A DNA stretch of 64,000 bases, taken from the NCBI GenBank assembly GCA_964383395.1, contig CAYLGV010000001.1, forward strand, positions 4,031 to 68,030, read 5' to 3'. Below the pieces are notes generated by a model, which was given only the letters and a program-made list of their open reading frames with translations, ran no database searches and was not told the DNA's origin. Of this stretch, positions 1 to 64,000 are shown piece by piece; the stretch's first letter is position 1; each line of letters begins with the position of its first letter. The stretch is from an uncultured Candidatus Saccharibacteria bacterium. Its GTDB lineage: Bacteria > Patescibacteriota > Saccharimonadia > Saccharimonadales > CAYLGV01. The position numbers and the translations under genes are program-made.

Positions 1-1130
1 AGCAGATCCTGAAAGAGTTTACCGAGGTGCTGGGTGCTCTCGTGAGCTTTTTCTAAGTAACTCCTAGCCTTACTATCAATGCGCGTAACTTTGTCATTTA
101 AGGCCAAGGCAAGATAGCCTTCAATAGCTGCCACAGGCGTACGCATCTCGTGGCTAGCAGTACTAATAAAATCAGCTCGTCGATGTTCCTCACTACGTTG
201 TTCACTGACATCACGTATCACAGCTACGGCACCCACCGACTCATTTGTTTTCGGTAGGATAACTGGCGAAATAACCAAGGACACAATCTTGCTGTCGGCC
301 TTCGTTTTATTAACGAGTTGCAGAATACTTGTTACCGTCTTGCCTTCTTCAATCACGGTATGAAAGGGATTTTCTTCATTAGTTAACTCTTTGCCGTCTT
401 CATGATTGAACTTGAGTACTAGCTGCACGTCGATGTTAGTAGCCTCGTCGATAGCCCAACCAGTCATAGTGGCCGCTGCGGGGTTAAACAGGCTAATTTT
501 GCCCTCTACGTCGGTCACAACCACACCATCAGTGATAGACTGCAGTAAAATCTCGGCTTGTTGCTGGTTGCTCTTGAGCGCACCAGATAGTTTGGCAATT
601 TGCACATTCACGCGGTCAACATACATGCGCCGCCAAATGAAATACGTAGCCCCACCCCAGGCATAACTAACCGCCAAGAAGACAATGTTCAGCCCATCAA
701 CAGTAACTTGCCCCCGGCTATTAGTCATGAGAAGCATAAAGTACATAGTGATGAGAACCTCAAAACTGAGGACCATATAGCCACCAAACATGCCGCCAAA
801 GAACAAAAGCGTGAGCCAGAGGATTCCAAATGGTGAGTGTAGTTGACCAGTGCTGTTTACGAAGTTAATACATAGCAGCATGATTATCAGGTGAAGCCCG
901 AAGGTGGCCATTCGACGTTCGTAACGTTGCACAAAGCGTTCATAGAAAAATGCCCTGAAAATTACGGCAGTCGCTGAAACCACTAGGGCTACCGAGTTAA
1001 AGCCATAATGGTCCAAATGCTTGAACGGTGCTACAAACAATGCCAATAGGCAGATAACAAGTGTGACACCAGCAATAATCGTGAGTATCCAGCAATAAAG
1101 CTTATACCAAGATTCTTTTACGGACTGCAT
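1..1130 (-). CDS. Membrane-bound PAS-domain sensor histidine kinase, C-terminal part cut off by the window edge
   Basis: I translated the minus strand from ATG 1130-1128; it is absent from the ORF track because no stop lies inside the window. It reads MQSVKESWYKLYCWILTIIAGV..., with several hydrophobic segments, a PAS-like middle part, and the H-box ASHEMRTP encoded at 158-135. Confidence 0.8.
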   Translation of the reverse strand, partial: MQSVKESWYKLYCWILTIIAGVTLVICLLALFVAPFKHLDHYGFNSVALVVSATAVIFRAFFYERFVQRYERRMATFGLHLIIMLLCINFVNSTGQLHSPFGILWLTLLFFGGMFGGYMVLSFEVLITMYFMLLMTNSRGQVTVDGLNIVFLAVSYAWGGATYFIWRRMYVDRVNVQIAKLSGALKSNQQQAEILLQSITDGVVVTDVEGKISLFNPAAATMTGWAIDEATNIDVQLVLKFNHEDGKELTNEENPFHTVIEEGKTVTSILQLVNKTKADSKIVSLVISPVILPKTNESVGAVAVIRDVSEQRSEEHRRADFISTASHEMRTPVAAIEGYLALALNDKVTRIDSKARSYLEKAHESTQHLGKLFQDL

Positions 1131-1295
1131 TTCGTCAATAACCCACCAGGCTGTATGTTAGTTGCTTACGCTTATCTGTTGGCTAGTATACAGGCTTGTC
1201 TCTGTTTTGACGAGATATTGACTGGACGCGCCATCCCTGTTGTGGTAAGATTTTCTCTTGTCTGGATACAGTGTTAAATCTCGTTCCATACGCGT

Positions 1296-1371
1296 GGCCC
1301 CGTCGTCTAGTGGTTAGGATATCTGGTTCTCATCCAGAAGATCGCGGGTTCGAATCCCGCCGGGGTCACCA
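1296..1371 (+). tRNA. tRNA-Glu (anticodon CUC), CCA encoded
   Basis: Hand-folded cloverleaf. Acceptor GGCCCCG pairs with CGGGGTC. Anticodon stem TCTGG/CCAGA carries loop TTCTCAT. T-arm is GCGGG-TTCGAAT-CCCGC, followed by discriminator A and CCA. Confidence 0.85.
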
Positions 1372-1378
1372 CGAAAAT

Positions 1379-1403
1379 AGCTCAGCGAAAGCTGGGCTTT
1401 TTT
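1379..1403 (+). terminator. Intrinsic terminator after tRNA-Glu
   Basis: Hairpin AGCTCAGC-gaaa-GCTGGGCT followed by a T run. Confidence 0.6.
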
Positions 1404-1410
1404 CGTGGTG

Positions 1411-1512
1411 GTTCTCTCGAGAACCGAACCCGCAGGGTTCGATCTTCGAGGACGCGCGCAGGTGCTCGCACCGAGCACGCCGCAAGAAGTAATCATCCCT
1501 CCAGGGTCACCA
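1411..1512. repeat. Repeat M1: ~77-nt core plus an 18-nt copy of the tRNA-Glu 3' end
   Basis: The sequence GTTCTCTCGAGAACCGAACCCGCAGGGTTCGATCTTC...GCAAGAAGTAATCATCCC recurs at 2674-2766 and, degenerate, at 6931-7008. Its tail ATCCCTCCAGGGTCACCA (1495-1512) matches tRNA-Glu 1354-1371 at 16 of 18 positions. Confidence 0.8.
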
Positions 1513-1527
1513 AGACGCTAATGCTTA

Positions 1528-1559
1528 AATACTTCTCTTTTGGAGAAGTATTTTTATTT
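1528..1559 (+). terminator. AT-rich hairpin with T tract just upstream of the nucleotidyltransferase gene
   Basis: AATACTTCTC-ttttg-GAGAAGTATT followed by TTTATTT. It could terminate an M1-containing transcript or act as a leader structure. It overlaps a possible -35/-10 pair (TTGGAG, 16-nt spacer, TAACAT, then 6 nt to ATG 1574). Confidence 0.45.
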
Positions 1560-1573
1560 GATAACATTTACAT

Positions 1574-2119
1574 ATGAACGAGACTGATACAAATAATCCC
1601 GAAAAACAAATGAGCTCACATGATGTCGTCTCTTTAATACAGCTTTGTGAAGAAAACGCTATCGAAGTCTATATAGATGGAGGCTGGGGTGTTGATGCAC
1701 TACTCGGCCAACAAACTCGCCAGCATGGTGACCTTGATATTGCTTTACCGCACAAACAAGTCCCTGTGTTACGTGCCCTGCTTGAAACAAGGGGTTATCG
1801 TGAAGTGCCACGTGATGATACGCGAGACTGCAACTTTGTCCTTGGTGATGACAATGGTCATGAAATTGATCTTCATTCATATACATTTGACGACCAAGGT
1901 AATAACGTATTTGGCGTAGCATATGAGCCGAGGCATTTAACTGGAACCGGCAGCATTAATGGTTACCCAGTAAAATGCATACCCGCAGATGTAATGATAG
2001 AGTTTCATCAAGGTTATGAAGTAGATGTCGATGATTACCATGACGTACGGGCTCTTTGCGATAAGTTTGGGTTTGAATTACCTGCCATTTACGAGAAGTT
2101 TGAAACGAAAGAGTTGTAA
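1574..2119 (+). CDS. Aminoglycoside-2''-adenylyltransferase (AadB/ANT(2'')) family nucleotidyltransferase
   Basis: 181-aa ORF. The N-terminal IDGGWGVDALLGQQTRQHGDLDIALP resembles the AadB signature GGGWAIDARLGRVTRKHDDIDL. The substrate cannot be read from the sequence. Confidence 0.7.
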   Translation: MNETDTNNPEKQMSSHDVVSLIQLCEENAIEVYIDGGWGVDALLGQQTRQHGDLDIALPHKQVPVLRALLETRGYREVPRDDTRDCNFVLGDDNGHEIDLHSYTFDDQGNNVFGVAYEPRHLTGTGSINGYPVKCIPADVMIEFHQGYEVDVDDYHDVRALCDKFGFELPAIYEKFETKEL

Positions 2120-2166
2120 ATAGCTAGGAAGAAAGCAAACGCCGCCACCGCAAAAACTCATCATAT

Positions 2167-2200
2167 ATGGGCGCTAAACTTTCAGGTGTTAGGTCACCAA
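2167..2200. repeat. 34-nt direct repeat, copy A (ATGGGCGCTAA...GTTAGGTCACCAA)
   Basis: 25 of 34 positions are identical to 2639-2672 by hand alignment. Its 3' end GGTCACCAA matches the tRNA-Glu and M1 tail. Confidence 0.6.
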
Positions 2201-2236
2201 TTGATTAACACATGTATTTATGTTATAGTTTGATTA
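2201..2236 (+). promoter_or_regulatory. Sigma70-type promoter placed for a leaderless transcript of the 2237 ORF
   Basis: TTGATT (2201-2206), 17-nt spacer, TATAGT (2224-2229), then 7 nt to ATG 2237. There is no Shine-Dalgarno sequence. Confidence 0.5.
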
Positions 2237-2557
2237 ATGAGTATACGAAAATCTGAATTTGTACCTGTTGTTCCTCCTGAGGAGCATCCTTACATGCATC
2301 ATCTTTATGCACGTACTGGGCTCGAATTAACGAGTGAAGCGGATGTAGTCTTGGCAGCCGCACACAGGAAGTGGAGCTCAGGATCAGAAGTTGAAGACCG
2401 CGTTGAAGTGGCAGAGTTACTATTAGGTCGAAGAATAGATGGTCAAGAGCTACATACTTTGCCAGTAGCATTTGGTTTACATATCTTCCATCCAGAAGAT
2501 TTTGACGGATTATTGAATATTGTTTCGCGAATTGCCGAAACTGAGCATGGTCAGTAA
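2237..2557 (+). CDS. Hypothetical protein (106 aa)
   Basis: ORF with a promoter-like signal directly upstream. Its N-terminal motif SEFVPVVPPEEHP resembles GFVPAIPPEEP in the 3431 ORF. Confidence 0.55.
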   Translation: MSIRKSEFVPVVPPEEHPYMHHLYARTGLELTSEADVVLAAAHRKWSSGSEVEDRVEVAELLLGRRIDGQELHTLPVAFGLHIFHPEDFDGLLNIVSRIAETEHGQ

Positions 2558-2638
2558 TTCCAGACAGTAAATGTCCTGTTTATAGCCACATTACAACTAG
2601 AATTTAGGATCTTTTGCCATCGTCTGAATTCACTGTAA

Positions 2639-2672
2639 ATGGGTGCTAATAATTCGTCGGTTAGGTCACTAA
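2639..2672. repeat. 34-nt direct repeat, copy B (ATGGGTGCTAA...GTTAGGTCACTAA)
   Basis: Matches 2167-2200. It abuts repeat M2. Confidence 0.6.
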
Positions 2673-2673
2673 A

Positions 2674-2766
2674 GTTCTCTACGAGAACCGAACCCGTAGG
2701 GTTCGATCTTCAAAAGCTCTCACAGGAGCTCCCTCCGAGAAAGCTTGCAGAAGTAATCATCCCGCC
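2674..2766. repeat. Repeat M2 (~93 nt)
   Basis: The 5' 37 nt are near-identical to M1 and the 3' end GCAGAAGTAATCATCCCGCC is shared. The central hairpin differs in sequence but still folds. Confidence 0.8.
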
Positions 2767-2774
2767 AAAAACGA

Positions 2775-2810
2775 TTGACACTAGCGCACTAGTATGCTAG
2801 TATATAGCCT
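2775..2810 (+). promoter_or_regulatory. Promoter of the trpR-like gene overlapped by three CTAG boxes (putative TrpR-family operator)
   Basis: TTGACA (2775-2780), 17-nt spacer, TAGTAT (2798-2803), then 7 nt to ATG 2811. CTAG starts at 2781, 2789 and 2797, an exact 8-bp phasing. Confidence 0.55.
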
Positions 2811-3062
2811 ATGTCAAACTTTAATGACGTAACCGATATTATCTACACCACTCGAGACAAAGGGCTGCTTGAGGACTTTCTTGTTGGTCTTACAACCGAC
2901 AAAGAACGTGCCGAACTGGCTCAACGAGTAGAAATCATTAAGCGATTAATTGCGGGTGAACCGCAAGCTAAAATCGCCAGTGATTTAGGAGTTGGTATTG
3001 CGACGGTTACTCGTGGCTCAAAGGCGTTGAGCCAAGGTCACTTTAAGGCTTTGAGGAAATAA
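2811..3062 (+). CDS. TrpR-related YerC/YecD family DNA-binding protein
   Basis: 83 aa. The segment EPQAKIASDLGVGIATVTRGSKAL is a TrpR-type helix-turn-helix. Size and layout fit the YerC/YecD family. Confidence 0.7.
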   Translation: MSNFNDVTDIIYTTRDKGLLEDFLVGLTTDKERAELAQRVEIIKRLIAGEPQAKIASDLGVGIATVTRGSKALSQGHFKALRK

Positions 3063-3064
3063 TA

Positions 3065-3133
3065 ATGACTAACTTACATATTAGGCAGCAGAACACTTGG
3101 TGGAACTCGCGTTATATATGGGAGTCTATTTGA
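3065..3133 (+). CDS. Trp-codon-rich leader peptide (trpL-like), 22 codons
   Basis: I read ATG ACT AAC TTA CAT ATT AGG CAG CAG AAC ACT TGG TGG AAC TCG CGT TAT ATA TGG GAG TCT ATT TGA. Tandem TGG codons lie at 3098-3103 and a third TGG at 3119-3121. GAGG (3053-3056) sits 8 nt upstream of the ATG. Confidence 0.7.
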   Translation: MTNLHIRQQNTWWNSRYIWESI

Positions 3134-3161
3134 CGTACTAAATTGTAAATAAGCAAATAAT

Positions 3162-3184
3162 CGCCTCCCATCTGGGAGGTTTTT
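3162..3184 (+). terminator. Attenuator terminator between the leader peptide and the trp structural genes
   Basis: Stem CCTCCC (3164-3169) pairs with GGGAGG (3174-3179), followed by TTTTT (3180-3184). The 5' arm can instead pair with ATGGGAG (3118-3124) inside the leader ORF. Confidence 0.7.
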
Positions 3185-3203
3185 AATATTAAGGAGAAAT
3201 ACT

Positions 3204-3434
3204 ATGAATGAACATTATGAACAAAGAGTGCCTGAGTACCGCCAGGCGTTTGAATCGATCTGCCAAGAATTTGGATCAGCGAAGGTCGTAGAACTACTGG
3301 TGGCCTGTTTTGGCGAAGAACCAACAGGATATGCCCTAGAAAAGCTTGGAGTAGCGGGCGTAATGCCTGGCATTCAACTCGTACACGTCTACGGAAGAAA
3401 TCGTAATTTTGAATATATAGGAGAACAATCATGA
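3204..3434 (+). CDS. Hypothetical protein (76 aa), first gene after the attenuator
   Basis: AAGGAG ribosome-binding site 8 nt upstream. Its stop overlaps the next start (ATGA). Confidence 0.6.
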   Translation: MNEHYEQRVPEYRQAFESICQEFGSAKVVELLVACFGEEPTGYALEKLGVAGVMPGIQLVHVYGRNRNFEYIGEQS

Positions 3435-3988
3435 GTGAAACAATGCAACCACGTAACGGAGATGAACGGAGAGACCGGATAATGGATATTCGAGAGCGTA
3501 AAGGTCACTTACTTGGACGAGGGATCATCGTGAGCAGCGGTAACCCTGGTTTCGTGCCAGCTATACCACCGGAGGAACCTCTGAAGTACAGCACACCTTA
3601 CATCGACAAAGATGGGAAACCTGCGTATAAGTATCGCGGCAAGCCAACTAGCTCTATTCGTACGCTACCAGCTGACCAAAGTGAATTTGTAAGGACAAGG
3701 AATAGGCATAGCGCTGAGGGGTGTGGGCGAACTGCTTTGAGCACTGCCGTAGAGCGTCAGCAAATAATGATTGCCGAGGACTTAGCTTACGAGCAACAGA
3801 CTAGTGAGGAGGCTCGAGCTAATCGACTTAATCGCTACTTAGAGCTTCTTGGAGACGGAACGGCTCTACTGGATGAGGCTGCTGTGGATGAGCTCAATGG
3901 CCTCGCTCATGAATTCCATATGCCACGTGACTATATAGAAGCGTGTCAGATTATGGATGCGGGAGGTGTGAGTTATGGCATCTGCTAA
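3431..3988 (+). CDS. Hypothetical protein (185 aa)
   Basis: Translationally coupled on both sides, with a 4-nt overlap upstream and a 14-nt overlap with trpB. I recognised no family. Confidence 0.6.
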   Translation: MSETMQPRNGDERRDRIMDIRERKGHLLGRGIIVSSGNPGFVPAIPPEEPLKYSTPYIDKDGKPAYKYRGKPTSSIRTLPADQSEFVRTRNRHSAEGCGRTALSTAVERQQIMIAEDLAYEQQTSEEARANRLNRYLELLGDGTALLDEAAVDELNGLAHEFHMPRDYIEACQIMDAGGVSYGIC

Positions 3989-5189
3989 CATGTTTTACGG
4001 CAAGTACGGGGGCCGTTATGTGCCCGAAATGCTTCAGCCAGCTTTGACTGAACTAGCTGAAGCATATGACAAGCTCAAGAAGGATCCTGATTTCCGAGCA
4101 GAGCTTAAGGAGTTACAAACCAAGTACAATAACCGCCCTACACCACTGGTACATGCCCAAAGCCTGACTGCTCAACTTGGTGGAGCGCAGATATACCTCA
4201 AGAACGAAGGTATGAATCATACAGGTGCACATAAGATTAACCATTGTCTTGGGCAGGCGCTTGTTGCCCGTAAATTGGATAAGAAGCGTCTTATCGCCGA
4301 GACTGGCGCTGGGCAGCATGGTGTGGCAACCGCCACAGTAGCAGCACGCCTGGGATTTGAGTGCACGATTTATATGGGCGCGCTTGATATGGACCGCCAG
4401 CGACCAAACGTACTCCTCATGGAATTACTGGGTGCTGAAGTCATTCCGGTTACTTTTGGTGCACGTACACTCAAAGATGCAGTCAGTGCTGCGATGAAAG
4501 ACTACCTGCAGAATTCAGACACGACACACTACGTGATTGGATCATGCCTCGGGCCTGATCCCTACCCGCGCATGAATCGTGATTTCCAAGCTATTATTGG
4601 TAAGGAGATACGACAGCAACTCGATAGAATACCAGATTACGTTGTTGCCTGTGTGGGCGGAGGTAGCAATGCACTTGGTGCTTTTACCGAGTTTTTGAAA
4701 GATCGAAATGTTACGCTTATTGGCGTTGAGGCTGGTGGTAAGGGCAAAAAACTTGGCGAGCATGCAACACGTTTCCCTGCGGCAAAATCAGGTATCGTGG
4801 AGGGCTACAAGTCGTACTTCTTGCAAGACGCAGATGGTAATACTGCCAAAACACATAGCATTGCTGCCGGGCTTGACTATATTGGGGTTGGCCCAGAGTT
4901 AGCTGCTCTACATGACCAGGGTCGAGTGGAGTTTACTCGAGCAAGTGACAAGGAAGCGCTCGCTGCTGTTAAGTTCCTAGCCCAGACTGAGGGCATTATT
5001 CCGGCTCTCGAATCTGCTCATGCTGTTGCTCACGCAATAAAGATTGCACCTAGACTACCGACAGACACGACTATAGTGGTTAATGTTTCTGGGCGTGGTG
5101 ATAAGGATTTGTTTACCCTTGCTCGTGCTTTCGATGCAAAAAACTTTTCTACATTCTTACAAAACGAGGTACAACACTATGAAAAATAA
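3975..5189 (+). CDS. trpB: Tryptophan synthase beta chain
   Basis: 404 aa. Contains GGRYVPE, NEGMNHTGAHKINH (PLP lysine region) and ETGAGQHGVATA. GGAGG lies 8 nt upstream. Confidence 0.92.
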   Translation: MASANMFYGKYGGRYVPEMLQPALTELAEAYDKLKKDPDFRAELKELQTKYNNRPTPLVHAQSLTAQLGGAQIYLKNEGMNHTGAHKINHCLGQALVARKLDKKRLIAETGAGQHGVATATVAARLGFECTIYMGALDMDRQRPNVLLMELLGAEVIPVTFGARTLKDAVSAAMKDYLQNSDTTHYVIGSCLGPDPYPRMNRDFQAIIGKEIRQQLDRIPDYVVACVGGGSNALGAFTEFLKDRNVTLIGVEAGGKGKKLGEHATRFPAAKSGIVEGYKSYFLQDADGNTAKTHSIAAGLDYIGVGPELAALHDQGRVEFTRASDKEALAAVKFLAQTEGIIPALESAHAVAHAIKIAPRLPTDTTIVVNVSGRGDKDLFTLARAFDAKNFSTFLQNEVQHYEK

Positions 5190-5934
5190 GATCATGACAC
5201 ATGTTGTGGCGGGTTACCCAAACCTAGAGGATTGCTTGGCTTTAATGCTAGAAATGCAAGATGCGGGTGTTCATGCGATTGAGGTGCAGATCCCTTTCAC
5301 TGACCCAATAGCAGACGGTGAAACAATCATGAAGGCCAACGATATTGCATTGACTAATGGCGTGACAATAGAAAGTTGTTTCGGGCTCATTCTGGCTGCC
5401 CGCAATGCAGGCTTAATGGTGCCGATCTACATCATGAGTTATGTGCACAAAGTGGCACATGTGGGCTTTCAAGAGTTTTGCGAGCAAGCAAAACAATGTC
5501 AGGCTGATGGTCTGATCATTCCTGACCTCCCTGCTAGCATGCCGGAGTTTAAGGCGTTGTTAAAACAGTGTGCTCAGTTCAAACTTGACCTGGTTCCTGT
5601 ACTATCGCCCGGCATGGCTGATGCCAGGCTTAAAGCGTACAAGTCGCAGTCTACGGACTTTGTGTACGTTACAAGCGGCAGAGGTATTACGGGAAATAAG
5701 CTGGCGCTTGACCCAGAGCTTACGCAGCTCGTTGAACACGTACGATCGGAGATATTATGTGATGTCGCGTTGGGTTTTGGTATCCAGAGTCAACTTGATG
5801 TTAAGAAAGCACTTGAAATTGCTGATATCGCAGTCGTTGGCAGCGCAGTTATTCGTGAGATTGAGCAGCGTGGAGTCAAAGGTGCTGCTGCATTTGTAAA
5901 ACAACTAATTAAGAAAACAGATCATGACAACTAA
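5179..5934 (+). CDS. trpA: Tryptophan synthase alpha chain
   Basis: The track ORF starts at 5083, but GAGG plus ATG 5179 overlapping the trpB stop gives MKNKIMTHVVAGYPNLED...IEVQIPFTDPIADGETI, which is TrpA-like. Confidence 0.85.
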   Translation: MKNKIMTHVVAGYPNLEDCLALMLEMQDAGVHAIEVQIPFTDPIADGETIMKANDIALTNGVTIESCFGLILAARNAGLMVPIYIMSYVHKVAHVGFQEFCEQAKQCQADGLIIPDLPASMPEFKALLKQCAQFKLDLVPVLSPGMADARLKAYKSQSTDFVYVTSGRGITGNKLALDPELTQLVEHVRSEILCDVALGFGIQSQLDVKKALEIADIAVVGSAVIREIEQRGVKGAAAFVKQLIKKTDHDN

Positions 5935-6925
5935 AAAACGAATTCTAACAGGTGATCGGCCAACAGGAAAACTGCACCTTGGGCACTATCTCGGTACATT
6001 AGAAAACCGGGTACGGCTTCAAGATGAGTATGAGACCTACATAATGGTGGCAGATGTTCAGGCACTGACAGACAACTTTGACAACCCTAAAAAGGTTCGT
6101 GAGAGTGTCTATGAGGTTGCACTTGATAACTTGGCTGTGGGGCTTGATCCTCAAAAGTCAGTTTTGTTTGTGCAGTCCCAGGTACCGGAACTGACTGAGT
6201 TAACGGTGTACTTCATGAACCTCATTAGTCTTGAGCGATTGCAACGCAACCCAACGGTTAAAGCAGAGATGAAGCAGAAAGGTTATGGTGGTAACGTTCC
6301 GGTAGGATTCGTGAACTATCCCCTGTCACAGACGGCTGATATCTTGGCCTTTAATGCTGATCTTGTTCCTGCTGGCAACGATCAGGCGCCTATGTTGGAA
6401 CTGAGTCGCGAGATTGTTGCGAAGTTTAAGAACATTTACGGCTATACCTTCCGGATGCCTGAGATTGTAGTCGGTCGAGTAGCCCGCCTGGTTGGTACTG
6501 ACGGCAATGCAAAGATGAGTAAGAGCCTCGGTAATGTGATCTACTTGTCAGATCCCGAGGAGGTTGTAACTAAGAAAGTAATGGCAATGTACACCGATCC
6601 AAGCCGAAAACATGCAACCGATCCAGGCAAAGTTGATGGCAACCCAGTCTTCATATACCTGGATGCTTTCGGTAAAGACATATCAATTATTGATGAGTTG
6701 AAGCAACGCTATGCTGCTGGCACGGTTGGTGATGTTGAGGTAAAACAGTACTTGGCAGCGGTTCTCAACGAGTTCCTGGGCCCTATTCGTGAACGACGCC
6801 ATTACTATGAAGCGCGACCCGAACTTGTTGCAGAAATTCTAAGAGAAGGAACGCTTAAGGCGAGAAGTACGGTAGCCAAGACAATGCAGGATGTTCACAG
6901 TGCAATGCAGCTCTATCAGTTTTAG
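5924..6925 (+). CDS. trpS: Tryptophanyl-tRNA synthetase
   Basis: 333 aa class I aaRS. HIGH-type motif KLHLGHYLG and KMSKS are present. Overlaps the trpA end by 11 nt. Confidence 0.92.
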   Translation: MTTKKRILTGDRPTGKLHLGHYLGTLENRVRLQDEYETYIMVADVQALTDNFDNPKKVRESVYEVALDNLAVGLDPQKSVLFVQSQVPELTELTVYFMNLISLERLQRNPTVKAEMKQKGYGGNVPVGFVNYPLSQTADILAFNADLVPAGNDQAPMLELSREIVAKFKNIYGYTFRMPEIVVGRVARLVGTDGNAKMSKSLGNVIYLSDPEEVVTKKVMAMYTDPSRKHATDPGKVDGNPVFIYLDAFGKDISIIDELKQRYAAGTVGDVEVKQYLAAVLNEFLGPIRERRHYYEARPELVAEILREGTLKARSTVAKTMQDVHSAMQLYQF

Positions 6926-6930
6926 ACAAG

Positions 6931-7008
6931 AGGGGTCCCGATTCACCCGCAAGGCTTGGAGCAGATCTACTCACACTAAAATCATCCGCAAGAAGTTATT
7001 ATCGCCCA
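6931..7008. repeat. Repeat M3, a degenerate and shorter copy of M1/M2
   Basis: CACCCGCAAGG...GATCT...CCGCAAGAAGTTATTATCGCCC aligns with ACCCGCAGGGTTCGATCT...CCGCAAGAAGTAATCATCCCTCC of M1, including an 11-nt exact CCGCAAGAAGT. Confidence 0.5.
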
Positions 7009-7024
7009 GCCACAACTCAACTAA

Positions 7025-7061
7025 TTGACCAAACACCCATTTAGTTGTATTGTAACCAAAT
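7025..7061 (+). promoter_or_regulatory. Promoter with a very short or absent leader for the 7062 ORF
   Basis: TTGACC, 17-nt spacer, TATTGT, then 8 nt to ATG. Confidence 0.45.
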
Positions 7062-7586
7062 ATGGCAGACGTGGAAAAATCACCGCTTGTGTTCCCCTTT
7101 GAAGCTCAATATGTTGACGCAGCACTTGCTATGGGCAGAGAGGATCAAGAACGGCTAAGAAAAGAAGAAGTTTCATGGTTACAGGAAAATAGTTCCTACC
7201 TCTACGCTCTCTTCTGTGGAGATTTTGCTAAGGTTATAGAGTTATCTGGCATAGATACAGGCAATGCATATTGGGCAGGTCGAGCCATGGGTAACCGGGC
7301 AATCCGACTCTTCTTGGATGATCACACCGAGCTTGACTATGAAGCGTTGGCGACACAGTATCGTGCAAATGTTGAAGTAGACAATAGGCGTCTAGGTGAT
7401 CGTGAGAATCCCACACGTGTAGTTCCCTGGAAGTCGCATGAGATCTTGACCGACTTGTTTGGTGACGAGAGAATTGCAGGAGCACTCACAAAAGTACGCC
7501 ATGAAACGGCACGCGAAACTGCTGCAATCACCATCGCCTTCTATTGTCTCTCGGATATCCCTGAATCTGCCTACGCTAACGTATAA
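7062..7586 (+). CDS. Hypothetical protein (174 aa)
   Basis: Long ORF with a promoter signal upstream. No recognisable motif. Confidence 0.6.
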   Translation: MADVEKSPLVFPFEAQYVDAALAMGREDQERLRKEEVSWLQENSSYLYALFCGDFAKVIELSGIDTGNAYWAGRAMGNRAIRLFLDDHTELDYEALATQYRANVEVDNRRLGDRENPTRVVPWKSHEILTDLFGDERIAGALTKVRHETARETAAITIAFYCLSDIPESAYANV

Positions 7587-7596
7587 TGTGAGCGAA

Positions 7597-8118
7597 ATGC
7601 CTGCTCCAATCTACACAATCAACCTCCCACAATATCAGGTAGAAACTGAACCTGACGATGAAGCAATTGGTGCTGTTATTGATGCAGAAATTAAAAAGCA
7701 CTTTTTGGGTAAATCAATTCTGATAAGAGGTGTGGCTTCAAGCGAACATCCCACCAAGACACGGGACGAGCTAGTAGAAATAATTACTAGTAATGGGACA
7801 GATCGATATGATCCGAATCGTGCCGGTGATCGTTATGAAAATGTTGAAGGCAAGCAGATTGATCTATTTGCTTTTCACTACAAAGTAGAAGCCGCAACTA
7901 AGCTTACGCAACCGCTCATTTGGGGTTTTTATCACAGCTCTCTTGGTATTCATGGTAAGCCGATGAGAATCGATGTCATCACTATCTACGATGTCGAACA
8001 AATGAACCAAATTACTCACCGTTACGAAGGCCGCGATGATGTTAAAGATGATGGCTTCACTTTCAGGTATCCCCAGAATAAGCTCGATGCTTTACAGGCA
8101 GTATTTGTACTCAACTAA
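7597..8118 (+). CDS. Hypothetical protein (173 aa)
   Basis: The track ORF begins at 7459 and overlaps the previous gene. ATG 7597 (MPAPIYTINLP...) is in the same frame and lies just after the upstream stop. Confidence 0.55.
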   Translation: MPAPIYTINLPQYQVETEPDDEAIGAVIDAEIKKHFLGKSILIRGVASSEHPTKTRDELVEIITSNGTDRYDPNRAGDRYENVEGKQIDLFAFHYKVEAATKLTQPLIWGFYHSSLGIHGKPMRIDVITIYDVEQMNQITHRYEGRDDVKDDGFTFRYPQNKLDALQAVFVLN

Positions 8119-8132
8119 CTATTCAGAGAAAA

Positions 8133-8834
8133 CTATTTCCTCAACTGATATACTTCGCCTGTTGCAACTACGTTATGTTTGTTAATGAGTGCCTTCAGTA
8201 GCTTAATAATAGCAGCCGTCTTCTGTGTCCCAACTGCCTCATTTGCTTCAATATAGAGGTTTGCCCAGTGGTTATCAATTGTTTGTAGATTAGCTTCAAC
8301 TTGTCTCGGTTTTGCCATCCAGCGTTGCTTTAATTTATAAAAACTCTCAATGGCGGTCACCAGAGCTCCATTTTGAAGATAGTAGCCAGGGACAGAAAGC
8401 TCTCCGAGTGACTCTAGATCGTCAATAAGAGTGCGTATAACATATCCAAGTATTGCAAGGGCCTCATCATCAAGCTTTGGAGGCCCAGCTGTATATATTT
8501 GCTGTGCTTTAGATTGGACGTCAGCTAAGCGCCCATGTGAGTCAAACACGATAGTTCCTGTAGCGAGCATATTCAATGCTGGATTTGAAATCTTTGAGGT
8601 GACAAGTTCATTCTCGTTAATGCTTGCGAGCGTATTGCAAAATGTCTCAATATGAGTGTTCCCATGTATCCAGGTTCTTCGGAATGATTTTGACTCATTG
8701 CTTAGTAATACATAGAAATCCCAGTCGCTTGTGGTTGTTGCAGAACCTTGTTGGCGGCTACCGGTATACAAAATACCATCACAGCCTTCGATTGCCTTCA
8801 CTTTATTGAGAATATCGTTTGGAATGTCTTGCAT
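8133..8834 (-). CDS. Nucleotidyltransferase-fold protein (KNTase/ANT-like architecture)
   Basis: GSRQQGSATTTSDWDFYVLL fits the GS...DxD minimal NTase motif, followed by a helical C-terminal domain. The start is set at the internal Met (MQDIPNDIL). Confidence 0.55.
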   Translation of the reverse strand: MQDIPNDILNKVKAIEGCDGILYTGSRQQGSATTTSDWDFYVLLSNESKSFRRTWIHGNTHIETFCNTLASINENELVTSKISNPALNMLATGTIVFDSHGRLADVQSKAQQIYTAGPPKLDDEALAILGYVIRTLIDDLESLGELSVPGYYLQNGALVTAIESFYKLKQRWMAKPRQVEANLQTIDNHWANLYIEANEAVGTQKTAAIIKLLKALINKHNVVATGEVYQLRK

Positions 8835-8978
8835 AACGTCATTGTAACAGATCGAAGTCTGTTCCTCTGAAGGGACAATTAAGGCAGCCAGGGTGGGTTT
8901 GTGATCACGGACCAGGCCGATGATAAGTATCAAAAACGATGGCTACGAAAGACAGATGATGTACATGTAATTGAGTAT

Positions 8979-9860
8979 CTAGCGACTGTAAGGTTCGATT
9001 TCGGCTTGAGCACCTGCTCGAGTGATCTTACCCTGCTCGTCAATCCTAGAAATTAACTCACTTGCCTTGCCCATGTCGCCTTTTATAGCGGCATTTTCGG
9101 CACGGTACTGTAGCCAATAATCAACTTCATCGTGAGCCGTGACTTTTGTGGTTTTGCCCTCATCGTCTATTGTTTCAACAAGTACTAAAGCTTCGTCAAA
9201 GTCGCTTTTTTCTGCTTTAGATTTGGCACCATAACTAACCCAATACTCAACTTCGTCGCGTGCAGCAACCGTTTCTTCTTCAGTTGCACCTGCTAGGTGG
9301 TCAACGATGTCGTAAGCGGCACCGAAATCTTTCTCGTCCTTTGCCAAGTTTTCTGCGGTAAAAGCTTGCCAGTATCGCGCATCACTGCCGTAGGCTGCTT
9401 TAGTTTGAGGGTTTGAAATAGAGTTCAACAATGTATTTGAAGTGGAGATTTCACCGGCAAAGGCAGCACATGTAGCCTTTAAGCCTGCCTGAGCACCCTC
9501 TGGATCAGCGAGAAATTCATCAGGATGTACTAGAATGCCCTTTTCGGTGTCAGTGCCTATCTGGCGTTTGATGCTCTCATATTGGAGCTTGGCGCCTGCA
9601 AGATCGTTGTTAATAGCAAGCTTTTGGGCGTAGTCTTCAGCATCTGCTAGTTTCTCGGCTTCAGTTTTAGGTTGGGTCGTAGTTGATGGATCGTAGATGA
9701 GACCTAGATCACCCACTAGCATGCCACAATCTTTTGAGGTAATGTCTTCGGGAGCTATGGTGTCACGGGCATGCATTGGGGCTTGCTCGCCAATGCCACA
9801 GGCCGAACCACCTACCAAAATTGCACCTGTCATAGCTAAACCACGTAATACGTTTCCCAT
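8979..9860 (-). CDS. Lipoprotein with degenerate ~40-aa repeats
   Basis: MGNVLRGLAMTGAILVGGSAC forms a lipobox. The C-terminal half repeats DEVEYWVSYGAK... and DEVDYWLQYRAEN... Confidence 0.6.
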   Translation of the reverse strand: MGNVLRGLAMTGAILVGGSACGIGEQAPMHARDTIAPEDITSKDCGMLVGDLGLIYDPSTTTQPKTEAEKLADAEDYAQKLAINNDLAGAKLQYESIKRQIGTDTEKGILVHPDEFLADPEGAQAGLKATCAAFAGEISTSNTLLNSISNPQTKAAYGSDARYWQAFTAENLAKDEKDFGAAYDIVDHLAGATEEETVAARDEVEYWVSYGAKSKAEKSDFDEALVLVETIDDEGKTTKVTAHDEVDYWLQYRAENAAIKGDMGKASELISRIDEQGKITRAGAQAEIEPYSR

Positions 9861-9947
9861 ACATCTCCCAAAAACCTTAATTATTCGATATATTATACAT
9901 TTATTACAACAAAAAGTCAACTATATCCTGATCGCAGCGTAGTCTTA

Positions 9948-10613
9948 CTACTCATCAAGCATACGAATATACTTCAAAACCCGCTTCGGTCTTAGGATCG
10001 TCTCATCGACAACTGTTCCAGCATGGGCGAAGTGTTTCGGTTCAATAAGGATAAACTTCTTATGTTTCTTGGCTTCCTCGCGAACATCCTCGACATCAAC
10101 CAGCTGATCTTTGAGGGGAAAAACCATGACCATTGACGCGTGATCAAGCGAGCCTGGATTGCTATACATATTCACTGGCTTCCAGATTTCTGCCAATTCA
10201 TCATAGCTCTGGGGCCACTGTTCTTTCGTAGAAAGCCGCAAGACAGCTTTGACGATATCTCCACCAGTTATAAACACTGCCCTATTGAACCGCGTATCTC
10301 GCCGTACTATGTTTAACGCAATGAGGCCGCCAAGGCTAAATCCAATAACAAGCACAGGTTGATTTACTCCTTCCTGATATGCGACTGCTAAGTTATAAAC
10401 CTCGTCTATAAGTCCAGGCAACATTGAGGGGTCCCCGGTCGAGAGCGTCTCAGCAGTATGATCAACGACTTTTACGGCGTAGCCGTCACGCATAAGTGTG
10501 CGTATCAAGCGTTTTGTTTGCCAAACCTTGCCGCCATGACCACAGATAACCAGCACATACTTAGGATTAGGCTTATCGAAACCATAGTCTTTCACGGTTG
10601 TTACGTATTTCAT
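9948..10613 (-). CDS. Alpha/beta hydrolase
   Basis: GFSLGG nucleophile elbow. The 221-aa size and motif order are typical. Confidence 0.6.
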   Translation of the reverse strand: MKYVTTVKDYGFDKPNPKYVLVICGHGGKVWQTKRLIRTLMRDGYAVKVVDHTAETLSTGDPSMLPGLIDEVYNLAVAYQEGVNQPVLVIGFSLGGLIALNIVRRDTRFNRAVFITGGDIVKAVLRLSTKEQWPQSYDELAEIWKPVNMYSNPGSLDHASMVMVFPLKDQLVDVEDVREEAKKHKKFILIEPKHFAHAGTVVDETILRPKRVLKYIRMLDE

Positions 10614-10698
10614 TAGAGAGAAGTATACCCCATCCCCTCAAGTGCTTGTGCTTGCCTTTTTATAACAGAGGCGTATAAGTAAAGTAAAAGGAGATGTT

Positions 10699-11421
10699 AT
10701 GCCTGGATTATCACATGAACAATATGATGAAAAAGTTATGGGCTTGGCGGCAACCTACGAAGCGCTGAGTGGTTTAGATTTAATGCCTGAGGCTTTGACG
10801 GGTGGCGAGGTTGATAACAGCGTAATATACGGCTACTACGGGAAAATTTACGAGACCGACACCTTTCATCATGACTTGACGCGTGGTGTTCGTGCAGGGC
10901 TGGATAAACTGAAGTTTGATGTAGGCTGCTGGGGTCGTTTTGCACACGACAGCAGTACATTTATTGACGAGGCCGACGAAGATAAAAGACTTGAAATGTC
11001 AGGAATTCTAGCAATGATGACTGCTCCTCGTGATCAAGAACAGTTCGACTCCTTAGCTCTGCAAATATTTGAACTTTTTGACAAAGTGACTAAGGGCGAA
11101 CCAGTTGTTGTTGAGCGTCCTGGAAAAAAACGCTTCATTGATGGTGACTGGCGACCAGATGTCCAGCAAGTGGGTGAACACAACGGTAAGCTTCAAGTCA
11201 TCTTTGATAACGGTCATGTCGCCGATAGAGCAATCAGTATTTGGTCGGATCGCCCAGAAAGAATTCACTCCGAAGAACCGAACGCTCGAGGCGGCCATCC
11301 CCAGGTGGTTTTCCCATTGCTTGTCGTAGATCTCGAAGCTTTGGCTCTCGGTGCTGTTAGGATTTCTTACCCAGACCACCTGCCCCAAGCTACAGAGCCA
11401 GAAGCTCAGCCTGTTTCTTAG
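10699..11421 (+). CDS. Hypothetical protein (240 aa)
   Basis: AAGGAG ribosome-binding site upstream. No family recognised. Confidence 0.6.
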   Translation: MPGLSHEQYDEKVMGLAATYEALSGLDLMPEALTGGEVDNSVIYGYYGKIYETDTFHHDLTRGVRAGLDKLKFDVGCWGRFAHDSSTFIDEADEDKRLEMSGILAMMTAPRDQEQFDSLALQIFELFDKVTKGEPVVVERPGKKRFIDGDWRPDVQQVGEHNGKLQVIFDNGHVADRAISIWSDRPERIHSEEPNARGGHPQVVFPLLVVDLEALALGAVRISYPDHLPQATEPEAQPVS

Positions 11422-11481
11422 TAAGCTATCTTTTCAGATGTGATTACTCTCAGATCGAGTTAAGAGCGTTATACTATAGCT

Positions 11482-12150
11482 ATGCTTGATCACCACCTAC
11501 AACGTGCCATTGTCTACCGATTAGCGTTATCCCATGAGCTACGCTTCAGTGAACTTAAGCCCGACACGGTCGACAACAAGTTATTTACCTATCACCTTCA
11601 CAAAGTTGAGTCGGCAGGCTATGTTCATAAAAATGAGGCTGGTCTCTATTCCCTGACTCCTGAGGGTCGTCGGCTTGGTATACGCGTACTCTACAACCAA
11701 GGTGCCTTTCAGGATCAGGCTGACTCAGTCCTGTTTTTGGTAATTCGCCGTAAATCAGATGGTGCCTGGCTGCTTTACAAGCGCAGTGCTCATCCATTGA
11801 TTGATCGTGTGGGCTTTATGCATGCCCCACCTTGGTCAAACCAGACAACCTCTGAAGCGGCACAAACCTATTGCAAACGTGTTACGGGCCTAGACGGTGA
11901 GTTCACGCCTCTGGGCGGTGGATACTTTCGGGTTTATAGCGACGAAAACATCGAGAGTTTTACGCATTTTACTCTTATGGTGTGTGAAGACATAACGGGC
12001 GAGCTTGATCAAAGTGACAAGCACGCCGGTTATTTCTGGAGTACTGAGCCAGACTTTTCGGCTAAGGAAATGATTCCTAACTCTCAGATCTTAGCTGATC
12101 TATATCTGGCTGGTAAGCCCTTCTTTATTGAGCAAACTTTTAATCTTTAA
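11482..12150 (+). CDS. Winged-helix DNA-binding protein with a degenerate NUDIX-like C-terminal domain
   Basis: The N-terminus ...RFSELKPDTVDNKLFTYHLHKVESAGYVHK is wHTH-like. TATACT lies 6 nt before the ATG. Confidence 0.45.
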   Translation: MLDHHLQRAIVYRLALSHELRFSELKPDTVDNKLFTYHLHKVESAGYVHKNEAGLYSLTPEGRRLGIRVLYNQGAFQDQADSVLFLVIRRKSDGAWLLYKRSAHPLIDRVGFMHAPPWSNQTTSEAAQTYCKRVTGLDGEFTPLGGGYFRVYSDENIESFTHFTLMVCEDITGELDQSDKHAGYFWSTEPDFSAKEMIPNSQILADLYLAGKPFFIEQTFNL

Positions 12151-12908
12151 GCAGCGAGTTGTAGGTCAACTGCTGTTTCGTAAGCCCTTACGGCATCAGT
12201 CGGTGCTTCGCGGCGCCAAAATACTGATAGATGACTATCTGGGTCGGCTAGCTGGGCAATTGATGGTGGTAAGCCAATAGTATCACCCAGGGTTCGAGCA
12301 TCGTTGAGCGCTCTTAGACTATGTTCTCGCACCAGTATCTGTGTATCCACACTGCTTAACGGTTGCTCAATCAACTTATCACCGAGGTCAACACAGGCTA
12401 ATGTAAGTGAAGCTTTCCCGATTTTACGTCCAAGGGTTCGCTTATGCCTTTCTACTCGCGGAGAATATGTTTCTATAGCATTCTTTAGCTGTTCGGCAGT
12501 AGCTCTGGCATCTCCGAATCTAAACGCTGCTTCGTCGAGAATATCGCTTGAACATTCCTGATAGGCGGGGTTTTGGATTGCAAGATACGGCAGCTTGAGG
12601 CGGCGGCGCATCACTTCAAACTCGGCGCCACGAGCAAACCCATACCATGCAGAGTTTAGGCCGCTGGCGGCAATAATCCGTGATGAGAAGCCGACACCCT
12701 CTGGTTCTTTCACGAACCTCAGAATGGTTGAGGCGACGGCTAGGCCGCGCTCTTGGTGTTCTGCAAGCAGGACGCCTTGTGGTAATTGGCGGCGGCGTTC
12801 TATTTCCTCCTCATCACGCGCTTTTGCCGGCACAAAGTGTCGTCCATCCAGATGCTTAGTTGGTAAATCGAAATCCTTGTATATGCGTTCTTTTTCCATG
12901 CTAGGCAT
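12147..12908 (-). CDS. Hypothetical protein (253 aa)
   Basis: Long ORF, with a 4-nt convergent overlap with the preceding plus-strand gene. Confidence 0.55.
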   Translation of the reverse strand: MPSMEKERIYKDFDLPTKHLDGRHFVPAKARDEEEIERRRQLPQGVLLAEHQERGLAVASTILRFVKEPEGVGFSSRIIAASGLNSAWYGFARGAEFEVMRRRLKLPYLAIQNPAYQECSSDILDEAAFRFGDARATAEQLKNAIETYSPRVERHKRTLGRKIGKASLTLACVDLGDKLIEQPLSSVDTQILVREHSLRALNDARTLGDTIGLPPSIAQLADPDSHLSVFWRREAPTDAVRAYETAVDLQLAA

Positions 12909-12968
12909 TCTGGGCCAGACCTAGCATGATTGCAGTGAAGACATTTTCACTCACCTATGCGGCGTAGG

Positions 12969-14288
12969 TTATGGATGTATGACGACTTGGGGCAGCTCGG
13001 CGAGGTTCGTAGTGTAGCGCGGACTACGCTGGTTATAAATGGGGCGCCATTGCTGCCCCAGGGCTTGGGTAGCAAAACGGATAGTGTGTTTGCCATAGGT
13101 TTCGTTAAGTGTATCTATGCTGACCATGCGGGCTCGGGCTCGGTCGTGGTCTTTCGGGTTGGCTTCGTTTAAGAGATCGAGCTGCAGATCGCCGGCTGGC
13201 AGAAAGTCGTATAGCATGACACCAGCACGGTGGTAGGACTGGTTGGGGTGGTAGAGCTGATTAAGCTCCTTTACCAAGGTGTGAATAAGATGGCCTGTAT
13301 CGGCCGTCGGAACACGGTAGGTAATTTCTTTGAACCACCGTCGGTAGCCTGGCTTGAATCGGTTATTGGTTAAAAATAGGGCTGCTCGTTTAGTTACCTG
13401 TCCACTGGTGCGCAGTCGAAAGGCGGCTTGGGTGGCAAAGGTGGCGATAGCGGCTTCCAGAGAGTCAAGATCGTTGGTATCGTGCCCAAAGGTGCGAGTG
13501 CGAGCGATACTTTTACGTATCTTCCCTTCACGATCGAGCGGATAGCAGGATAAGCCGTTCAACTCAGCTATTAGTTGTCGGCCACGGATACCCATGAGCT
13601 GCTGGGCATGTTTAGGCTGCAACTGGGCAAGCTGTTGGGCATTTGTGATGCCTTCGGCGCGCATTTTGGGCGCAAAGCGCCAGCCAATCCCCCATACGTC
13701 TTGAACGGGGACTGCCTCTAGGTGATGACGAGTGACCTGAGCTGACTCACTATAAAGGTTTAATACGCCCCCAAGTTCGGGGTCTTTTTTGGCTCGCTCA
13801 CTAGCTAACTTGGCCAATGTTTTGGTAGGCGCGATGCCAATTGAAACAGGTATACCAACCCATTTCCAAACAGCTTCACGTACTTGCTCTCCCCAGGCGG
13901 CATAGTCTTCGATGCGGAGTTCCTGTAAATCTAGGAATGATTCGTCTACAGAGTAGACCTCAATTCGTGGTGTTACGGATGTGAGTAGTTCGGTGATGCG
14001 GCGTGAAATGTCTCCGTAGAGGTCAAAATTGGCGCTAAACTGCACAACGCCGTGTTGCTTGAAAATCTCACGGTACTTGAAGGCTGGAGCGCCCATAGGT
14101 ACACCAAGCGCTTTAACTTCATTACTGCGGGCGACTGCACAGCCGTCATTGCTGCTTAATACGACCACAGGGGTTGTTAGTAGGTCTGGCCGGAAAACGC
14201 GCTCACAGCTTACGAAGAAGTTATTGCAGTCAATGAGCGCAAAAATCGGTGGTCTTTTTGCAGCTGAGTCATTGGAATTCGTTGACAC
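12969..14288 (-). CDS. umuC: Y-family translesion DNA polymerase (UmuC-like)
   Basis: IFALIDCNNFFVSCERVFRPDL...VVVLSSNDGCAVARSNEVKALGV and YSVDESFLDL retain the catalytic acidic residues. Confidence 0.88.
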   Translation of the reverse strand: MSTNSNDSAAKRPPIFALIDCNNFFVSCERVFRPDLLTTPVVVLSSNDGCAVARSNEVKALGVPMGAPAFKYREIFKQHGVVQFSANFDLYGDISRRITELLTSVTPRIEVYSVDESFLDLQELRIEDYAAWGEQVREAVWKWVGIPVSIGIAPTKTLAKLASERAKKDPELGGVLNLYSESAQVTRHHLEAVPVQDVWGIGWRFAPKMRAEGITNAQQLAQLQPKHAQQLMGIRGRQLIAELNGLSCYPLDREGKIRKSIARTRTFGHDTNDLDSLEAAIATFATQAAFRLRTSGQVTKRAALFLTNNRFKPGYRRWFKEITYRVPTADTGHLIHTLVKELNQLYHPNQSYHRAGVMLYDFLPAGDLQLDLLNEANPKDHDRARARMVSIDTLNETYGKHTIRFATQALGQQWRPIYNQRSPRYTTNLAELPQVVIHP

Positions 14289-14290
14289 CG

Positions 14291-14635
14291 CTAGCTCGCG
14301 GCACCTTCTCGATACTGGTGGATGGTTGCTGTAACGCTCCCCCAGACTTCGGCATGCTCGGGGATCTTATGTTTCGGTGAGAGTGCAAACTGGCCATCTT
14401 TAACCCAGACTGCGGGGTCGTTACCACACGGGGAGAGCGCACGGTCCACCAGTAGCATATCGCCAGCAAAGATTCCCTGTTTACTCCACTCATTGCCAGC
14501 GATCCGCATCATATAGGTGCTGGTAGTATGTTGAATAAGTAACTGATTTAAATCGATTCCTTGTAGTGAGCTATCAGTGGCTGGGTTGGGGAAGCCATCG
14601 TGCACCGATACTCCGCTAGGGTTGTTGTAATACAT
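14291..14635 (-). CDS. umuD: UmuD'-like protein lacking the Ser-Lys dyad
   Basis: [28 protein letters not shown] aligns with E. coli UmuD [28 protein letters not shown]. GDSM is replaced by GNEW and the K97 position by Ser. Confidence 0.75.
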   Translation of the reverse strand: [114 protein letters not shown]

Positions 14636-14792
14636 CGTCGAACTCCTTCTTTGTAATATTGCTTGCTTTTCGTCGCCAAAATCGCCAACGTCGCCACTGG
14701 GCTTGCCAGATGTCTGGATAACTCCCTTTCGGCAGGTCGTAAAGCGGCGTGGCGAGAGGTGTCTCTATGAAGAGTGGATCGTCGGCGTTCAT
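14616..14792 (-). CDS. Small ORF (58 aa), Trp/Arg-rich, coupled between the Y-family fragment and umuD'
   Basis: My translation is MNADDPLFIETPLATPLYDLPKGSYPDIWQAQWRRWRFWRRKASNITKKEFDDVLQQP. It has an ATGA overlap with the upstream ORF and overlaps the umuD' start. It is below the ORF-track size cut-off. Confidence 0.3.
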   Translation of the reverse strand: MNADDPLFIETPLATPLYDLPKGSYPDIWQAQWRRWRFWRRKASNITKKEFDDVLQQP

Positions 14793-15022
14793 GATTTGCG
14801 TCCCCCGTACAGTAGGATACGTAAATCAGGGAGTAATAGCTGTGCCTCTGCCACCCGCATGCCAGCAGTAATACCGAGGTTGCGGGCTTCTTTAGAAACG
14901 GCCGTGATAACTGCTTGATTAAAACGTTTTATGCGCCGATGTCGGAGCCCCGGTTGGTAGGCAGCAAACGCCCAGGAGTGTTTGATTTGTTCTTTGGTAG
15001 CGATGTTCATTGTAAGTTGCAT
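14789..15022 (-). pseudogene. Y-family polymerase/ImuB-like N-terminal fragment (77 aa)
   Basis: AVITAVSKEARNLGITAGMRVAEAQLLLPDL matches the conserved N-terminal block of Y-family polymerases. The catalytic block and the rest of the protein are absent. It may be a remnant or a small accessory protein. Confidence 0.35.
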
Positions 15023-15075
15023 AGTAATTCCTTTCAGTTAGTTGTAGGTACGTTATCGTGACCTAAAGGTCACGT

Positions 15076-15318
15076 TTATAGGACCCGGCTGCTTAAAAGT
15101 GTCCAGGTGCGGCTGCCTGGCTCAAAGCTTAGGCGGTATAGCTTGTCGCCGTCCGTCATGTTAAAGATCTGGACTAATTCCTGCCCTTTTTGCACCAAGC
15201 AGCGCAGGCCGTTTTGTAGAAAGCTAAGCTCCCTGCCCTCGACTTCGATTTGGCTGGGAAAACAGTGCTTCTGATCAAAGTAAAAAGCAGTGACATTAAC
15301 TTCGGTGTTGTGAGACAT
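15076..15318 (-). CDS. Hypothetical protein (80 aa), first gene of the umu operon
   Basis: AAGGAG lies 7 nt upstream of ATG 15318 (MSHNTEVNV...). The track ORF extends further upstream. Confidence 0.5.
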   Translation of the reverse strand: MSHNTEVNVTAFYFDQKHCFPSQIEVEGRELSFLQNGLRCLVQKGQELVQIFNMTDGDKLYRLSFEPGSRTWTLLSSRVL

Positions 15319-15661
15319 ATACGACTCCTTTAAAGGATTTAGGGATAAATAAAGAGTCAACTGAGACAAAATGTTCAGCTGGAACGGGTTAGAAGAGGCT
15401 TTCTGGTAGACTCGTGGGGCCGTTCACCCAGGAGCAATTTATAGAGAGCTATTGTCGTATATGTGAGGCGCGCAGGGACCGCAGTGTGCTTGCCTAGTCG
15501 TGTAATAAAGCTTGAAAACGATGGCCGTTTTGCCGGGCTGGCGAAACTGGCTCATGCTCCCATAGCTGCTCTTAGTATAGTCACTCAAAGCGCTCGTGGT
15601 CAATGCTTGAATGATGTGCTTTTTGTCACAACCTGGTTACTGTAACTGAACCAGCAGTAGG

Positions 15662-16120
15662 TTATTTATTGAGCTGCAGCTGATCCAGGAACGTGGCTAA
15701 TTCTTTGGGTGTAATCTCGGCTTTCACAATGTAGCCATCGGCTTGGGCCTCGATAGCGTTGCGGCTTTCTTCGCCAAGCTCGAGATTGGTAGTAACGATG
15801 ATCTTGGCACGTAAATTAGGCGTTTCACGTACATCCCGCAGGCGACGTAGGATCTCGGTCCCCGTTAGGTTGGGCAGCATGATATCGAGTAGGATGATAT
15901 CGTAGATATCGGCCTTAGATTTAGCCTCTTGGAGAGCATCTTGGCCGTCGATAACAACCTTAACGTTATAGCCAGCTTTAGTGAGAGAGCGAATGTACAA
16001 TTCACTAATAAAAGGCTCATCTTCGATAATGAGTACGTGCTTACTAGCGTTATCACGCGGGGCTGCGGTGGCATCCTGAGGTGGAGTTTGTTCTGATGGG
16101 GGTGTTTGGTTCTCGTCCAT
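15662..16120 (-). CDS. Single-domain (receiver-only) response regulator
   Basis: VLIIEDEPF...DIILLDIMLPNLTG...IIVTTN. No output domain is present. Confidence 0.85.
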   Translation of the reverse strand: MDENQTPPSEQTPPQDATAAPRDNASKHVLIIEDEPFISELYIRSLTKAGYNVKVVIDGQDALQEAKSKADIYDIILLDIMLPNLTGTEILRRLRDVRETPNLRAKIIVTTNLELGEESRNAIEAQADGYIVKAEITPKELATFLDQLQLNK

Positions 16121-16123
16121 TGG

Positions 16124-17665
16124 TTACCTTCTATAGATTGAATGGTTCTTTATCCAGCCATGGGCAGTGCGCACCATGTCTTCACTATTATTGCCAGTTT
16201 TGAGCTCATCGGCAAGTTGACTGTAGGGTTCTAAGGTAAAAGCAACTGTTGTACCCTCACCTTCCTTGGATTGTACCCAGATGTCGCCGCCATGGGCATT
16301 GACGATAACTTTACTGAGGTAGAGGCCAAGCCCAGTGCCACTGATAGTATCCCGATTACGGTGGTTACGGTGGAACTTCTCAAACAATGTTGGCAAAACG
16401 CTGGTAGGTATACCAAGGCCTTTGTCGATAACACTTACTTCGATGAGTTTTTCCTTGTTTAAGCTCACCTTAACGATGATACTTTTACTTTTGCCACTGT
16501 ATTTCAAGGCATTATCAATCAGATTGGAGATAACTTCGTAAATGGTCACTCGGTCAGCTGCAACGGTTGGTAGGCCCTCGGCAATATCGTATGAGACCTC
16601 TTTGCCAGTAGCACGAGCGCGTTCGGTCATATCGTTGCCGACGTGCTTAACGATGGCACCAATGTCTTCCTCGGCCAGCTTTACAGCCAGCTGATTCTCT
16701 TCAATACGAGCAACATTTAAAATGGTATTTACAAACGAAGTTAGCTGGTCGGCAGAGGCACGCAGGCGCCCCATGAAGGTGGTCATTTCGGGGTCGAGCT
16801 TGTCATGGAGTTCATCTTCGAACACTTCAATAAGGCCACGCATGAGGGTGAGCGGCGTACGAAGTTCATGTACTGCAAGGGCGATGAAGCTGAGCGACTC
16901 ATCATCTTGGCTGTACTCTTCGGTGCGGTCAAAGATCGTCACAATAAATTCGATGCCTGTCGGGTTATCGCGGTTATAGTAACCTGCCATGTCAACCTGG
17001 CGATATTCTTCTGGGTTATCTTTGTATAGCACACGAGCACGGCGCCAGTAGGCTGTGTCGGTGGCTTTGTTCTTGGTACAGTCCACAATCCAACTCTCTA
17101 GAGTAAAATCACTGGGAAATTCCAGGTCGATTGCCTCAAAGATTGGTTTACCGAATAACTCCGAACTTTCTTTTCGTATAAAGCTAATTGCCGAATCACT
17201 GGCAAAGGTTATGAGCTGTTCTTTGTTGAATACGAACAGTGGTAACGGTAGTCTGGTTAAGATGTTGCTAGCTTGAGTGGCTTCACGTTTATGCTCAGCG
17301 AGTAGCTTGTTGTTCTGTACATTACTTATCTGATAGAGCTGGTAGACCATGCTGGTTACGTACTGGTGCCCAATCTTAAGGCCATCTGTTTGAGGCGCAG
17401 CACTAGGCGTTTCGGTCGGTGATAAATGCATAATGGCATCGCCAAATGCTTTGAGAGGTATGCTGGCATAGTGTGCGGCCACGAGGGATGTTGCCCAGGC
17501 ATTTACACAGCTTAAGACTACGAACAGTCCTAACGCAAGCTGGGGACTCAAGGAGCCACTTTTGTAGGCAGCGAGACTTAGGCCGGCGGTGGCAAGCTGC
17601 AAGAAAGTCGCTAAGAGCCATATACGGTTTCGGATCTGGCCTGTTGCTTGTTTTAAGTGTTCCAC
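16124..17665 (-). CDS. Sensor histidine kinase
   Basis: H-box AVHELRTPLT and ATP-lid GTGLGLYLSK, with N-terminal transmembrane segments. Confidence 0.88.
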   Translation of the reverse strand: MEHLKQATGQIRNRIWLLATFLQLATAGLSLAAYKSGSLSPQLALGLFVVLSCVNAWATSLVAAHYASIPLKAFGDAIMHLSPTETPSAAPQTDGLKIGHQYVTSMVYQLYQISNVQNNKLLAEHKREATQASNILTRLPLPLFVFNKEQLITFASDSAISFIRKESSELFGKPIFEAIDLEFPSDFTLESWIVDCTKNKATDTAYWRRARVLYKDNPEEYRQVDMAGYYNRDNPTGIEFIVTIFDRTEEYSQDDESLSFIALAVHELRTPLTLMRGLIEVFEDELHDKLDPEMTTFMGRLRASADQLTSFVNTILNVARIEENQLAVKLAEEDIGAIVKHVGNDMTERARATGKEVSYDIAEGLPTVAADRVTIYEVISNLIDNALKYSGKSKSIIVKVSLNKEKLIEVSVIDKGLGIPTSVLPTLFEKFHRNHRNRDTISGTGLGLYLSKVIVNAHGGDIWVQSKEGEGTTVAFTLEPYSQLADELKTGNNSEDMVRTAHGWIKNHSIYRR

Positions 17666-17681
17666 CCCTGCATATGCCTTT

Positions 17682-18902
17682 CTATGGTGTGTATTTCACG
17701 AGTGATGGGTTGCCGACTGCGGTAATCCAGGTTTGACCAGCATTTATGCCGAGCGGTGCTCCATTAGCGTCGCCAAAGCGTATTTGAGCTGTTTCGCTCT
17801 CCTTAGACCAGGTACCTTCTACGACAGTACCATCTTGGAAGATGTAGGCTTTGCCATTTCCGATCATATTATAAGAGGTATGGATGCCGTCTGGATCAAT
17901 ACCCTGAGGGGTAACAATGGCAATAACTACCTTAGGATTGAGTTGTGCGCCAGATTTCTCATCGATATGTGGCTTACCACCTTCGCTGCGCTTGTATGAA
18001 TTAGTCGTTGCATCGTAATCATAGTGAGCATAGTATAGTGGGCTGCTGATAGTGAAGTCGATTGATTTTGCGGTAGGTGTGGCGGCTGGCGCCTCGGCTT
18101 TACGAGCAAAACCGGTGAAATTACTGGTTGTGAAGCCCTTTGACTTTTCGAGTTCTAAGAGCTTAGGCACAGAAGTATACATATTATGAGGTGCATAGCG
18201 TTGCGAGATGCGCCAGTACGGCCCAGTGTTAAAGAATTGGTCAAGATCTTTGTAGCCTGGTGAGCGGATCATTTGCAGCGCTTCGGCGCTACCACCGACG
18301 TGCGCAACTGCAGCGTCAAAGCCCCTCGCCCAACGGATGTAATATGGTCGAACAGAACGTACTGGTCCAACATAGTCGGGTTGACTCTCTTGGAATAGGG
18401 TTAAGAAGCGAGTGATACCACCTTCGGCAATGGCTTCGAAGACGACACCTGCAGCGTTTAAGCCAGATTGTGGCCTCGCATCAGGGCTGTTCTCGATCAT
18501 AATGCCAGTTACGGGTGTTTGATTGGTGCCGATTGGGACTTGGACGCCAGTTAATGTTGAGGCTTCGGTTGTTGGCTTCGGTGGCTCCTCTTTAACTTCT
18601 TGTTTTTGAACGGTAACTGTTTTTGTTGTTGTTTTCTTGAAGAATACGGTATATACGCCTGTTGCAGCTGCGCCGATGAGAATCACGATGCCGATGATGA
18701 TGAGAATCTTTTGCCAACCAGCTCGGTCTTGCCACCAATCTCCTATTGCACCAAAGAATGCAGCTAGCTTGCCCTTCTTATGACTAGGTCGTTTGTAAGC
18801 ATTTTGACTCTGCTTTTCATCTTCGCGGGACATATCGACGATATCTTCGTCGGCAGCAATCTTTTCGGGTGGTTCAAAGGTGGGTTCTTGGTCTCGTTCC
18901 AT
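17682..18902 (-). CDS. DUF3048 (YerB-like) membrane-anchored protein
   Basis: One transmembrane segment, then ENSPDARPQSGL...GITRFLTLFQ...VGPVRSVRPYY, typical of DUF3048. Confidence 0.6.
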   Translation of the reverse strand: MERDQEPTFEPPEKIAADEDIVDMSREDEKQSQNAYKRPSHKKGKLAAFFGAIGDWWQDRAGWQKILIIIGIVILIGAAATGVYTVFFKKTTTKTVTVQKQEVKEEPPKPTTEASTLTGVQVPIGTNQTPVTGIMIENSPDARPQSGLNAAGVVFEAIAEGGITRFLTLFQESQPDYVGPVRSVRPYYIRWARGFDAAVAHVGGSAEALQMIRSPGYKDLDQFFNTGPYWRISQRYAPHNMYTSVPKLLELEKSKGFTTSNFTGFARKAEAPAATPTAKSIDFTISSPLYYAHYDYDATTNSYKRSEGGKPHIDEKSGAQLNPKVVIAIVTPQGIDPDGIHTSYNMIGNGKAYIFQDGTVVEGTWSKESETAQIRFGDANGAPLGINAGQTWITAVGNPSLVKYTP

Positions 18903-18989
18903 ATCTGTTTTTAGCCAGTCTCATGCTGGCGATTCAAGCCTTATAAAATTACACTTTATTGTAACATGCTTATGCTAAGCGTGCATCAG

Positions 18990-20408
18990 TTACAGGGCAG
19001 CGATTTGTTGGCTGAGGCGACGGAGGCTAACTTCTTTGCCAAGAACAGCAAGCGTATCAGCCAAGCCTGGGCTTGATGGGGCTTGTGTAGTGGCAATACG
19101 TACAAGACTAAATAGCACTGCGGGCTTCTGGCCTGTTGCTTCAAGTAGATCGTTGAGGCGTGTCTGTAAATCGTCCGTGTTGAAATCACTAGCTTCAAGA
19201 CTGCTCTGAGCTTGCTCCAGAAGTGTCTTTATTTCACTCATCTCTAGCTTCTTGAGTTGTTTGTGACCTGTAATAAGCTCAGGGTTGATGGGTAGATCTT
19301 CAAAGAAGAAATTAGTGAGCTCTGGCAGTTCGGCAAAATACTTGAGGCGTTCCTGGACGAGTTCTAGCACCTGTTTTTTATAGCTGTCGTCGTAATTGTG
19401 AGCTGTCCCTGGCCAATAATTCGCTACTTTCTCATAAAGTTCATCGATAGGCAGTTCACGGATGAAGGTTCCGTTAACCCAAAGCAAGCGACGTTCGTCG
19501 AAGGCTGCGCCTGATTTGCCAATACGACTTAAGCTAAATTTTTCGATTAATTCGTTGCGAGTAAAGATTTCTTGCTCAGTACCGTCGTTCCATCCTAGTG
19601 TAGCAATAAAACTAACCATAGCTTCTGGTAAGTAACCATCTCTGATGTAATCCAAAACGTCTTTAGCCCCATCGCGCTTACTGAGCTTCTTTTTACCATC
19701 AGGGCCCATAATATGTGGTAGCGTTGCTAAAATTGGACGTTCTACGCTCAGCGCTTCGTACAAGTTGAGATAGTTTGGTGTGCTGGCAAGGAACTCCTGA
19801 CCGCGCATTACATGTGTAACGTTCATTTCTGCGTCATCGACGATGTGTGCGAAATTATACGTTGGATAGCCGTCAGACTTAATAAGAATAAAGTCATCTT
19901 GTGTTTCAGGCCCAGCTTTTAGTTCGCCCATAACGGCGTCTTCCCATTCCCAAGCCCGAGGATCTGCCTTAAGGCGTAATGGCGTTGTTCCGTCCCATGC
20001 TGGAGGATTCTCTGGGCGATGGTTACGGTACAAAAATGGTTTTTTGTCTTTTTGTGCTTGCTCTCGAAATGCCTGGACTTCTTCTGGTGTATACGGATCA
20101 GCATAGGCTAATCCTTTATCGATCAGTTTTTGAGCATATACTTTATAAATATCGAGGTTTTGGCTTTGGCGGATGGGGCCTTCATCAAAATCAAGCCCTA
20201 AGGCTAGTAAGCTGTCTACGATATGTTGATCAGCACCAACAACTTCTCGGGCTTTGTCGGTATCCTCTAGCCGTAGGATAAATTTTCCACCACCCTGGCG
20301 AGCGACGAGCCATGCAAAGAGCCCAGTGCGAATACCGCCAACATGCAGATAGCCAGTTGGACTAGGCGCAAAACGAGTGCGAGGAACGGGATTAGTTTCA
20401 GGAACCAT
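18990..20408 (-). CDS. gltX: Glutamyl-tRNA synthetase
   Basis: RFAPSPTGYLHVGG (HIGH) and KLSKRDG (KMSKS). Confidence 0.92.
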   Translation of the reverse strand: MVPETNPVPRTRFAPSPTGYLHVGGIRTGLFAWLVARQGGGKFILRLEDTDKAREVVGADQHIVDSLLALGLDFDEGPIRQSQNLDIYKVYAQKLIDKGLAYADPYTPEEVQAFREQAQKDKKPFLYRNHRPENPPAWDGTTPLRLKADPRAWEWEDAVMGELKAGPETQDDFILIKSDGYPTYNFAHIVDDAEMNVTHVMRGQEFLASTPNYLNLYEALSVERPILATLPHIMGPDGKKKLSKRDGAKDVLDYIRDGYLPEAMVSFIATLGWNDGTEQEIFTRNELIEKFSLSRIGKSGAAFDERRLLWVNGTFIRELPIDELYEKVANYWPGTAHNYDDSYKKQVLELVQERLKYFAELPELTNFFFEDLPINPELITGHKQLKKLEMSEIKTLLEQAQSSLEASDFNTDDLQTRLNDLLEATGQKPAVLFSLVRIATTQAPSSPGLADTLAVLGKEVSLRRLSQQIAAL

Positions 20409-20427
20409 AATGCCCTATTGTAACAGA

Positions 20428-21471
20428 TTACAGCGAGGCTGCGATATTGAGGAGTTGATCGCTGTTGAGCTGTGATTCACCTTCGATACGGTACCAAATG
20501 CCACCATCTACCCAAGTAGCATTGCTGCCATCGTAGATGTACACGGTTTTGCCACGGTCTTGAATGGTTTGGTTGTTTGGGTGATTAACGGCAACATAGC
20601 TGTCCATCAAGGCTTGGCTGTTCCATTCAGAAACATTCTGCATAATTTTGAAATTGCGGTTATCACTGTTTGATTTATACGAAATGGTTATTTGGCCTGG
20701 GTTATAGGCAATGCCACCTGCAACACCAAAACCAGCTGGCTGGTAACTAGGTAGATTGCCCTTGATCCCTGCCCGTGATGACGCGATACGCATGCCAATG
20801 TTGGTTACGTTCTGATACGCAAAGAAACCTACAACAAGAAGTAATGCGACAGCGAAACCACCGAAGCTTACTTGGCGAGGTGTAAGGTGTAATTTGCGAG
20901 CCACTCTTGCTGAGCGCTTCTCCTTCTTAAGTCTTTTCCCTGAGGTTGTTGGGGCATCTGCGAGGGCTTTATCGATAATACTAGTTTTGGTTGCTGTAAC
21001 ACTTGACGCAGCGGCTGTAGCAGTGGCCTGTGTGCTGGTCTTGGGTTGTTTGACAGCTGTATTCTTATGAGACTTTGGTTGAGCAACTAAATCTGGTGAA
21101 AAACGACTGACAGCCGTACTCTTTGGAATACTTTGAGCATGGGCTAGGCGTTTTTGGTCAACATTGTTCGTATGATTGATAACTGGCTTAGCTTTGGTCG
21201 TTTGTGCCACTGGGGCGGGTTGTTTAGGTTTGGCAACCGTTTTGCGCATCAATGTCTTTGATTTCTCGGTTTTATGAGCGGTAGCTTGGTTAGGTTGTCG
21301 CAGAGGCGTGCCAGCTTTTGCCTTGGCGAAACCATCTATAGATTTGGTGGCTGAGGTGTGGTGTGGCTTCTTTTTGGATGCGGTATGAGGAACAGGACTG
21401 GCTGTAATGATCTTGCCTGTACGCGTGTCGTAGCGCTTGCCGTTTAATTCAATGACGTTTTGATTACCCAC
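20428..21471 (-). CDS. Membrane-anchored protein with a Lys/Thr/Ala-rich low-complexity linker
   Basis: 347-aa ORF with a single transmembrane segment (FGGFAVALLLVVGFFAY) and a C-terminal globular domain. Confidence 0.6.
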   Translation of the reverse strand: MGNQNVIELNGKRYDTRTGKIITASPVPHTASKKKPHHTSATKSIDGFAKAKAGTPLRQPNQATAHKTEKSKTLMRKTVAKPKQPAPVAQTTKAKPVINHTNNVDQKRLAHAQSIPKSTAVSRFSPDLVAQPKSHKNTAVKQPKTSTQATATAAASSVTATKTSIIDKALADAPTTSGKRLKKEKRSARVARKLHLTPRQVSFGGFAVALLLVVGFFAYQNVTNIGMRIASSRAGIKGNLPSYQPAGFGVAGGIAYNPGQITISYKSNSDNRNFKIMQNVSEWNSQALMDSYVAVNHPNNQTIQDRGKTVYIYDGSNATWVDGGIWYRIEGESQLNSDQLLNIAASL

Positions 21472-21577
21472 AGTAGCCTAAGAAACCTTTGGTTTTACGT
21501 GATGCATCTATCTTAACGCTAGCGCTACTAACGCGCAAGCCTCTTACTATTCCGTTCATTATTCGGTATGCTTGGTA

Positions 21578-23056
21578 ATGATGGATTTCCTTGATCCCAA
21601 TAAGAAGCGTGCTCACCGAATTCGACTATATATAGGCTATGGTTTGATGGCAGTTGCTCTGGCTATTGCTACTGTGGTATTGCTATTCGCTGCCTACGGC
21701 TATGATATTGATCGCAGCACGGGCGGAATCATTCAGAATGGCTTAATTGTGCTCGATGCACACCCTGAATCCGCCACTATATATGCTAATGGTGAACAAA
21801 AAGGTACCACTGACAGTCGCCTTCCTCTGCCAGCTGGTCAATACAAGATAGAGCTTAAGAGAGATGGCTACCGTACATGGTCACATTCACTGAATCTTGA
21901 AGGTGGCAATATTGAGCAGCTTGTGTATCCGTTCTTATTTCCAAATAATCTGATAACTAAGAATGTACAGGAGTACACTTCAGCACCTCAAGTAGCTAGT
22001 GAGAGTCCAGATCGCCATTGGCTGATTGTGTCTCAACCGACGCCAGGTGCTTTCCAGGTTTTTGATCTAAATAACAACAAGACCCCTTCGACCACGGTAA
22101 CCCTTCCAGCCGATACGGTGACTCCAACAACAGGCCCACAAAGCTACGAGGCGATTGAATGGTCAAGCGACAATGTTCACCTACTTCTTAAGCACAACTA
22201 TCAAGGTGGTGCCGAGTTTGTGGTGTTAGACCGTGAGAATCCTACTAACAGCGTGAATATCAGCAAACTATTTACAAGTGTTGCTTTTGTATCAGCGAGC
22301 TTGCGAGATAAGAAACCAGATCAATTTTACTTACACGCCGCCGAAGGTTCACTATTCTCAGCAGAAACGAAAGCGAAAGCACCTACTCTGGTCTTGCCAA
22401 AAGCTGTCCAGTATAAGTCATATCAAGCTGACACGCTTTTGTACGCATACGTACCATCTGACAATGCAACAATAGCCGAGATTCACTTCCGACAAGGCAC
22501 TCAAGATTATGTCCTTCGCAGTGTTCCAAAAGCGGATAAGTATTTACTAGATATGGCCCAGTTCGATGGCCACTTTTATGTTGCTGCCGGCAGCACCGCT
22601 GATGGGCACACGTATCTATACAAGGACCCCTTGTTAGATTATGGTCGCAAGCCAGCACGTACGCCGCAGCCTAGCCGTGTGCTGATTGTAAATGGGGCTC
22701 AGTACGTTTCCTTCTCTGCGATTGCCAGGTTTATTGCCGTTCAAGCTGGAAGCAACTTTGCAGTGTATGATGCGGAAACAGGACGACAATTTAAGTACGA
22801 TGTTAAACTGCCTCTTACTCCTGACCAAAAAGCTACCTGGATGGACGGGCATCGTCTGCTGCTAAATAGTAATGATACACAGTATGTATTTGATTTTGAC
22901 GGCACTAATATGCAGAAGCTTAACCCAGTCGTACATACCTACAAGCCATTCTTTGATCGTGATTACACAGCCATCTTTACTATCGCACCCCAGAACAATA
23001 GTGCCGAAAAGCCAGTCCTTACTCGCGGCGAACTCAAGATCTCTAACAATCAGTAG
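21578..23056 (+). CDS. PEGA domain-containing membrane protein
   Basis: An N-terminal transmembrane segment, then HPESATIYANGEQKGTTDSRLPLPAGQYKIELKRDGY (PEGA-like). The start is ambiguous among TTG 21572, ATG 21578 and ATG 21581. Confidence 0.6.
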   Translation: MMDFLDPNKKRAHRIRLYIGYGLMAVALAIATVVLLFAAYGYDIDRSTGGIIQNGLIVLDAHPESATIYANGEQKGTTDSRLPLPAGQYKIELKRDGYRTWSHSLNLEGGNIEQLVYPFLFPNNLITKNVQEYTSAPQVASESPDRHWLIVSQPTPGAFQVFDLNNNKTPSTTVTLPADTVTPTTGPQSYEAIEWSSDNVHLLLKHNYQGGAEFVVLDRENPTNSVNISKLFTSVAFVSASLRDKKPDQFYLHAAEGSLFSAETKAKAPTLVLPKAVQYKSYQADTLLYAYVPSDNATIAEIHFRQGTQDYVLRSVPKADKYLLDMAQFDGHFYVAAGSTADGHTYLYKDPLLDYGRKPARTPQPSRVLIVNGAQYVSFSAIARFIAVQAGSNFAVYDAETGRQFKYDVKLPLTPDQKATWMDGHRLLLNSNDTQYVFDFDGTNMQKLNPVVHTYKPFFDRDYTAIFTIAPQNNSAEKPVLTRGELKISNNQ

Positions 23057-23058
23057 TA

Positions 23059-23177
23059 TTTAGGCAACAAGAGCCATAACAGCTAGGGTACGGAAAGCCG
23101 CCAAAAGAACAATTGTTCTTGGCTTTCCTCCGGCAAATAAGCCGAGCCCCTAGCATTTATGGCTGTTGTTGCCTAAG
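23059..23177. repeat. ~118-nt imperfect palindrome between convergent genes
   Basis: TTAGGCAACAAGAGCCATAA (23060-23079) pairs with TTATGGCTGTTGTTGCCTAA (23157-23176). Nested pairs are GCTAGGG/CCCTAGC, GGAAAGCC/GGCTTTCC and GAAC-aatt-GTTC. Confidence 0.7.
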
Positions 23178-23184
23178 GTGTCTG

Positions 23185-24408
23185 TCAGTTAGAGAGCCAG
23201 CTGGTAAGGCGATGCCAAAGGGTTTCGCTGTCGCTTGGTAGCTTTGTTGGGGCTGCTGTGCTTCCCAGGTTGGCCTTAACTGCGCTGGCTGAGTTGGTCC
23301 CTGGATCCGGAGATATCTGTTCACCTGTCACGACTAAACGGTTTAAGCTCGTGCCTGGTGGGTCACAAGTGATTAGGCTGAATGTGGCAGGTTTACCGTA
23401 GTCAGCATTAAGGATATGTACATCACTTGGTTTCACGACCTTCTTATCAAAGACCCGGTACACATAGCGCTTGCCATCTTTCTGTATGATAAACGTATCG
23501 CCATTTTCAAGGCGCTTTAGCAGCACAAACGCGAACTTATACTTTCCTTTGTTAAAGATGTTATTTGCAGAGTGTCCAAAGATTGCCCCGTTCCCGTTCT
23601 GGCCTGGGGTCGGGGTTGTGGCATAGTGCACCACGCCTCTATCGAGGGCATTATGAATAGCGGTTTCGTCGATAGATGGCTCGTCGTAGACAACGGGTAT
23701 CTCAACATTTATCTTCGGGATGATAATAAGTGGTTCTGGACCTGCAGTAGTAGCGTTCTGATCAATTATGATTGAGTTGTTGCTAACGGTTTTACTCGGT
23801 GTAATAAATGGTGCCAGAAAGCGTTCGTTAAAGAAGCTAAACAGCAGTATAACAACCACAATAAGCCCAGAGGCTAATCCAAATGCTAACGACTTAAAGT
23901 GCTCGCTACGTTTGCTTCGAGCACGCTTATTAACGGTGCCAAGCAGTTGTTGTTTCACGTCGCTTACGCTGCGTGCGTCGGGGCGATGGGATCTTCGTTT
24001 GTTTTGTTTGGTGTTATGTGAAATGGGCTCTACTGGTGTTGGTGTGGTGAGTTGCGTCTTGGAGTCGGCGTGTGGTTGGGGCTGTTCTTGTGAATGAGGT
24101 GTCGGGTTCACACCTCGCTTGTTGTATTCGTTATAAAACTCTTGCCATACCTGATGTTTTTCTTCGTTTGGAAGTTTGAGGTAATAGTTATGCCAAGCCG
24201 TTTGGATCTCTGCCAAAGAACGGCCAGATTCACTCAATTCAAGCATGTAACGTTGGTGTTTTGAGCGGTGTGTCTTGTGTTCCGCCTCAACTAATTCTTC
24301 TTCTGCATTCGGTTCATTGGCGTACAAATCAGTGAGCTTGGCACGAATCAAATCCGCCGCCGGGTTGGCGGCGTTATCGGACGAGTGATCAGAATTAGTA
24401 TTGCTCAT
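23185..24408 (-). CDS. Sortase-family transpeptidase with a long N-terminal region
   Basis: One transmembrane segment, a His block (IFGHSANN), and the catalytic TLxTC-type motif FSLITCDP. Confidence 0.7.
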   Translation of the reverse strand: MSNTNSDHSSDNAANPAADLIRAKLTDLYANEPNAEEELVEAEHKTHRSKHQRYMLELSESGRSLAEIQTAWHNYYLKLPNEEKHQVWQEFYNEYNKRGVNPTPHSQEQPQPHADSKTQLTTPTPVEPISHNTKQNKRRSHRPDARSVSDVKQQLLGTVNKRARSKRSEHFKSLAFGLASGLIVVVILLFSFFNERFLAPFITPSKTVSNNSIIIDQNATTAGPEPLIIIPKINVEIPVVYDEPSIDETAIHNALDRGVVHYATTPTPGQNGNGAIFGHSANNIFNKGKYKFAFVLLKRLENGDTFIIQKDGKRYVYRVFDKKVVKPSDVHILNADYGKPATFSLITCDPPGTSLNRLVVTGEQISPDPGTNSASAVKANLGSTAAPTKLPSDSETLWHRLTSWLSN

Positions 24409-24472
24409 ATGTGCTTATGCTGGAATAACAGATACCAGTATAGTATAATTTGGCGGTCATTCATACCAACCA

Positions 24473-24557
24473 GGGCGAGTGGCGGAACTGGTATACGCGC
24501 ACGACTCAAAATCGTGTTCCTAACGGAGTGAGGGTTCGATTCCCTCCTCGCCCACCA
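24473..24557 (+). tRNA. tRNA-Leu (anticodon CAA), CCA encoded
   Basis: Acceptor GGGCGAG pairs with CTCGCCC. Anticodon arm is CACGA-CTCAAAA-TCGTG. It has a long variable arm and T-arm GAGGG-TTCGATT-CCCTC. Confidence 0.85.
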
Positions 24558-24565
24558 CACAAACA

Positions 24566-24587
24566 GTCCAGCAACGCTGGGCTTTTT
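24566..24587 (+). terminator. Terminator after tRNA-Leu
   Basis: GTCCAGC-aac-GCTGGGC followed by TTTTT. Confidence 0.5.
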
Positions 24588-24699
24588 GTTTGATTAATCT
24601 CGCACCTTACATTAATACAAGACCCAGCCTCGTCAGCTGGGCTTGTATAGCGATACCTCCGTACCCCCACAAGAGAGATACTATCAACCGAAACTGAGA

Positions 24700-25503
24700 C
24701 TAGCCTGATTTATCGGTAAGCTCATACATAGCAGTAGTGAGGGCCTCAAGTGGCCTTGTAGGGTTCTGGAGCCACCAGATAGAAGCGTAGGTAGCAGCTC
24801 TAACTTGCCATTTATCTGAATCGCTCTCAGATTTACTTGTACTTACTCTGCCACCGCAGGCAGCAATATATTGATCAAGATGCTTCACGATAATGCCTAG
24901 ATCATGATCTGTGGTTAAGGCATGAATGCTATCAACGAGCTGAAGTAGAGCCATATTTGAGATAATAGGCTCAGTGACATGCAAGCGAGTGGCTAGCTTT
25001 TGTAACTGAGGCATTGTCAGTACATATAAGCAATTTGTTTCTGGAAGAGGTGTATTGCCTTGTATGAGAATGTCAGCCGCGTCGTCGGTGATAGTTATCT
25101 GTCCCGGTTGTTTGGTGGTGACACTCTCGAGGAGTACTGCTGTTTCGCTGTTCTGTCCAAAGTTACCTGCCAATAACGTACCGTCGGCCCATGCCGAAGC
25201 GGCAATAATCTCGGCAGTGGCTTTTTGGCTAAAACTGCCACTCGGCGTACTTGGTGCAAATTCAACTTGTGGCAAAACCGCACCAGCGAGTTTATGGACT
25301 GCATCGGGTAACATGACGCGGATTGTCCCTGCACCAGCTTTAAGAGCGTGTGTATAGGCTTCAGCGGGGCCTAGGAAGCCATGACCGTTGCCGCCCACAA
25401 TGAGCAGCTTTCCCGCTTGAGCAGTATGCTCTGGTCGACTCCATAACAGATCTGAGAAGAGTGGCTCGGTAGCCGATTGCTTTACCCAGTAATCTGTCGA
25501 CAT
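24700..25503 (-). CDS. YjeF C-terminal/carbohydrate-kinase-like protein (NAD(P)HX dehydratase family, divergent)
   Basis: AGKLLIVGGNGHGFLGPAEAYTHALKAGAGTIRVMLP resembles the YjeF_C N-terminal block. I did not find the C-terminal GxGD motif. Confidence 0.4.
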   Translation of the reverse strand: MSTDYWVKQSATEPLFSDLLWSRPEHTAQAGKLLIVGGNGHGFLGPAEAYTHALKAGAGTIRVMLPDAVHKLAGAVLPQVEFAPSTPSGSFSQKATAEIIAASAWADGTLLAGNFGQNSETAVLLESVTTKQPGQITITDDAADILIQGNTPLPETNCLYVLTMPQLQKLATRLHVTEPIISNMALLQLVDSIHALTTDHDLGIIVKHLDQYIAACGGRVSTSKSESDSDKWQVRAATYASIWWLQNPTRPLEALTTAMYELTDKSG

Positions 25504-25516
25504 CCTTTTCCTCGCC

Positions 25517-26314
25517 CTAGTCCTTAAGTGTCACGCTGACGGGACAATGGTCACTACCCATGACATCGGGATGAATTTCGGCATTCTCGAGTTTATCGCG
25601 TAAAGATGAAGATATGAGGAAGTAATCAATACGCCAGCCAACGTTACGCTCTCTCGATTTCGCAAAGTGACTCCACCATGAGTAAAAGCCATTACCCTGC
25701 TTAAATTCACGGAAGGTATCAATAAAGCCTGCAGCCAGCCAGTTATCAAAACCATTTCGCTCCTCTGTGGTAAAACCACGCTTGCCCTTGTTGGGTTTAG
25801 GATTAGCAAGGTCGTCTTCGGTATGAGCTACGTTCATATCTCCGCAATACACGACAGGCTTTTTCTTTTGAAGCTCCACACAATAAGCTGTGATTGCAGC
25901 ATCCCAACGCTCGCGTAACGGTATACGAGTTAGGTCATCTTTGGCGTTCGGGGTATATGCAGTAACCACGTAAAAGTCATCAAACTCAGCAGCTATAACA
26001 CGGCCTTCGTCATTACTATGTCCATAACTATCGGTTTCAAGACCGCTAGCCTTCACAAACTCTTCGGGAATATCATTTATAACAGCGATAGGTTTCTGTT
26101 TGGCGAATATAGCGGTGCCACTATAGCCTTTTTTAGTCCGAGACGAGTTCCAGTACTCTTCGTAACCAGACATATCAATAACGGCCTGTCCCTGCTCGGC
26201 TTTGGTTTCCTGCAGACATAAAATGTCAGGCTGGTGTTTGGTCACAAATTCCTGAAAGGTTTCTTTTCTGACGACGGCACGAATTCCATTCACATTCCAA
26301 GAGTATATCTTCAT
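25517..26314 (-). CDS. xth: Exodeoxyribonuclease III
   Basis: MKIYSWNVNGIRA...LCLQETK...SDHCPV. Confidence 0.88.
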   Translation of the reverse strand: MKIYSWNVNGIRAVVRKETFQEFVTKHQPDILCLQETKAEQGQAVIDMSGYEEYWNSSRTKKGYSGTAIFAKQKPIAVINDIPEEFVKASGLETDSYGHSNDEGRVIAAEFDDFYVVTAYTPNAKDDLTRIPLRERWDAAITAYCVELQKKKPVVYCGDMNVAHTEDDLANPKPNKGKRGFTTEERNGFDNWLAAGFIDTFREFKQGNGFYSWWSHFAKSRERNVGWRIDYFLISSSLRDKLENAEIHPDVMGSDHCPVSVTLKD

Positions 26315-26332
26315 ATACAACAGTATACGTTA

Positions 26333-26367
26333 TTGCGCATATTTCAGATTATGTTATAGTTTTATTC
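26333..26367 (+). promoter_or_regulatory. Promoter placed for a leaderless transcript
   Basis: TTGCGC, 16-nt spacer, TATAGT (26355-26360), then 7 nt to ATG 26368. Confidence 0.45.
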
Positions 26368-27324
26368 ATGGTTACAGAGATGCAGAATCCAGAACTCTAC
26401 GTCTTTGAGTACGGTGGGACAGCTCGAAGTGGAAAAGGCACAATTGTGTCTTGGCTTTCTGAGGTGCATCCAGAAATCGCTACTGAAGAAACGGGTGCAG
26501 ATTACCGTGCAGTTACACTTGGATTACTACGCCAAGGAGATCTCGAACTTGGTATGAATGAGGAGCATATCGCTAAGCTATTTAAGCAAATTACCATTGG
26601 TTCCCTAACTGACTTAGTTGCACGACGTAAAGAGCTGGAGGCTGCTGAAGGTAGTGAGGCATTGTATGGCTCTGATGTGAATCAAACGGTACACCTTGTA
26701 TCGCCACTTCAAATGGTTAGAAAGGCTGTCAAAAGCGGCTTTGCCAAGCGAGTTGAGAAGATTCGTGATGATGACAAACACAGCATATTGTTGGTTGATG
26801 GACGAAACCTTGGGCCTGTTGTAGAAGGTATTGAAGGCACAACGCTTGTAATGCGAACGTTTGTTAACTGTGTTGCCTATGAGGCAGCACGAAGAGAATG
26901 TCTCAGAGCGGGACTGAAACCTGGTACTAATGAATGGAATGCTGCCTTTGGTGTCAATATGGAAGCAATTGTTAATCGAAATAATGCTGACCAGGATCGA
27001 GAACTTGATCCAGTAGTGGCTGATTCTAATGCAATTGATTACTGGAAGAACCAATCACTTATCGAAGCCACATCACAGCTTTATGGTCGTTTTTTGTTCG
27101 ACAATGACAGTACTCTAGCTGTTCAAGGGTTGTTTGATGGTGCGCGTGATCTCACTGATGTTCCACGAATTGGAGCAGGCCTAAAAGCTGTTAAGCAAGC
27201 TCGTCAAATAAACTTTGATACAACGCCGTTTACATCATATCCCAATTCAAAGCATGCGATGTTGCTGGCCGCAAACACCATGTTTGAAGAAGCCCTACGC
27301 GCAAAACAGATACTAGCTGCGTAA
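26368..27324 (+). CDS. Cytidylate-kinase-like P-loop protein with a C-terminal extension
   Basis: GGTARSGKGT P-loop and LVDGRNLGPVV, compared with Cmk DGRDxGTVV. The 318-aa length exceeds canonical Cmk. Confidence 0.45.
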   Translation: MVTEMQNPELYVFEYGGTARSGKGTIVSWLSEVHPEIATEETGADYRAVTLGLLRQGDLELGMNEEHIAKLFKQITIGSLTDLVARRKELEAAEGSEALYGSDVNQTVHLVSPLQMVRKAVKSGFAKRVEKIRDDDKHSILLVDGRNLGPVVEGIEGTTLVMRTFVNCVAYEAARRECLRAGLKPGTNEWNAAFGVNMEAIVNRNNADQDRELDPVVADSNAIDYWKNQSLIEATSQLYGRFLFDNDSTLAVQGLFDGARDLTDVPRIGAGLKAVKQARQINFDTTPFTSYPNSKHAMLLAANTMFEEALRAKQILAA

Positions 27325-27362
27325 TAATTGCTTGTAGCATCACAGATTTAAGCGTGAAACAG

Positions 27363-27391
27363 AAAAAGAGCCGCATGAAGCGGCTCTTTTT
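27363..27391. terminator. Bidirectional terminator between convergent genes
   Basis: AAAAA-GAGCCGC-atgaa-GCGGCTC-TTTTT. Confidence 0.7.
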
Positions 27392-27409
27392 GGTTTTTTG
27401 TAAGAACGA

Positions 27410-27859
27410 CTAGTTAAGGTTGTTCTTGGTGAAGGTGCCACCACCTTCGAGCGTTGCGGTCAATGTGTACGTTGTACATGTAGTGTCATCAGACTCACAT
27501 GAAGCGTTTGAGGCATTTGTAACGGCATATGAATATGTCGTTGATCCAGGTGAGGTTGCAATTGTGTAACCAGAACCCTTCGGATCCTTGAGAGCTTCTT
27601 GGTCAAGACCCTTCATATTAGTACTGCGCCATGAGCTGTCATTAAGATCACCAGATGATGGGTAATAACCCTTCTGGGCGTAGAATGCTTCTACCTGGCC
27701 ATGGAGAGCCTTGATATCTGTTGTGCGCTCGGTGTTACGAGCTTTTTGTTGAATACCTGTGAAAGTAGTGATTACTAACGCGGCCAAAATACCGATCACC
27801 ACAATAACGATCAAGAGTTCCACGATTGTGAAACCTTGCTGCTTAGCTTTACTGGTCAT
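27410..27859 (-). CDS. Type IV pilin (prepilin-type N-terminal cleavage/methylation domain), copy 1
   Basis: QQGFTIVELLIVIVVIGILAAL. Confidence 0.88.
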   Translation of the reverse strand: MTSKAKQQGFTIVELLIVIVVIGILAALVITTFTGIQQKARNTERTTDIKALHGQVEAFYAQKGYYPSSGDLNDSSWRSTNMKGLDQEALKDPKGSGYTIATSPGSTTYSYAVTNASNASCESDDTTCTTYTLTATLEGGGTFTKNNLN

Positions 27860-27975
27860 AAGAGTGTTCCCACCTTTTCCTTATGATTAATTTTAATGTT
27901 GATGAGTGCATTGTACACCTAAGTATTTAATAACCACAAGCGTAATCTGATGCACATACGCTACACGCCGTGCAT

Positions 27976-28004
27976 AAAGAAAGAAGCCGTCTGCACGGCT
28001 CCTT
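27976..28004 (-). terminator. Terminator after pilin copy 2
   Basis: On the minus strand, GGAGCCGT-gcag-ACGGCTTC followed by TTTCTTT. Confidence 0.55.
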
Positions 28005-28026
28005 TCAAATACGATAAGAGTCTTAC

Positions 28027-28482
28027 CTAGTTAAGGTTGCTCTTTGTGAACGTGCCACCACCTTCGAGGGTTGCGGTCAATGTGTATGTTGTACATGTAG
28101 TGTCATCAGACTCACATGAAGCATTTGAGCTGTTAGTAACAGCGTATGAGTATGTTGTTGAGGCTGGTGAAGTAGCTACGGTGTAGCCAGAACCCTTCGG
28201 ATCCTTAAGAGCTTCTTGGTCGAGACCCTTCATGTTTGTGCTGCGCCATGAGCTGTTGTTTAGGTCAGCAGATGATGGGTAGTAACCCTTCTGGGCGTAG
28301 AATGCTTCTACTTGACCGTGAACTGCCTTGATATCTGTTGTGCGCTCGGTGTTACGAGCTTTTTGTTGAATACCGGTAAAGGTTGTGATAACCAATGCGG
28401 CCAAAATACCAATAACGACGATAACGATCAGGAGTTCGACGATCGTAAAACCGCGCTGGTCTTTTTGTAATGTACGTGACAT
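28027..28482 (-). CDS. Type IV pilin, copy 2 (tandem paralog)
   Basis: The start is set at MSRTLQKDQRGFTIVELLIVIVV. It differs from copy 1 at only a few residues after the leader. Confidence 0.85.
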   Translation of the reverse strand: MSRTLQKDQRGFTIVELLIVIVVIGILAALVITTFTGIQQKARNTERTTDIKAVHGQVEAFYAQKGYYPSSADLNNSSWRSTNMKGLDQEALKDPKGSGYTVATSPASTTYSYAVTNSSNASCESDDTTCTTYTLTATLEGGGTFTKSNLN

Positions 28483-28623
28483 GAGAATGCCCACCCTTCT
28501 TAAACTATGTTGTATTAGTAATATACCTCGGAAGTATACCCCACCGTATATCTGGAACACAAGCGTTTTTCCACAGCGTATTTACTCTATAAAAAGTTAC
28601 ACAAAATCCAGAAGCCAACGTGA

Positions 28624-28658
28624 TTGACTAATATCATCGTATATTGTATAATGTAGTT
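28624..28658 (+). promoter_or_regulatory. Near-consensus promoter placed for a leaderless transcript
   Basis: TTGACT (28624-28629), 17-nt spacer, TATAAT (28647-28652), then 6 nt to ATG 28659. Confidence 0.6.
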
Positions 28659-30071
28659 ATGATAGAGCGCTTGGGCAAACCAGTAGCTATCGCTGTTGCA
28701 ACTGGTGCTTTGTTGGCCGGTTGTGCCGACGTGTCTCCAAACTCCGAACCCCAAGTTTCGGTGCCAAGGACTGAGGTCACTGCGCCTCTAGAGCCAGGAA
28801 CTACTATTGCACCACCAGCTCCAGAGTGTACGACTCTTTCTACTGAGGCAGTTGGAGATTCGACAAATATGTTTGTTTCATTCCAAGCCATTAATGCATC
28901 TCTGTTGCAAAAACATGTTCCGTTTGAGCCGATAATAACCGTAAACCCTGTTACGCATGAAAAGAATCCTACAGTTGAACGATCAGCGTCTTTTCTCCGT
29001 ATTACAAAAAATGATACAGGTTCTCTATGTTATATATCTGAAGCTACAGACACAGCGTCAAAGCCACAGATCGATAACCTATTACTCGCGGTATCAGCAA
29101 ATGCACCTTACATTCGCTCGGCAATTGATAATGACGAGCTTGATGTGATTGATTTCCGAATGGTATCTGAAGAATACCTTCTCGATGACTATTCTGCAGA
29201 TGCTCCCGCCTACAGCGAGCTGGATGTGACAAGTGGCAAGGAGCAAGCCGTAATTAGTTACCCACTCGATCCGCGTAGCACGATTTCAGTTGAAGATGTG
29301 CGTACTATGCTTCGCCACGAAACTATCCATGCACTCACCAGTAAAGCTGACTTAAGTAACGGCAACCAAGTAACCGATTTGCCTCGTGCCAAAGACTTTG
29401 CAGACGCCTGTCGTTCACTTCGTAACATTGCTATCGTGCAAGCTACAAATGGTGCTAATAGCGTAATTGCTAACTTGCGTACCATTTCAGAACACCTAGA
29501 CCAAGCTCAAGTTGAAATAATCAACAATGTCATTGCAAGCGTAGAGGATGGTTCTTTTGGGGATCTACAGCCTGTTAGCGGTTCGTATGATAGTGATACG
29601 ACAACGCCTTTACGTGATGGTAATGTAGCTGAGTGTAGGGCAATTGGGCCGTGGTATGTGGCTCGTCGAGAAATGGACAAGCAGCAAATTGACGACAAGA
29701 ATATTTCTCAGTTAATGATTGATGACCCAACATTTAGTGAAGTACTTCCTGGGGTGATTGATGACTGGAATAATCTATTCCGTCAGAAGACAATTTACCA
29801 AACCTTGCGTGAAGCACCTTACATGACAAAAGCTGATATTACAGGATTTGAAGGCCACCCATGGGATAATTGGGACGAAACCATCACCTCACTTCTAAAT
29901 GTAGCAGTCACCTATCCAGATACATTTGTTAGTAATGTACATCAGCTTCCATCCGAGCAAGCCAAGGCAATCAAGGATCTTCTTGGACATTCAAACCAAG
30001 TATTCAAGCAATTGCATCCTGAGATGAATGACGTAAACGCTACACTTGAGCACGTTTACTCACAGATATAA
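28659..30071 (+). CDS. Lipoprotein with an HExxH zinc-metallopeptidase motif
   Basis: MIERLGKPVAIAVATGALLAGC forms a lipobox, and HETIH is present. The track start 28644 lies inside the -10 box, so ATG 28659 is preferred. Confidence 0.6.
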   Translation: MIERLGKPVAIAVATGALLAGCADVSPNSEPQVSVPRTEVTAPLEPGTTIAPPAPECTTLSTEAVGDSTNMFVSFQAINASLLQKHVPFEPIITVNPVTHEKNPTVERSASFLRITKNDTGSLCYISEATDTASKPQIDNLLLAVSANAPYIRSAIDNDELDVIDFRMVSEEYLLDDYSADAPAYSELDVTSGKEQAVISYPLDPRSTISVEDVRTMLRHETIHALTSKADLSNGNQVTDLPRAKDFADACRSLRNIAIVQATNGANSVIANLRTISEHLDQAQVEIINNVIASVEDGSFGDLQPVSGSYDSDTTTPLRDGNVAECRAIGPWYVARREMDKQQIDDKNISQLMIDDPTFSEVLPGVIDDWNNLFRQKTIYQTLREAPYMTKADITGFEGHPWDNWDETITSLLNVAVTYPDTFVSNVHQLPSEQAKAIKDLLGHSNQVFKQLHPEMNDVNATLEHVYSQI

Positions 30072-30092
30072 ATCGAGTATGGACTAGTTATT

Positions 30093-30182
30093 TGGCGGAG
30101 GGAGAGGGATTCGAACCCTCGACACCCTTGCGGGTGAACCCACTTTCCAGGCGAGCGCCATAAACCACTAGGCGACCCCTCC
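30093..30182 (-). tRNA. tRNA-Ser (anticodon GGA), CCA encoded
   Basis: The reverse complement GGAGGGGTCGCCTAGTGG...CTCGC-CTGGAAA-GTGGG has a long variable arm, T-arm GAGGG-TTCGAAT-CCCTC, and ends GCCA. Confidence 0.85.
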
Positions 30183-30278
30183 ATGAGCTAAAAAACCAGA
30201 ACGAAGCCTAGTATACCGAAAAATAGTGAAGATTACACCTTGATTACAGATACCGTTAAGAGGTAGACTATATCAAAC

Positions 30279-31172
30279 ATGCCAGTGATTGAATTGAAGG
30301 ACGTCAGTAAACTGTACGGCTTCGGCGACGCTACTACCATTGCACTCGACGAAGTTAACTTGGTAATTGAGCCAGGTGAGTTTGTGGCAATCATGGGTCC
30401 CAGCGGTTCTGGTAAGTCTACCTTGCTAAATATGATGGGCCTTTTAGACCGTCCAACACATGGTGAATACAAGCTTGGTGAACGCTATGTTTCCCGGCTA
30501 CGCCCTAACCAGCGCGCTAAGGCTCGCCGTGATACGATCGGTTTTGTATTTCAGTTCTTTAACCTGCTCCCTAACCTAACTGTCCTCGAAAATGCTGCCT
30601 TGCCTCTGGCATATAAAGGCACTACACGTACGCGTCGGCTGAAGCAGGCTGGGTATGTACTAGAGCGCGTGGGTTTGGCTGATCGCGAATACTTTTACCC
30701 TTCTCAACTCAGTGGTGGTCAGGCACAGCGTGTAGCAATCGCAAGAGCACTCGTTAACAACCCAAGTATTATTATTGCCGACGAACCGACTGGTAACCTT
30801 GACAGTGCTTCTTCGAGACTTGTCATGGAATTGTTAAGTGAGATTCATCAGTCTGGCAGCACGATTCTTATGGTGACTCATAACCCAGAACTGACTCGCT
30901 ACGCTAGTCGCGTGGTCTTTATGCGTGATGGCTCAATTGTTAACGATGAGCAATCTCAAGTTGGTGAGTTGCCAGAAACGATTCGCCGCCGCGCCTATTT
31001 CGTACCCCGTAAGACTGTTGAAGATGATTTAGCTGGAGTTTCTGCGTTAATGGAATCTGCCCCAGACCAGGCTATTAAAGGTGGCGAAAAAGCCAAGGCG
31101 ACCAAAAAGACCAAGAAACGAACTCGAACCAAGTCTTACACTACGAAGACCACTACAAGGAAGAAAAAGTAA
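30279..31172 (+). CDS. ABC transporter ATP-binding protein (MacB/LolD-type) with a Lys/Thr-rich C-terminal tail
   Basis: Walker A GPSGSGKST, signature LSGGQ, Walker B IIIADEPT. The tail reads KKTKKRTRTKSYTTKTTTRKKK. Confidence 0.88.
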   Translation: MPVIELKDVSKLYGFGDATTIALDEVNLVIEPGEFVAIMGPSGSGKSTLLNMMGLLDRPTHGEYKLGERYVSRLRPNQRAKARRDTIGFVFQFFNLLPNLTVLENAALPLAYKGTTRTRRLKQAGYVLERVGLADREYFYPSQLSGGQAQRVAIARALVNNPSIIIADEPTGNLDSASSRLVMELLSEIHQSGSTILMVTHNPELTRYASRVVFMRDGSIVNDEQSQVGELPETIRRRAYFVPRKTVEDDLAGVSALMESAPDQAIKGGEKAKATKKTKKRTRTKSYTTKTTTRKKK

Positions 31173-32401
31173 TGGCTCAGAATAATATTCGCATGGCCAT
31201 GAACTCAATCAGTGCCTATAAATGGCGTAGTTTCCTAACAATGCTTGGCATCATCATAAGTGTGGTGAGTATTGTAACTATCGTATCGCTGGGTGAAGGT
31301 GTGAAACATCAACTCAGCGCTCAGATTACACGCACGGGCAAAGATCTCATTACTGTTCGTGGCGGTACTATTGTGGACCGTAATGAAAAGGGTGAGATAA
31401 CTGGCGTTAATTTACTTAATCTTTTTGCTGGCAATAATCTGAACGAAACAGATTATCAAGTGGTGAACGGTGTCCCAAATATGCAACTCGTTGCTCCGTT
31501 TGCATCAATCTCGGGTGCTCCAGCAACCGACGACGGTGTGCGTGCTAATAATATTTCAACCGTTGCGACGACCAGTAAAGCTGCTGACGCGTTAAGCCAG
31601 GATGTACAATACGGCGGTTTCTTTAGCGATTCTGACACCGACTCAGCCACGGCAGTTATTGGTAAACAAGTTGCCGAGCAACTCTTTAAAGAAGATGCGC
31701 CAATCGGTAAATCTTTCCAACTGCGCGGTCAGCGGGTGGTTGTCCAGGGTGTGTTTAAGAAGTTTGCAGCAACTCCTCTGACTCCAGGTATCGACTACAA
31801 TAATACGATATTTGTTCCCTACACATTCGGACAGCGCTTAACGGGAGCTACCTTGCAGCCATATCAGATCCTCGTGCGACCAAATGCAGATGTGAGTTCT
31901 GCTCAAGCTGCCAATGATATTAGCAATGCTCTCAAACAAGCGCATGGTGGTCAGACTGACTTTACAGTCCTACAGGCAGACGACAATCTAGCTCTAGCTA
32001 GTACGGCTTTGAGTCTCATCACTAATGTAGTTGCGGCGATAGCAGCGGTGTCATTGATCGTTGGTGGGATCGGTATTATGAATATTATGTTGGTATCAGT
32101 TAGTGAGCGTACTCATGAAATCGGGGTACGCAAAGCTGTTGGTGCAACTAACAAACAAATCTTGCGGCAGTTCTTAACCGAGGCGGTGGTGCTGAGTACA
32201 ACGGGTGGCATTATTGGTATTCTCTTTGCCATTCTTGCCAACTATCTCTTGCGAGTGTTTACAAACTTACAGCCGGTTATAACCTTGCCAATTGTGTCTG
32301 TGGCGGTACTCGTAGCAATAATTGTAGGCAGTGTATTTGGTGTTGCCCCTGCCCTTCAGGCGGCTCGCAAGGACCCAATCGAAGCTCTACGTCGTATTTA
32401 A
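31172..32401 (+). CDS. ABC transporter permease, MacB/FtsX family
   Basis: An N-terminal transmembrane segment, a large extracytoplasmic domain and a C-terminal FtsX-type 3-TM block. Its start overlaps the ATPase stop. Confidence 0.8.
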   Translation: MAQNNIRMAMNSISAYKWRSFLTMLGIIISVVSIVTIVSLGEGVKHQLSAQITRTGKDLITVRGGTIVDRNEKGEITGVNLLNLFAGNNLNETDYQVVNGVPNMQLVAPFASISGAPATDDGVRANNISTVATTSKAADALSQDVQYGGFFSDSDTDSATAVIGKQVAEQLFKEDAPIGKSFQLRGQRVVVQGVFKKFAATPLTPGIDYNNTIFVPYTFGQRLTGATLQPYQILVRPNADVSSAQAANDISNALKQAHGGQTDFTVLQADDNLALASTALSLITNVVAAIAAVSLIVGGIGIMNIMLVSVSERTHEIGVRKAVGATNKQILRQFLTEAVVLSTTGGIIGILFAILANYLLRVFTNLQPVITLPIVSVAVLVAIIVGSVFGVAPALQAARKDPIEALRRI

Positions 32402-32402
32402 T

Positions 32403-32855
32403 ATGAACATCACTATTCTGGCTGTGGGCAAAAAACGAACTGAGTATTTTGAATCGGCATTAGCTGAGTACCAGAAGCGTTTGTCCCGCTGGGTCAAAGT
32501 TGAGTGGCGCATCATACCTGTAAGCTCTACCGATCTAGAAAGCCAACACCTTATTCGATGTATCGATGACGCTGGTAATCATAGTGTTTGCGTGCTTTTA
32601 GATGAACGTGGTCTAAACTGGTCAACGCCGGAACTAGCCAATAAGGTTGAAGCTTGGCAAAACCAAGCAATCAAGGAAGTTATATTTATAATCGGCGGCG
32701 CGCACGGCGTCAGCAAGCAACTGCAAGATACCGTTACACAGATATGGTCACTATCTACCCTAGTATTTCCTCATGAGTTAGTGCGTGTCTTGCTACTTGA
32801 ACAACTTTACCGGGCCTACGACTTAAATGCCGGCGGCAAGTACCATCACGCTTAG
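32403..32855 (+). CDS. rlmH: 23S rRNA (pseudouridine1915-N3)-methyltransferase
   Basis: MNITILAVGKK...LDERG...FIIGGAHG is SPOUT/RlmH-like. The track ORF start lies upstream inside the permease gene. Confidence 0.75.
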   Translation: MNITILAVGKKRTEYFESALAEYQKRLSRWVKVEWRIIPVSSTDLESQHLIRCIDDAGNHSVCVLLDERGLNWSTPELANKVEAWQNQAIKEVIFIIGGAHGVSKQLQDTVTQIWSLSTLVFPHELVRVLLLEQLYRAYDLNAGGKYHHA

Positions 32856-33607
32856 ATAATGCTACGAAATGTTGTTGAGGTCACGACTAAGTGATCAATT
32901 ACGTCAATACCCAAGAGCTTACCAGCGCTTACTAATTGCTCGGTTATTGAACTATCCGCTAAGGTGGGAGTTAATCGGCCAGATGGATGGTTATGGGCAA
33001 GAATGATCGCGATGGCACCCCGTTCGATAGCAGGTTGAAATACTTCACGTGGATGGACGATGTTAGCAGTGAGACTGCCAACCGATATAACTTCATCATG
33101 AATCAATTGATAGCGACTGTTTAAATATAAGCCCCGTAATTGTTCTTTACGCAAGTGGCCCATATCTTTCACGTACTCATAGGCTTGACGACTGTTACGC
33201 ACATACACTGGTCGACCGGCCTGCTTGGCAAAGTAGCGGCGTCCCAGCTCAAAACTCGCAACAACTTGGCAGGCTTTGACGAGTGGTATGTCGAGGGCTT
33301 CCATAAGTTTATGAGGGTCTTCTTCATTGATGATGGCCTTTTCGCCATATTCTTTGACTATGCGTCGGGCCATAGCCAAAACATCTTCCTTTTGTGTACC
33401 AACACCCAAAACGACCGACAAAAGTTCAGCAGCATTTAGGTTTTTGATACCACTAGACAGTAGTTTTTCACGCGGCTTTTGGTCGTCGGGAATATCACGA
33501 AACCTTAATACATAACGTTCGTCAGTTTCGCTCATAACATGGTCGTTGTCTTGCAAGGTGTAGCTTGTCACTATAGTGTTTGGCATAGATTTCACTATAG
33601 CAGACAA
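32852..33607 (-). CDS. radC: RadC-family JAB/MPN domain protein
   Basis: KPREKLLSSGIKNLNAAELLSVVLGVGT and HNHPSG. The true start may be an internal Met. Confidence 0.8.
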   Translation of the reverse strand: MSAIVKSMPNTIVTSYTLQDNDHVMSETDERYVLRFRDIPDDQKPREKLLSSGIKNLNAAELLSVVLGVGTQKEDVLAMARRIVKEYGEKAIINEEDPHKLMEALDIPLVKACQVVASFELGRRYFAKQAGRPVYVRNSRQAYEYVKDMGHLRKEQLRGLYLNSRYQLIHDEVISVGSLTANIVHPREVFQPAIERGAIAIILAHNHPSGRLTPTLADSSITEQLVSAGKLLGIDVIDHLVVTSTTFRSII

Positions 33608-33659
33608 AGGCCAGCCATTCTACGAACAGCCCATCAAACGCCCTACTTTTAATAATTTG

Positions 33660-36557
33660 TTAATGTTTTTTGGTAAGCCGACGTTGATAGTGTCCTTTGA
33701 GAAATGCCAAGTATGCGATGATTGGAATGGTTAAGAGGGCTATTAATGGACCGAAGAACCTGCCTAGCAAACCAGCGATCACTAGTGCCAAAATGATCCA
33801 AAGTGCTACTAAATGCCCTTGAGAACGTACACGTAGGTACTCGGCAGCCAGATAGTAGTATGGGAAGACCGTAACAACCAGGAAGGTGCTGGATAGCAGG
33901 CCGAAGATGAGCACCACAGAGAGGCCTTGCCAGAACGGGCTGGCAATTGCTAGTGGAATCAGTGAAACAACAGCTGTCATGCTGGTTGCAAACAGTGGTC
34001 GGAAGCGTTCTTCAAGTGCCGCTACAGTTGCATCAATAGGTGCCATTCCCTGTCGTCGTGCTTGGTTGGCATAATCTGTGAGAAGAATCGTGTTCTTAAT
34101 GCTCAAACCAACGAGTGCAAAGAAGCCAAGCATGGTGAAGAAACTAATGGCGTTATTGGTGAGCTTGAGTCCAAGCATCACACCAAAAATGCTAAATGGA
34201 ATAGCCATGAAGATGAGTAAAGGTTGCAGAAGTGAATGGAATTCGACTGCCAAGAGAAGGAAGATGACAAAGAGCAAAACTGGGAATGCCAGTGCTAATG
34301 TCTTAAACGAATCTTGATTGTCAGACTCCTGACCGATATCAAAGCTTAAGGCATCTCTTGGCAAGCCATAGCTCGTAATTTTATCGGGAGAAAATTCTTT
34401 CTTCACGGCTGTTTGAGCGAGCGTTACAAGAGTCGTTGTATCATTGCCGTCAAAGTTTGCTGTCACCGTTACGATAACCTTACCATCACTACGTTGGATA
34501 ATTGCGGCGTTAGATACGGTGGGATTTACGAAACGTGCGGTGGTTTTATTGGTACGTTTGAGTTCAGCTGTTTTCATCCAGGCTTGTAGATCATTGGCCA
34601 TCTTGGTTGCAGCCTCGCGGTTATCGGCACTTATTTGCACAGTAAAACCAGATGACGGTGGGCCAAGATCAACCTGAGCAACTGACACCTGTGCTTCCTG
34701 GAAGTCTTGATCGAAGGTTGACTGTAATTGTTTAACAAGTTCTGGTGAGGTTACATCACGTTTGCCATATGGCGTTAACTCAATATTTAGCGTTGCTGAC
34801 TGCGTACTGCCTGTATTGTAGTAGGAGGCTTCAACAAAGTTGTTGCCAAGTACCTGGCTCGTTACTTTCTCGGCTTGAGCAGTAATTGCTTCCGCGTCAT
34901 CGATAGTAGTGCCTGGCTTAAAGTTAACACTTACGGTTAGCCCGTTGGTGTCTTTGGAAGGTGGAAAAATATTGAAAACGACATCTCGAGCGATGAACAT
35001 ACCGGCGCCAACAAATAAGAGACCAACAAAAATTGCTGTGACAATTACACCGCCAAGGCGCTTACGTGAGGTGCGAGCCCAAAGCATAGGTTTTGCAATA
35101 AACGCTGCTAATTTAGCTTCAAAACCAGCGCTAAGCTCTTTTACGCCACTCTTACCAAGTTGTTTCTTACCAAGTAGCAAGAAACGGCTAAAGAATGGAA
35201 TAAAGATTAAAGCGACCAGCAAGCTGATAAGAAGTGAGGCAATCAACGTTAGTGGGATAGCTCGAATAAATGTACCGAGAATACCGCCGACAAAAAGTAG
35301 TGGTGCGAAACTAAGACAGGCGGTAAGTGTAGCAGCCAGCATAGCGCGACTAATCTTGGTGGCAGCTTCTTTGACAATTTCGCGGCGATCTTTGAGACGT
35401 TTACGGGCTGCATCGATAGCTTCCACCATAATGATGGTGTCATCGACGATGAGAGCCAAGCCCAAAATAAGGGCAAACAAGGTTATGACGTTTAGTGTAT
35501 TCCCCGAAGCGTACATAAGACCCAGTGTTGCAAGTAATACGGTGATCATTGACACCACGGTGATTACGGAGGCACGGATAGCTATAACGATTGAGCCAAC
35601 TACTAGGACAGCAATGAGCCCTTCAATGAGGACACGCTGCAATTCACCAATATTATCCTTAATAGATGGTGCAAAGCTTGCGCTGACTTTTGCCCCATAA
35701 TTCTCGAACTGAGGTTGCTTAAGCATTTCATCTATGGCTTTCTCAACATGATCATTGAGCTTTATAACATCGGTGCCCTTCTCTGTTGAAATACCGATCA
35801 GAACAGAGTTATAGAACTTGCTCTCATTTCCCTCTCGCTGGCCGTAACCATCGAAATTTTTCTGAATGGTAACAGGCTTGCCTGTCGCTGGATCAATACT
35901 TACTTCGAATGGACTCTTTACGAATACATCTTTCACTCCAGGTATATGCTGGTCTTTGAGCCATGTTGCGGCTTCTTCGGCCTTGGCTGAGGTCTGGGCG
36001 GTTGATGAGGTGCCTGTCTTGTCGTAAAACGATATCGCTTCATCAATTTGCTGAATATCTCCACCGGTCGCCCCAAAGTATGGTGCGTTAAAGCGTATTT
36101 GCGCTTGCGGTGGTATTTTGCCTGAATCCTTGACTGATTTCTCAAGGCGCGCCGCTGCACTTTGGGCGTCGGTGCCGTCTTTATACTGGATAGTAACGCT
36201 AAAGAAGTTCGGGGCGCTAGTGCTACTAACTGACTTCACATCTTTATCAGCCAGAGCAATATCGGAGATTGGCTTTGCGGCCTGTTGGTCTACTTTAATA
36301 GGGTCATTGACAAAGTAGCCGCCTGTTACGATGTTGAGAGGAATATTTACGCTTGGAAAGCCTTCTCTTCGCAAAAAGGTGGTGTAACTTAAGAAGCCAA
36401 ATAATACGATGGAAACCCATAATATAAATGTGAGTAAGGGTCTATCAAAAAACAGCAATGTTATACGCGGCAAAAACTTATCTTTGGGCTTGATGTCCTT
36501 ACTAGTTTTGGCCTTCGTCTTTGCTTTAGGTGTCTGCTTCGCTGGTTTTTTAGCCAT
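33660..36557 (-). CDS. RND-superfamily efflux transporter permease
   Basis: 965 aa with two blocks of transmembrane helices separated by large loops. No adaptor or outer-membrane partner gene is adjacent. Confidence 0.7.
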   Translation of the reverse strand: MAKKPAKQTPKAKTKAKTSKDIKPKDKFLPRITLLFFDRPLLTFILWVSIVLFGFLSYTTFLRREGFPSVNIPLNIVTGGYFVNDPIKVDQQAAKPISDIALADKDVKSVSSTSAPNFFSVTIQYKDGTDAQSAAARLEKSVKDSGKIPPQAQIRFNAPYFGATGGDIQQIDEAISFYDKTGTSSTAQTSAKAEEAATWLKDQHIPGVKDVFVKSPFEVSIDPATGKPVTIQKNFDGYGQREGNESKFYNSVLIGISTEKGTDVIKLNDHVEKAIDEMLKQPQFENYGAKVSASFAPSIKDNIGELQRVLIEGLIAVLVVGSIVIAIRASVITVVSMITVLLATLGLMYASGNTLNVITLFALILGLALIVDDTIIMVEAIDAARKRLKDRREIVKEAATKISRAMLAATLTACLSFAPLLFVGGILGTFIRAIPLTLIASLLISLLVALIFIPFFSRFLLLGKKQLGKSGVKELSAGFEAKLAAFIAKPMLWARTSRKRLGGVIVTAIFVGLLFVGAGMFIARDVVFNIFPPSKDTNGLTVSVNFKPGTTIDDAEAITAQAEKVTSQVLGNNFVEASYYNTGSTQSATLNIELTPYGKRDVTSPELVKQLQSTFDQDFQEAQVSVAQVDLGPPSSGFTVQISADNREAATKMANDLQAWMKTAELKRTNKTTARFVNPTVSNAAIIQRSDGKVIVTVTANFDGNDTTTLVTLAQTAVKKEFSPDKITSYGLPRDALSFDIGQESDNQDSFKTLALAFPVLLFVIFLLLAVEFHSLLQPLLIFMAIPFSIFGVMLGLKLTNNAISFFTMLGFFALVGLSIKNTILLTDYANQARRQGMAPIDATVAALEERFRPLFATSMTAVVSLIPLAIASPFWQGLSVVLIFGLLSSTFLVVTVFPYYYLAAEYLRVRSQGHLVALWIILALVIAGLLGRFFGPLIALLTIPIIAYLAFLKGHYQRRLTKKH

Positions 36558-36622
36558 AATCCCTCGCTATCTTTATAGATATGGTAGCAGAGTGGTTCAG
36601 AAAACAAAGTTTTCTTTATGTA

Positions 36623-36910
36623 TTAGGCTGTAGGTGATTCAGTTTGTTTGCCTTGCCAAAAGAGCTTCCAAAGTAGGGCTGGTGTTCGTTTCCAGCCTTC
36701 TTTTTTGGCTTCGTCTAAGGCAACCCTACCTGCAAGGCCTACGCCAATTAGGCCGATAATGATCTGGATTCCCCATACGACAGTGCGGAATTTGTCACTT
36801 GCTTGAGAGCTGGTGAGTTTACTGTTGTTGTGAGCAACATAGAGCAGTAGCTGGGCTATCGGTAGCCATGAAATAAGTACTAGTAGAATCCCGGCACGTA
36901 ATCGTTTCAT
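36623..36910 (-). CDS. Small membrane protein (95 aa)
   Basis: Two or three hydrophobic helices. Confidence 0.5.
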   Translation of the reverse strand: MKRLRAGILLVLISWLPIAQLLLYVAHNNSKLTSSQASDKFRTVVWGIQIIIGLIGVGLAGRVALDEAKKEGWKRTPALLWKLFWQGKQTESPTA

Positions 36911-36940
36911 GGTTATAGCATACCAAACATAGCTGCCATT

Positions 36941-37477
36941 TTAGGCATAATTAGGCTCAAGCAAAACGCCATTTTTTGAAACTGCCATCTCAGTACACAT
37001 ATTACTATTGAAGCAACATGGGCGACGCATACCTGAGCTTAGTTTGGAGATAGCCACCTCGACATGACGTTTACGGGTTTCGACTTGTTTGGTTGAGCGA
37101 ATCCAACGAACCCACTCCCATTGAGCCTTTGGGGTAACCTTACTCCAAGTATCTTGTGCTTTCGGGGCTTTCTTAAGCGCTTCCGCAAAATCTTTCGGAA
37201 GTTCGGGTAGTGGCCATTCTTTGGCTGGCTCAAAGTCAATACTAATAGTACTTCCTTCAACAATTCCGGCCGATTTCTGCAATTCCTTAGATACGTTAAA
37301 CCAATGGCTCCAATTTCCGTCTGGCTCAAGTGGTGCGGTGAACGGTTGGCCATTAATAGTTCCGGTTGCCATGCCCATCCCACGAGATGGTAACTTCTTG
37401 CTCACATCCGCAGGAATACGAACGACGAGCCAAGAGTCGATGGCGTATGGTTTTGCTTCGAAAGTGAGTTTACTCAT
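36941..37477 (-). CDS. DUF1905/YdeI-family protein
   Basis: LPSRGMGMATGTINGQPFTAPLEPDG is DUF1905-like. The C-terminal helical part is YdeI-like. Confidence 0.55.
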   Translation of the reverse strand: MSKLTFEAKPYAIDSWLVVRIPADVSKKLPSRGMGMATGTINGQPFTAPLEPDGNWSHWFNVSKELQKSAGIVEGSTISIDFEPAKEWPLPELPKDFAEALKKAPKAQDTWSKVTPKAQWEWVRWIRSTKQVETRKRHVEVAISKLSSGMRRPCCFNSNMCTEMAVSKNGVLLEPNYA

Positions 37478-37528
37478 GTTTATATGATAACAAGTTTAGC
37501 TCGTTATTACGTAGGCTATACTAGATGT

Positions 37529-38338
37529 ATGAATGTTCAAAATAAAGTTTTCGTTGTGACTGGTGCTGGTGGTGGCATTGGCGCCGAGTTGGTCTTAGAG
37601 CTGCTTTCAAGAGGTGCGCATGTAGCTGCAGTTGATATGCGCCAAGATAGTCTGATTGAGCTTGCAAAACGTGCTGACAACAATGTTGACCGGCTTACCA
37701 CCCATGTCGTTGATATTACTGATAAAGCTGCGGTTGCTACTTTACCCACCGTGATCAATGACAAGCATGGATCAGTAGATGGACTTATAAATAATGCGGG
37801 GATTATACAGCCATTCGTAAGAGTTAATGATATAGATTATGAAACTGTTGAACGTGTAATGCATGTGAACTTTTACGGCACACTCTATATGACAAAGGCT
37901 TTTCTGCCTGAGCTACTAAAGCGTGACGAAGCATATATTGTTAACGTTTCAAGTATGGGCGGCTTTCTGCCAGTGCCCGGTCAGTCGGTCTATGGTGCTT
38001 CAAAGGCTGCAGTTAAACTACTAACAGAAGGGTTGTACGCTGAATTGCTCGATACGTCAGTGCATGTCAGCGTGGTCTTCCCTGGTGCTACTAAAACTGA
38101 GATTACAAAGAACTCCAACGTTTCACTGCCATCATCTACTGGAGCTGATGCAGCAAAATTAGCAGCTTCAATGCTGTCTCCAGATCGTGCTGCATCAATT
38201 ATTCTTGATGGAATCGAAAAGAATAAACCACAAATATATACCGGCAAAGATTCTAAGCTGATGAACCGCTTGTATCGTTTGAGCCCGGTTCTTGCAACCA
38301 AATTTATTGCAAAACAAATGAAATCACTGCTGCCCTAA
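37529..38338 (+). CDS. Short-chain dehydrogenase/reductase
   Basis: VTGAGGGIG and YGASKAA. TATACT lies 6 nt before ATG 37529. Confidence 0.85.
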   Translation: MNVQNKVFVVTGAGGGIGAELVLELLSRGAHVAAVDMRQDSLIELAKRADNNVDRLTTHVVDITDKAAVATLPTVINDKHGSVDGLINNAGIIQPFVRVNDIDYETVERVMHVNFYGTLYMTKAFLPELLKRDEAYIVNVSSMGGFLPVPGQSVYGASKAAVKLLTEGLYAELLDTSVHVSVVFPGATKTEITKNSNVSLPSSTGADAAKLAASMLSPDRAASIILDGIEKNKPQIYTGKDSKLMNRLYRLSPVLATKFIAKQMKSLLP

Positions 38339-38342
38339 GCAG

Positions 38343-38906
38343 TTACTTATTCGATATGTTGGGTATAGCTAAGAGTTGTTTGAGCTGATCTTTGCACCAC
38401 CAACTCCATGCATCATTAGAGTCGTTCAAGGCTTGGGTGGTGAATTCTTCCCAAGAAAGCCATTTGTATGCATCTACCTCTAGAGGATTTGGCTTTGGCT
38501 GGTCAGTGGTTTTGGCGAAATATAACGGACATGCCTCATGTTCGACCACGCCTTTAAAAGGAGGAGTTTTGTACTGATACTTAGGTAACACGACGTGTGC
38601 ATCGGTGAGCGTCATACTTAGCTCGTACTCTACCCTTCTAATGATGGCGTCAGTAATAGATTCACCTGGTGCTGGGTGGCCGCAGCAACTGTTTGTCCAG
38701 GCTCCAGGCCAGACCTTTTTTGTATTTGCTCGTTGGGTTACTAATACTTTGCCGTCTGGCCGAAAAATATACACCGAAAATGCTAAATGAAGTGGTGTGT
38801 TCGCGTGATGGCTTTCAAGCTTTGGAGCAGTTCCAATAGGCTCCCAATCGTCGTTTACGAGCACAATATGCTCTGTCTCTGCTGGATCGATAGTTAGTTC
38901 ACTCAT
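38343..38906 (-). CDS. idi: Isopentenyl-diphosphate delta-isomerase, type 1
   Basis: LHLAFSVYIF...WTNSCCGHPAPGE, in the NUDIX-fold IDI-1 pattern. Confidence 0.8.
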   Translation of the reverse strand: MSELTIDPAETEHIVLVNDDWEPIGTAPKLESHHANTPLHLAFSVYIFRPDGKVLVTQRANTKKVWPGAWTNSCCGHPAPGESITDAIIRRVEYELSMTLTDAHVVLPKYQYKTPPFKGVVEHEACPLYFAKTTDQPKPNPLEVDAYKWLSWEEFTTQALNDSNDAWSWWCKDQLKQLLAIPNISNK

Positions 38907-39769
38907 GTTGAGAGACTACTAACAATTAAAATCAATGTAACCACAAAACCGGTGAATTGGTTGAGTAAAAGAAATTTGCGCCAACCTTTGTTTGCCTGTT
39001 CGGCGTGTTTGTCGGTGAGGTTAATGTATGGCCATACCATTGCTACATATCCAAGCATCGGAATACTGACCATTACGGCAGGCCAGCCACAGACCAGCAG
39101 CAATATGATAGTGGCAAGGTAGAGCACTAAACTCAGTCGTACTGTCTTAGCGGCTCCTAGATATGTACCTATTGAATGAATCTTTGCTGCCCGATCAGCT
39201 TGAATATCTTGCACAGCTCCAAACGCATGGCTTGCACAGCCCCATAAGAAAAAGGCTAACACATAGGGCCAATACACCGTTTGCCAACCTGTTATCAGCA
39301 TGGCAAAAACAAGTGGGCTTACAAAATGGAAGCTGGAATTTATAGAGTCCAGGAATGGCCGTTCCTTGAGTCGAAATGGTGGCATACTGTAGGAGATGGC
39401 ACCAAACACAATAAGCGCCAAGAACAGATTGCTTAGCAAGCTGCCGTGAACAAAAAGATACACCAGCGATACCGCGTTAAATAGAACGGTCGAAATGAGC
39501 ATGAAGCGGTGTGTGTCTGGTGGTAGTAGACCACCTTCAATACTGTTCTTGCGCGGGTTACGCAAGTCAGACTCATAATCGTACACATCGTTTACTACAT
39601 ACACCAGAAAGTTATAGGGGATCAAAAAATAAAATGTCGCCAGATAAAAATAAACATTCAACGAGCCACCAGTAGCTAAGTAGCCTGCCGCAAACGGAAA
39701 CGCGGTATTGATCCATGAAATCGGTCGAGACGAAACCAGTAATTTTGTCAGTTTATCGCTTGTTTTCAC
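38903..39769 (-). CDS. UbiA-family prenyltransferase, lycopene-elongase-like by context
   Basis: NDVYDYESD and a second Asp-rich motif QDIQAD, with 8-9 transmembrane helices. It sits directly after the split cyclase genes. Confidence 0.6.
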   Translation of the reverse strand: MKTSDKLTKLLVSSRPISWINTAFPFAAGYLATGGSLNVYFYLATFYFLIPYNFLVYVVNDVYDYESDLRNPRKNSIEGGLLPPDTHRFMLISTVLFNAVSLVYLFVHGSLLSNLFLALIVFGAISYSMPPFRLKERPFLDSINSSFHFVSPLVFAMLITGWQTVYWPYVLAFFLWGCASHAFGAVQDIQADRAAKIHSIGTYLGAAKTVRLSLVLYLATIILLLVCGWPAVMVSIPMLGYVAMVWPYINLTDKHAEQANKGWRKFLLLNQFTGFVVTLILIVSSLST

Positions 39770-40061
39770 AGTATTCCCAGATTAACACAACCAACACGAC
39801 GGAAGCGACGGCATACGCAAAATCTTCTATGGGTGCCCTGCCAATATACACGCCAAGAATGCGCGCAGTGTCGTAACCAACAATGCCAGCCGCAATAATA
39901 AGTGAGTCAAACAGGACGGTAAGTAACAGAATGGCTGAGAGGGTGAACCAGAACGGCTTTAAGATGTGATGTTTGTGCTTGGCTGGTATACGACGAAGCA
40001 ATATAAGACTTGCCAAGATAGTTCCAAGCAGTACTAAACCGTTCAATACCAGATAATTCAT
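39753..40061 (-). CDS. Lycopene-cyclase-domain small membrane subunit (CrtYd/CrtYf-like)
   Basis: 102 aa with 3 transmembrane segments. One of a pair of small subunits after crtI, with an ATGA overlap. Confidence 0.55.
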   Translation of the reverse strand: MNYLVLNGLVLLGTILASLILLRRIPAKHKHHILKPFWFTLSAILLLTVLFDSLIIAAGIVGYDTARILGVYIGRAPIEDFAYAVASVVLVVLIWEYCENKR

Positions 40062-40369
40062 GTTCTTTCCACCTGTCGCTTAATCATGAGATATACAAGT
40101 AGACTGGTGTAATTTAGGAGCGTCAAAAAGAATAGTTCTTCTAGCGGAAATTGTCCTATGCGTATGCCAAGCAGAAAGGTTGTTTGGCCGATAAAAAATA
40201 TGTTAGACAGTATGCCAGCAATGTCCCACAATACGAAGAAACCGATAGTGATGAGCAAAATCAATGCAGTACGTTTCGCGTGCTTAAAGAATGCCAGCCT
40301 AAGCCGATAATCAATAAATGCCAAGCCGCCAAGCGAAACAAGCAAAGCGATCATGTACGCACCACTCAT
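40058..40369 (-). CDS. Lycopene-cyclase-domain small membrane subunit (CrtYc/CrtYe-like)
   Basis: The start is set at the ATG overlapping the crtI stop (ATGA). About 103 aa with 3 transmembrane segments. Confidence 0.55.
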   Translation of the reverse strand: MSGAYMIALLVSLGGLAFIDYRLRLAFFKHAKRTALILLITIGFFVLWDIAGILSNIFFIGQTTFLLGIRIGQFPLEELFFLTLLNYTSLLVYLMIKRQVERT

Positions 40370-41892
40370 AATTTCACCTGTTTGATTGCCTGGGGTGCGC
40401 CCGCCGACCAATCTTTGACCATGTGTTTATACACTAATTGCGCACTAATAATACACATTGGTACACCAATCCCTGGTTGTGTGCCGCCGCCCACATAATA
40501 GAGATTCTTTACTTTCTTGCTTTTAACGCCAGGTCGTAAGATGGCAGTTTGTCTAAGGGTATGACTCATTCCAAGAGCAGTGTTTTGCCAGGCATTGAAA
40601 GCGTCTCCAAAATACTGAGGTGTGCGGATCTCTTTAACCACGATGCGAGAGCGTAGGTCATCAATCCCCGACATGGTTTCGAGCTGTTCAAGATAATGCT
40701 CAGCGTATGAGCTAATAGCTTTTGCATCTTTGTCTGCTCCAGCTGGTAATGGTACCAATACAAAGATATTCTCGTGCCCTTTTGGTGCGGTAGCTGCATC
40801 CGTAGCAGTTGTTTTACTTACGTATATCGATGCTTTCTCGGGCCACACCTTTGATTTATAGATGTCATCAAAGTTTTGTTTCCAAGCTGATACAAAAAAT
40901 AAATTGTGGTGCTCAAGCTCAGGTAACTCACCCTTAACACCAAGGTACATAAGCAGCGCCGATGGTCCGGCCTGCCGCTTACTCCAATAGTCTGAAGAAT
41001 AAGACCTATCCTGGGGCTTTAACAATGATTGCTCGGTGAAGTGCAGATCAGCGTTCGAGATAACTACATCTGCATGAATAGTTTTACCGTCAACAGTTAT
41101 CCCAATTGCTTTCCCCTTTTCTGTGATTATATTTTCTACAGGGCTATTGTAGTGATATTTCACGTCCAGTTCTTTGCCCAATGAAACCAATGCCTCTGTG
41201 ACAGCGTGCATACCGTGCTTAGCTGGGTAAAACACTCCTTCTTGAAAATCTAGATAGCTCATAAGTTGATAAAGCGCTGGAGTTGTAAATGGTGAGGCAC
41301 CCAAGAAAACACTGGGATATTCAAGAATTTGTTGCAGTTCTTGTCGCTTGAAATGCCTAGCAACATAGCTGTGTAATGTTTGACTAAACATAGGTAGTAG
41401 CGATGGAGACGCTTTTATAACTTCACGATTAGCGAGGTCTACGTAGCGTTTAAATGGATTGTAGAGGAAATATGTAAGAGCAGCATCGTAGTGGCGTCGG
41501 CCACGCTTTATATATGAGCGAAGTTTCTCGGCCGCACCCGGTTCAAGTGTTTCAAATGTCTTTAGGTTTTTTTCTAAATCACCCGTGATTGTAACGGGCT
41601 CAATCGTTTCAAAAAATACTTTATAAGCTGGATCGAGACGAATGAGCTCAAAGTAGTCCCCTATTTGCTTATCAAATAATTTGAAGTAACTCGAAAAAAC
41701 ATCACTCATGAGATACCATGAAGGACCACTGTCAAAAGTATAACCGTCTGTTTTTAGTTGTCCCATACGACCACCAGGCTGGGCATTTTTTTCGTATATC
41801 GAAACATCCATACCAGCTTTCGCAAGCATATTTGCGAGAGCTAAACCTCCTGCTCCTGCGCCAATAATAATTGCTGTTTGCTTATGAGCCAT
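40366..41892 (-). CDS. crtI: Phytoene desaturase
   Basis: IIIGAGAGGLALA...GGRMG...DSGPSW. 508 aa, FAD-dependent CrtI family. Confidence 0.85.
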   Translation of the reverse strand: MAHKQTAIIIGAGAGGLALANMLAKAGMDVSIYEKNAQPGGRMGQLKTDGYTFDSGPSWYLMSDVFSSYFKLFDKQIGDYFELIRLDPAYKVFFETIEPVTITGDLEKNLKTFETLEPGAAEKLRSYIKRGRRHYDAALTYFLYNPFKRYVDLANREVIKASPSLLPMFSQTLHSYVARHFKRQELQQILEYPSVFLGASPFTTPALYQLMSYLDFQEGVFYPAKHGMHAVTEALVSLGKELDVKYHYNSPVENIITEKGKAIGITVDGKTIHADVVISNADLHFTEQSLLKPQDRSYSSDYWSKRQAGPSALLMYLGVKGELPELEHHNLFFVSAWKQNFDDIYKSKVWPEKASIYVSKTTATDAATAPKGHENIFVLVPLPAGADKDAKAISSYAEHYLEQLETMSGIDDLRSRIVVKEIRTPQYFGDAFNAWQNTALGMSHTLRQTAILRPGVKSKKVKNLYYVGGGTQPGIGVPMCIISAQLVYKHMVKDWSAGAPQAIKQVKL

Positions 41893-42733
41893 ATGGTAGT
41901 ACTTTGGCTCTAATAAGTAATGAGGCTTTTTTGTAGGAGCTTACCCGCACGCGCTCAGAGGCAATACTGCTGGCTGGTTTCTTGGCTAGTTCATGAAGAA
42001 GTGCTTCATAGTATTGATACGCTAGTCGTGTTGCCCGTCGTGCTGACTTCGGTAATTTTTCAATATACGTTTGGGCATTGTTAAAATCTTGCTGGATGTC
42101 TGCAAGTATTTGGTCTTTCAATTTATCGTTAAACGTTTCAAAACTCCCGTATGGAAAATAGTATCGATTCCGCACCACGTAATCGTCATGAATATCCCGC
42201 AAGAAGTTTACTTTCTGAAAAGCAGCGCCCAAAGCTTTGGCCCCATCACTCAGAGCATGGTATTGCTCTTCGTCTCCCTGAACAAACACACGCAAGCACA
42301 TTAACCCAACCACTTCGGCTGATCCATATATGTAATCATCGTATGTTTTCTGAGTGAACCTAACTGGCTTTAGGTCCATACGCATACTTACAAAAAATGG
42401 CTCGATAAGGTCTTTCTTGATCTGGTAAGCAACAGCAGTTTCAATAAAAGCATGAATGATAATATTGGCACTAAAACCACGTTTTAGCGCAGCATAGACT
42501 TCTAGTTCGAAGTCATCTAGTACCTTTTTGGCATCGGGGCCTTTATAGGTGTCAACAACTTCGTCAGTAACTCGTACTAATCCGTAAATGTTATAGATAT
42601 GTTGACGGATGTCAGTTCCGAACAATGTAATAGCTGAACTAAAAGATGAAGAGAAGGTTTGGGTGACAACCTTACTGGCTTGTCGTGCGCTAATCGTGTA
42701 ATCGTGAAGTGACTGATTGTTGGTTTGGTCCAC
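41882..42733 (-). CDS. crtB: Phytoene synthase (squalene/phytoene synthase family)
   Basis: YGLVRVTDEVVD, YIYGSAEVVG and LGAAFQKVNFLRDIHDD. GTG start. Confidence 0.8.
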   Translation of the reverse strand: MDQTNNQSLHDYTISARQASKVVTQTFSSSFSSAITLFGTDIRQHIYNIYGLVRVTDEVVDTYKGPDAKKVLDDFELEVYAALKRGFSANIIIHAFIETAVAYQIKKDLIEPFFVSMRMDLKPVRFTQKTYDDYIYGSAEVVGLMCLRVFVQGDEEQYHALSDGAKALGAAFQKVNFLRDIHDDYVVRNRYYFPYGSFETFNDKLKDQILADIQQDFNNAQTYIEKLPKSARRATRLAYQYYEALLHELAKKPASSIASERVRVSSYKKASLLIRAKVLPYGS

Positions 42734-42880
42734 TTGCTAGTTGTCCTTTCCTACTTCGTAAACTATAGCATAACCTCTGATGAAACGTGGATTTGAGTAC
42801 GCAATTGTGCAGGTTATTGACAAATGCATTCCTGAGGATGACAATTAAGTTATATCAAGGGTGGATCAATAGGAGGCTTT

Positions 42881-43279
42881 ATGGCTACACCAAACAATTC
42901 CCCGTCCGGCTGGGTCGGTTGGGCGTATTTTGCTAGTTTCATGATGATTCTGGCAGGCATTTTACAATCTATTGCGGGTCTTTCAGCAATATTTAGGAAG
43001 GGCTTTTTCGTGGTAACGGAAAATCAGCTCCTAGTTTTTAACTTCACAACTTGGGGTTGGGTTCACCTAATACTAGGTATTGTGATCTTTATGGCTGGTC
43101 TTGAGCTGCTGCGCGGTGCTATGTGGGCACGTGTTGTTGCAGTTATCTTGGCTGTTTTGAGCTTTGTTGCAAACATGGCTTTCTTCAATGCTTACCCATG
43201 GTGGTCATTGGTAGTCATGGTGATCGATGTGTTGGTTATCTACGCGCTTACTGTTAAAGGTGGTGAGTTAAAAGCTTAA
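42881..43279 (+). CDS. Small integral membrane protein (132 aa)
   Basis: AGGAGG ribosome-binding site and four hydrophobic helices. Confidence 0.65.
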   Translation: MATPNNSPSGWVGWAYFASFMMILAGILQSIAGLSAIFRKGFFVVTENQLLVFNFTTWGWVHLILGIVIFMAGLELLRGAMWARVVAVILAVLSFVANMAFFNAYPWWSLVVMVIDVLVIYALTVKGGELKA

Positions 43280-43295
43280 CTACTTCATTTACCTA

Positions 43296-43326
43296 AAAGC
43301 CCCGACATATGCGGGGCTTTTTTGTT
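43296..43326. terminator. Terminator between convergent genes
   Basis: AGCCCCG-acatatg-CGGGGCT followed by TTTTTT. Confidence 0.65.
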
Positions 43327-43338
43327 TGATCAATATAT

Positions 43339-44040
43339 TTAGAGCTCGCTGCTAGAGTGTCGGCCAGAATGACGGTTGTCATCACTAACTGGACGATTAC
43401 GAAGCAGCCATTGAAGATTAAAAAACGGCCGAGCATGAGCTTGGTCAACTTTTGGGATATGCCCGAGGTCAAGCGCAGTTTGATGAACAAGATAGCCCAA
43501 GAATGATTCGGTTAGCTTGTCCTTTCGTGTATCTCTTTCGCGAAGTGTATGGAGTAGTCGATGTGTAAGGAACGGAACGGTTACTATTTCTATACCTTGC
43601 ACTGTCTCTACAACTGGCGCCATAAGCTCTTTATGAATCTCTTCATCAAAGTCTGTTTCATGGCTAATAAGATGCCACGCATCATCCTTGTATCTGACAG
43701 ATACATCTGTATCATCAAAGGCTTGTGAATCAACGAGTACGCCATCTTCTACTGCACATGCTAATTCGAGGGTATCTGAGGATGCTCCAAGCACATCAAG
43801 ATCTGAAATCCCTAGAGCAAGGCCAGCTGCATCACGGTCACGAAATTCTCTGTAAGGATCGTCAATTGCTTGCTTGGCGAGCACCATGCGGCCGACCGAT
43901 CCCATAATTCGTGTATGTGGGTCACGTTGCAATATCTCTATTTGATCTGTGTATACAGATAGGTCGACAAGAGTTTCACGGATAGCCATACCAGCAATAT
44001 ATATGCCAGTTTGATTGCATGCAAGCATGAGCACTTGCAA
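43339..44040 (-). CDS. Hypothetical protein, possibly nucleotidyltransferase-fold
   Basis: GSVGRMVL...GISDLDVLG is loosely GS...DxD-like. The evidence is weak. Confidence 0.35.
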   Translation of the reverse strand: MQVLMLACNQTGIYIAGMAIRETLVDLSVYTDQIEILQRDPHTRIMGSVGRMVLAKQAIDDPYREFRDRDAAGLALGISDLDVLGASSDTLELACAVEDGVLVDSQAFDDTDVSVRYKDDAWHLISHETDFDEEIHKELMAPVVETVQGIEIVTVPFLTHRLLHTLRERDTRKDKLTESFLGYLVHQTALDLGHIPKVDQAHARPFFNLQWLLRNRPVSDDNRHSGRHSSSEL

Positions 44041-44158
44041 AAAATGTTAATTCGTGATAATATCATTGCATTGTATTTGATGAATCCGGGTTAGTACGTG
44101 TTACTCGATTTCAGCAATCGCAGTGGAACACATAACTAACAACAAGGATTCTATTTTT

Positions 44159-45382
44159 ATGTCTTATAGTTCTAATACTTACTCCAGCCGTCGTGCTGGC
44201 AACAAATATCGTCGTGGTTCAGGCTCTTCTTACGGAGGCCAGCGCCAAAACAATGGTGGTGGTCGTCGTCGTCCACAAAAAGATTACATTGACCCAAGCC
44301 GCTTCGTTAAAGTTGCTCGCCCAGTTGAGGCCGAGTCTTACACTCCACAATTTACCTTCGAAGATTTTGAGGTACATGAAGTACTAAAAAGTAACTTGCG
44401 AGCCAAGAACTATCACTCACCTTCACCAATTCAGGATAAGACTATCCCGCATGCGCTTGAAGGACGTGATGTTATCGGCATCGCTGATACAGGCACTGGC
44501 AAGACGGCAGCTTTTGCTATACCACTTTTACACATGGCAATGACTAAAGGTGCCAAAGCACTTATTGTGGCACCAACTCGTGAGCTTGCTCAACAGATTG
44601 AAGTTGAGCTACGTTCAATCGCCAAAGGCAGCCGATTGCGTGGGGCCATTCTTATTGGTGGCACAGGCATGGGCTCACAGCTCCATGATCTTCGCCTGAA
44701 CCCGCATATTGTTGTTGGTACACCTGGGCGCATCAAGGATCACCTTGAGCGTGGCAGTCTAAATCTTTCAGAGTTCAATATGGTAGTTCTCGATGAAGTT
44801 GACCGTATGCTCGACATGGGCTTTGTAAATGATGTTCAAACTATCTTGAGTGAACTACATCCAGATCGTCAGTCACTCTTCTTCTCCGCTACACTCGACA
44901 CACGTGTTAACAATCTTATTACTACTTTTTCAAATGACCCAATCACCATATCGATTAAGTCAGGTGACACCAGCGAAAACGTGCACCAAAACGTGGTTTA
45001 CGTAAATCATCAATCTGAAAAACTTGAGACACTTCACGAACTGTTGATGAACGGCGAAGTACAGAAAGCCATAATTTTTGATGACACACAGCGTAGCGTT
45101 GAAAGACTCTCAGAAGAGCTCACCAAGCGTGGCCTCAAGGCGGACGCAATTCATGGTGGGCGCAGCCAAGGCCAGCGTCAACGTGCGTTAAGCAAATTCA
45201 AGAAAAGTGAAGTCGATATTCTCGTTGCAACCGATGTTGCAGCTCGAGGCATCGACGTATCTGACATCACGCATGTGATCAATTACTCAACCCCACAGTC
45301 ATACTCAGACTACGTGCACCGTATTGGCCGCGCTGGTCGTGCAGGCCGTGTTGGTTACGCGCTTACATTTGTAAATCGCTAG
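44159..45382 (+). CDS. DEAD-box ATP-dependent RNA helicase
   Basis: Q-motif, AxTGTGKT, DEVD, SAT and HRIGRAGRAG, with an Arg/Gly-rich N-terminus. The ATG 44159 start is preferred over the track GTG. Confidence 0.9.
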   Translation: MSYSSNTYSSRRAGNKYRRGSGSSYGGQRQNNGGGRRRPQKDYIDPSRFVKVARPVEAESYTPQFTFEDFEVHEVLKSNLRAKNYHSPSPIQDKTIPHALEGRDVIGIADTGTGKTAAFAIPLLHMAMTKGAKALIVAPTRELAQQIEVELRSIAKGSRLRGAILIGGTGMGSQLHDLRLNPHIVVGTPGRIKDHLERGSLNLSEFNMVVLDEVDRMLDMGFVNDVQTILSELHPDRQSLFFSATLDTRVNNLITTFSNDPITISIKSGDTSENVHQNVVYVNHQSEKLETLHELLMNGEVQKAIIFDDTQRSVERLSEELTKRGLKADAIHGGRSQGQRQRALSKFKKSEVDILVATDVAARGIDVSDITHVINYSTPQSYSDYVHRIGRAGRAGRVGYALTFVNR

Positions 45383-45930
45383 ACAGTTGTCCTCTTGCGA
45401 CATAGTTCAGCAAGTTTCCTGGTTGTATTGGCGTTTCGTATAGTTATCGACTGATACGCTTTAGTACCTACAACTTTGCTATAGCGAGTGCGGCTGTAAG
45501 TTGCCAAGGGTGCACTCCAGAATATAATCGGTCCAACAGCTGCCACTTTTTCATACTCTGGTTTTGCCTCACCCACTTCTTTCATGATTTCTTTTGGTGT
45601 TTTCGGTGCGATGATGAACATGGCATCATGTTTTGTCTCGGTGCTTGATCCCCACCACCTAGGAGCATGGTCTACAGAATCAAGGAGCTCCTGAGCAGAT
45701 ATGACTGAACAGATAACACGGAAGCCAAATTCTTTTTCAATCGCAGCTTCACATAATATAACCAGCTTAGCGTCATTTGTTTTGGGCGTATCGAATAGTA
45801 CGTTGCCTGAGTTGATGTAGGTGAGGACATTCTTAAAACCTGCATCTTCAAAACAAGTTTTTAAGGCAGCCATAGAAACTTTGTTTTTACCACCGACGTT
45901 TATTCCACGGAGGAGTGCAATATATCTCAT
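45379..45930 (-). CDS. DUF1697 family protein
   Basis: MRYIALLRGINVGGKNKV. Confidence 0.6.
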   Translation of the reverse strand: MRYIALLRGINVGGKNKVSMAALKTCFEDAGFKNVLTYINSGNVLFDTPKTNDAKLVILCEAAIEKEFGFRVICSVISAQELLDSVDHAPRWWGSSTETKHDAMFIIAPKTPKEIMKEVGEAKPEYEKVAAVGPIIFWSAPLATYSRTRYSKVVGTKAYQSITIRNANTTRKLAELCRKRTTV

Positions 45931-46000
45931 AGTAGTCTTTGCCCTACTTACCTTCTGTGGTACTGCCTAGACAGGCTTGAAATGACATGTATCGATTATA

Positions 46001-46432
46001 TCAAGAAGCTTGCGTCGTGGTAGCCAGCCATTCCACTATCTCAACATAGTAGCTATCCGCGTGTTTTGGTGTTTCGAGGCTTAGGATCTCATCCTGGCCT
46101 AACCATACATGTCTATCGTGTTCCCAGCTGACAGTAACGTTTGGCCTAGATTCATTGAGATCAGCCTTGTACAGTATATGAACCGTGTTGGGTTCTGTCT
46201 CTTTCTCGAATACATTCGTTATTTGAGACGCATTAAGAGAAATACCTGTTTCTTCTTCAAGTTCTCGCAAGGCAGCTAGGCTTGGACTTTCACCTTTCTC
46301 AACTTCACCACCTGGGAAATCCCAATGATGGGCATAATACGGGTGGGTTTCGGAGCGTCTGAGTAATAAGATGTTACCATCGATATCAACAACCAATACT
46401 TTGGCCACGCGAAGTATATGGTCTGAGCTCAT
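46001..46432 (-). CDS. NUDIX hydrolase
   Basis: Nudix box GGEVEKGESPSLAALRELEEETGI. Confidence 0.8.
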   Translation of the reverse strand: MSSDHILRVAKVLVVDIDGNILLLRRSETHPYYAHHWDFPGGEVEKGESPSLAALRELEEETGISLNASQITNVFEKETEPNTVHILYKADLNESRPNVTVSWEHDRHVWLGQDEILSLETPKHADSYYVEIVEWLATTTQAS

Positions 46433-46485
46433 CTATCTATTCTAGCAAATACATAATGTATCAAGCCTCATGTTATACTAAAAGC

Positions 46486-46587
46486 ATGAACAAGAAGCTC
46501 GTATATACGAAGTCCACAGACAAAAAGCTTGTCAAAAAGCTTGCTAAAGATCTGAAGCCTGCTCTTATTTCTCTTTCTCAAAAATAA
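46486..46587 (+). CDS. 33-codon ORF immediately upstream of doc (candidate miniature antitoxin)
   Basis: My reading is MNKKLVYTKSTDKKLVKKLAKDLKPALISLSQK. TATACT (46474-46479) lies 6 nt before the ATG. The TAA stop abuts the doc ATG. Confidence 0.35.
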   Translation: MNKKLVYTKSTDKKLVKKLAKDLKPALISLSQK

Positions 46588-47055
46588 ATGGAAATTATAC
46601 TTCCCGATCGTGAATCTATAGAGCTACTGCACGAAGCAGTTATGATGTTTTCAGGCGGTCGACCAGGTATTCACTCAGAGAACTTAATTCTTAGCGCCAT
46701 CGGTCGTCCATTAACACACGCTGATTATAATGAAGATTTTACCCTAGATGAAATATGCGCAGTGCTAATAGATGCAATCGCGAGAAACCATGGCTATAAT
46801 GACGGGAACAAACGTACAGCTCTAATGACGGCGTTTTATACGTACCGTATGAATGGCGTACATTTTAAAGCAACTGAAGCCATGAACGTTGACTTTGATG
46901 AGCTTGTCATGTGGGTCGTAAATGAAAAACCCACAGTAAAGGAGATTACAGCTCGACTAAAAGAATTGCGTGTCACCCATGAGGGTTACCAAGAGAGCTG
47001 GGGACCTATACTTGCTGCGTTTAGAAAAGCAATGAGCAAAACAAAACGTGATTAA
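46588..47055 (+). CDS. doc: Fic/Doc family toxin (death-on-curing type)
   Basis: NHGYNDGNKRTAL matches the Doc variant of the Fic motif HxFx(D/N)(A/G)NKR. Confidence 0.7.
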   Translation: MEIILPDRESIELLHEAVMMFSGGRPGIHSENLILSAIGRPLTHADYNEDFTLDEICAVLIDAIARNHGYNDGNKRTALMTAFYTYRMNGVHFKATEAMNVDFDELVMWVVNEKPTVKEITARLKELRVTHEGYQESWGPILAAFRKAMSKTKRD

Positions 47056-47069
47056 CTATTGAGACGACT

Positions 47070-47606
47070 TTATTCCAGGTCGAGCTGGACGTTTTGCCAT
47101 ATGAGCCCATCATTATCGGGTTCGGGCTCACCGACTGGAGTGAAGCCCTGATCTGCCAAGAGCTTGGCTGCGGCAGTGTTGTCTGCCAGATGACGTGAAA
47201 AGACTTGTAAGCAATCGTCCTCTCGTAAGTAGTCAATGACTGCTTTCATTGAAGAGCTACCAATACCCTTGCCACGCGCTTGTGGATCGCCAATCATGAT
47301 ATGTATACCTGGAGCTTCCACAGAGTTCACCTCTTCCAGATCTACCCAAACAGCTCCCACGACTTTATCGTCATATTGTATAGCCCAGTTCAGTTGCTTG
47401 GGGTTATTTACAAAGCCCTGAACACGTTTTTTCTCGCCTTCTAACGTTGGTGCTTTGTTTTTGTCTTCAGTTACGCCCATCAATCTTAGTGTATTGCGGC
47501 CAATGTCACCTTCGAGCCAGGCTACACTCAGTGGCGCGTCACGCTCAACATCTGGTTCGATGAGATGTACTTTTGGATTCGTGGTCTCAAGTTGAGTGGC
47601 TTTCAT
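47070..47606 (-). CDS. GNAT family N-acetyltransferase
   Basis: ARGKGIGSS acetyl-CoA loop. 178 aa. Confidence 0.7.
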   Translation of the reverse strand: MKATQLETTNPKVHLIEPDVERDAPLSVAWLEGDIGRNTLRLMGVTEDKNKAPTLEGEKKRVQGFVNNPKQLNWAIQYDDKVVGAVWVDLEEVNSVEAPGIHIMIGDPQARGKGIGSSSMKAVIDYLREDDCLQVFSRHLADNTAAAKLLADQGFTPVGEPEPDNDGLIWQNVQLDLE

Positions 47607-47718
47607 GATGGCAGTATAGCAAAGTATTTTGGGCTAATAATTCCAAAAGCAATCGATGCGACGATAAACAGTCTTATGGCTAGCTTCTGCATTATTCAAC
47701 TACACCAAAAAACACTCT

Positions 47719-48516
47719 CTAGATCTGCAAGGCTTTTGGTCTGCGAATTGCGAAGTTGTCGTAGCGACTTACGTCAAAATCTGACCATGTTTGCGCTTCG
47801 ATTGGCAAGGTCTTGTCTCGAATTTGTATTTCATGTCCCATAACACCTCCATATGATTCATCGTCACGATAGGAGTCCCATATTTCAATCAAACCGTCAT
47901 CGGCTTCAACAACCATGGCTACATGCTTGGATTTTCCATTTTTACTCATTGCAATTAGATCACCTGGTTGTGTCTCGCATAAATGTGGTACGGCAACTGA
48001 AGCGGCATCGTTACACAAGCGAGCAACATTTACTTGAGAAGCCAGATCCTTGTTGAATGTCTTGGCTACCCATTCAAGTGGTACCTGGTGTGGTAAGTCT
48101 TCAAGCTCCCCTGCAGTTAGCTCATGTTCGACTCTCCAGCTTTCTTTTGTTGAGGCCTGAACTATCGCTGGCTTGGGCACGTACAGAGACTTAGCATAGC
48201 TTTCCTGTCCCTGCGACTCTAGAGCACGTGTGAATAGGTTAAATACGAACCCAGAACAATCAATACCAATCTGATTACGATACAGAAAATTTCTTGCGCT
48301 ATTCACGCTTGTTACATTTACTTCTTCTGAAATTTCAGCACAATTTGCAAGAATTCTGATGACCTCGCCCTGCATATCTTCTGGTGTACCTTTAGCTCCT
48401 TTGAAACCATCACCGTAATCAGGTGTGATTATCCAGTACACAGGCATAACCTCAACGTCATTTACAGTAAGCTCAAACTGGTCGATTCCCGTCCTCAAAA
48501 CTTCAGGAGTTAACAT
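47719..48516 (-). CDS. NlpC/P60-like (papain-fold) protein without a signal peptide
   Basis: IDCSGFVFNLF gives a candidate Cys and KHVAMVV a candidate His. The N-terminal domain is unknown. Confidence 0.4.
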   Translation of the reverse strand: MLTPEVLRTGIDQFELTVNDVEVMPVYWIITPDYGDGFKGAKGTPEDMQGEVIRILANCAEISEEVNVTSVNSARNFLYRNQIGIDCSGFVFNLFTRALESQGQESYAKSLYVPKPAIVQASTKESWRVEHELTAGELEDLPHQVPLEWVAKTFNKDLASQVNVARLCNDAASVAVPHLCETQPGDLIAMSKNGKSKHVAMVVEADDGLIEIWDSYRDDESYGGVMGHEIQIRDKTLPIEAQTWSDFDVSRYDNFAIRRPKALQI

Positions 48517-48583
48517 AAAGCAAAAATAACATTTATATAGCTATATGTCAATAATCCGCTCTCTGTAGAAGCAAGTAAAATGG

Positions 48584-48973
48584 TTATTTTTCAGGCCACG
48601 GATATGGCATAAGTTCCGAGATAGGTATTTGTTTAATGCCTTTATCTTCTTGAATAATTACGAGCGTATCAATACCTGACTTTAAGCTACTTTCGTAGAT
48701 GAGTTGTTTGCAGATGTGGCAGTTTGGTCCAGTGATGGCGACGATATCTTTTTCGCCATGGATGGCTGCGTTAGCAAGCGCCGTGGCTTCGGAGTGCATG
48801 GTAAGCGTGAGTGTGTCAGATTTATAACTGATACCTTCGTAGATGTTTCCTGCCTTAGTAAGCACAGTTACCGCATAGCCTTCATTTGCAATCGGGTAGG
48901 TATTTACGAGTGCTTGCTCTGCTTTTGTAAGGAGTTGTTCGCATAATTCGGTAGATAGTGGTTCTGGCTTCAT
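48584..48973 (-). CDS. Cytidine/deoxycytidylate deaminase-fold protein
   Basis: HSEATAL (H/CAE motif) and PNCHICKQ (PCxxC-type). The C-terminal ELMPYPW resembles the Cdd ELLPxAF. Confidence 0.6.
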   Translation of the reverse strand: MKPEPLSTELCEQLLTKAEQALVNTYPIANEGYAVTVLTKAGNIYEGISYKSDTLTLTMHSEATALANAAIHGEKDIVAITGPNCHICKQLIYESSLKSGIDTLVIIQEDKGIKQIPISELMPYPWPEK

Positions 48974-48987
48974 TGCATTCCAATTCT

Positions 48988-49323
48988 TTAGTGTTCGGCA
49001 GCTTTTTTGCCAGATAATTCGCGATTCTTTAGAAATTCAGCTGACTGTTCAAGGTTATTACTGGCAACATCGGATAGTTTTAAGTCATAGTATTCTGCAA
49101 GCACAGCTGCGTAGTACAAGACGTCACCTAGTCTTTTCTTCACGATTTCAAGGTCTTCTGGAGTGGCCTTGCCATCCTTGTCTCGGATAACTTTGTTAAG
49201 CTCATTGCTCAATATGCCAGCAGCACCATTAAGACCCATAGTTCGGTGTGCTAATGCAACAGCCGTTTTTTGGGTAATGGCGACACTTTTAAGCGCTTGT
49301 TGCTGAAACTCATCTATATCCAT
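48988..49323 (-). CDS. MazG-like all-alpha nucleotide pyrophosphohydrolase
   Basis: 111 aa, with LGDVLYYAAVLAEYYDL typical of small MazG-family proteins. Confidence 0.5.
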   Translation of the reverse strand: MDIDEFQQQALKSVAITQKTAVALAHRTMGLNGAAGILSNELNKVIRDKDGKATPEDLEIVKKRLGDVLYYAAVLAEYYDLKLSDVASNNLEQSAEFLKNRELSGKKAAEH

Positions 49324-49348
49324 AGCCTTATCATATCAAATGAAGTAA

Positions 49349-49786
49349 CTATTCTGTTGGTCCAGTGAGTGCTGCAACTACTTTGGCGAGTGATGGCTCA
49401 TTGGCTGGATCGAATTCATCACAGTGATCACGGATTACAAGTGTCTCACTACCCATATTCTCGTACCAGTAAAGAGTATTTTCTGTAGGAATGGATGTTT
49501 CTGTACCATCTTCAAGAAATACATTACTTGTTCCACCTGTCTTTAGGTCAACTATAGCAAGGCGCCCAAAGCCACTCTCAACTGTCAGTTCTAAAGCATG
49601 ACCACCTATGAGCACACAAGGCTCGGCGGTATCACGAATTTCTAGTAAAACCTCATCACCTACTGTTATGCCATCACGATTAAGAACATGTATTGAATAG
49701 TCGACCGAAGAGTCTTCGCCCTTTTCATGGATGCCTTCAACGATTGTTTCGCCTGGATACAAAAAGTTATCAATCATGGATTTCAA
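49349..49786 (-). CDS. Hypothetical protein (145 aa)
   Basis: ORF overlapping the upstream gene by 17 nt, which suggests operon membership. Confidence 0.5.
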   Translation of the reverse strand: MKSMIDNFLYPGETIVEGIHEKGEDSSVDYSIHVLNRDGITVGDEVLLEIRDTAEPCVLIGGHALELTVESGFGRLAIVDLKTGGTSNVFLEDGTETSIPTENTLYWYENMGSETLVIRDHCDEFDPANEPSLAKVVAALTGPTE

Positions 49787-50519
49787 AAATTGGCACCTCT
49801 TCGCCAGTAATAGTTACGCTGCCATTTAGAATTTCATCTTGTGTACGAGAGTATCGAGTACCAGCTGGGTAGCCACCGGCCACGATCTGGGTGTAGATGA
49901 CATCGTCTTCAAGATTTCCCGTGCTCTCGTAACCCTGCGCACGAACTATAACTTCATCAACCATATAACAGGTGCCTTCAACATGATCAATTTGGCGACC
50001 GACTAATGGATTGTTGGACAGATTTACCTCATAACCTGGGTTGGCAGTCACACGGAGGGCGTAATTAAATGGGTCGCTAAAACGGAACTCTTGAACACCG
50101 GCATGCTCATGGGGTGGAACGTGCGTATGCGCTTCAATGGTTGGTCCACCTGCGCTGAAAATATCATGCACGTGATCGTTAGACGGTACGATCAAAGTGA
50201 CTTCGACAAGGTCCATGAGTTTAGGTAGACGTAAGCCTTTAGCAAACTCTGTTGGGTTTGCGTTTGGGTTTTCAATAAAGTGAATAATCTTTTCAGGATC
50301 TTCGGTCTGCCAGTACGCTATAGTTGGTGTTCGGAATGCCCCAACATCTGGTGATGCCAAGGTATCAAATTCTGAGCTTGAATCGTTCCGTACATCCCAA
50401 CCGATAGAGTTATAGAAGCCATGAATACGCTCGGCGACTTCTGGGTCGCGAGGTACCATCAGCTCTGCCATCACTGTATTGTGATACGGACGGTAAGTCA
50501 TAAGTAAATAATACCACAA
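49770..50519 (-). CDS. Hypothetical protein with a His-rich cluster (AHTHVPPHEHAG)
   Basis: Long ORF. It may bind metal, but I recognised no family. Confidence 0.5.
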   Translation of the reverse strand: MWYYLLMTYRPYHNTVMAELMVPRDPEVAERIHGFYNSIGWDVRNDSSSEFDTLASPDVGAFRTPTIAYWQTEDPEKIIHFIENPNANPTEFAKGLRLPKLMDLVEVTLIVPSNDHVHDIFSAGGPTIEAHTHVPPHEHAGVQEFRFSDPFNYALRVTANPGYEVNLSNNPLVGRQIDHVEGTCYMVDEVIVRAQGYESTGNLEDDVIYTQIVAGGYPAGTRYSRTQDEILNGSVTITGEEVPIFEIHD

Positions 50520-50546
50520 ATAATGTATTTTGTAAAATCATATAGT

Positions 50547-50795
50547 TTAGTTTGCTACACGCAGAACATCGAGATCAACTTCAAGATCGGCGAGCTTCTT
50601 TTCGATCGCCTTTTTGGCATCTTCGATAGCGTGATTGTAAATTTCTGGACCTAGATGACCGGCAACAATATCGATTATCTCTTGTGCTGCAATCATGCCA
50701 AACTCCGAATTGCCTTGTTCATCTACTCGGGCAATAATCTCATCTCTGCACTGACGACTCGCCTCTTCGTTTGTAATGTCCCATTTGCGTATCAT
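50547..50795 (-). CDS. DUF2164-like small protein
   Basis: 82 aa with pattern ...FGMIAAQEIIDIVAGHLGPEIYNHAIEDAK. Confidence 0.45.
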   Translation of the reverse strand: MIRKWDITNEEASRQCRDEIIARVDEQGNSEFGMIAAQEIIDIVAGHLGPEIYNHAIEDAKKAIEKKLADLEVDLDVLRVAN

Positions 50796-50822
50796 GCCTT
50801 TATCATAGCAAACAGATGTAGA

Positions 50823-51080
50823 TTATCTTCGATCAAGCCACTGTTTTTTCAAGAGTGAAACAGTAAGAGTGGAGAGTAAAAAACCAATGACTGGCACCAA
50901 TGCGTTAATCCACGGGCTGATATGTACAACGAAGTGTAAATAGAACGCGACAACTAAGTATGTGAGCAGCATAATGCTTATTCGTCTGGTCCAACTTGTT
51001 TCCCATGCCTTATCGCCCTCAACACGTTTATTACGTGCCTCTAGCTCTGCAACACGCTTCTCTAGTTCGTTAACGTTCAT
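50823..51080 (-). CDS. Small membrane protein with an N-terminal coiled-coil
   Basis: MNVNELEKRVAELEARNKRVE followed by two transmembrane helices. Confidence 0.5.
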   Translation of the reverse strand: MNVNELEKRVAELEARNKRVEGDKAWETSWTRRISIMLLTYLVVAFYLHFVVHISPWINALVPVIGFLLSTLTVSLLKKQWLDRR

Positions 51081-51092
51081 ACCGAAAGTATA

Positions 51093-51884
51093 TCAAACTG
51101 TAGAAGTAGCAAATGCTTCATCGAGGGCCAGCAGTTCATCCCAGCTTTCAATCGCTCCGCCTTCAAGAATACGTGACAAGTTACCCAAGTATTTGATCAC
51201 AGGAACTTTATGAGTAGCTAAGGCATTCTCAATATCTCGTTCTGGGTATCGGTAGTTCAGCAAGAACTCAATCTGTGAGTTTTGAAATGGCACTAAACCT
51301 TCTATGAGGTTATCTGTGTTGTCATTGGCGGCCTGCATTTCTCTGAATAACTGATGAGAAAGCCAAGGGCCTAAAGGTGTGAATAGTCTTCCGACATCTG
51401 CACTGGCAACTGCGTGGGCTATGAGCTCAGCTCGTTTGGTCGGGTAGGTCTGCTCCACTGCCTTTTGCACAATAGTGCCATCTTGGAAGCGAGGTGTTGT
51501 GCCAATCACGGCCAAGCGACCAGTTGCGATAGCGACTTGTGATATGCCTGGCAGTGCTCGAAGCTCTGATTCTAGCCAATCAGCACTTTCGGCTTCATCA
51601 ACGCCCGGGGCACGGTCAAAGGTCTTAACGACATCGTGGGCTGCCATAGCAGATACGCCCAGCAGAAATTCTGCTCTGGTGAGCCCTAAGGTATCCCTTA
51701 ACACCGAGAAGTCTTCGCAGGCCATACGGGTATGTACGCCATTATGATAATAGTATGGCGAGATGGCAGATTCTTCCATTGCACCGTAGTTGGTATCGAT
51801 CTCGTGTAAGGCACGAGACACGATCAACCTGCCGTCACCAGCAAGCTCGTGATACCAAGGATGTTCTTCAAGTATTTGACGCAT
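51093..51884 (-). CDS. Possible HD-domain phosphohydrolase
   Basis: H...HD pattern (NGVHTRM ... AMAAHDVV). The evidence is weak. Confidence 0.35.
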   Translation of the reverse strand: MRQILEEHPWYHELAGDGRLIVSRALHEIDTNYGAMEESAISPYYYHNGVHTRMACEDFSVLRDTLGLTRAEFLLGVSAMAAHDVVKTFDRAPGVDEAESADWLESELRALPGISQVAIATGRLAVIGTTPRFQDGTIVQKAVEQTYPTKRAELIAHAVASADVGRLFTPLGPWLSHQLFREMQAANDNTDNLIEGLVPFQNSQIEFLLNYRYPERDIENALATHKVPVIKYLGNLSRILEGGAIESWDELLALDEAFATSTV

Positions 51885-51946
51885 AAGTGTTCCTTTCTAT
51901 TAGTTACACCTGCATTGTATCTACGTTATTCCAACTATAGAAATTG

Positions 51947-51981
51947 TTGTGCAAAAAATGCACAGAACGTATAATATTGTC
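51947..51981 (+). promoter_or_regulatory. Promoter placed for a leaderless transcript of the TrmB-like regulator
   Basis: TTGTGC, 17-nt spacer, TATAAT (51970-51975), then 6 nt to ATG 51982. Confidence 0.5.
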
Positions 51982-52776
51982 ATGACAAGCAAGCAGAATA
52001 TTCGAAAAATTATTCACTCTGTTGGCGGAGATACTGAGGTGGCTGATCTGTATTACGCTTTGGTAATCTATGGCCCACAAACTATCTCCCAGCTTGCAAA
52101 AAATGCACATATCGAAAGAACTAAGGTCTATCGGCTCCTGGATGATATGCAATCCTTGAGGCTGATAGAGATTGAACTACATCCAAAGCGCAACATAATT
52201 AAAGCAACCCCGCTCTCTTCAATTTTGCCGATCATTACTCAGAAACAGCAAGAACTTACAGAAGCTGCTAAGGCTTTGCCTCATCTCGAGAGCTTACTCA
52301 ACAAACAGACACTGACTTCACCACTCACTAGGGTGCAATTCTATAAGGGTCAAGAAGGTGCCAAACAGATGCTTTGGAATCAAACAAAAGCTCAAGGTGA
52401 AACTCTTTCAATTTTATACGAGAATATGCAGTCTCATACGGGCGAAGAGTTTTATGTTCGTTGGGCAGAACGATGCAACGAACGAGGCCTAACTTTCCGG
52501 AGTGTAGTTGGCGATGCGTTCATGAAAAGCCAACAGGAATGGGCCACGAAGAATACAAGCGGTACTCTAAAAAATTGGCATGGCAAGTATATTTCAAGAG
52601 ATATTCACGAGATACACTTTTGGACATGTTTATACGATGACGTAGTGGCTTACTTTAGCTGGCATGACTACGAGATTTACGGGATTGAGATTTATAACCA
52701 AGATATAGCTAATTCAAGTCGTGATTTCTTTGAAATGCTATGGGAGAAGTCCGAAGAAATTCCTCGTCGCGCTTAA
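51982..52776 (+). CDS. TrmB-family transcriptional regulator
   Basis: ADLYYALVIYGPQTISQLAKNAHIERTKVYRLLDDMQSLRLI forms a wHTH. The start is moved to ATG 51982, in the same frame as the track ORF. Confidence 0.6.
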   Translation: MTSKQNIRKIIHSVGGDTEVADLYYALVIYGPQTISQLAKNAHIERTKVYRLLDDMQSLRLIEIELHPKRNIIKATPLSSILPIITQKQQELTEAAKALPHLESLLNKQTLTSPLTRVQFYKGQEGAKQMLWNQTKAQGETLSILYENMQSHTGEEFYVRWAERCNERGLTFRSVVGDAFMKSQQEWATKNTSGTLKNWHGKYISRDIHEIHFWTCLYDDVVAYFSWHDYEIYGIEIYNQDIANSSRDFFEMLWEKSEEIPRRA

Positions 52777-53474
52777 GCAGCTCGTGTATCTTGCAAGCTC
52801 CACTTATCTGCTTCGACTTGAAGTTTCGAGATTTCATCTGCAAGTTGTTGCCTTGGCTTTTTCGTGGCTCGAATAAGCTCCTTGGGGTTATCAAACAAGC
52901 CTTCTGTTTGCCCAAATTCCATAGGCTCTCCAAATACAAGACGTATTGGTCCGCGATTATCTTTGTCAGTGCCAGCAATTCCTGCTGGCACTATCGGAAT
53001 ACCGAAGCTAAGTGCCAAAGCAAGCACGCCACGCTTTACGTCTTTAGGCGTGATCAGTTCTCCTGGACGACGTTCACCTTCTGGGAAGATGCCAAATAAA
53101 CCTTTTGCGACTATGCGTCTAGTTATTTCTGCCATGTCTTCAACCGAAAACATTTCACTTCGGTCGATAATAATACCATCCCCATACTCAATAAGTTGCT
53201 TAAGCACCGGTTTGGCTAATTTTTCTTTGCCAAGAAATGTGAGATGATCTCCAGTTGCTTCGAGTATAGCCTGTGCGGATGCGGGTGTATCTAGCTGGCC
53301 GCTATGCTTAGGAGCGAGAATGCCGCCATCATTAATATATGCAAAAACGTCTGCACCGCGATGTTCAATTCCACCATAATGATCAAGTAATGGCTCCATG
53401 ACATGGCCCATTACAAAGTTGTAATAACGTGGATGAGTTGCAGGACGATGTTCGCCTAAGTGTTCATATGCCAT
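52773..53474 (-). CDS. 1-acyl-sn-glycerol-3-phosphate acyltransferase (PlsC family)
   Basis: HSGQLD (HX4D), FPEGERRP and IPIVPAGI. Confidence 0.7.
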   Translation of the reverse strand: MAYEHLGEHRPATHPRYYNFVMGHVMEPLLDHYGGIEHRGADVFAYINDGGILAPKHSGQLDTPASAQAILEATGDHLTFLGKEKLAKPVLKQLIEYGDGIIIDRSEMFSVEDMAEITRRIVAKGLFGIFPEGERRPGELITPKDVKRGVLALALSFGIPIVPAGIAGTDKDNRGPIRLVFGEPMEFGQTEGLFDNPKELIRATKKPRQQLADEISKLQVEADKWSLQDTRAA

Positions 53475-53520
53475 GAGACAAAAGATAGCACTTCTGGTGC
53501 ACTAAGTAAAAAGCTAACGT

Positions 53521-54231
53521 TTAAGCGGCGTGACGGAGGTCGTAGAACTCACCGATATCGCTAATGTCAATGCCAGCGAGACGTTGGTATGCAAAGCGCG
53601 CAAGGCGACCTTCTCTTTCGAGGCTACTGTAAATACGTGGTTCGTATTTTCGTGCTCGTCCGACCCACTTGTGCTCCACTACGCCAGTACTATTCATGCA
53701 TGGAAGACCAATCGGGTCAGGTACAATAATTGCCATAAGCCCTGCCTTAACAGCTTCACCAGTGTTTTTTACACCCTGATCGTCAATCAATACCATGCGT
53801 TGAGGAGCAACTTCCAATATTTCAGAGAGCGTCGTTGTCTGCTCGCCACTTGGTTTCTTGCCAAGTACTAAACCACCTATCTCCATACCTTTATGTACAT
53901 ATGGGATTCCATCAAGCTTTTCGGAGACTACTGACACAAGACCTGGCCACTCTCGTTGTGTATCCGGTTCATTCGTATTGTTGGTTGCGAGCCCGTGAGC
54001 TACATTTTTATTAGCACGTATTGCTGTATGAGCCAGTTCTAAGTTGTGAATACCTTGCGCTCGCTCAAAATCAAAGAACATACCTTCATATGGATCGTTG
54101 TCCACAAAATTACCGAGGACGCCTTCTACGTCTAGCGCAACTGCCTCAGCTTCGAGTGCATATGCCGTTCTAAGCGCGACGTTAAGATCAGGAACTAAAT
54201 ATATATCGGTTTTATGTGCTTCAAATGTCAT
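53521..54231 (-). CDS. HAD-like hydrolase (divergent)
   Basis: LDVEGV in place of DxDGT, and VLIDDQ as motif IV. The assignment is tentative. Confidence 0.35.
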   Translation of the reverse strand: MTFEAHKTDIYLVPDLNVALRTAYALEAEAVALDVEGVLGNFVDNDPYEGMFFDFERAQGIHNLELAHTAIRANKNVAHGLATNNTNEPDTQREWPGLVSVVSEKLDGIPYVHKGMEIGGLVLGKKPSGEQTTTLSEILEVAPQRMVLIDDQGVKNTGEAVKAGLMAIIVPDPIGLPCMNSTGVVEHKWVGRARKYEPRIYSSLEREGRLARFAYQRLAGIDISDIGEFYDLRHAA

Positions 54232-54261
54232 TAGTATATTTTGTCACCAATATATGAATTG

Positions 54262-54762
54262 TCAATATGTCTTAAGTTGCTCACCTCGAAGGATGGCAAA
54301 GCCTTTACGCACAGCTTGAAACTCAATGTCGTCAGCGTCTTTGTTCTCGGAATAGACGATTTCTAACTCGGATTCTGCATACCAGCCATATTCGGAGTGG
54401 TCTTCAGGGTTCAGTACAACGTTCTCTATTCCGTCTGAGAACGCCGCAAAGTAGATGACTTCAATTGAGTGGGAACCTTTCACTTCATTTGTGTATGTAA
54501 ACACAAAGAATGGATCGCCCACCTCAAGGCTTTTACTGAACTCTTCATTGACTTCACGCACTAGGCCAACTACTGGATCTTCGCCAAAGTCGATATGACC
54601 GCCAGGCAGCTCATGTACGCTGGGCAAAAACTTCTTGGTATCAGCACGTTTGGCCAGGAAGACCTTTTCAACGCCATCAAAACTATGATGAATAAAGGCA
54701 CAAGCTGTGATTACTTGTTGGCCGTGTGCTGCTACTTCTGAGTCGTGAGATATTTTAGTCAT
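54262..54762 (-). CDS. NUDIX hydrolase
   Basis: GGHIDFGEDPVVGLVREVNEEF. Confidence 0.8.
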   Translation of the reverse strand: MTKISHDSEVAAHGQQVITACAFIHHSFDGVEKVFLAKRADTKKFLPSVHELPGGHIDFGEDPVVGLVREVNEEFSKSLEVGDPFFVFTYTNEVKGSHSIEVIYFAAFSDGIENVVLNPEDHSEYGWYAESELEIVYSENKDADDIEFQAVRKGFAILRGEQLKTY

Positions 54763-54847
54763 AGGACAATAATAGCAAACTGGCTAGCGTTATTTGACTT
54801 ATCTATACGTTCTGTAAGATTAACGAATTAATACGAACCAAAAGCAA

Positions 54848-55489
54848 CTATTGTGGTATTTGTTGAGGGGTCGCAGCTTCCGCTACATCACGGTTGAGGA
54901 ACTTTTTTAGGGTTACGAGACCAAACTGTGACTTATATACTTCGTAAGCTTCAGGCAGATCATGTATGGGTGTTTCGCTATTTCTAGCCAAGAAATGATG
55001 TGTCATATTGCGGCCGATAACTTCTCGTAGCTGCTCTACTGCAGTGGCTCTTTGACCAGATGCTGTGTAACCAACGAGCTCAAAAGAGCTTCTGTCTGCA
55101 ACAAAATTACCAATACGTTGCATACGACTTTGATTAACTTTCGCGGTTATTCCCATCACCGTTTCGGCACCAAGGCTTTCAATTATTGGCGCTGAACGGG
55201 CCCAGTTACCCATTGTTGAGGTTGAAGTATCCTCGAGTTCGATCTGGCTATTTGGGATTCCCATGCCCACTAAGAAGTCAGCCATAAGTCGTGCTTCTGT
55301 CGTTCCGTAGGCTTCGCCCGCGACTGGTCCGCGACCACTACAAATAACACTTTCTACTGATCCGTCGAGAAGTAATTGCCCTGCTCTTGCAGCATTGAGC
55401 CGCGTGGCATCCGACATCTGATTTAAGCCATCAATTACATCAAAACCAGAGCCGTGAACTAAACCAACTTCTGCAACAAGACCTTTCAT
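54848..55489 (-). CDS. DUF218 (YdcF/ElyC-like) protein
   Basis: VICSGRGP...TTEARLMADFLV pattern. Confidence 0.4.
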   Translation of the reverse strand: MKGLVAEVGLVHGSGFDVIDGLNQMSDATRLNAARAGQLLLDGSVESVICSGRGPVAGEAYGTTEARLMADFLVGMGIPNSQIELEDTSTSTMGNWARSAPIIESLGAETVMGITAKVNQSRMQRIGNFVADRSSFELVGYTASGQRATAVEQLREVIGRNMTHHFLARNSETPIHDLPEAYEVYKSQFGLVTLKKFLNRDVAEAATPQQIPQ

Positions 55490-55530
55490 TTAATTAACGG
55501 TAACATAAAAAGTAAAATCTGTAAACTTAA

Positions 55531-56301
55531 CTAACTCATGACCATAATTGGCTCAGAAAGTTTCTGAATCGTCTGCCTATAAGCTTCCTTGTATGCAACC
55601 ATACCTCGATAGAGCTTAAATGGGTTTACGGTTGGCAACGCTTCAAGCGAAAGTCTTTGTAGATTTTCTCTATTCACAGTAACTTGTTTACGCTTTAGAT
55701 CGTGATGCAGAATACGCTCTTGTAATGGAGCGCCATAGTAGCCAGCATGATCCTTAATGCCACCGTCTAGTTTCGGCTGACCATTGATTATCACTGGTTG
55801 AAATAGTCCAGGGAACGCGCTTGAAGCTCTAGTAGCTAACACTAAATCACCGCTATTTATAACTTCAGTTTCTCGTTTCCGAACATCAAAGACCGAGATG
55901 CTAATTGGCAGCCGGCATCCTGCGAAATCTGTAACTGGCATTCTGCTGCGAAGCGTATCATCAAGCACCTCGCCACGTAGCAGACCAACGCCTGGTGCCG
56001 GATCCCAGAAGTCCTCTCGCTTCACCTGGCTCAAGCCTTGACTTAATTCGGCAGGTTCCAGGCCGGAAGCCCACAACGCAGCTGTTACTGCCCCACCGCT
56101 TGACGCCCGAAGCGCAGCTGGTGCAACATCACTCTCGCAAAGTGCTTCTAAAACACCGGCGTGGGCGTAGAAACCAAAGAAGCCCGATGACAGGGCAAGT
56201 GTGTATGGCCCTTCTGCGAGCCATTCTCCCAGGGAAACTCTTTCCGGAGATGACATGATACAAATAATGCCACATTGTGCATTCCTTGTAAATGTAGCCA
56301 T
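55531..56301 (-). CDS. Patatin-like phospholipase
   Basis: Gly-rich oxyanion region GFFGFYAHAG, GxSxG-type ASSGG, and DGG. The start may be the internal MSSPERV. Confidence 0.65.
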   Translation of the reverse strand: MATFTRNAQCGIICIMSSPERVSLGEWLAEGPYTLALSSGFFGFYAHAGVLEALCESDVAPAALRASSGGAVTAALWASGLEPAELSQGLSQVKREDFWDPAPGVGLLRGEVLDDTLRSRMPVTDFAGCRLPISISVFDVRKRETEVINSGDLVLATRASSAFPGLFQPVIINGQPKLDGGIKDHAGYYGAPLQERILHHDLKRKQVTVNRENLQRLSLEALPTVNPFKLYRGMVAYKEAYRQTIQKLSEPIMVMS

Positions 56302-56330
56302 TTCGTTAAGGACTAATTGATAAGCTGTTG

Positions 56331-57197
56331 TTACTTCTCAGATGTGCCTAGCTGCTCGGGTGGCTTAGGTCGACCCAGTCGCCACATGCCAAAGCGAGCG
56401 AGCGCTCCAGCTCCAACGATTAGCCATAGAGTTGCATCGCCAGTGTTCTGGGCTTTCAAATGACCTAGCTGTTTATCTATTTCTTCAACCTGATCTGGCC
56501 CTACGGTCTGCCTTTCAGCCTGCAATGCCTCGATCTGAGGTTGATTTACTACTCGAGCAGTTTCTGCACTCGCGTGACCGTTAAAAGCCAAGACAGCCGA
56601 AGCAAAAGCTAACCCTAGTGTTCGAGCATACCTACCCCGCATCAATTTCTGTTCTCTTGTGTAGTTACGTAGGGCTGACCTTGACTCTTTGGTCTCATCT
56701 GGCCCAAGTTTTGGTTCGGCTGTAGACAATTGCTTCAGTGCAAACTTTGTTGAGTCACAAGGAGTCATCCTGGTGAATACTCGATAGACCACACCAGCAA
56801 CAATATGGGGGTGAATCGATTCGCCAGTGTAGTTATCAGGATCTGCAAGTGGGCCACGTTGCTCGTTGGCTCTATGTACTTTCTTGCCAGTTTTTAGCAA
56901 ATCTAGATATGCTTTGGGATCGCTGACTTTTGATGGATGCCCCGTAATTAGTCCTGCCTCCAGGCTGTCCATCGTAATGTGAACAAGAGAACGAGTAATC
57001 ACGCCACTCACAACCACTACTCTTTCTTGTGGCGGCAGTTCTGCAACGGGCATAACAACTCCGCTTGGGAAACATCCCTCGCGAGTAACGCTTGGATGGA
57101 TTAGGTCAGTTGGTATGTCATGAAATGCAAACTCAGCACTTGCTTCGAGCAAGCTCTTACTTCCTGGAGACAGTCTAGCTAGCATTGCACTCGCCAC
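56331..57197 (-). CDS. Hypothetical protein with C-terminal transmembrane helices
   Basis: 288-aa ORF. No family recognised. Confidence 0.5.
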   Translation of the reverse strand: MASAMLARLSPGSKSLLEASAEFAFHDIPTDLIHPSVTREGCFPSGVVMPVAELPPQERVVVVSGVITRSLVHITMDSLEAGLITGHPSKVSDPKAYLDLLKTGKKVHRANEQRGPLADPDNYTGESIHPHIVAGVVYRVFTRMTPCDSTKFALKQLSTAEPKLGPDETKESRSALRNYTREQKLMRGRYARTLGLAFASAVLAFNGHASAETARVVNQPQIEALQAERQTVGPDQVEEIDKQLGHLKAQNTGDATLWLIVGAGALARFGMWRLGRPKPPEQLGTSEK

Positions 57198-57263
57198 ATA
57201 TTACATATATATTCCATAACATGATTCTACAATCATGCAAATATTATGCAAGCATGAGCATGA

Positions 57264-57920
57264 TTAACCCAATGATGCTAAGAAATTCTTGAGTTCACTC
57301 ACGACCAAGTCGTGATCAAACAGATTTTCATCATTCAAAATTATACTTGGTTGATAGTGTTTGCGGAACCTGGCTTGATGAATTTTGTGATCTTCCATGA
57401 TCTTGTAAAAACGCTCTTCCTTAACGGTAGGTGTATCACCACGAGCTTTAATTAACTCGATTGCCTTCTCTTCTGTTAGGTTGTAAGCCACGATAAAAAG
57501 CTGGTAGCCAGCTTTCTCAAAGAACGGCAAAATTCTATCGAAGTACCAGTCGATAACACCGTCTCGAACGAGTAAGCCATTCTTGGTGTATTCGCCTAGG
57601 CGTGGGTATAAGTTCATGGTGTAATTCCAGGTTAGCTTATTGAGGGCATCACGATTGCCATCAAGCTCGGGTTTATAACTGATAATCGTTCTTTTCACGC
57701 CATCATTCTCCAGCCTCAAGCCATGTAGTTCTTGCTCGATTTTCTTGGAAAGCGTTGTTTTCCCCATTGCATTACCTCCCGAGAAAACTACCAAAACTTT
57801 AGGATTCGTTTCGTTAAGGTTAGGTAACAGCTTTAGAAAATGTTCATCCAAATACACCTCTAAATCTTTATCAACGTTGCCGATTTCATCTTGTCGATAG
57901 TGTGGTGATGCTAAAGCCAT
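57264..57920 (-). CDS. P-loop kinase-like protein (zeta-toxin/AAA_33-like)
   Basis: Walker A FSGGNAMGKTTL. Confidence 0.45.
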   Translation of the reverse strand: MALASPHYRQDEIGNVDKDLEVYLDEHFLKLLPNLNETNPKVLVVFSGGNAMGKTTLSKKIEQELHGLRLENDGVKRTIISYKPELDGNRDALNKLTWNYTMNLYPRLGEYTKNGLLVRDGVIDWYFDRILPFFEKAGYQLFIVAYNLTEEKAIELIKARGDTPTVKEERFYKIMEDHKIHQARFRKHYQPSIILNDENLFDHDLVVSELKNFLASLG

Positions 57921-57947
57921 AGGGCGATTATAGCAAACATGAGTTGG

Positions 57948-58646
57948 CTAGTTTTTGTAGAATTTCCACTCGCCTTCGCTGACAACTTCGATAGTGCTGT
58001 CGATAACTTTTATTGCTGACATGTCATCGATAGCATACAGAGGAACCGCTACATCCTTGGCAATTTCTTCGAGGAAGTCTCCTCTAATTTTCGGAAAACT
58101 TTTACTATTTAGGTGTGGCCTTACAACGAAGTCAACTAACTTTGCGGTACGGCCAGCAGATCGTCCTTCGGGACCCATCTCATCGTATTCTTCATCGTAG
58201 AATTTGTCGGTATTCTTAATGGCTCCCGAAGCACTTCTAAGGCTCTGTGTCGCAATCATACTGCCAGCGCTAATACCTGCGTAAACTCGAGTTTCGAGCA
58301 GTTTTGGCAGCGCGTCGAATAGCCCAGTTTTTTCCATCATGTAGCTCAAATAGAATGCGTTGCCACCACCAACAAAAATAACGTCGGCATATTCAAGACG
58401 TTCAACGATTTGATTGTTCGTTAAATCGGCTAGGCTGACAATATCGATAAACCCACAGAACTCTTTGATGCGATATAAGTCGTTAACGAGCCAGTCTCGT
58501 GAGTCGTGCTTAAAGTCGTCAACTGGAAAGCCGGCGTTCGGGATGAACGCAACTTTGATCTGGTCACGTGGTTTCGCGACCAACTCTTCCAGGGCATTTG
58601 CAATGGAAGTGTTCGATAAGCCGTTAGATGTAAGGAGTAGTTTCAT
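57948..58646 (-). CDS. Peptidase S51 (dipeptidase E-like)
   Basis: LLLTSNG, FVGGGNAF and GISAGSM. Confidence 0.65.
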   Translation of the reverse strand: MKLLLTSNGLSNTSIANALEELVAKPRDQIKVAFIPNAGFPVDDFKHDSRDWLVNDLYRIKEFCGFIDIVSLADLTNNQIVERLEYADVIFVGGGNAFYLSYMMEKTGLFDALPKLLETRVYAGISAGSMIATQSLRSASGAIKNTDKFYDEEYDEMGPEGRSAGRTAKLVDFVVRPHLNSKSFPKIRGDFLEEIAKDVAVPLYAIDDMSAIKVIDSTIEVVSEGEWKFYKN

Positions 58647-58680
58647 GATTACATCATAGCAAATGATGAAGCCAAGAGGT

Positions 58681-59310
58681 CTAAACTATAGATGGTTTGT
58701 CGATTTCATCAAGGTTAACTTTCCTGACAAAGCCTGGCTCGGCATGTATTTCTGCGGGTACATCTGCAGATAATTCATCCAAGAAATCACGCCCAAGATG
58801 CTCACCGGTACCTACCGATGCAAGTTTAATAACTGGTGTGCCAATACCCCTCCACGGATGTCGGTGCCCTGCTACTAGATCTATGCCCTGTGTAATCCCA
58901 TCAAACTCATTACCAAGTTCAGTCGTGCCTGTAGCCTTAATAACTGCAACATGCTCAATGCCTAGCGCTCCAGTGATTCGATGAATGTCGAGACCCTCAG
59001 TTTTCAATGTCATTGGCTTTCGGAAACTTTCGGGTGCTTCACGACGAGCACGTTTTGCTGCTGCTCTCAGTGATACACTGCCAAGTTTTTCTGAACGTCT
59101 GATCATGTGAAACATTTCACCACTACCTAAAATTGTTAGGCCCATTACTTCTGGATCAAAAAAATCGAGTGATGAGCCTCGAAGTTCCCATGCACGAAAA
59201 GCTAGGCGTTCAAGCCACCCACTACTATCAACAGGCCTTTTGGCGTGAATAGATTCTCGTGCGGCATCGAGTGTTGTTGCTGGGTTGATTGAGTGAAGTG
59301 TAGCTGTCAT
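58681..59310 (-). CDS. Hypothetical protein (209 aa)
   Basis: Long ORF. No family recognised. Confidence 0.5.
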   Translation of the reverse strand: MTATLHSINPATTLDAARESIHAKRPVDSSGWLERLAFRAWELRGSSLDFFDPEVMGLTILGSGEMFHMIRRSEKLGSVSLRAAAKRARREAPESFRKPMTLKTEGLDIHRITGALGIEHVAVIKATGTTELGNEFDGITQGIDLVAGHRHPWRGIGTPVIKLASVGTGEHLGRDFLDELSADVPAEIHAEPGFVRKVNLDEIDKPSIV

Positions 59311-59395
59311 TAACTGTATAGTTTCTCAGATTTTTCGTGAGATGCAAGCTTGAGCGTTATCAATTTTATATGTATTTCAAGAAGGTTTTACGATC

Positions 59396-59917
59396 TTATG
59401 TTACTGTTTTGACAATAGCACGAGCAACTTCTTGAACAGGTTCACTGGCATCAATCATTACGGCACCGTGAGCGCGATACCTTTGTAATGTAGCTTCAAA
59501 TTCTTGCTTAAGTAGTTGTAAAACTGCGGGGTCCTTACCGTAAGCTTCGGGTCGGGTGAGTATTCGGTGTGTCATGGTGGGAATATCTATTTCCAGGCAG
59601 ATAATTTTATCAAAATATTTATCTGCAATCTCAAGGTCGTTCCCTAGCGCATTGCCGCAGACAAAGACAAGTTTGTCTTTTGACGCGTCGGCTAGTTTCT
59701 TGGTTAACTCGTCAGAAAAGTTAAAACTGTGATGGTTTTCCCACTCGACTAAATTTGTATTTTCCCCAGAGGGGTACGAAACTCGTTGATTATTCTCGTC
59801 ATACCAACCGCAGAGTTCGTTGTCGGCATCATGAGCTTCGTAGCCTTGCTTCCTTAATTCTAGTATGGTGGTTGTTTTGCCGCTGCCTGCGGGACCAGTT
59901 ATATAGATGAGTGACAT
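59396..59917 (-). CDS. P-loop NTPase/nucleotide-kinase-like protein
   Basis: ITGPAGSGKTT. Confidence 0.5.
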   Translation of the reverse strand: MSLIYITGPAGSGKTTTILELRKQGYEAHDADNELCGWYDENNQRVSYPSGENTNLVEWENHHSFNFSDELTKKLADASKDKLVFVCGNALGNDLEIADKYFDKIICLEIDIPTMTHRILTRPEAYGKDPAVLQLLKQEFEATLQRYRAHGAVMIDASEPVQEVARAIVKTVT

Positions 59918-59929
59918 GATTTAACCTTA

Positions 59930-60970
59930 CTAAATTTGAATAGCTGCTTTTGCATCAGTAATTAATGACTCAATAGCCTCTCTTTGAGTAGCCCACGAAC
60001 AGACAAAGCGGACCTTGGTTTTACTATCATCAACGGCATTCCAAGGATAGAACCCATAATCATTGCGCAATTGTTCGTAAACATTATTGTCTAAAATAGC
60101 AAAGACTTGATTTGCATCAGCAGCAAGATCAAACTCAATACCAGCTTCTTTCAAGCCAGCGTAAAGTACTTGAGCCATTTCGTTAGCGTGCTTGGCAAGG
60201 TTTAGCCATAAGTTATCTTCATCAAAGAAACGTGCAAACTGTTGACCCATGAAACGTCCCTTTGCCATCATGCCGCCGCGCTGCTTGATGAAGTGACGGA
60301 AGTCCTTCTTGAATAAGTCGTTCTGGACCACCAGCGCTTCGCCGTACATGCCTCCATTCTTAGTGCCACCAATATAGAACATATCTAGCCCAAGATTGCC
60401 GACATCCTTCATAGTCATATTTGCAGCTCGGCTTGCAACTGCCATAGACAAGCGAGCGCCGTCTAGGAACGTGTAAAGACCTCTTGATTTTGCGTGATCA
60501 ATGACCTGTTTAAGTTCGTCTTTGGTGTATACCGTACCTAGCTCAGTGACCTGAGTGAGGTACACAACTTTAGGAATAACGGTGTGCTCGTCTTCGTAAC
60601 GAGCCATGGCTTCATCTATTAGGGAGGGCGTTATTTTGCCATCTGGCGTGTCAACCCAGATAATCTTATGCCCGTGCGCTTCTAAGGCGCCTGTTTCATG
60701 TGTGTTGATGTGACCACTAGCTGGCGCGATAACACCTTCTATGGCACGAAGCATAGACTTTAAACCAATTACATTACAAGCGGTACCAGTCGGAAGAAAG
60801 TGTACGTCTGCATCAGGGATGGCAAATGCCTTTTGGATCCGTTCTGCTGCCAGCTCTGAATATTCATCCCTACCGTAGGTTAACTGAGCATCGTCATTGT
60901 GATCAGTTATGTATTTGAGTAACTCTGGGTGGACACCTTCTGAGTAGTCATCGTAAAAGCTGTATTTCAT
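59930..60970 (-). CDS. PLP-dependent threonine aldolase family protein
   Basis: Fold-type I layout, with GGTKNGG as the candidate PLP-lysine block. Confidence 0.5.
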   Translation of the reverse strand: MKYSFYDDYSEGVHPELLKYITDHNDDAQLTYGRDEYSELAAERIQKAFAIPDADVHFLPTGTACNVIGLKSMLRAIEGVIAPASGHINTHETGALEAHGHKIIWVDTPDGKITPSLIDEAMARYEDEHTVIPKVVYLTQVTELGTVYTKDELKQVIDHAKSRGLYTFLDGARLSMAVASRAANMTMKDVGNLGLDMFYIGGTKNGGMYGEALVVQNDLFKKDFRHFIKQRGGMMAKGRFMGQQFARFFDEDNLWLNLAKHANEMAQVLYAGLKEAGIEFDLAADANQVFAILDNNVYEQLRNDYGFYPWNAVDDSKTKVRFVCSWATQREAIESLITDAKAAIQI

Positions 60971-61041
60971 AGCCTTATCATAACAAACACCGATACCAAG
61001 ACAGCCCTTTCATCCATAGACTGAATTGATACTAGCAATAT

Positions 61042-61539
61042 TCAAGAACTAATCGCTCCGAGAATGAATGGCATGGAAGGAACGTATTTGTCGGGATTTT
61101 TCTCGACATCGTCTCTTAGCTCATCTAGATGAATCCATTTGACCACCTGTACTTCTTCGGGTTGGGGTACAAATTGTTCAGCAGACCAATCGCATAGCCC
61201 AAAGTACCATTGCACGAATGACTTGCGAGGTGTCTCGAACTTCATTTTCGGTCCCGGGCTGAGTGTTATGCCCTTTAGCCCAATCTCTTCCTCGGCTTCT
61301 TTGTAGGCATTTGACTCATATGTCTCACCTTCTTCAAGTGTGCCGGCTGCCGCTGGGCCCCACTTGCCAGGATCTTTATCTTTTGTGAGTAATCGCTGGG
61401 CAATTAGAACCTCACCTTTCGAGTTTGTTAACCATAACGCTGAAACCCTATAGATGTCTTTCTTGAAATCGATATCTGGGCGTAGCTTGTAGGCGACTAT
61501 CTCGTCATCGTCGTTTACAACTTGGTAAAGGTTGCTCAT
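61042..61539 (-). CDS. NUDIX hydrolase
   Basis: GTLEEGETYESNAYKEAEEEIGL. Confidence 0.8.
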   Translation of the reverse strand: MSNLYQVVNDDDEIVAYKLRPDIDFKKDIYRVSALWLTNSKGEVLIAQRLLTKDKDPGKWGPAAAGTLEEGETYESNAYKEAEEEIGLKGITLSPGPKMKFETPRKSFVQWYFGLCDWSAEQFVPQPEEVQVVKWIHLDELRDDVEKNPDKYVPSMPFILGAISS

Positions 61540-61577
61540 GACTACATCATATCAAAGCCATAGGCTATACTAGATAT

Positions 61578-62624
61578 ATGAAAGCAAAAGCATACGCCGT
61601 ACCAGCAATAGATAAGCCTTTAGAGTATTACGAATTTGACCGTCGTGAGCCCACTGAGACTGACGTGGAGCTAGAAGTCCATTACTGTGGTATCTGTCAC
61701 AGTGATATACATACTGCCCGTGGAGACTGGGGCCAGGTTGAATACCCCTGTATTCCAGGTCACGAGATAGTCGGAATTGTTACTCGCGTAGGAAGTGCAG
61801 TTACTGCATTCAAACCTGGTGATAGGGTTGGCGTAGGCTGTATGGTTAATAGTTGTGGTACTTGTGAGGCGTGTAAGCGTGGCTATGAGAATAGCTGTTA
61901 TAAAGAGACTATTTGGACATATAGTTCAAAAGACCCAGTTGACGGTACTGATACCAAAGGTGGCTATTCAACCATTATGGTGGCCCCAGAACACTTTGTG
62001 TTATCGCTTCCAGAATCATTAAACATGGCAGCTGCAGCGCCATTACTTTGTGCTGGCATCACTACTTATTCACCGCTCAAGAATTGGAAGGTAGGTAAAG
62101 GCTCTAAGGTTGGGATTATTGGGCTTGGTGGCCTAGGACATATGGGCGTTAAGTACGCTAAATCATTCGGCGCTGAAGTATGGGTAATCACGTCTTCACC
62201 AGGAAAAGTTGACGCTGCGAAATCCTACGGCGTTGATGGGGTGATTGTTTCTTCATCAGAAGCAGATATGGCCTCGGCAGCGCACAAGTTCGATTTCTTG
62301 CTAGATACTATTCCAAAGGCACATGACCTTTCCCCGTATATGCAGTTATTAAATGTGCATGGAACCATTTGTTTGGTTGGGCCAATAGAGCCAATGCCAG
62401 GTTATCATTCGGGTGACGTAATCGGTGGTCAAAAATCTATTGCAGGGTCTGGAATCGGCGGTATTAAAGAAACTCAGGAAATGCTTGAGTACAGTGCTGA
62501 GCATGGCATTCTACCCGAAATAGAGATTATTGATATAAAGGACGTAAATAAGGCTTGGGATGCTTTGCTGAACAAGCAGATGGCCAAGCGCTACGCTATT
62601 GATATGAAGAAGTCGTTTTCTTAA
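61578..62624 (+). CDS. Zinc-dependent NAD(P) alcohol dehydrogenase (cinnamyl-alcohol DH-like)
   Basis: GICHSDIH, structural-zinc Cys cluster CGTCEACK, and GLGGLGH. TATACT lies 6 nt before the ATG. Confidence 0.85.
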   Translation: MKAKAYAVPAIDKPLEYYEFDRREPTETDVELEVHYCGICHSDIHTARGDWGQVEYPCIPGHEIVGIVTRVGSAVTAFKPGDRVGVGCMVNSCGTCEACKRGYENSCYKETIWTYSSKDPVDGTDTKGGYSTIMVAPEHFVLSLPESLNMAAAAPLLCAGITTYSPLKNWKVGKGSKVGIIGLGGLGHMGVKYAKSFGAEVWVITSSPGKVDAAKSYGVDGVIVSSSEADMASAAHKFDFLLDTIPKAHDLSPYMQLLNVHGTICLVGPIEPMPGYHSGDVIGGQKSIAGSGIGGIKETQEMLEYSAEHGILPEIEIIDIKDVNKAWDALLNKQMAKRYAIDMKKSFS

Positions 62625-63301
62625 GCAGTTTTCGATAACGCTTGTTCGATCTTTTCTAGAATGTTTCCGCCGAAATTATAAAGTCGTTGCTTGTATGCCT
62701 CATCAAATGACGCTTCAATTTCTTCATAACTAACACTAGCTGCTTCTGGGGTGTTAGCTATAGCGCTGAAACGAGTAGCTGCCCCTTCGGATAAGAAACG
62801 TGGGTCAATAAAGAAGTCAGCGTATGCACGCTCCGCATGCTCTAAGTACACTTCACTTTTTGTTAACCATGATTCGATGATATTACACCTCAACCTTGCA
62901 ACTTGTTCGCCCTCGAAGATTGTAGGTGCTAGGCTCAGCGGCCAGCCGCGTGGCGAAAAAGTTGTCCCATATCCAAAGTCAATCAGGCTTACGTTTGGGG
63001 CCATATCAATAGCCTCGTTTAGGGCTATTGTCGCGTAATAAGAACTTATTTCTTTGTCATAATGAATAACTGCTAGATCAAGATCTGAATCAAGTCTTGC
63101 ATAGCCTTTAATACGGCTACCAAAAGGAACTAACGCAACACCTGACATATCAGGCAGGCTGGCAGCAGTCTCACGAACGGTGTCCAATAATCCCTCGGTT
63201 TGCTGCTGAACACCCTGTTCCAGACCTAGTGTAGCCCAAAATTCCGACTGTATATTCTCGCATGCTTCCCGTAGGGGTATTCTGCTTGGGCCGGCTGTCA
63301 T
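62621..63301 (-). CDS. Nucleotidyltransferase-domain protein
   Basis: FGSRIKGYARLDSDLDLAV (GS...DxD). Confidence 0.6.
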   Translation of the reverse strand: MTAGPSRIPLREACENIQSEFWATLGLEQGVQQQTEGLLDTVRETAASLPDMSGVALVPFGSRIKGYARLDSDLDLAVIHYDKEISSYYATIALNEAIDMAPNVSLIDFGYGTTFSPRGWPLSLAPTIFEGEQVARLRCNIIESWLTKSEVYLEHAERAYADFFIDPRFLSEGAATRFSAIANTPEAASVSYEEIEASFDEAYKQRLYNFGGNILEKIEQALSKTA

Positions 63302-63476
63302 AAAAAGGCATATCCGCTAGAAAAGAAACGTATCTCTTGAGTCAGCAGGTGCATCCCAATCTCTCTACACGGCTGCGCGGATTTCATCAGATGATAAGTA
63401 TATGATTCGGGAGAAGTAGTCTCTGTTTTAACAGACCTCATTTATAAACAATACCATATAAATACAAATATGTAAA

Positions 63477-63914
63477 TTATATCTTCTGATAAATAACCTT
63501 AGATAATTGTGTTTTATCGGAAGTGGGATGCAGCTTTGCTCGTAACAATTCATTTTTGCTAAACCAATCCCATTTTGTGCCTCTATCTGCTTGCTTGAGT
63601 GAATCTCCCGAAAGGGTGGCTTTTATGAAGAAATTCATGCGAGGAATGGCATTTACAACGTTTCCGATGTTGTAGTGTACAACATTATAATTTGATGAGA
63701 TTGCTTCTGTGGATAAGCCTAGTTCTTCGTGCAACTCTCTAATCAGTGCAGATTCAATTGTTTCACCATGATTAACGCCGCCGCCAGGTAGAGCCCACCA
63801 ATCATCCGTCTCTTCTTTAATTAAGAGTACTTTATTAGCATGAATAATAATCACACGTACTGCAACACGGTACAAGCAATCATCTATCTTATTTAATCGG
63901 GGGTCTATGAGCAT
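63477..63914 (-). CDS. NUDIX hydrolase
   Basis: GGGVNHGETIESALIRELHEELGL. Confidence 0.8.
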   Translation of the reverse strand: MLIDPRLNKIDDCLYRVAVRVIIIHANKVLLIKEETDDWWALPGGGVNHGETIESALIRELHEELGLSTEAISSNYNVVHYNIGNVVNAIPRMNFFIKATLSGDSLKQADRGTKWDWFSKNELLRAKLHPTSDKTQLSKVIYQKI

Positions 63915-64000
63915 ATTTTAATAATACCATTGTCTACAAATCACCTCTGTGTTTTAAGAGGTATTCGTTAACATTTCTTTGCCCTTATTGACATATTATT

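Follow-up and report, generated by a model that had tools for sequence, protein, structure and literature searches.

A probable cyclic C50 carotenoid operon of six overlapping genes in a Saccharibacterium

The locus considered here lies within a 64-kb stretch of DNA (the window) and consists of six overlapping genes on the minus strand, 42733..38343 (Table 1). The initial annotation had described it as a translationally coupled carotenoid cluster in the order crtB, crtI, two cyclase subunits, a UbiA prenyltransferase and idi, and the open reading frame list together with direct reading of the sequence matched this description to the base. The overlaps are 11 nt between crtB and crtI (ATGGCTCATAA), 4 nt (ATGA) between crtI and the first cyclase subunit gene, 4 nt (ATGA) between the two subunit genes, 17 nt between the second subunit gene and ubiA (GTGAAAACAAGCGATAA) and 4 nt (ATGA) between ubiA and idi. 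Thus, coupling at every junction was confirmed, and these stop/start overlaps point to a single polycistronic message. A Shine-Dalgarno-like stretch, AGGAAAGGA, is located upstream of crtB.

Gene calls are available for six relatives (L085, L087, L088, L091, L092 and L093), and every one of them keeps the 11-nt crtB/crtI overlap. The 17-nt overlap is kept in L085, L087, L091 and L092; its counterpart measures 11 nt in L088 and is reduced to 4 nt in L093. The recurrence of these overlaps in the gene calls of relatives supports the chosen start codons. For the first cyclase subunit, the mechanical list of reading frames also offers an upstream TTG start at 40411, but relatives have independent gene calls of 102-103 aa, and the ATG at 40369 was chosen on this ground.

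Table 1. Features of the carotenoid locus and its surroundings (positions in the window)
Feature	Position	Strand	Length	Start codon	Remarks
crtB, SQS_PSY (phytoene synthase)	41882-42733	minus	283 aa	GTG	
crtI, phytoene desaturase family	40366-41892	minus	508 aa	ATG	
Cyclase subunit 1, crtYe-like	40058-40369	minus	103 aa	ATG	3 predicted TM segments
Cyclase subunit 2, crtYf-like	39753-40061	minus	102 aa	ATG	3 predicted TM segments
Predicted crtEb-like lycopene elongase, UbiA superfamily (ubiA)	38903-39769	minus	288 aa	GTG	
idi, type-1 isopentenyl-diphosphate isomerase	38343-38906	minus	187 aa	ATG	
Presumed operon promoter region	42734..42880	minus			between crtB and divergent DUF7144 gene; position only
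Hairpin ACTGCT-N6-AGCAGT	38326..38343	both			6-bp stem; terminator scan
Short-chain dehydrogenase (SDR)	37484..38338	plus	284 aa		convergent with operon; Pfam adh_short, 180 bits
DUF1905/OmdA protein	36941-37477	minus			Pfam OmdA, DUF1905
95-aa ORF	36623-36910	minus	95 aa		downstream neighbour
RND/MMPL-type transporter	33660-36557	minus	965 aa		Pfam ACR_tran, MMPL

Inside the presumed promoter region, no minus-strand sigma-70-like match was found, the scanned region as a whole being at chance level (13 matches found versus 13.3 expected). Annotation of the flanking genes identified no regulator gene beside this intergenic region. At the other end, idi and the SDR gene converge, with 4 nt between their stop codons; the hairpin bridges this gap and is a possible weak bidirectional terminator. 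SDR orthologues in L092 and L093 (73% and 68% identical) are also convergent and stand directly after the elongase gene; the SDR gene is absent from the locus in L085 and L091. The downstream minus-strand genes of 33660..37477 also trail the cluster in L085, L091 and L092. By gene context, the SDR, the DUF1905/OmdA protein, the 95-aa frame and the transporter are conserved neighbours of the operon.

Curated Pfam or NCBIfam cut-offs were passed by five of the six products. CrtB scored 143.7 bits with Pfam SQS_PSY (cut-off 26) and reached no equivalog cut-off in the NCBIfam scan. Its translation contains two Asp-rich motifs, DEVVD and DIHDD, and is 39-51% identical to the CrtB encoded at the same position in 70 loci. 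CrtI carries an N-terminal GAGAGG FAD-binding motif and scored 496 bits with TIGR02734 (crtI_fam, cut-off 238); it is 51% identical to Saccharibacterial CrtI, 43% to actinobacterial CrtI and 41% to haloarchaeal CrtI/D. Cyclase subunit 1 passed TIGR03462 (52.5 bits, cut-off 39.4) and fell under the Pfam Lycopene_cyc cut-off (24.8 versus 27). Of 18 columns conserved to 85% or more among 70 orthologues it retains 16, including D20, W48-D49 and P75-x-E77-E78. Cyclase subunit 2 passed Lycopene_cyc (40.3 bits, cut-off 27), scored 50 bits with TIGR03462 and retains all 10 conserved columns, F51-D52 and P77-x-E79-D80 among them. IDI passed both NF002995 (219.5 bits, cut-off 127) and TIGR02150 (140.8 bits, cut-off 105.8). 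Judged from their translations, all six proteins belong to the assigned families and keep the catalytic or invariant residues.

The prenyltransferase had been proposed to be a carotenoid enzyme of the CrtEb type and not a member of the MenA or UbiA clade, which is upheld by its match to NF009608 (362.6 bits, cut-off 217) and by control scans. With this model, the cluster elongases of Clavibacter, Arthrobacter and Aurantimicrobium scored 477, 470 and 457 bits, respectively, and that of a Saccharibacterial MAG 386; the bona fide LyeJ of Halarchaeum, encoded beside cruF, matches NF009516 instead. In the NCBIfam scan, the window protein reached the cut-off of no quinone or chlorophyll prenyltransferase model. 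Both of its Asp-rich motifs (N60-D61-x-x-D64-x-x-x-D68 and D188-x-x-x-D192) are invariant.

The likeness of the layout to actinobacterial crtYe/Yf/Eb clusters, pointed out in the initial annotation, was borne out. The decaprenoxanthin operon of C. glutamicum is crtE-cg0722-crtB-crtI-crtYe-crtYf-crtEb (PMC3598387). In this organism, crtB, crtI, crtEb and crtYeYf suffice for decaprenoxanthin, and the elongase uses DMPP; the ΔcrtEb mutant accumulates lycopene and the ΔcrtY mutant flavuxanthin (PMC3598387). The window operon resembles it in core order, a predicted single transcript, protein families (the proteins being matched by family only) and DMAPP as the putative elongase co-substrate. It differs in lacking crtE and a cg0722-like gene, in the appended and coupled idi and in its Saccharibacterial host. 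The core order is also that of the Micrococcales C50 clusters (Agromyces mediolanus lctABC, Leifsonia xyli, Marisediminicola antarctica and Aurantimicrobium minutum; PMC6669644, PMC7734400). Microbacteriaceae clusters of the form idi/crtE-B-I-cyclase-cyclase-elongase have been assigned to C50 pigments (PMC6669644). Their elongases are 56-64% identical to those of C. glutamicum, Dietzia, Leifsonia xyli and Agromyces mediolanus (PMC6669644), so that the window proteins are linked to characterised enzymes transitively, via Micrococcales orthologues and published identities. Among 80 GTDB loci from Micrococcales and relatives and from Saccharibacteria MAGs, the order and orientation crtB-crtI-cyc-cyc-ubiA are identical in 67 of the 67 long enough for five genes. 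The exceptions are a divergent crtI-crtB pair (L064) and two Georgenia loci and one Ornithinimicrobium locus with the second cyclase gene below threshold. The same order in dozens of independent genomes means that the arrangement is not due to chance. Orthology and strict synteny thus connect the window, at the level of sequence, with Micrococcales clusters annotated as C50 in the literature.

The window therefore probably carries a functional operon that directs the synthesis of a cyclic C50 carotenoid (decaprenoxanthin, sarcinaxanthin or C.p.450 type) and depends on GGPP from elsewhere. CrtB would condense two GGPP into phytoene, which CrtI would desaturate to lycopene. The CrtEb-type enzyme would then add a DMAPP-derived C5 unit to each lycopene end, and the end rings of the resulting acyclic C50 intermediate would be closed by the two small membrane subunits acting as a heterodimeric C50 cyclase. 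IDI, whose gene is coupled to that of the elongase, may balance IPP and DMAPP, the latter being the elongase co-substrate. The chemistry of each step is predicted from the homologous pathway of C. glutamicum, which has been dissected genetically; the C50 product, its ring type and the role of idi are what we infer.

Lycopene-cyclase domain models do not tell C40 from C50 cyclases, and the actinobacterial C40 lycopene beta-cyclase CrtYc/CrtYd is likewise a pair of small membrane subunits, both of which carry a single lycopene-cyclase domain with a PxE(E/D) motif. The subunits could accordingly produce beta-carotene, for example as a retinal precursor, while the UbiA protein prenylates another substrate; Saccharibacteria possess rhodopsins without a known retinal source. 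This is unlikely, since gene context sets the two apart: CrtYc/Yd clusters have no adjacent elongase, whereas a prenyltransferase gene directly follows the cyclase genes in every locus examined, overlaps the second subunit gene in the window and encodes a protein passing the CrtEb-type equivalog model. Furthermore, neither blh nor a rhodopsin or 7-TM protein gene was found in the window or the Saccharibacterial flanks.

The haloarchaeal and Arthrobacter bacterioruberin cluster (crtI/D-lyeJ-cruF) also reaches C50 carotenoids with a UbiA-type lycopene elongase and a CrtI-family desaturase. A study of Lake Baikal reported matches to lyeJ, crtD and cruF in Patescibacteria, among them a Saccharibacteria MAG (PMC9948471), and the haloarchaeal "CrtID" model gives the window CrtI 569 bits versus 476 for actinobacterial CrtIs. 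However, 569 bits is below the CrtID cut-off of 640, and no cruF homologue was found in the window or any fetched locus. The elongase is of the CrtEb and not the LyeJ type: it scored 127 bits with the LyeJ-type model (cut-off 205) and is 32% identical to LyeJ versus 47-55% to cluster elongases. Both cyclase subunits are intact, and their presence predicts a C50 product that is cyclic, not acyclic and hydrated. An acyclic, bacterioruberin-type pathway is thus very unlikely.

The cyclic C50 pathway would be idle without GGPP. As the initial annotation noted, no crtE is adjacent, and neither crtE nor another polyprenyl synthase gene was found in the 64-kb window. No CrtE-clade match on the contig of the window or of L085 was among the best 120 hits. 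The precursor must therefore be made by a polyprenyl synthase encoded in another part of the genome, or else be obtained from the host; published surveys suggest that Saccharimonadia lack C5 (IPP) synthesis (PMC9166423). In more distant Saccharibacterial relatives, crtE lies upstream of crtB (L002, L003, L009 and L087), and the ancestral layout of the clan probably included crtE, which is missing from the sub-lineage of the window. These absences would suit a decaying remnant whose pigment is no longer made, which is nevertheless improbable. The five core genes are intact in six crtE-less lineages (window, L085, L091, L092, L093 and L088), and the window and L085 both have the full set of six intact, with little or no difference in gene length. 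Between these two, dS is saturated, dN is 0.10-0.34 and dN/dS, where computable, is at most 0.17; the operon is under purifying selection, with catalytic residues kept. Moreover, of the relatives only L085 and L091, the closest ones, have idi after the elongase gene; it is absent in L092, L093, L087 and L088. This idi is an addition specific to the window's sub-lineage, inserted later, and this gain of a coupled gene suggests continued use.

The contig is Saccharibacterial (TM7, Patescibacteria) and not actinobacterial. The 94,443-bp contig also encodes a GltX that shares 72-77% identity with named proteins of Patescibacteria, Saccharimonadales and Saccharibacteria, and window GC is 0.42-0.51 versus 0.46-0.76 in actinobacterial loci, most of which are at or above 0.55. 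A syntenic locus labelled Chloroflexi (L022) indicates that bin labels in this operon family can be unreliable. A mis-binned or chimeric contig with a truly actinobacterial operon is still extremely improbable: composition is uniform, the operon lies mid-window, orthologues of its flanking genes (DEAD helicase, RND, RadC, SPOUT and MacB/FtsX) flank it in four independent assemblies, and crtI..idi-SDR-DUF1905 is reproduced exactly in an independent Logan assembly.

The initial annotation had suggested acquisition from an actinobacterial partner. Actinobacteria are known hosts of Saccharibacteria (PMC9296517), and outside Saccharibacteria the nearest homologues of every core gene belong to Microbacteriaceae and other Micrococcales and relatives with identical gene order. 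Nevertheless, identity to these proteins is just 39-55% (UbiA 47-55%, CrtI 39-45%, CrtB 39-46%, IDI 39-52%). Micrococcales clusters carry crtE and an idi located upstream of it, often divergently, whereas idi is last in the window and overlaps the elongase gene. Neighbour-joining trees on corrected p-distances separate Saccharibacterial from actinobacterial sequences with bootstrap values of 100 (CrtI), 95 (UbiA) and 87 (CrtB). When rooted with haloarchaeal sequences, the CrtI and CrtB trees show reciprocal monophyly of the two groups (CrtI 56/60 and 59/60, CrtB 49/60 and 45/60); the UbiA tree so rooted is poorly resolved (Saccharibacterial clade 28/60, actinobacterial 38/60). A Saccharibacterial clan of their own for CrtI, CrtB and UbiA does not support transfer from the current host. 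Operon GC (0.42-0.46) and GC3 are in line with the window background (0.46 and 0.41) and codon usage is native, while donors mostly have GC of 0.55-0.76; the divergence between window and L085 equals that of flanking housekeeping genes. Recent acquisition from the host is therefore highly improbable.

The operon had also been regarded as surprising in a reduced genome. The bacterium is indeed a Saccharibacterium, host-dependent and with a tiny genome, but its operon is no isolated case: of 123 listed metagenomic protein clusters (90% identity), at least 93 fall within the Saccharibacterial clan, and C50-type carotenoid genes have already been reported in Patescibacteria (PMC9948471), to which the window operon adds a further Saccharibacterial case. 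As for the Micrococcales cluster, only a deep and old relation between the phyla, in whichever direction, can be claimed; the operon itself is an old, well-conserved possession of a Saccharibacterial clade.

The initial annotation had read the six minus-strand genes between 38343 and 42733 as a translationally coupled carotenoid operon, and the positions that it assigned to them coincide exactly with the ORFs found (see table). Direct reading of the sequence shows an 11-nt overlap between crtB and crtI (ATGGCTCATAA), ATGA at both the crtI/cyc1 and cyc1/cyc2 junctions, a 17-nt overlap between cyc2 and the UbiA gene (GTGAAAACAAGCGATAA) and ATGA again between the latter and idi, so that the coupling claimed is present at all five junctions. 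For cyclase subunit 1, the automatic ORF list places the start farther upstream, at TTG 40411. Gene calls made independently on an identical Logan contig and on related genomes give a subunit of 102-103 aa, and ATG 40369 is thus taken as its start. All six relatives for which gene calls exist share the crtB/crtI overlap, and four of them (L085, L087, L091 and L092) share the cyc2/ubiA overlap; this recurrence supports the GTG start of the prenyltransferase. The scan for sigma-70-like promoters yielded 13 matches against 13.3 expected, i.e., the chance level, and therefore no promoter is claimed.

Coordinates of the operon genes, of neighbouring genes in the window and of the regions compared in related loci
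Feature	Locus	Position	Strand	Details
Phytoene synthase (crtB)	window	41882-42733	-	283 aa, GTG start
CrtI (compared on CrtID model)	window	40366-41892	-	508 aa, ATG start
Lycopene-cyclase-domain subunit 1 (cyc1)	window	40058-40369	-	103 aa, ATG start
Lycopene-cyclase-domain subunit 2 (cyc2)	window	39753-40061	-	102 aa, ATG start
UbiA prenyltransferase	window	38903-39769	-	288 aa, GTG start
Nudix-type IDI (idi)	window	38343-38906	-	187 aa, ATG start
CrtI (compared on CrtID model)	L003	5899-7386		
CrtI (compared on CrtID model)	L083	1481-2998		
Short-chain dehydrogenase	window	37484-38338	+	
Short-chain dehydrogenase orthologue	L092	4325-5152		73% identical
Short-chain dehydrogenase orthologue	L093	8959-9759		68% identical
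DUF1905/OmdA-ORF-transporter block	window	33660-37477	-	
DUF1905/OmdA-ORF-transporter block	L085	11441-15288		
DUF1905/OmdA-ORF-transporter block	L091	9485-13030		~95-aa ORF not called
DUF1905/OmdA-ORF-transporter block	L092	5184-9009		
DUF7144 four-TM membrane protein	window	42881-43279	+	
DUF7144 copy	L093	12241-12642		76% identical
Elongase with CarS-like gene	L042	2395-3568		
Reversed crtI-crtB before cyclase-cyclase-elongase	L064	2087-5895		
Glutamyl-tRNA synthetase	window	18990-20408		
trpB, trpA, tRNA synthetase	window	3975-6925	+	
Peptidase_S24 protein and Y-family polymerase	window	12969-14635	-	
Same-strand gene run	window	47000-59400	-	
Genes of the run without Pfam match (examples)	window	49770-50519; 51093-51884; 53521-54231; 56331-57197	-	

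The protein families agree with the gene order, and the reading of the locus as a carotenoid operon was correct. The crtB product matches Pfam SQS_PSY (143.7 bits) and CrtI matches the phytoene-desaturase family TIGR02734 (crtI_fam; 496 bits, cutoff 238); judging by these scores, the two enzymes would supply lycopene from within one operon. The cyclase subunits 1 and 2 reach 52.5 and 50 bits with the lycopene-cyclase domain TIGR03462 (cutoff 39.4). Among columns at least 85% conserved across orthologues, subunit 1 retains 16 of 18 and subunit 2 all 10, the PxE(E/D) motif being kept in both. The last protein exceeds the equivalog cutoffs for type-1 isopentenyl-diphosphate isomerase (NF002995, 219.5 bits, cutoff 127; TIGR02150, 140.8 bits, cutoff 105.8), and its translation contains NSCCGHP and EHE motifs, in keeping with the conserved Cys and Glu of this Nudix family; by comparison with the E. 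coli enzyme, these would be the catalytic residues.

The UbiA protein scores 362.6 bits with the equivalog NF009608 (cutoff 217). Because the name of this model, 'prenyltransferase', is uninformative, prenyltransferases of other carotenoid clusters were scanned as controls. The terminal UbiA proteins of the Clavibacter, Aurantimicrobium and Arthrobacter carotenoid clusters gave 457-477 bits, and the Halarchaeum LyeJ, with crtI and an annotated cruF as neighbours, had NF009516 as its best model (397 bits) and no NF009608 match at E < 1e-30. In an alignment of 14 family members, neither of the two Asp-rich motifs of the UbiA superfamily varies, which together with NF009608 places the protein among the CrtEb-type elongases. 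A prenyltransferase of quinone or chlorophyll synthesis (UbiA, MenA/MqnP, ChlG, HPT) was rejected, as the protein obtains only 29-39 bits with these models at cutoffs of 180-420. The bacterioruberin pathway (LyeJ-CrtD-CruF) was rejected as well. The protein remains below the cutoff of the LyeJ-type model NF009516 (127 bits, cutoff 205) and is 32% identical to Halarchaeum LyeJ across 71% of the query; the tblastn search with Halarchaeum CruF gave a best E of 2.6 in the window and no match in the 81 loci L001-L081. Placement in a non-carotenoid clade, named in the initial annotation as a ground for abandoning the claim, is thus contradicted. As in the actinobacterial C50 clusters, two separate small cyclase subunits lie directly upstream of the elongase, and this synteny argues against C40 beta-cyclases of the CrtYc/CrtYd type. 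By cluster membership, the predicted product is a cyclic C50 carotenoid.

With the NCBIfam model 'CrtID bifunctional phytoene desaturase/3,4-desaturase', Saccharibacterial CrtIs score 569 and 503 bits versus 476-477 bits for CrtIs of the actinobacterial clusters. All of these are under the cutoff of 640; the Halarchaeum enzyme, at 754 bits, is above it. The scores are a hint that the history or specificity of CrtI is somewhat unlike that of the remainder of the cluster.

One genome per GTDB species was scanned for relatives of the prenyltransferase, and of the 588 obtained the best 80 were kept. Within these 80, the best match is an unclassified 'bacterium' MAG (L002, 65% identity). Six MAGs labelled Saccharibacteria, Saccharimonadaceae or Saccharimonas are at 47-53%, one locus is labelled Chloroflexi (L022), and the remaining loci belong to Micrococcales and a few other Actinomycetota (47-55%). 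Searches with the six window proteins (tblastn) found the order crtB-crtI-cyc1-cyc2-ubiA on a single strand in all loci long enough to show it, and the proposed parallel to the published C50 cluster layout therefore holds. In Corynebacterium glutamicum, crtB, crtI, crtEb and crtYeYf suffice for decaprenoxanthin; DMPP is a substrate of the elongase, and the phenotypes of deletion mutants agree with the pathway (PMC3598387). Microbacteriaceae clusters of the idi/crtE-B-I-cyclase-cyclase-elongase type have been assigned to decaprenoxanthin or C.p.450-type pigments, with elongases 56-64% identical to those of C. glutamicum, Dietzia, Leifsonia xyli and Agromyces mediolanus (PMC6669644). Likewise, crtYe/Yf plus crtEb have been described in Aurantimicrobium and Rhodoluna (PMC7734400; PMC12422013), both of which are in the locus set compared. 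In the Actinomycetota MAG locus L064 (RZYE01000126.1), a reversed crtI-crtB pair only 27-28% identical to the window proteins precedes cyclase-cyclase-elongase; here the front half of the cluster is replaced by another desaturase/synthase lineage.

The window shares the elongase, the paired cyclase subunits, crtB and crtI with the actinobacterial C50 cluster (crtE-B-I-Ye-Yf-Eb) but differs in having no crtE at its head. In the actinobacterial loci, idi precedes crtB by 1-1.5 kb, and the interval encodes a polyprenyl synthase (crtE) of ~355 aa; in the window, crtB is preceded by an intergenic stretch and then the divergent DUF7144 gene. The lack of an adjacent crtE reported earlier was confirmed by tblastn with three actinobacterial CrtE proteins, the best E in the 64-kb window being 0.8. 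The same kind of query found crtE immediately upstream of crtB in the clan loci L002, L003 and L009. Exact-protein look-ups of the relatives revealed a graded series of layouts: crtE-crtB-I-cyc-cyc-ubiA in L087 (UbiA 72% identical to the window); the five core genes only in L088 (67%), L093 (71%) and L092 (78%); and the five core genes with idi overlapping the elongase in L091 (83%), L085 (84%) and the window itself. The CrtE of L087 has many homologues on contigs equal in bp to the prenyltransferase-bearing ones (17 matches), which, together with these layouts, indicates that an in-cluster crtE is common in the clan. The sub-lineage of the window is therefore one without crtE, and its youngest branch gained idi. 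No CrtE-clade match on a contig of 94,443 bp (the window) or 96,856 bp (its closest relative, L085) was among the best 120 matches listed, a weak negative that covers these 120 matches and, of the window's genome, this one contig. The proposed check for MEP or mevalonate genes, run within the window, found none among the 46 ORFs scanned with Pfam, a set that takes in part of the small ORFs. A housekeeping prenyl-diphosphate synthase is a plausible source of GGPP and the IPP may be host-derived; in an IPP-importing cell, IDI beside a DMAPP-consuming elongase would make biochemical sense.

The initial annotation had raised acquisition from an actinobacterial partner, and also the chance that the contig itself is actinobacterial. 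The latter is not the case. The glutamyl-tRNA synthetase and the prenyltransferase share one 94,443-bp NCBI contig, and the best named relatives of the synthetase (72-77% identical) are labelled 'Patescibacteria group bacterium', 'Candidatus Saccharimonadales bacterium' and 'Candidatus Saccharibacteria bacterium'. The GC content is 0.42-0.51 throughout the window. The operon (GC 0.42-0.46, GC3 0.37-0.49) is within the spread of 44 other window genes (GC 0.46 +/- 0.02, GC3 0.41 +/- 0.05), unlike the actinobacterial loci with the homologous cluster (GC 0.46-0.76, mostly at least 0.55). Composition, the Saccharibacterial GltX, flanks conserved in relatives and an independent Logan contig rule out an actinobacterial or mis-binned contig. 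Exact-protein look-ups at the two window edges matched only short Logan contigs that lie within the window.

Neighbour-joining trees (Kimura-corrected distances, gap-trimmed MAFFT alignments) were drawn from the set of the 80 best loci. The window, L002, the MAGs with Saccharibacteria labels and L022 make up a single clan, which separates from all Actinomycetota with bootstrap values of 95 (UbiA), 100 (CrtI) and 87 (CrtB). After rooting with the Halarchaeum LyeJ, CrtI/D and CrtB, the Saccharibacterial and actinobacterial groups are reciprocally monophyletic for CrtI (56/60 and 59/60) and CrtB (49/60 and 45/60); for UbiA, the support is too low to resolve the root (28/60 and 38/60). The window CrtI is 51% identical to Saccharibacterial, 43% to actinobacterial and 41% to haloarchaeal sequences; for UbiA the values are 51, 47 and 32%. 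Compared with L085 (GCA_964394925.1), the closest sequenced relative, the six operon proteins are 62-84% identical and the flanking DEAD helicase, RND transporter and DUF1905 protein 62-86%. With synonymous sites saturated, dN ranges over 0.10-0.34; dN/dS, where computable, does not exceed 0.17, to be read as an upper bound since dS is saturated for most genes. The list of 123 proteins comprises 120 representatives of 90%-identity clusters, the best ones, and three cluster members; 93 of the 123 are clearly nearer to the Saccharibacterial clan than to actinobacterial sequences of any kind, and only two are clearly actinobacterial. Taken together, these data indicate an old, selected trait widespread in part of the Saccharibacteria and not a recent gift from a host. 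The clade structure, the composition and the co-divergence with flanking genes rule out recent horizontal transfer from an actinobacterium. The part of the acquisition claim that stands is the ancient relationship: since the Micrococcales cluster is the nearest relative outside Saccharibacteria, an ancient inter-phylum transfer, in either direction, is likely. The CrtI and UbiA of L022 (SEAL01000015.1, a 16.7-kb contig of GC 0.47 labelled Chloroflexi bacterium PMG_070) fall within the Saccharibacterial clan beside a Saccharimonadaceae MAG, which means either that a Saccharibacterial contig was mis-binned or that there was a further transfer.

The genes that flank the Saccharibacterial loci are unrelated ones (MPG glycosylase, PAP2-kinase, ApbE, ferric reductase, CarS-like, LD-carboxypeptidase), with no rhodopsin, blh or further carotenoid genes among them, and the window encodes no 7-TM protein of ~250 aa that could be a rhodopsin. 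A short-chain dehydrogenase gene is convergent with the operon, idi lying between it and the elongase. The stop codons of idi and the dehydrogenase gene are 4 nt apart, and a hairpin with a 6-bp stem extends across this gap. Orthologues of the dehydrogenase gene are convergent directly past the cluster in the diverged relatives L092 and L093, and the gene is absent in L085 and L091. A putative role in modifying the carotenoid, e.g., its hydroxyl groups, is possible. Past the operon on the same strand, four related genomes carry a DUF1905/OmdA protein, a ~95-aa ORF and a 965-aa RND/MMPL-type transporter. The crt operon of C. glutamicum contains cg0722, which we take to encode an MMPL-type membrane protein; the published description names it just 'putative membrane protein' (PMC3598387). 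The DUF7144 gene is divergent from crtB, and its copy in L093 is found ~3.4 kb past the cluster end in an otherwise different neighbourhood. In the Saccharibacteria MAG locus L042, two genes come after the elongase. One is CarS-like (CDP-archaeol synthase family, PF01864, 100.7 bits) and represents an isoprenoid-lipid-type activation enzyme in a bacterium supposedly scavenging lipids; the other encodes a CDP-alcohol phosphatidyltransferase.

Farther away in the window, trpB (PALP, 404 aa), trpA (Trp_syntA) and a class-I Trp/Tyr-type tRNA synthetase are consecutive, and a Trp-repressor-family ORF is called upstream in the matching Logan contig (L090). The set resembles a module for indole salvage, with tryptophan synthase only, in a reduced genome. 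A 114-aa Peptidase_S24 protein followed by a Y-family DNA polymerase (IMS + IMS_C + DUF4113, 439 aa) is an umuD/umuC-like translesion pair, which with the carotenoid operon would fit a UV-exposed lifestyle. The long same-strand run, many of whose genes are without Pfam match, also holds a patatin-like phospholipase, a lysophospholipid-type acyltransferase and a peptidase S51.

Haro-Moreno et al. (2023) reported lyeJ, crtD and cruF HMM matches in Lake Baikal Patescibacteria, including one Saccharibacteria MAG, read them as bacterioruberin synthesis and noted that the genes were unclustered (PMC9948471). The full-text search found no other open-access paper tying Patescibacteria to a lycopene elongase, and the open-access literature yielded no account of Saccharibacteria with a compact crtB-I-Ye-Yf-Eb(-idi) operon. 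Jaffe et al. (2022) described rhodopsin-bearing Saccharibacteria without blh and proposed that retinal comes from actinobacterial hosts; carotenoid genes are not discussed there (PMC9296517). The surprise voiced in the initial annotation is lessened by how widely the operon occurs among environmental Saccharibacteria and by the one prior report. The system is of a well-known kind and has an unusual host, its local peculiarities being the missing crtE and the fused idi.

It is proposed that a cell lacking crtE, and possibly any C5 pathway like other Saccharimonadia, would for this reason take up host IPP and/or GGPP, and that the newly acquired, elongase-coupled idi would provide DMAPP for elongation. 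The cyclic C50 pigment could then stiffen or photoprotect a membrane made of scavenged lipids, and could also be the endogenous origin, so far missing, of retinal for Saccharibacterial rhodopsins and heliorhodopsins through asymmetric cleavage. Aurantimicrobium minutum, for which such a route has been hypothesised, shares the cluster and makes retinal although it lacks blh (PMC7734400). A C50 pathway metabolically interlocked with the host in all these respects, from imported prenyl diphosphates through idi-derived DMAPP to a pigment serving membrane and/or retinal, is considered improbable.

Saccharibacteria and other CPR bacteria are pictured as nearly devoid of lipid or isoprenoid biosynthesis and dependent on their hosts. 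A conserved, selected six-enzyme pigment operon means that some environmental lineages still pay for a costly membrane pigment, and points to light or oxidative exposure, or cold-membrane adaptation, as selective pressures on epibionts. For the engineering of C50 carotenoids, divergent CrtEb and CrtYe/Yf enzymes of low GC are available from the clan. The operon bears on where the rhodopsins of Saccharibacteria obtain their retinal. Its missing GGPP synthase and the probably missing IPP supply raise the question of which isoprenoid intermediates pass from host to epibiont.
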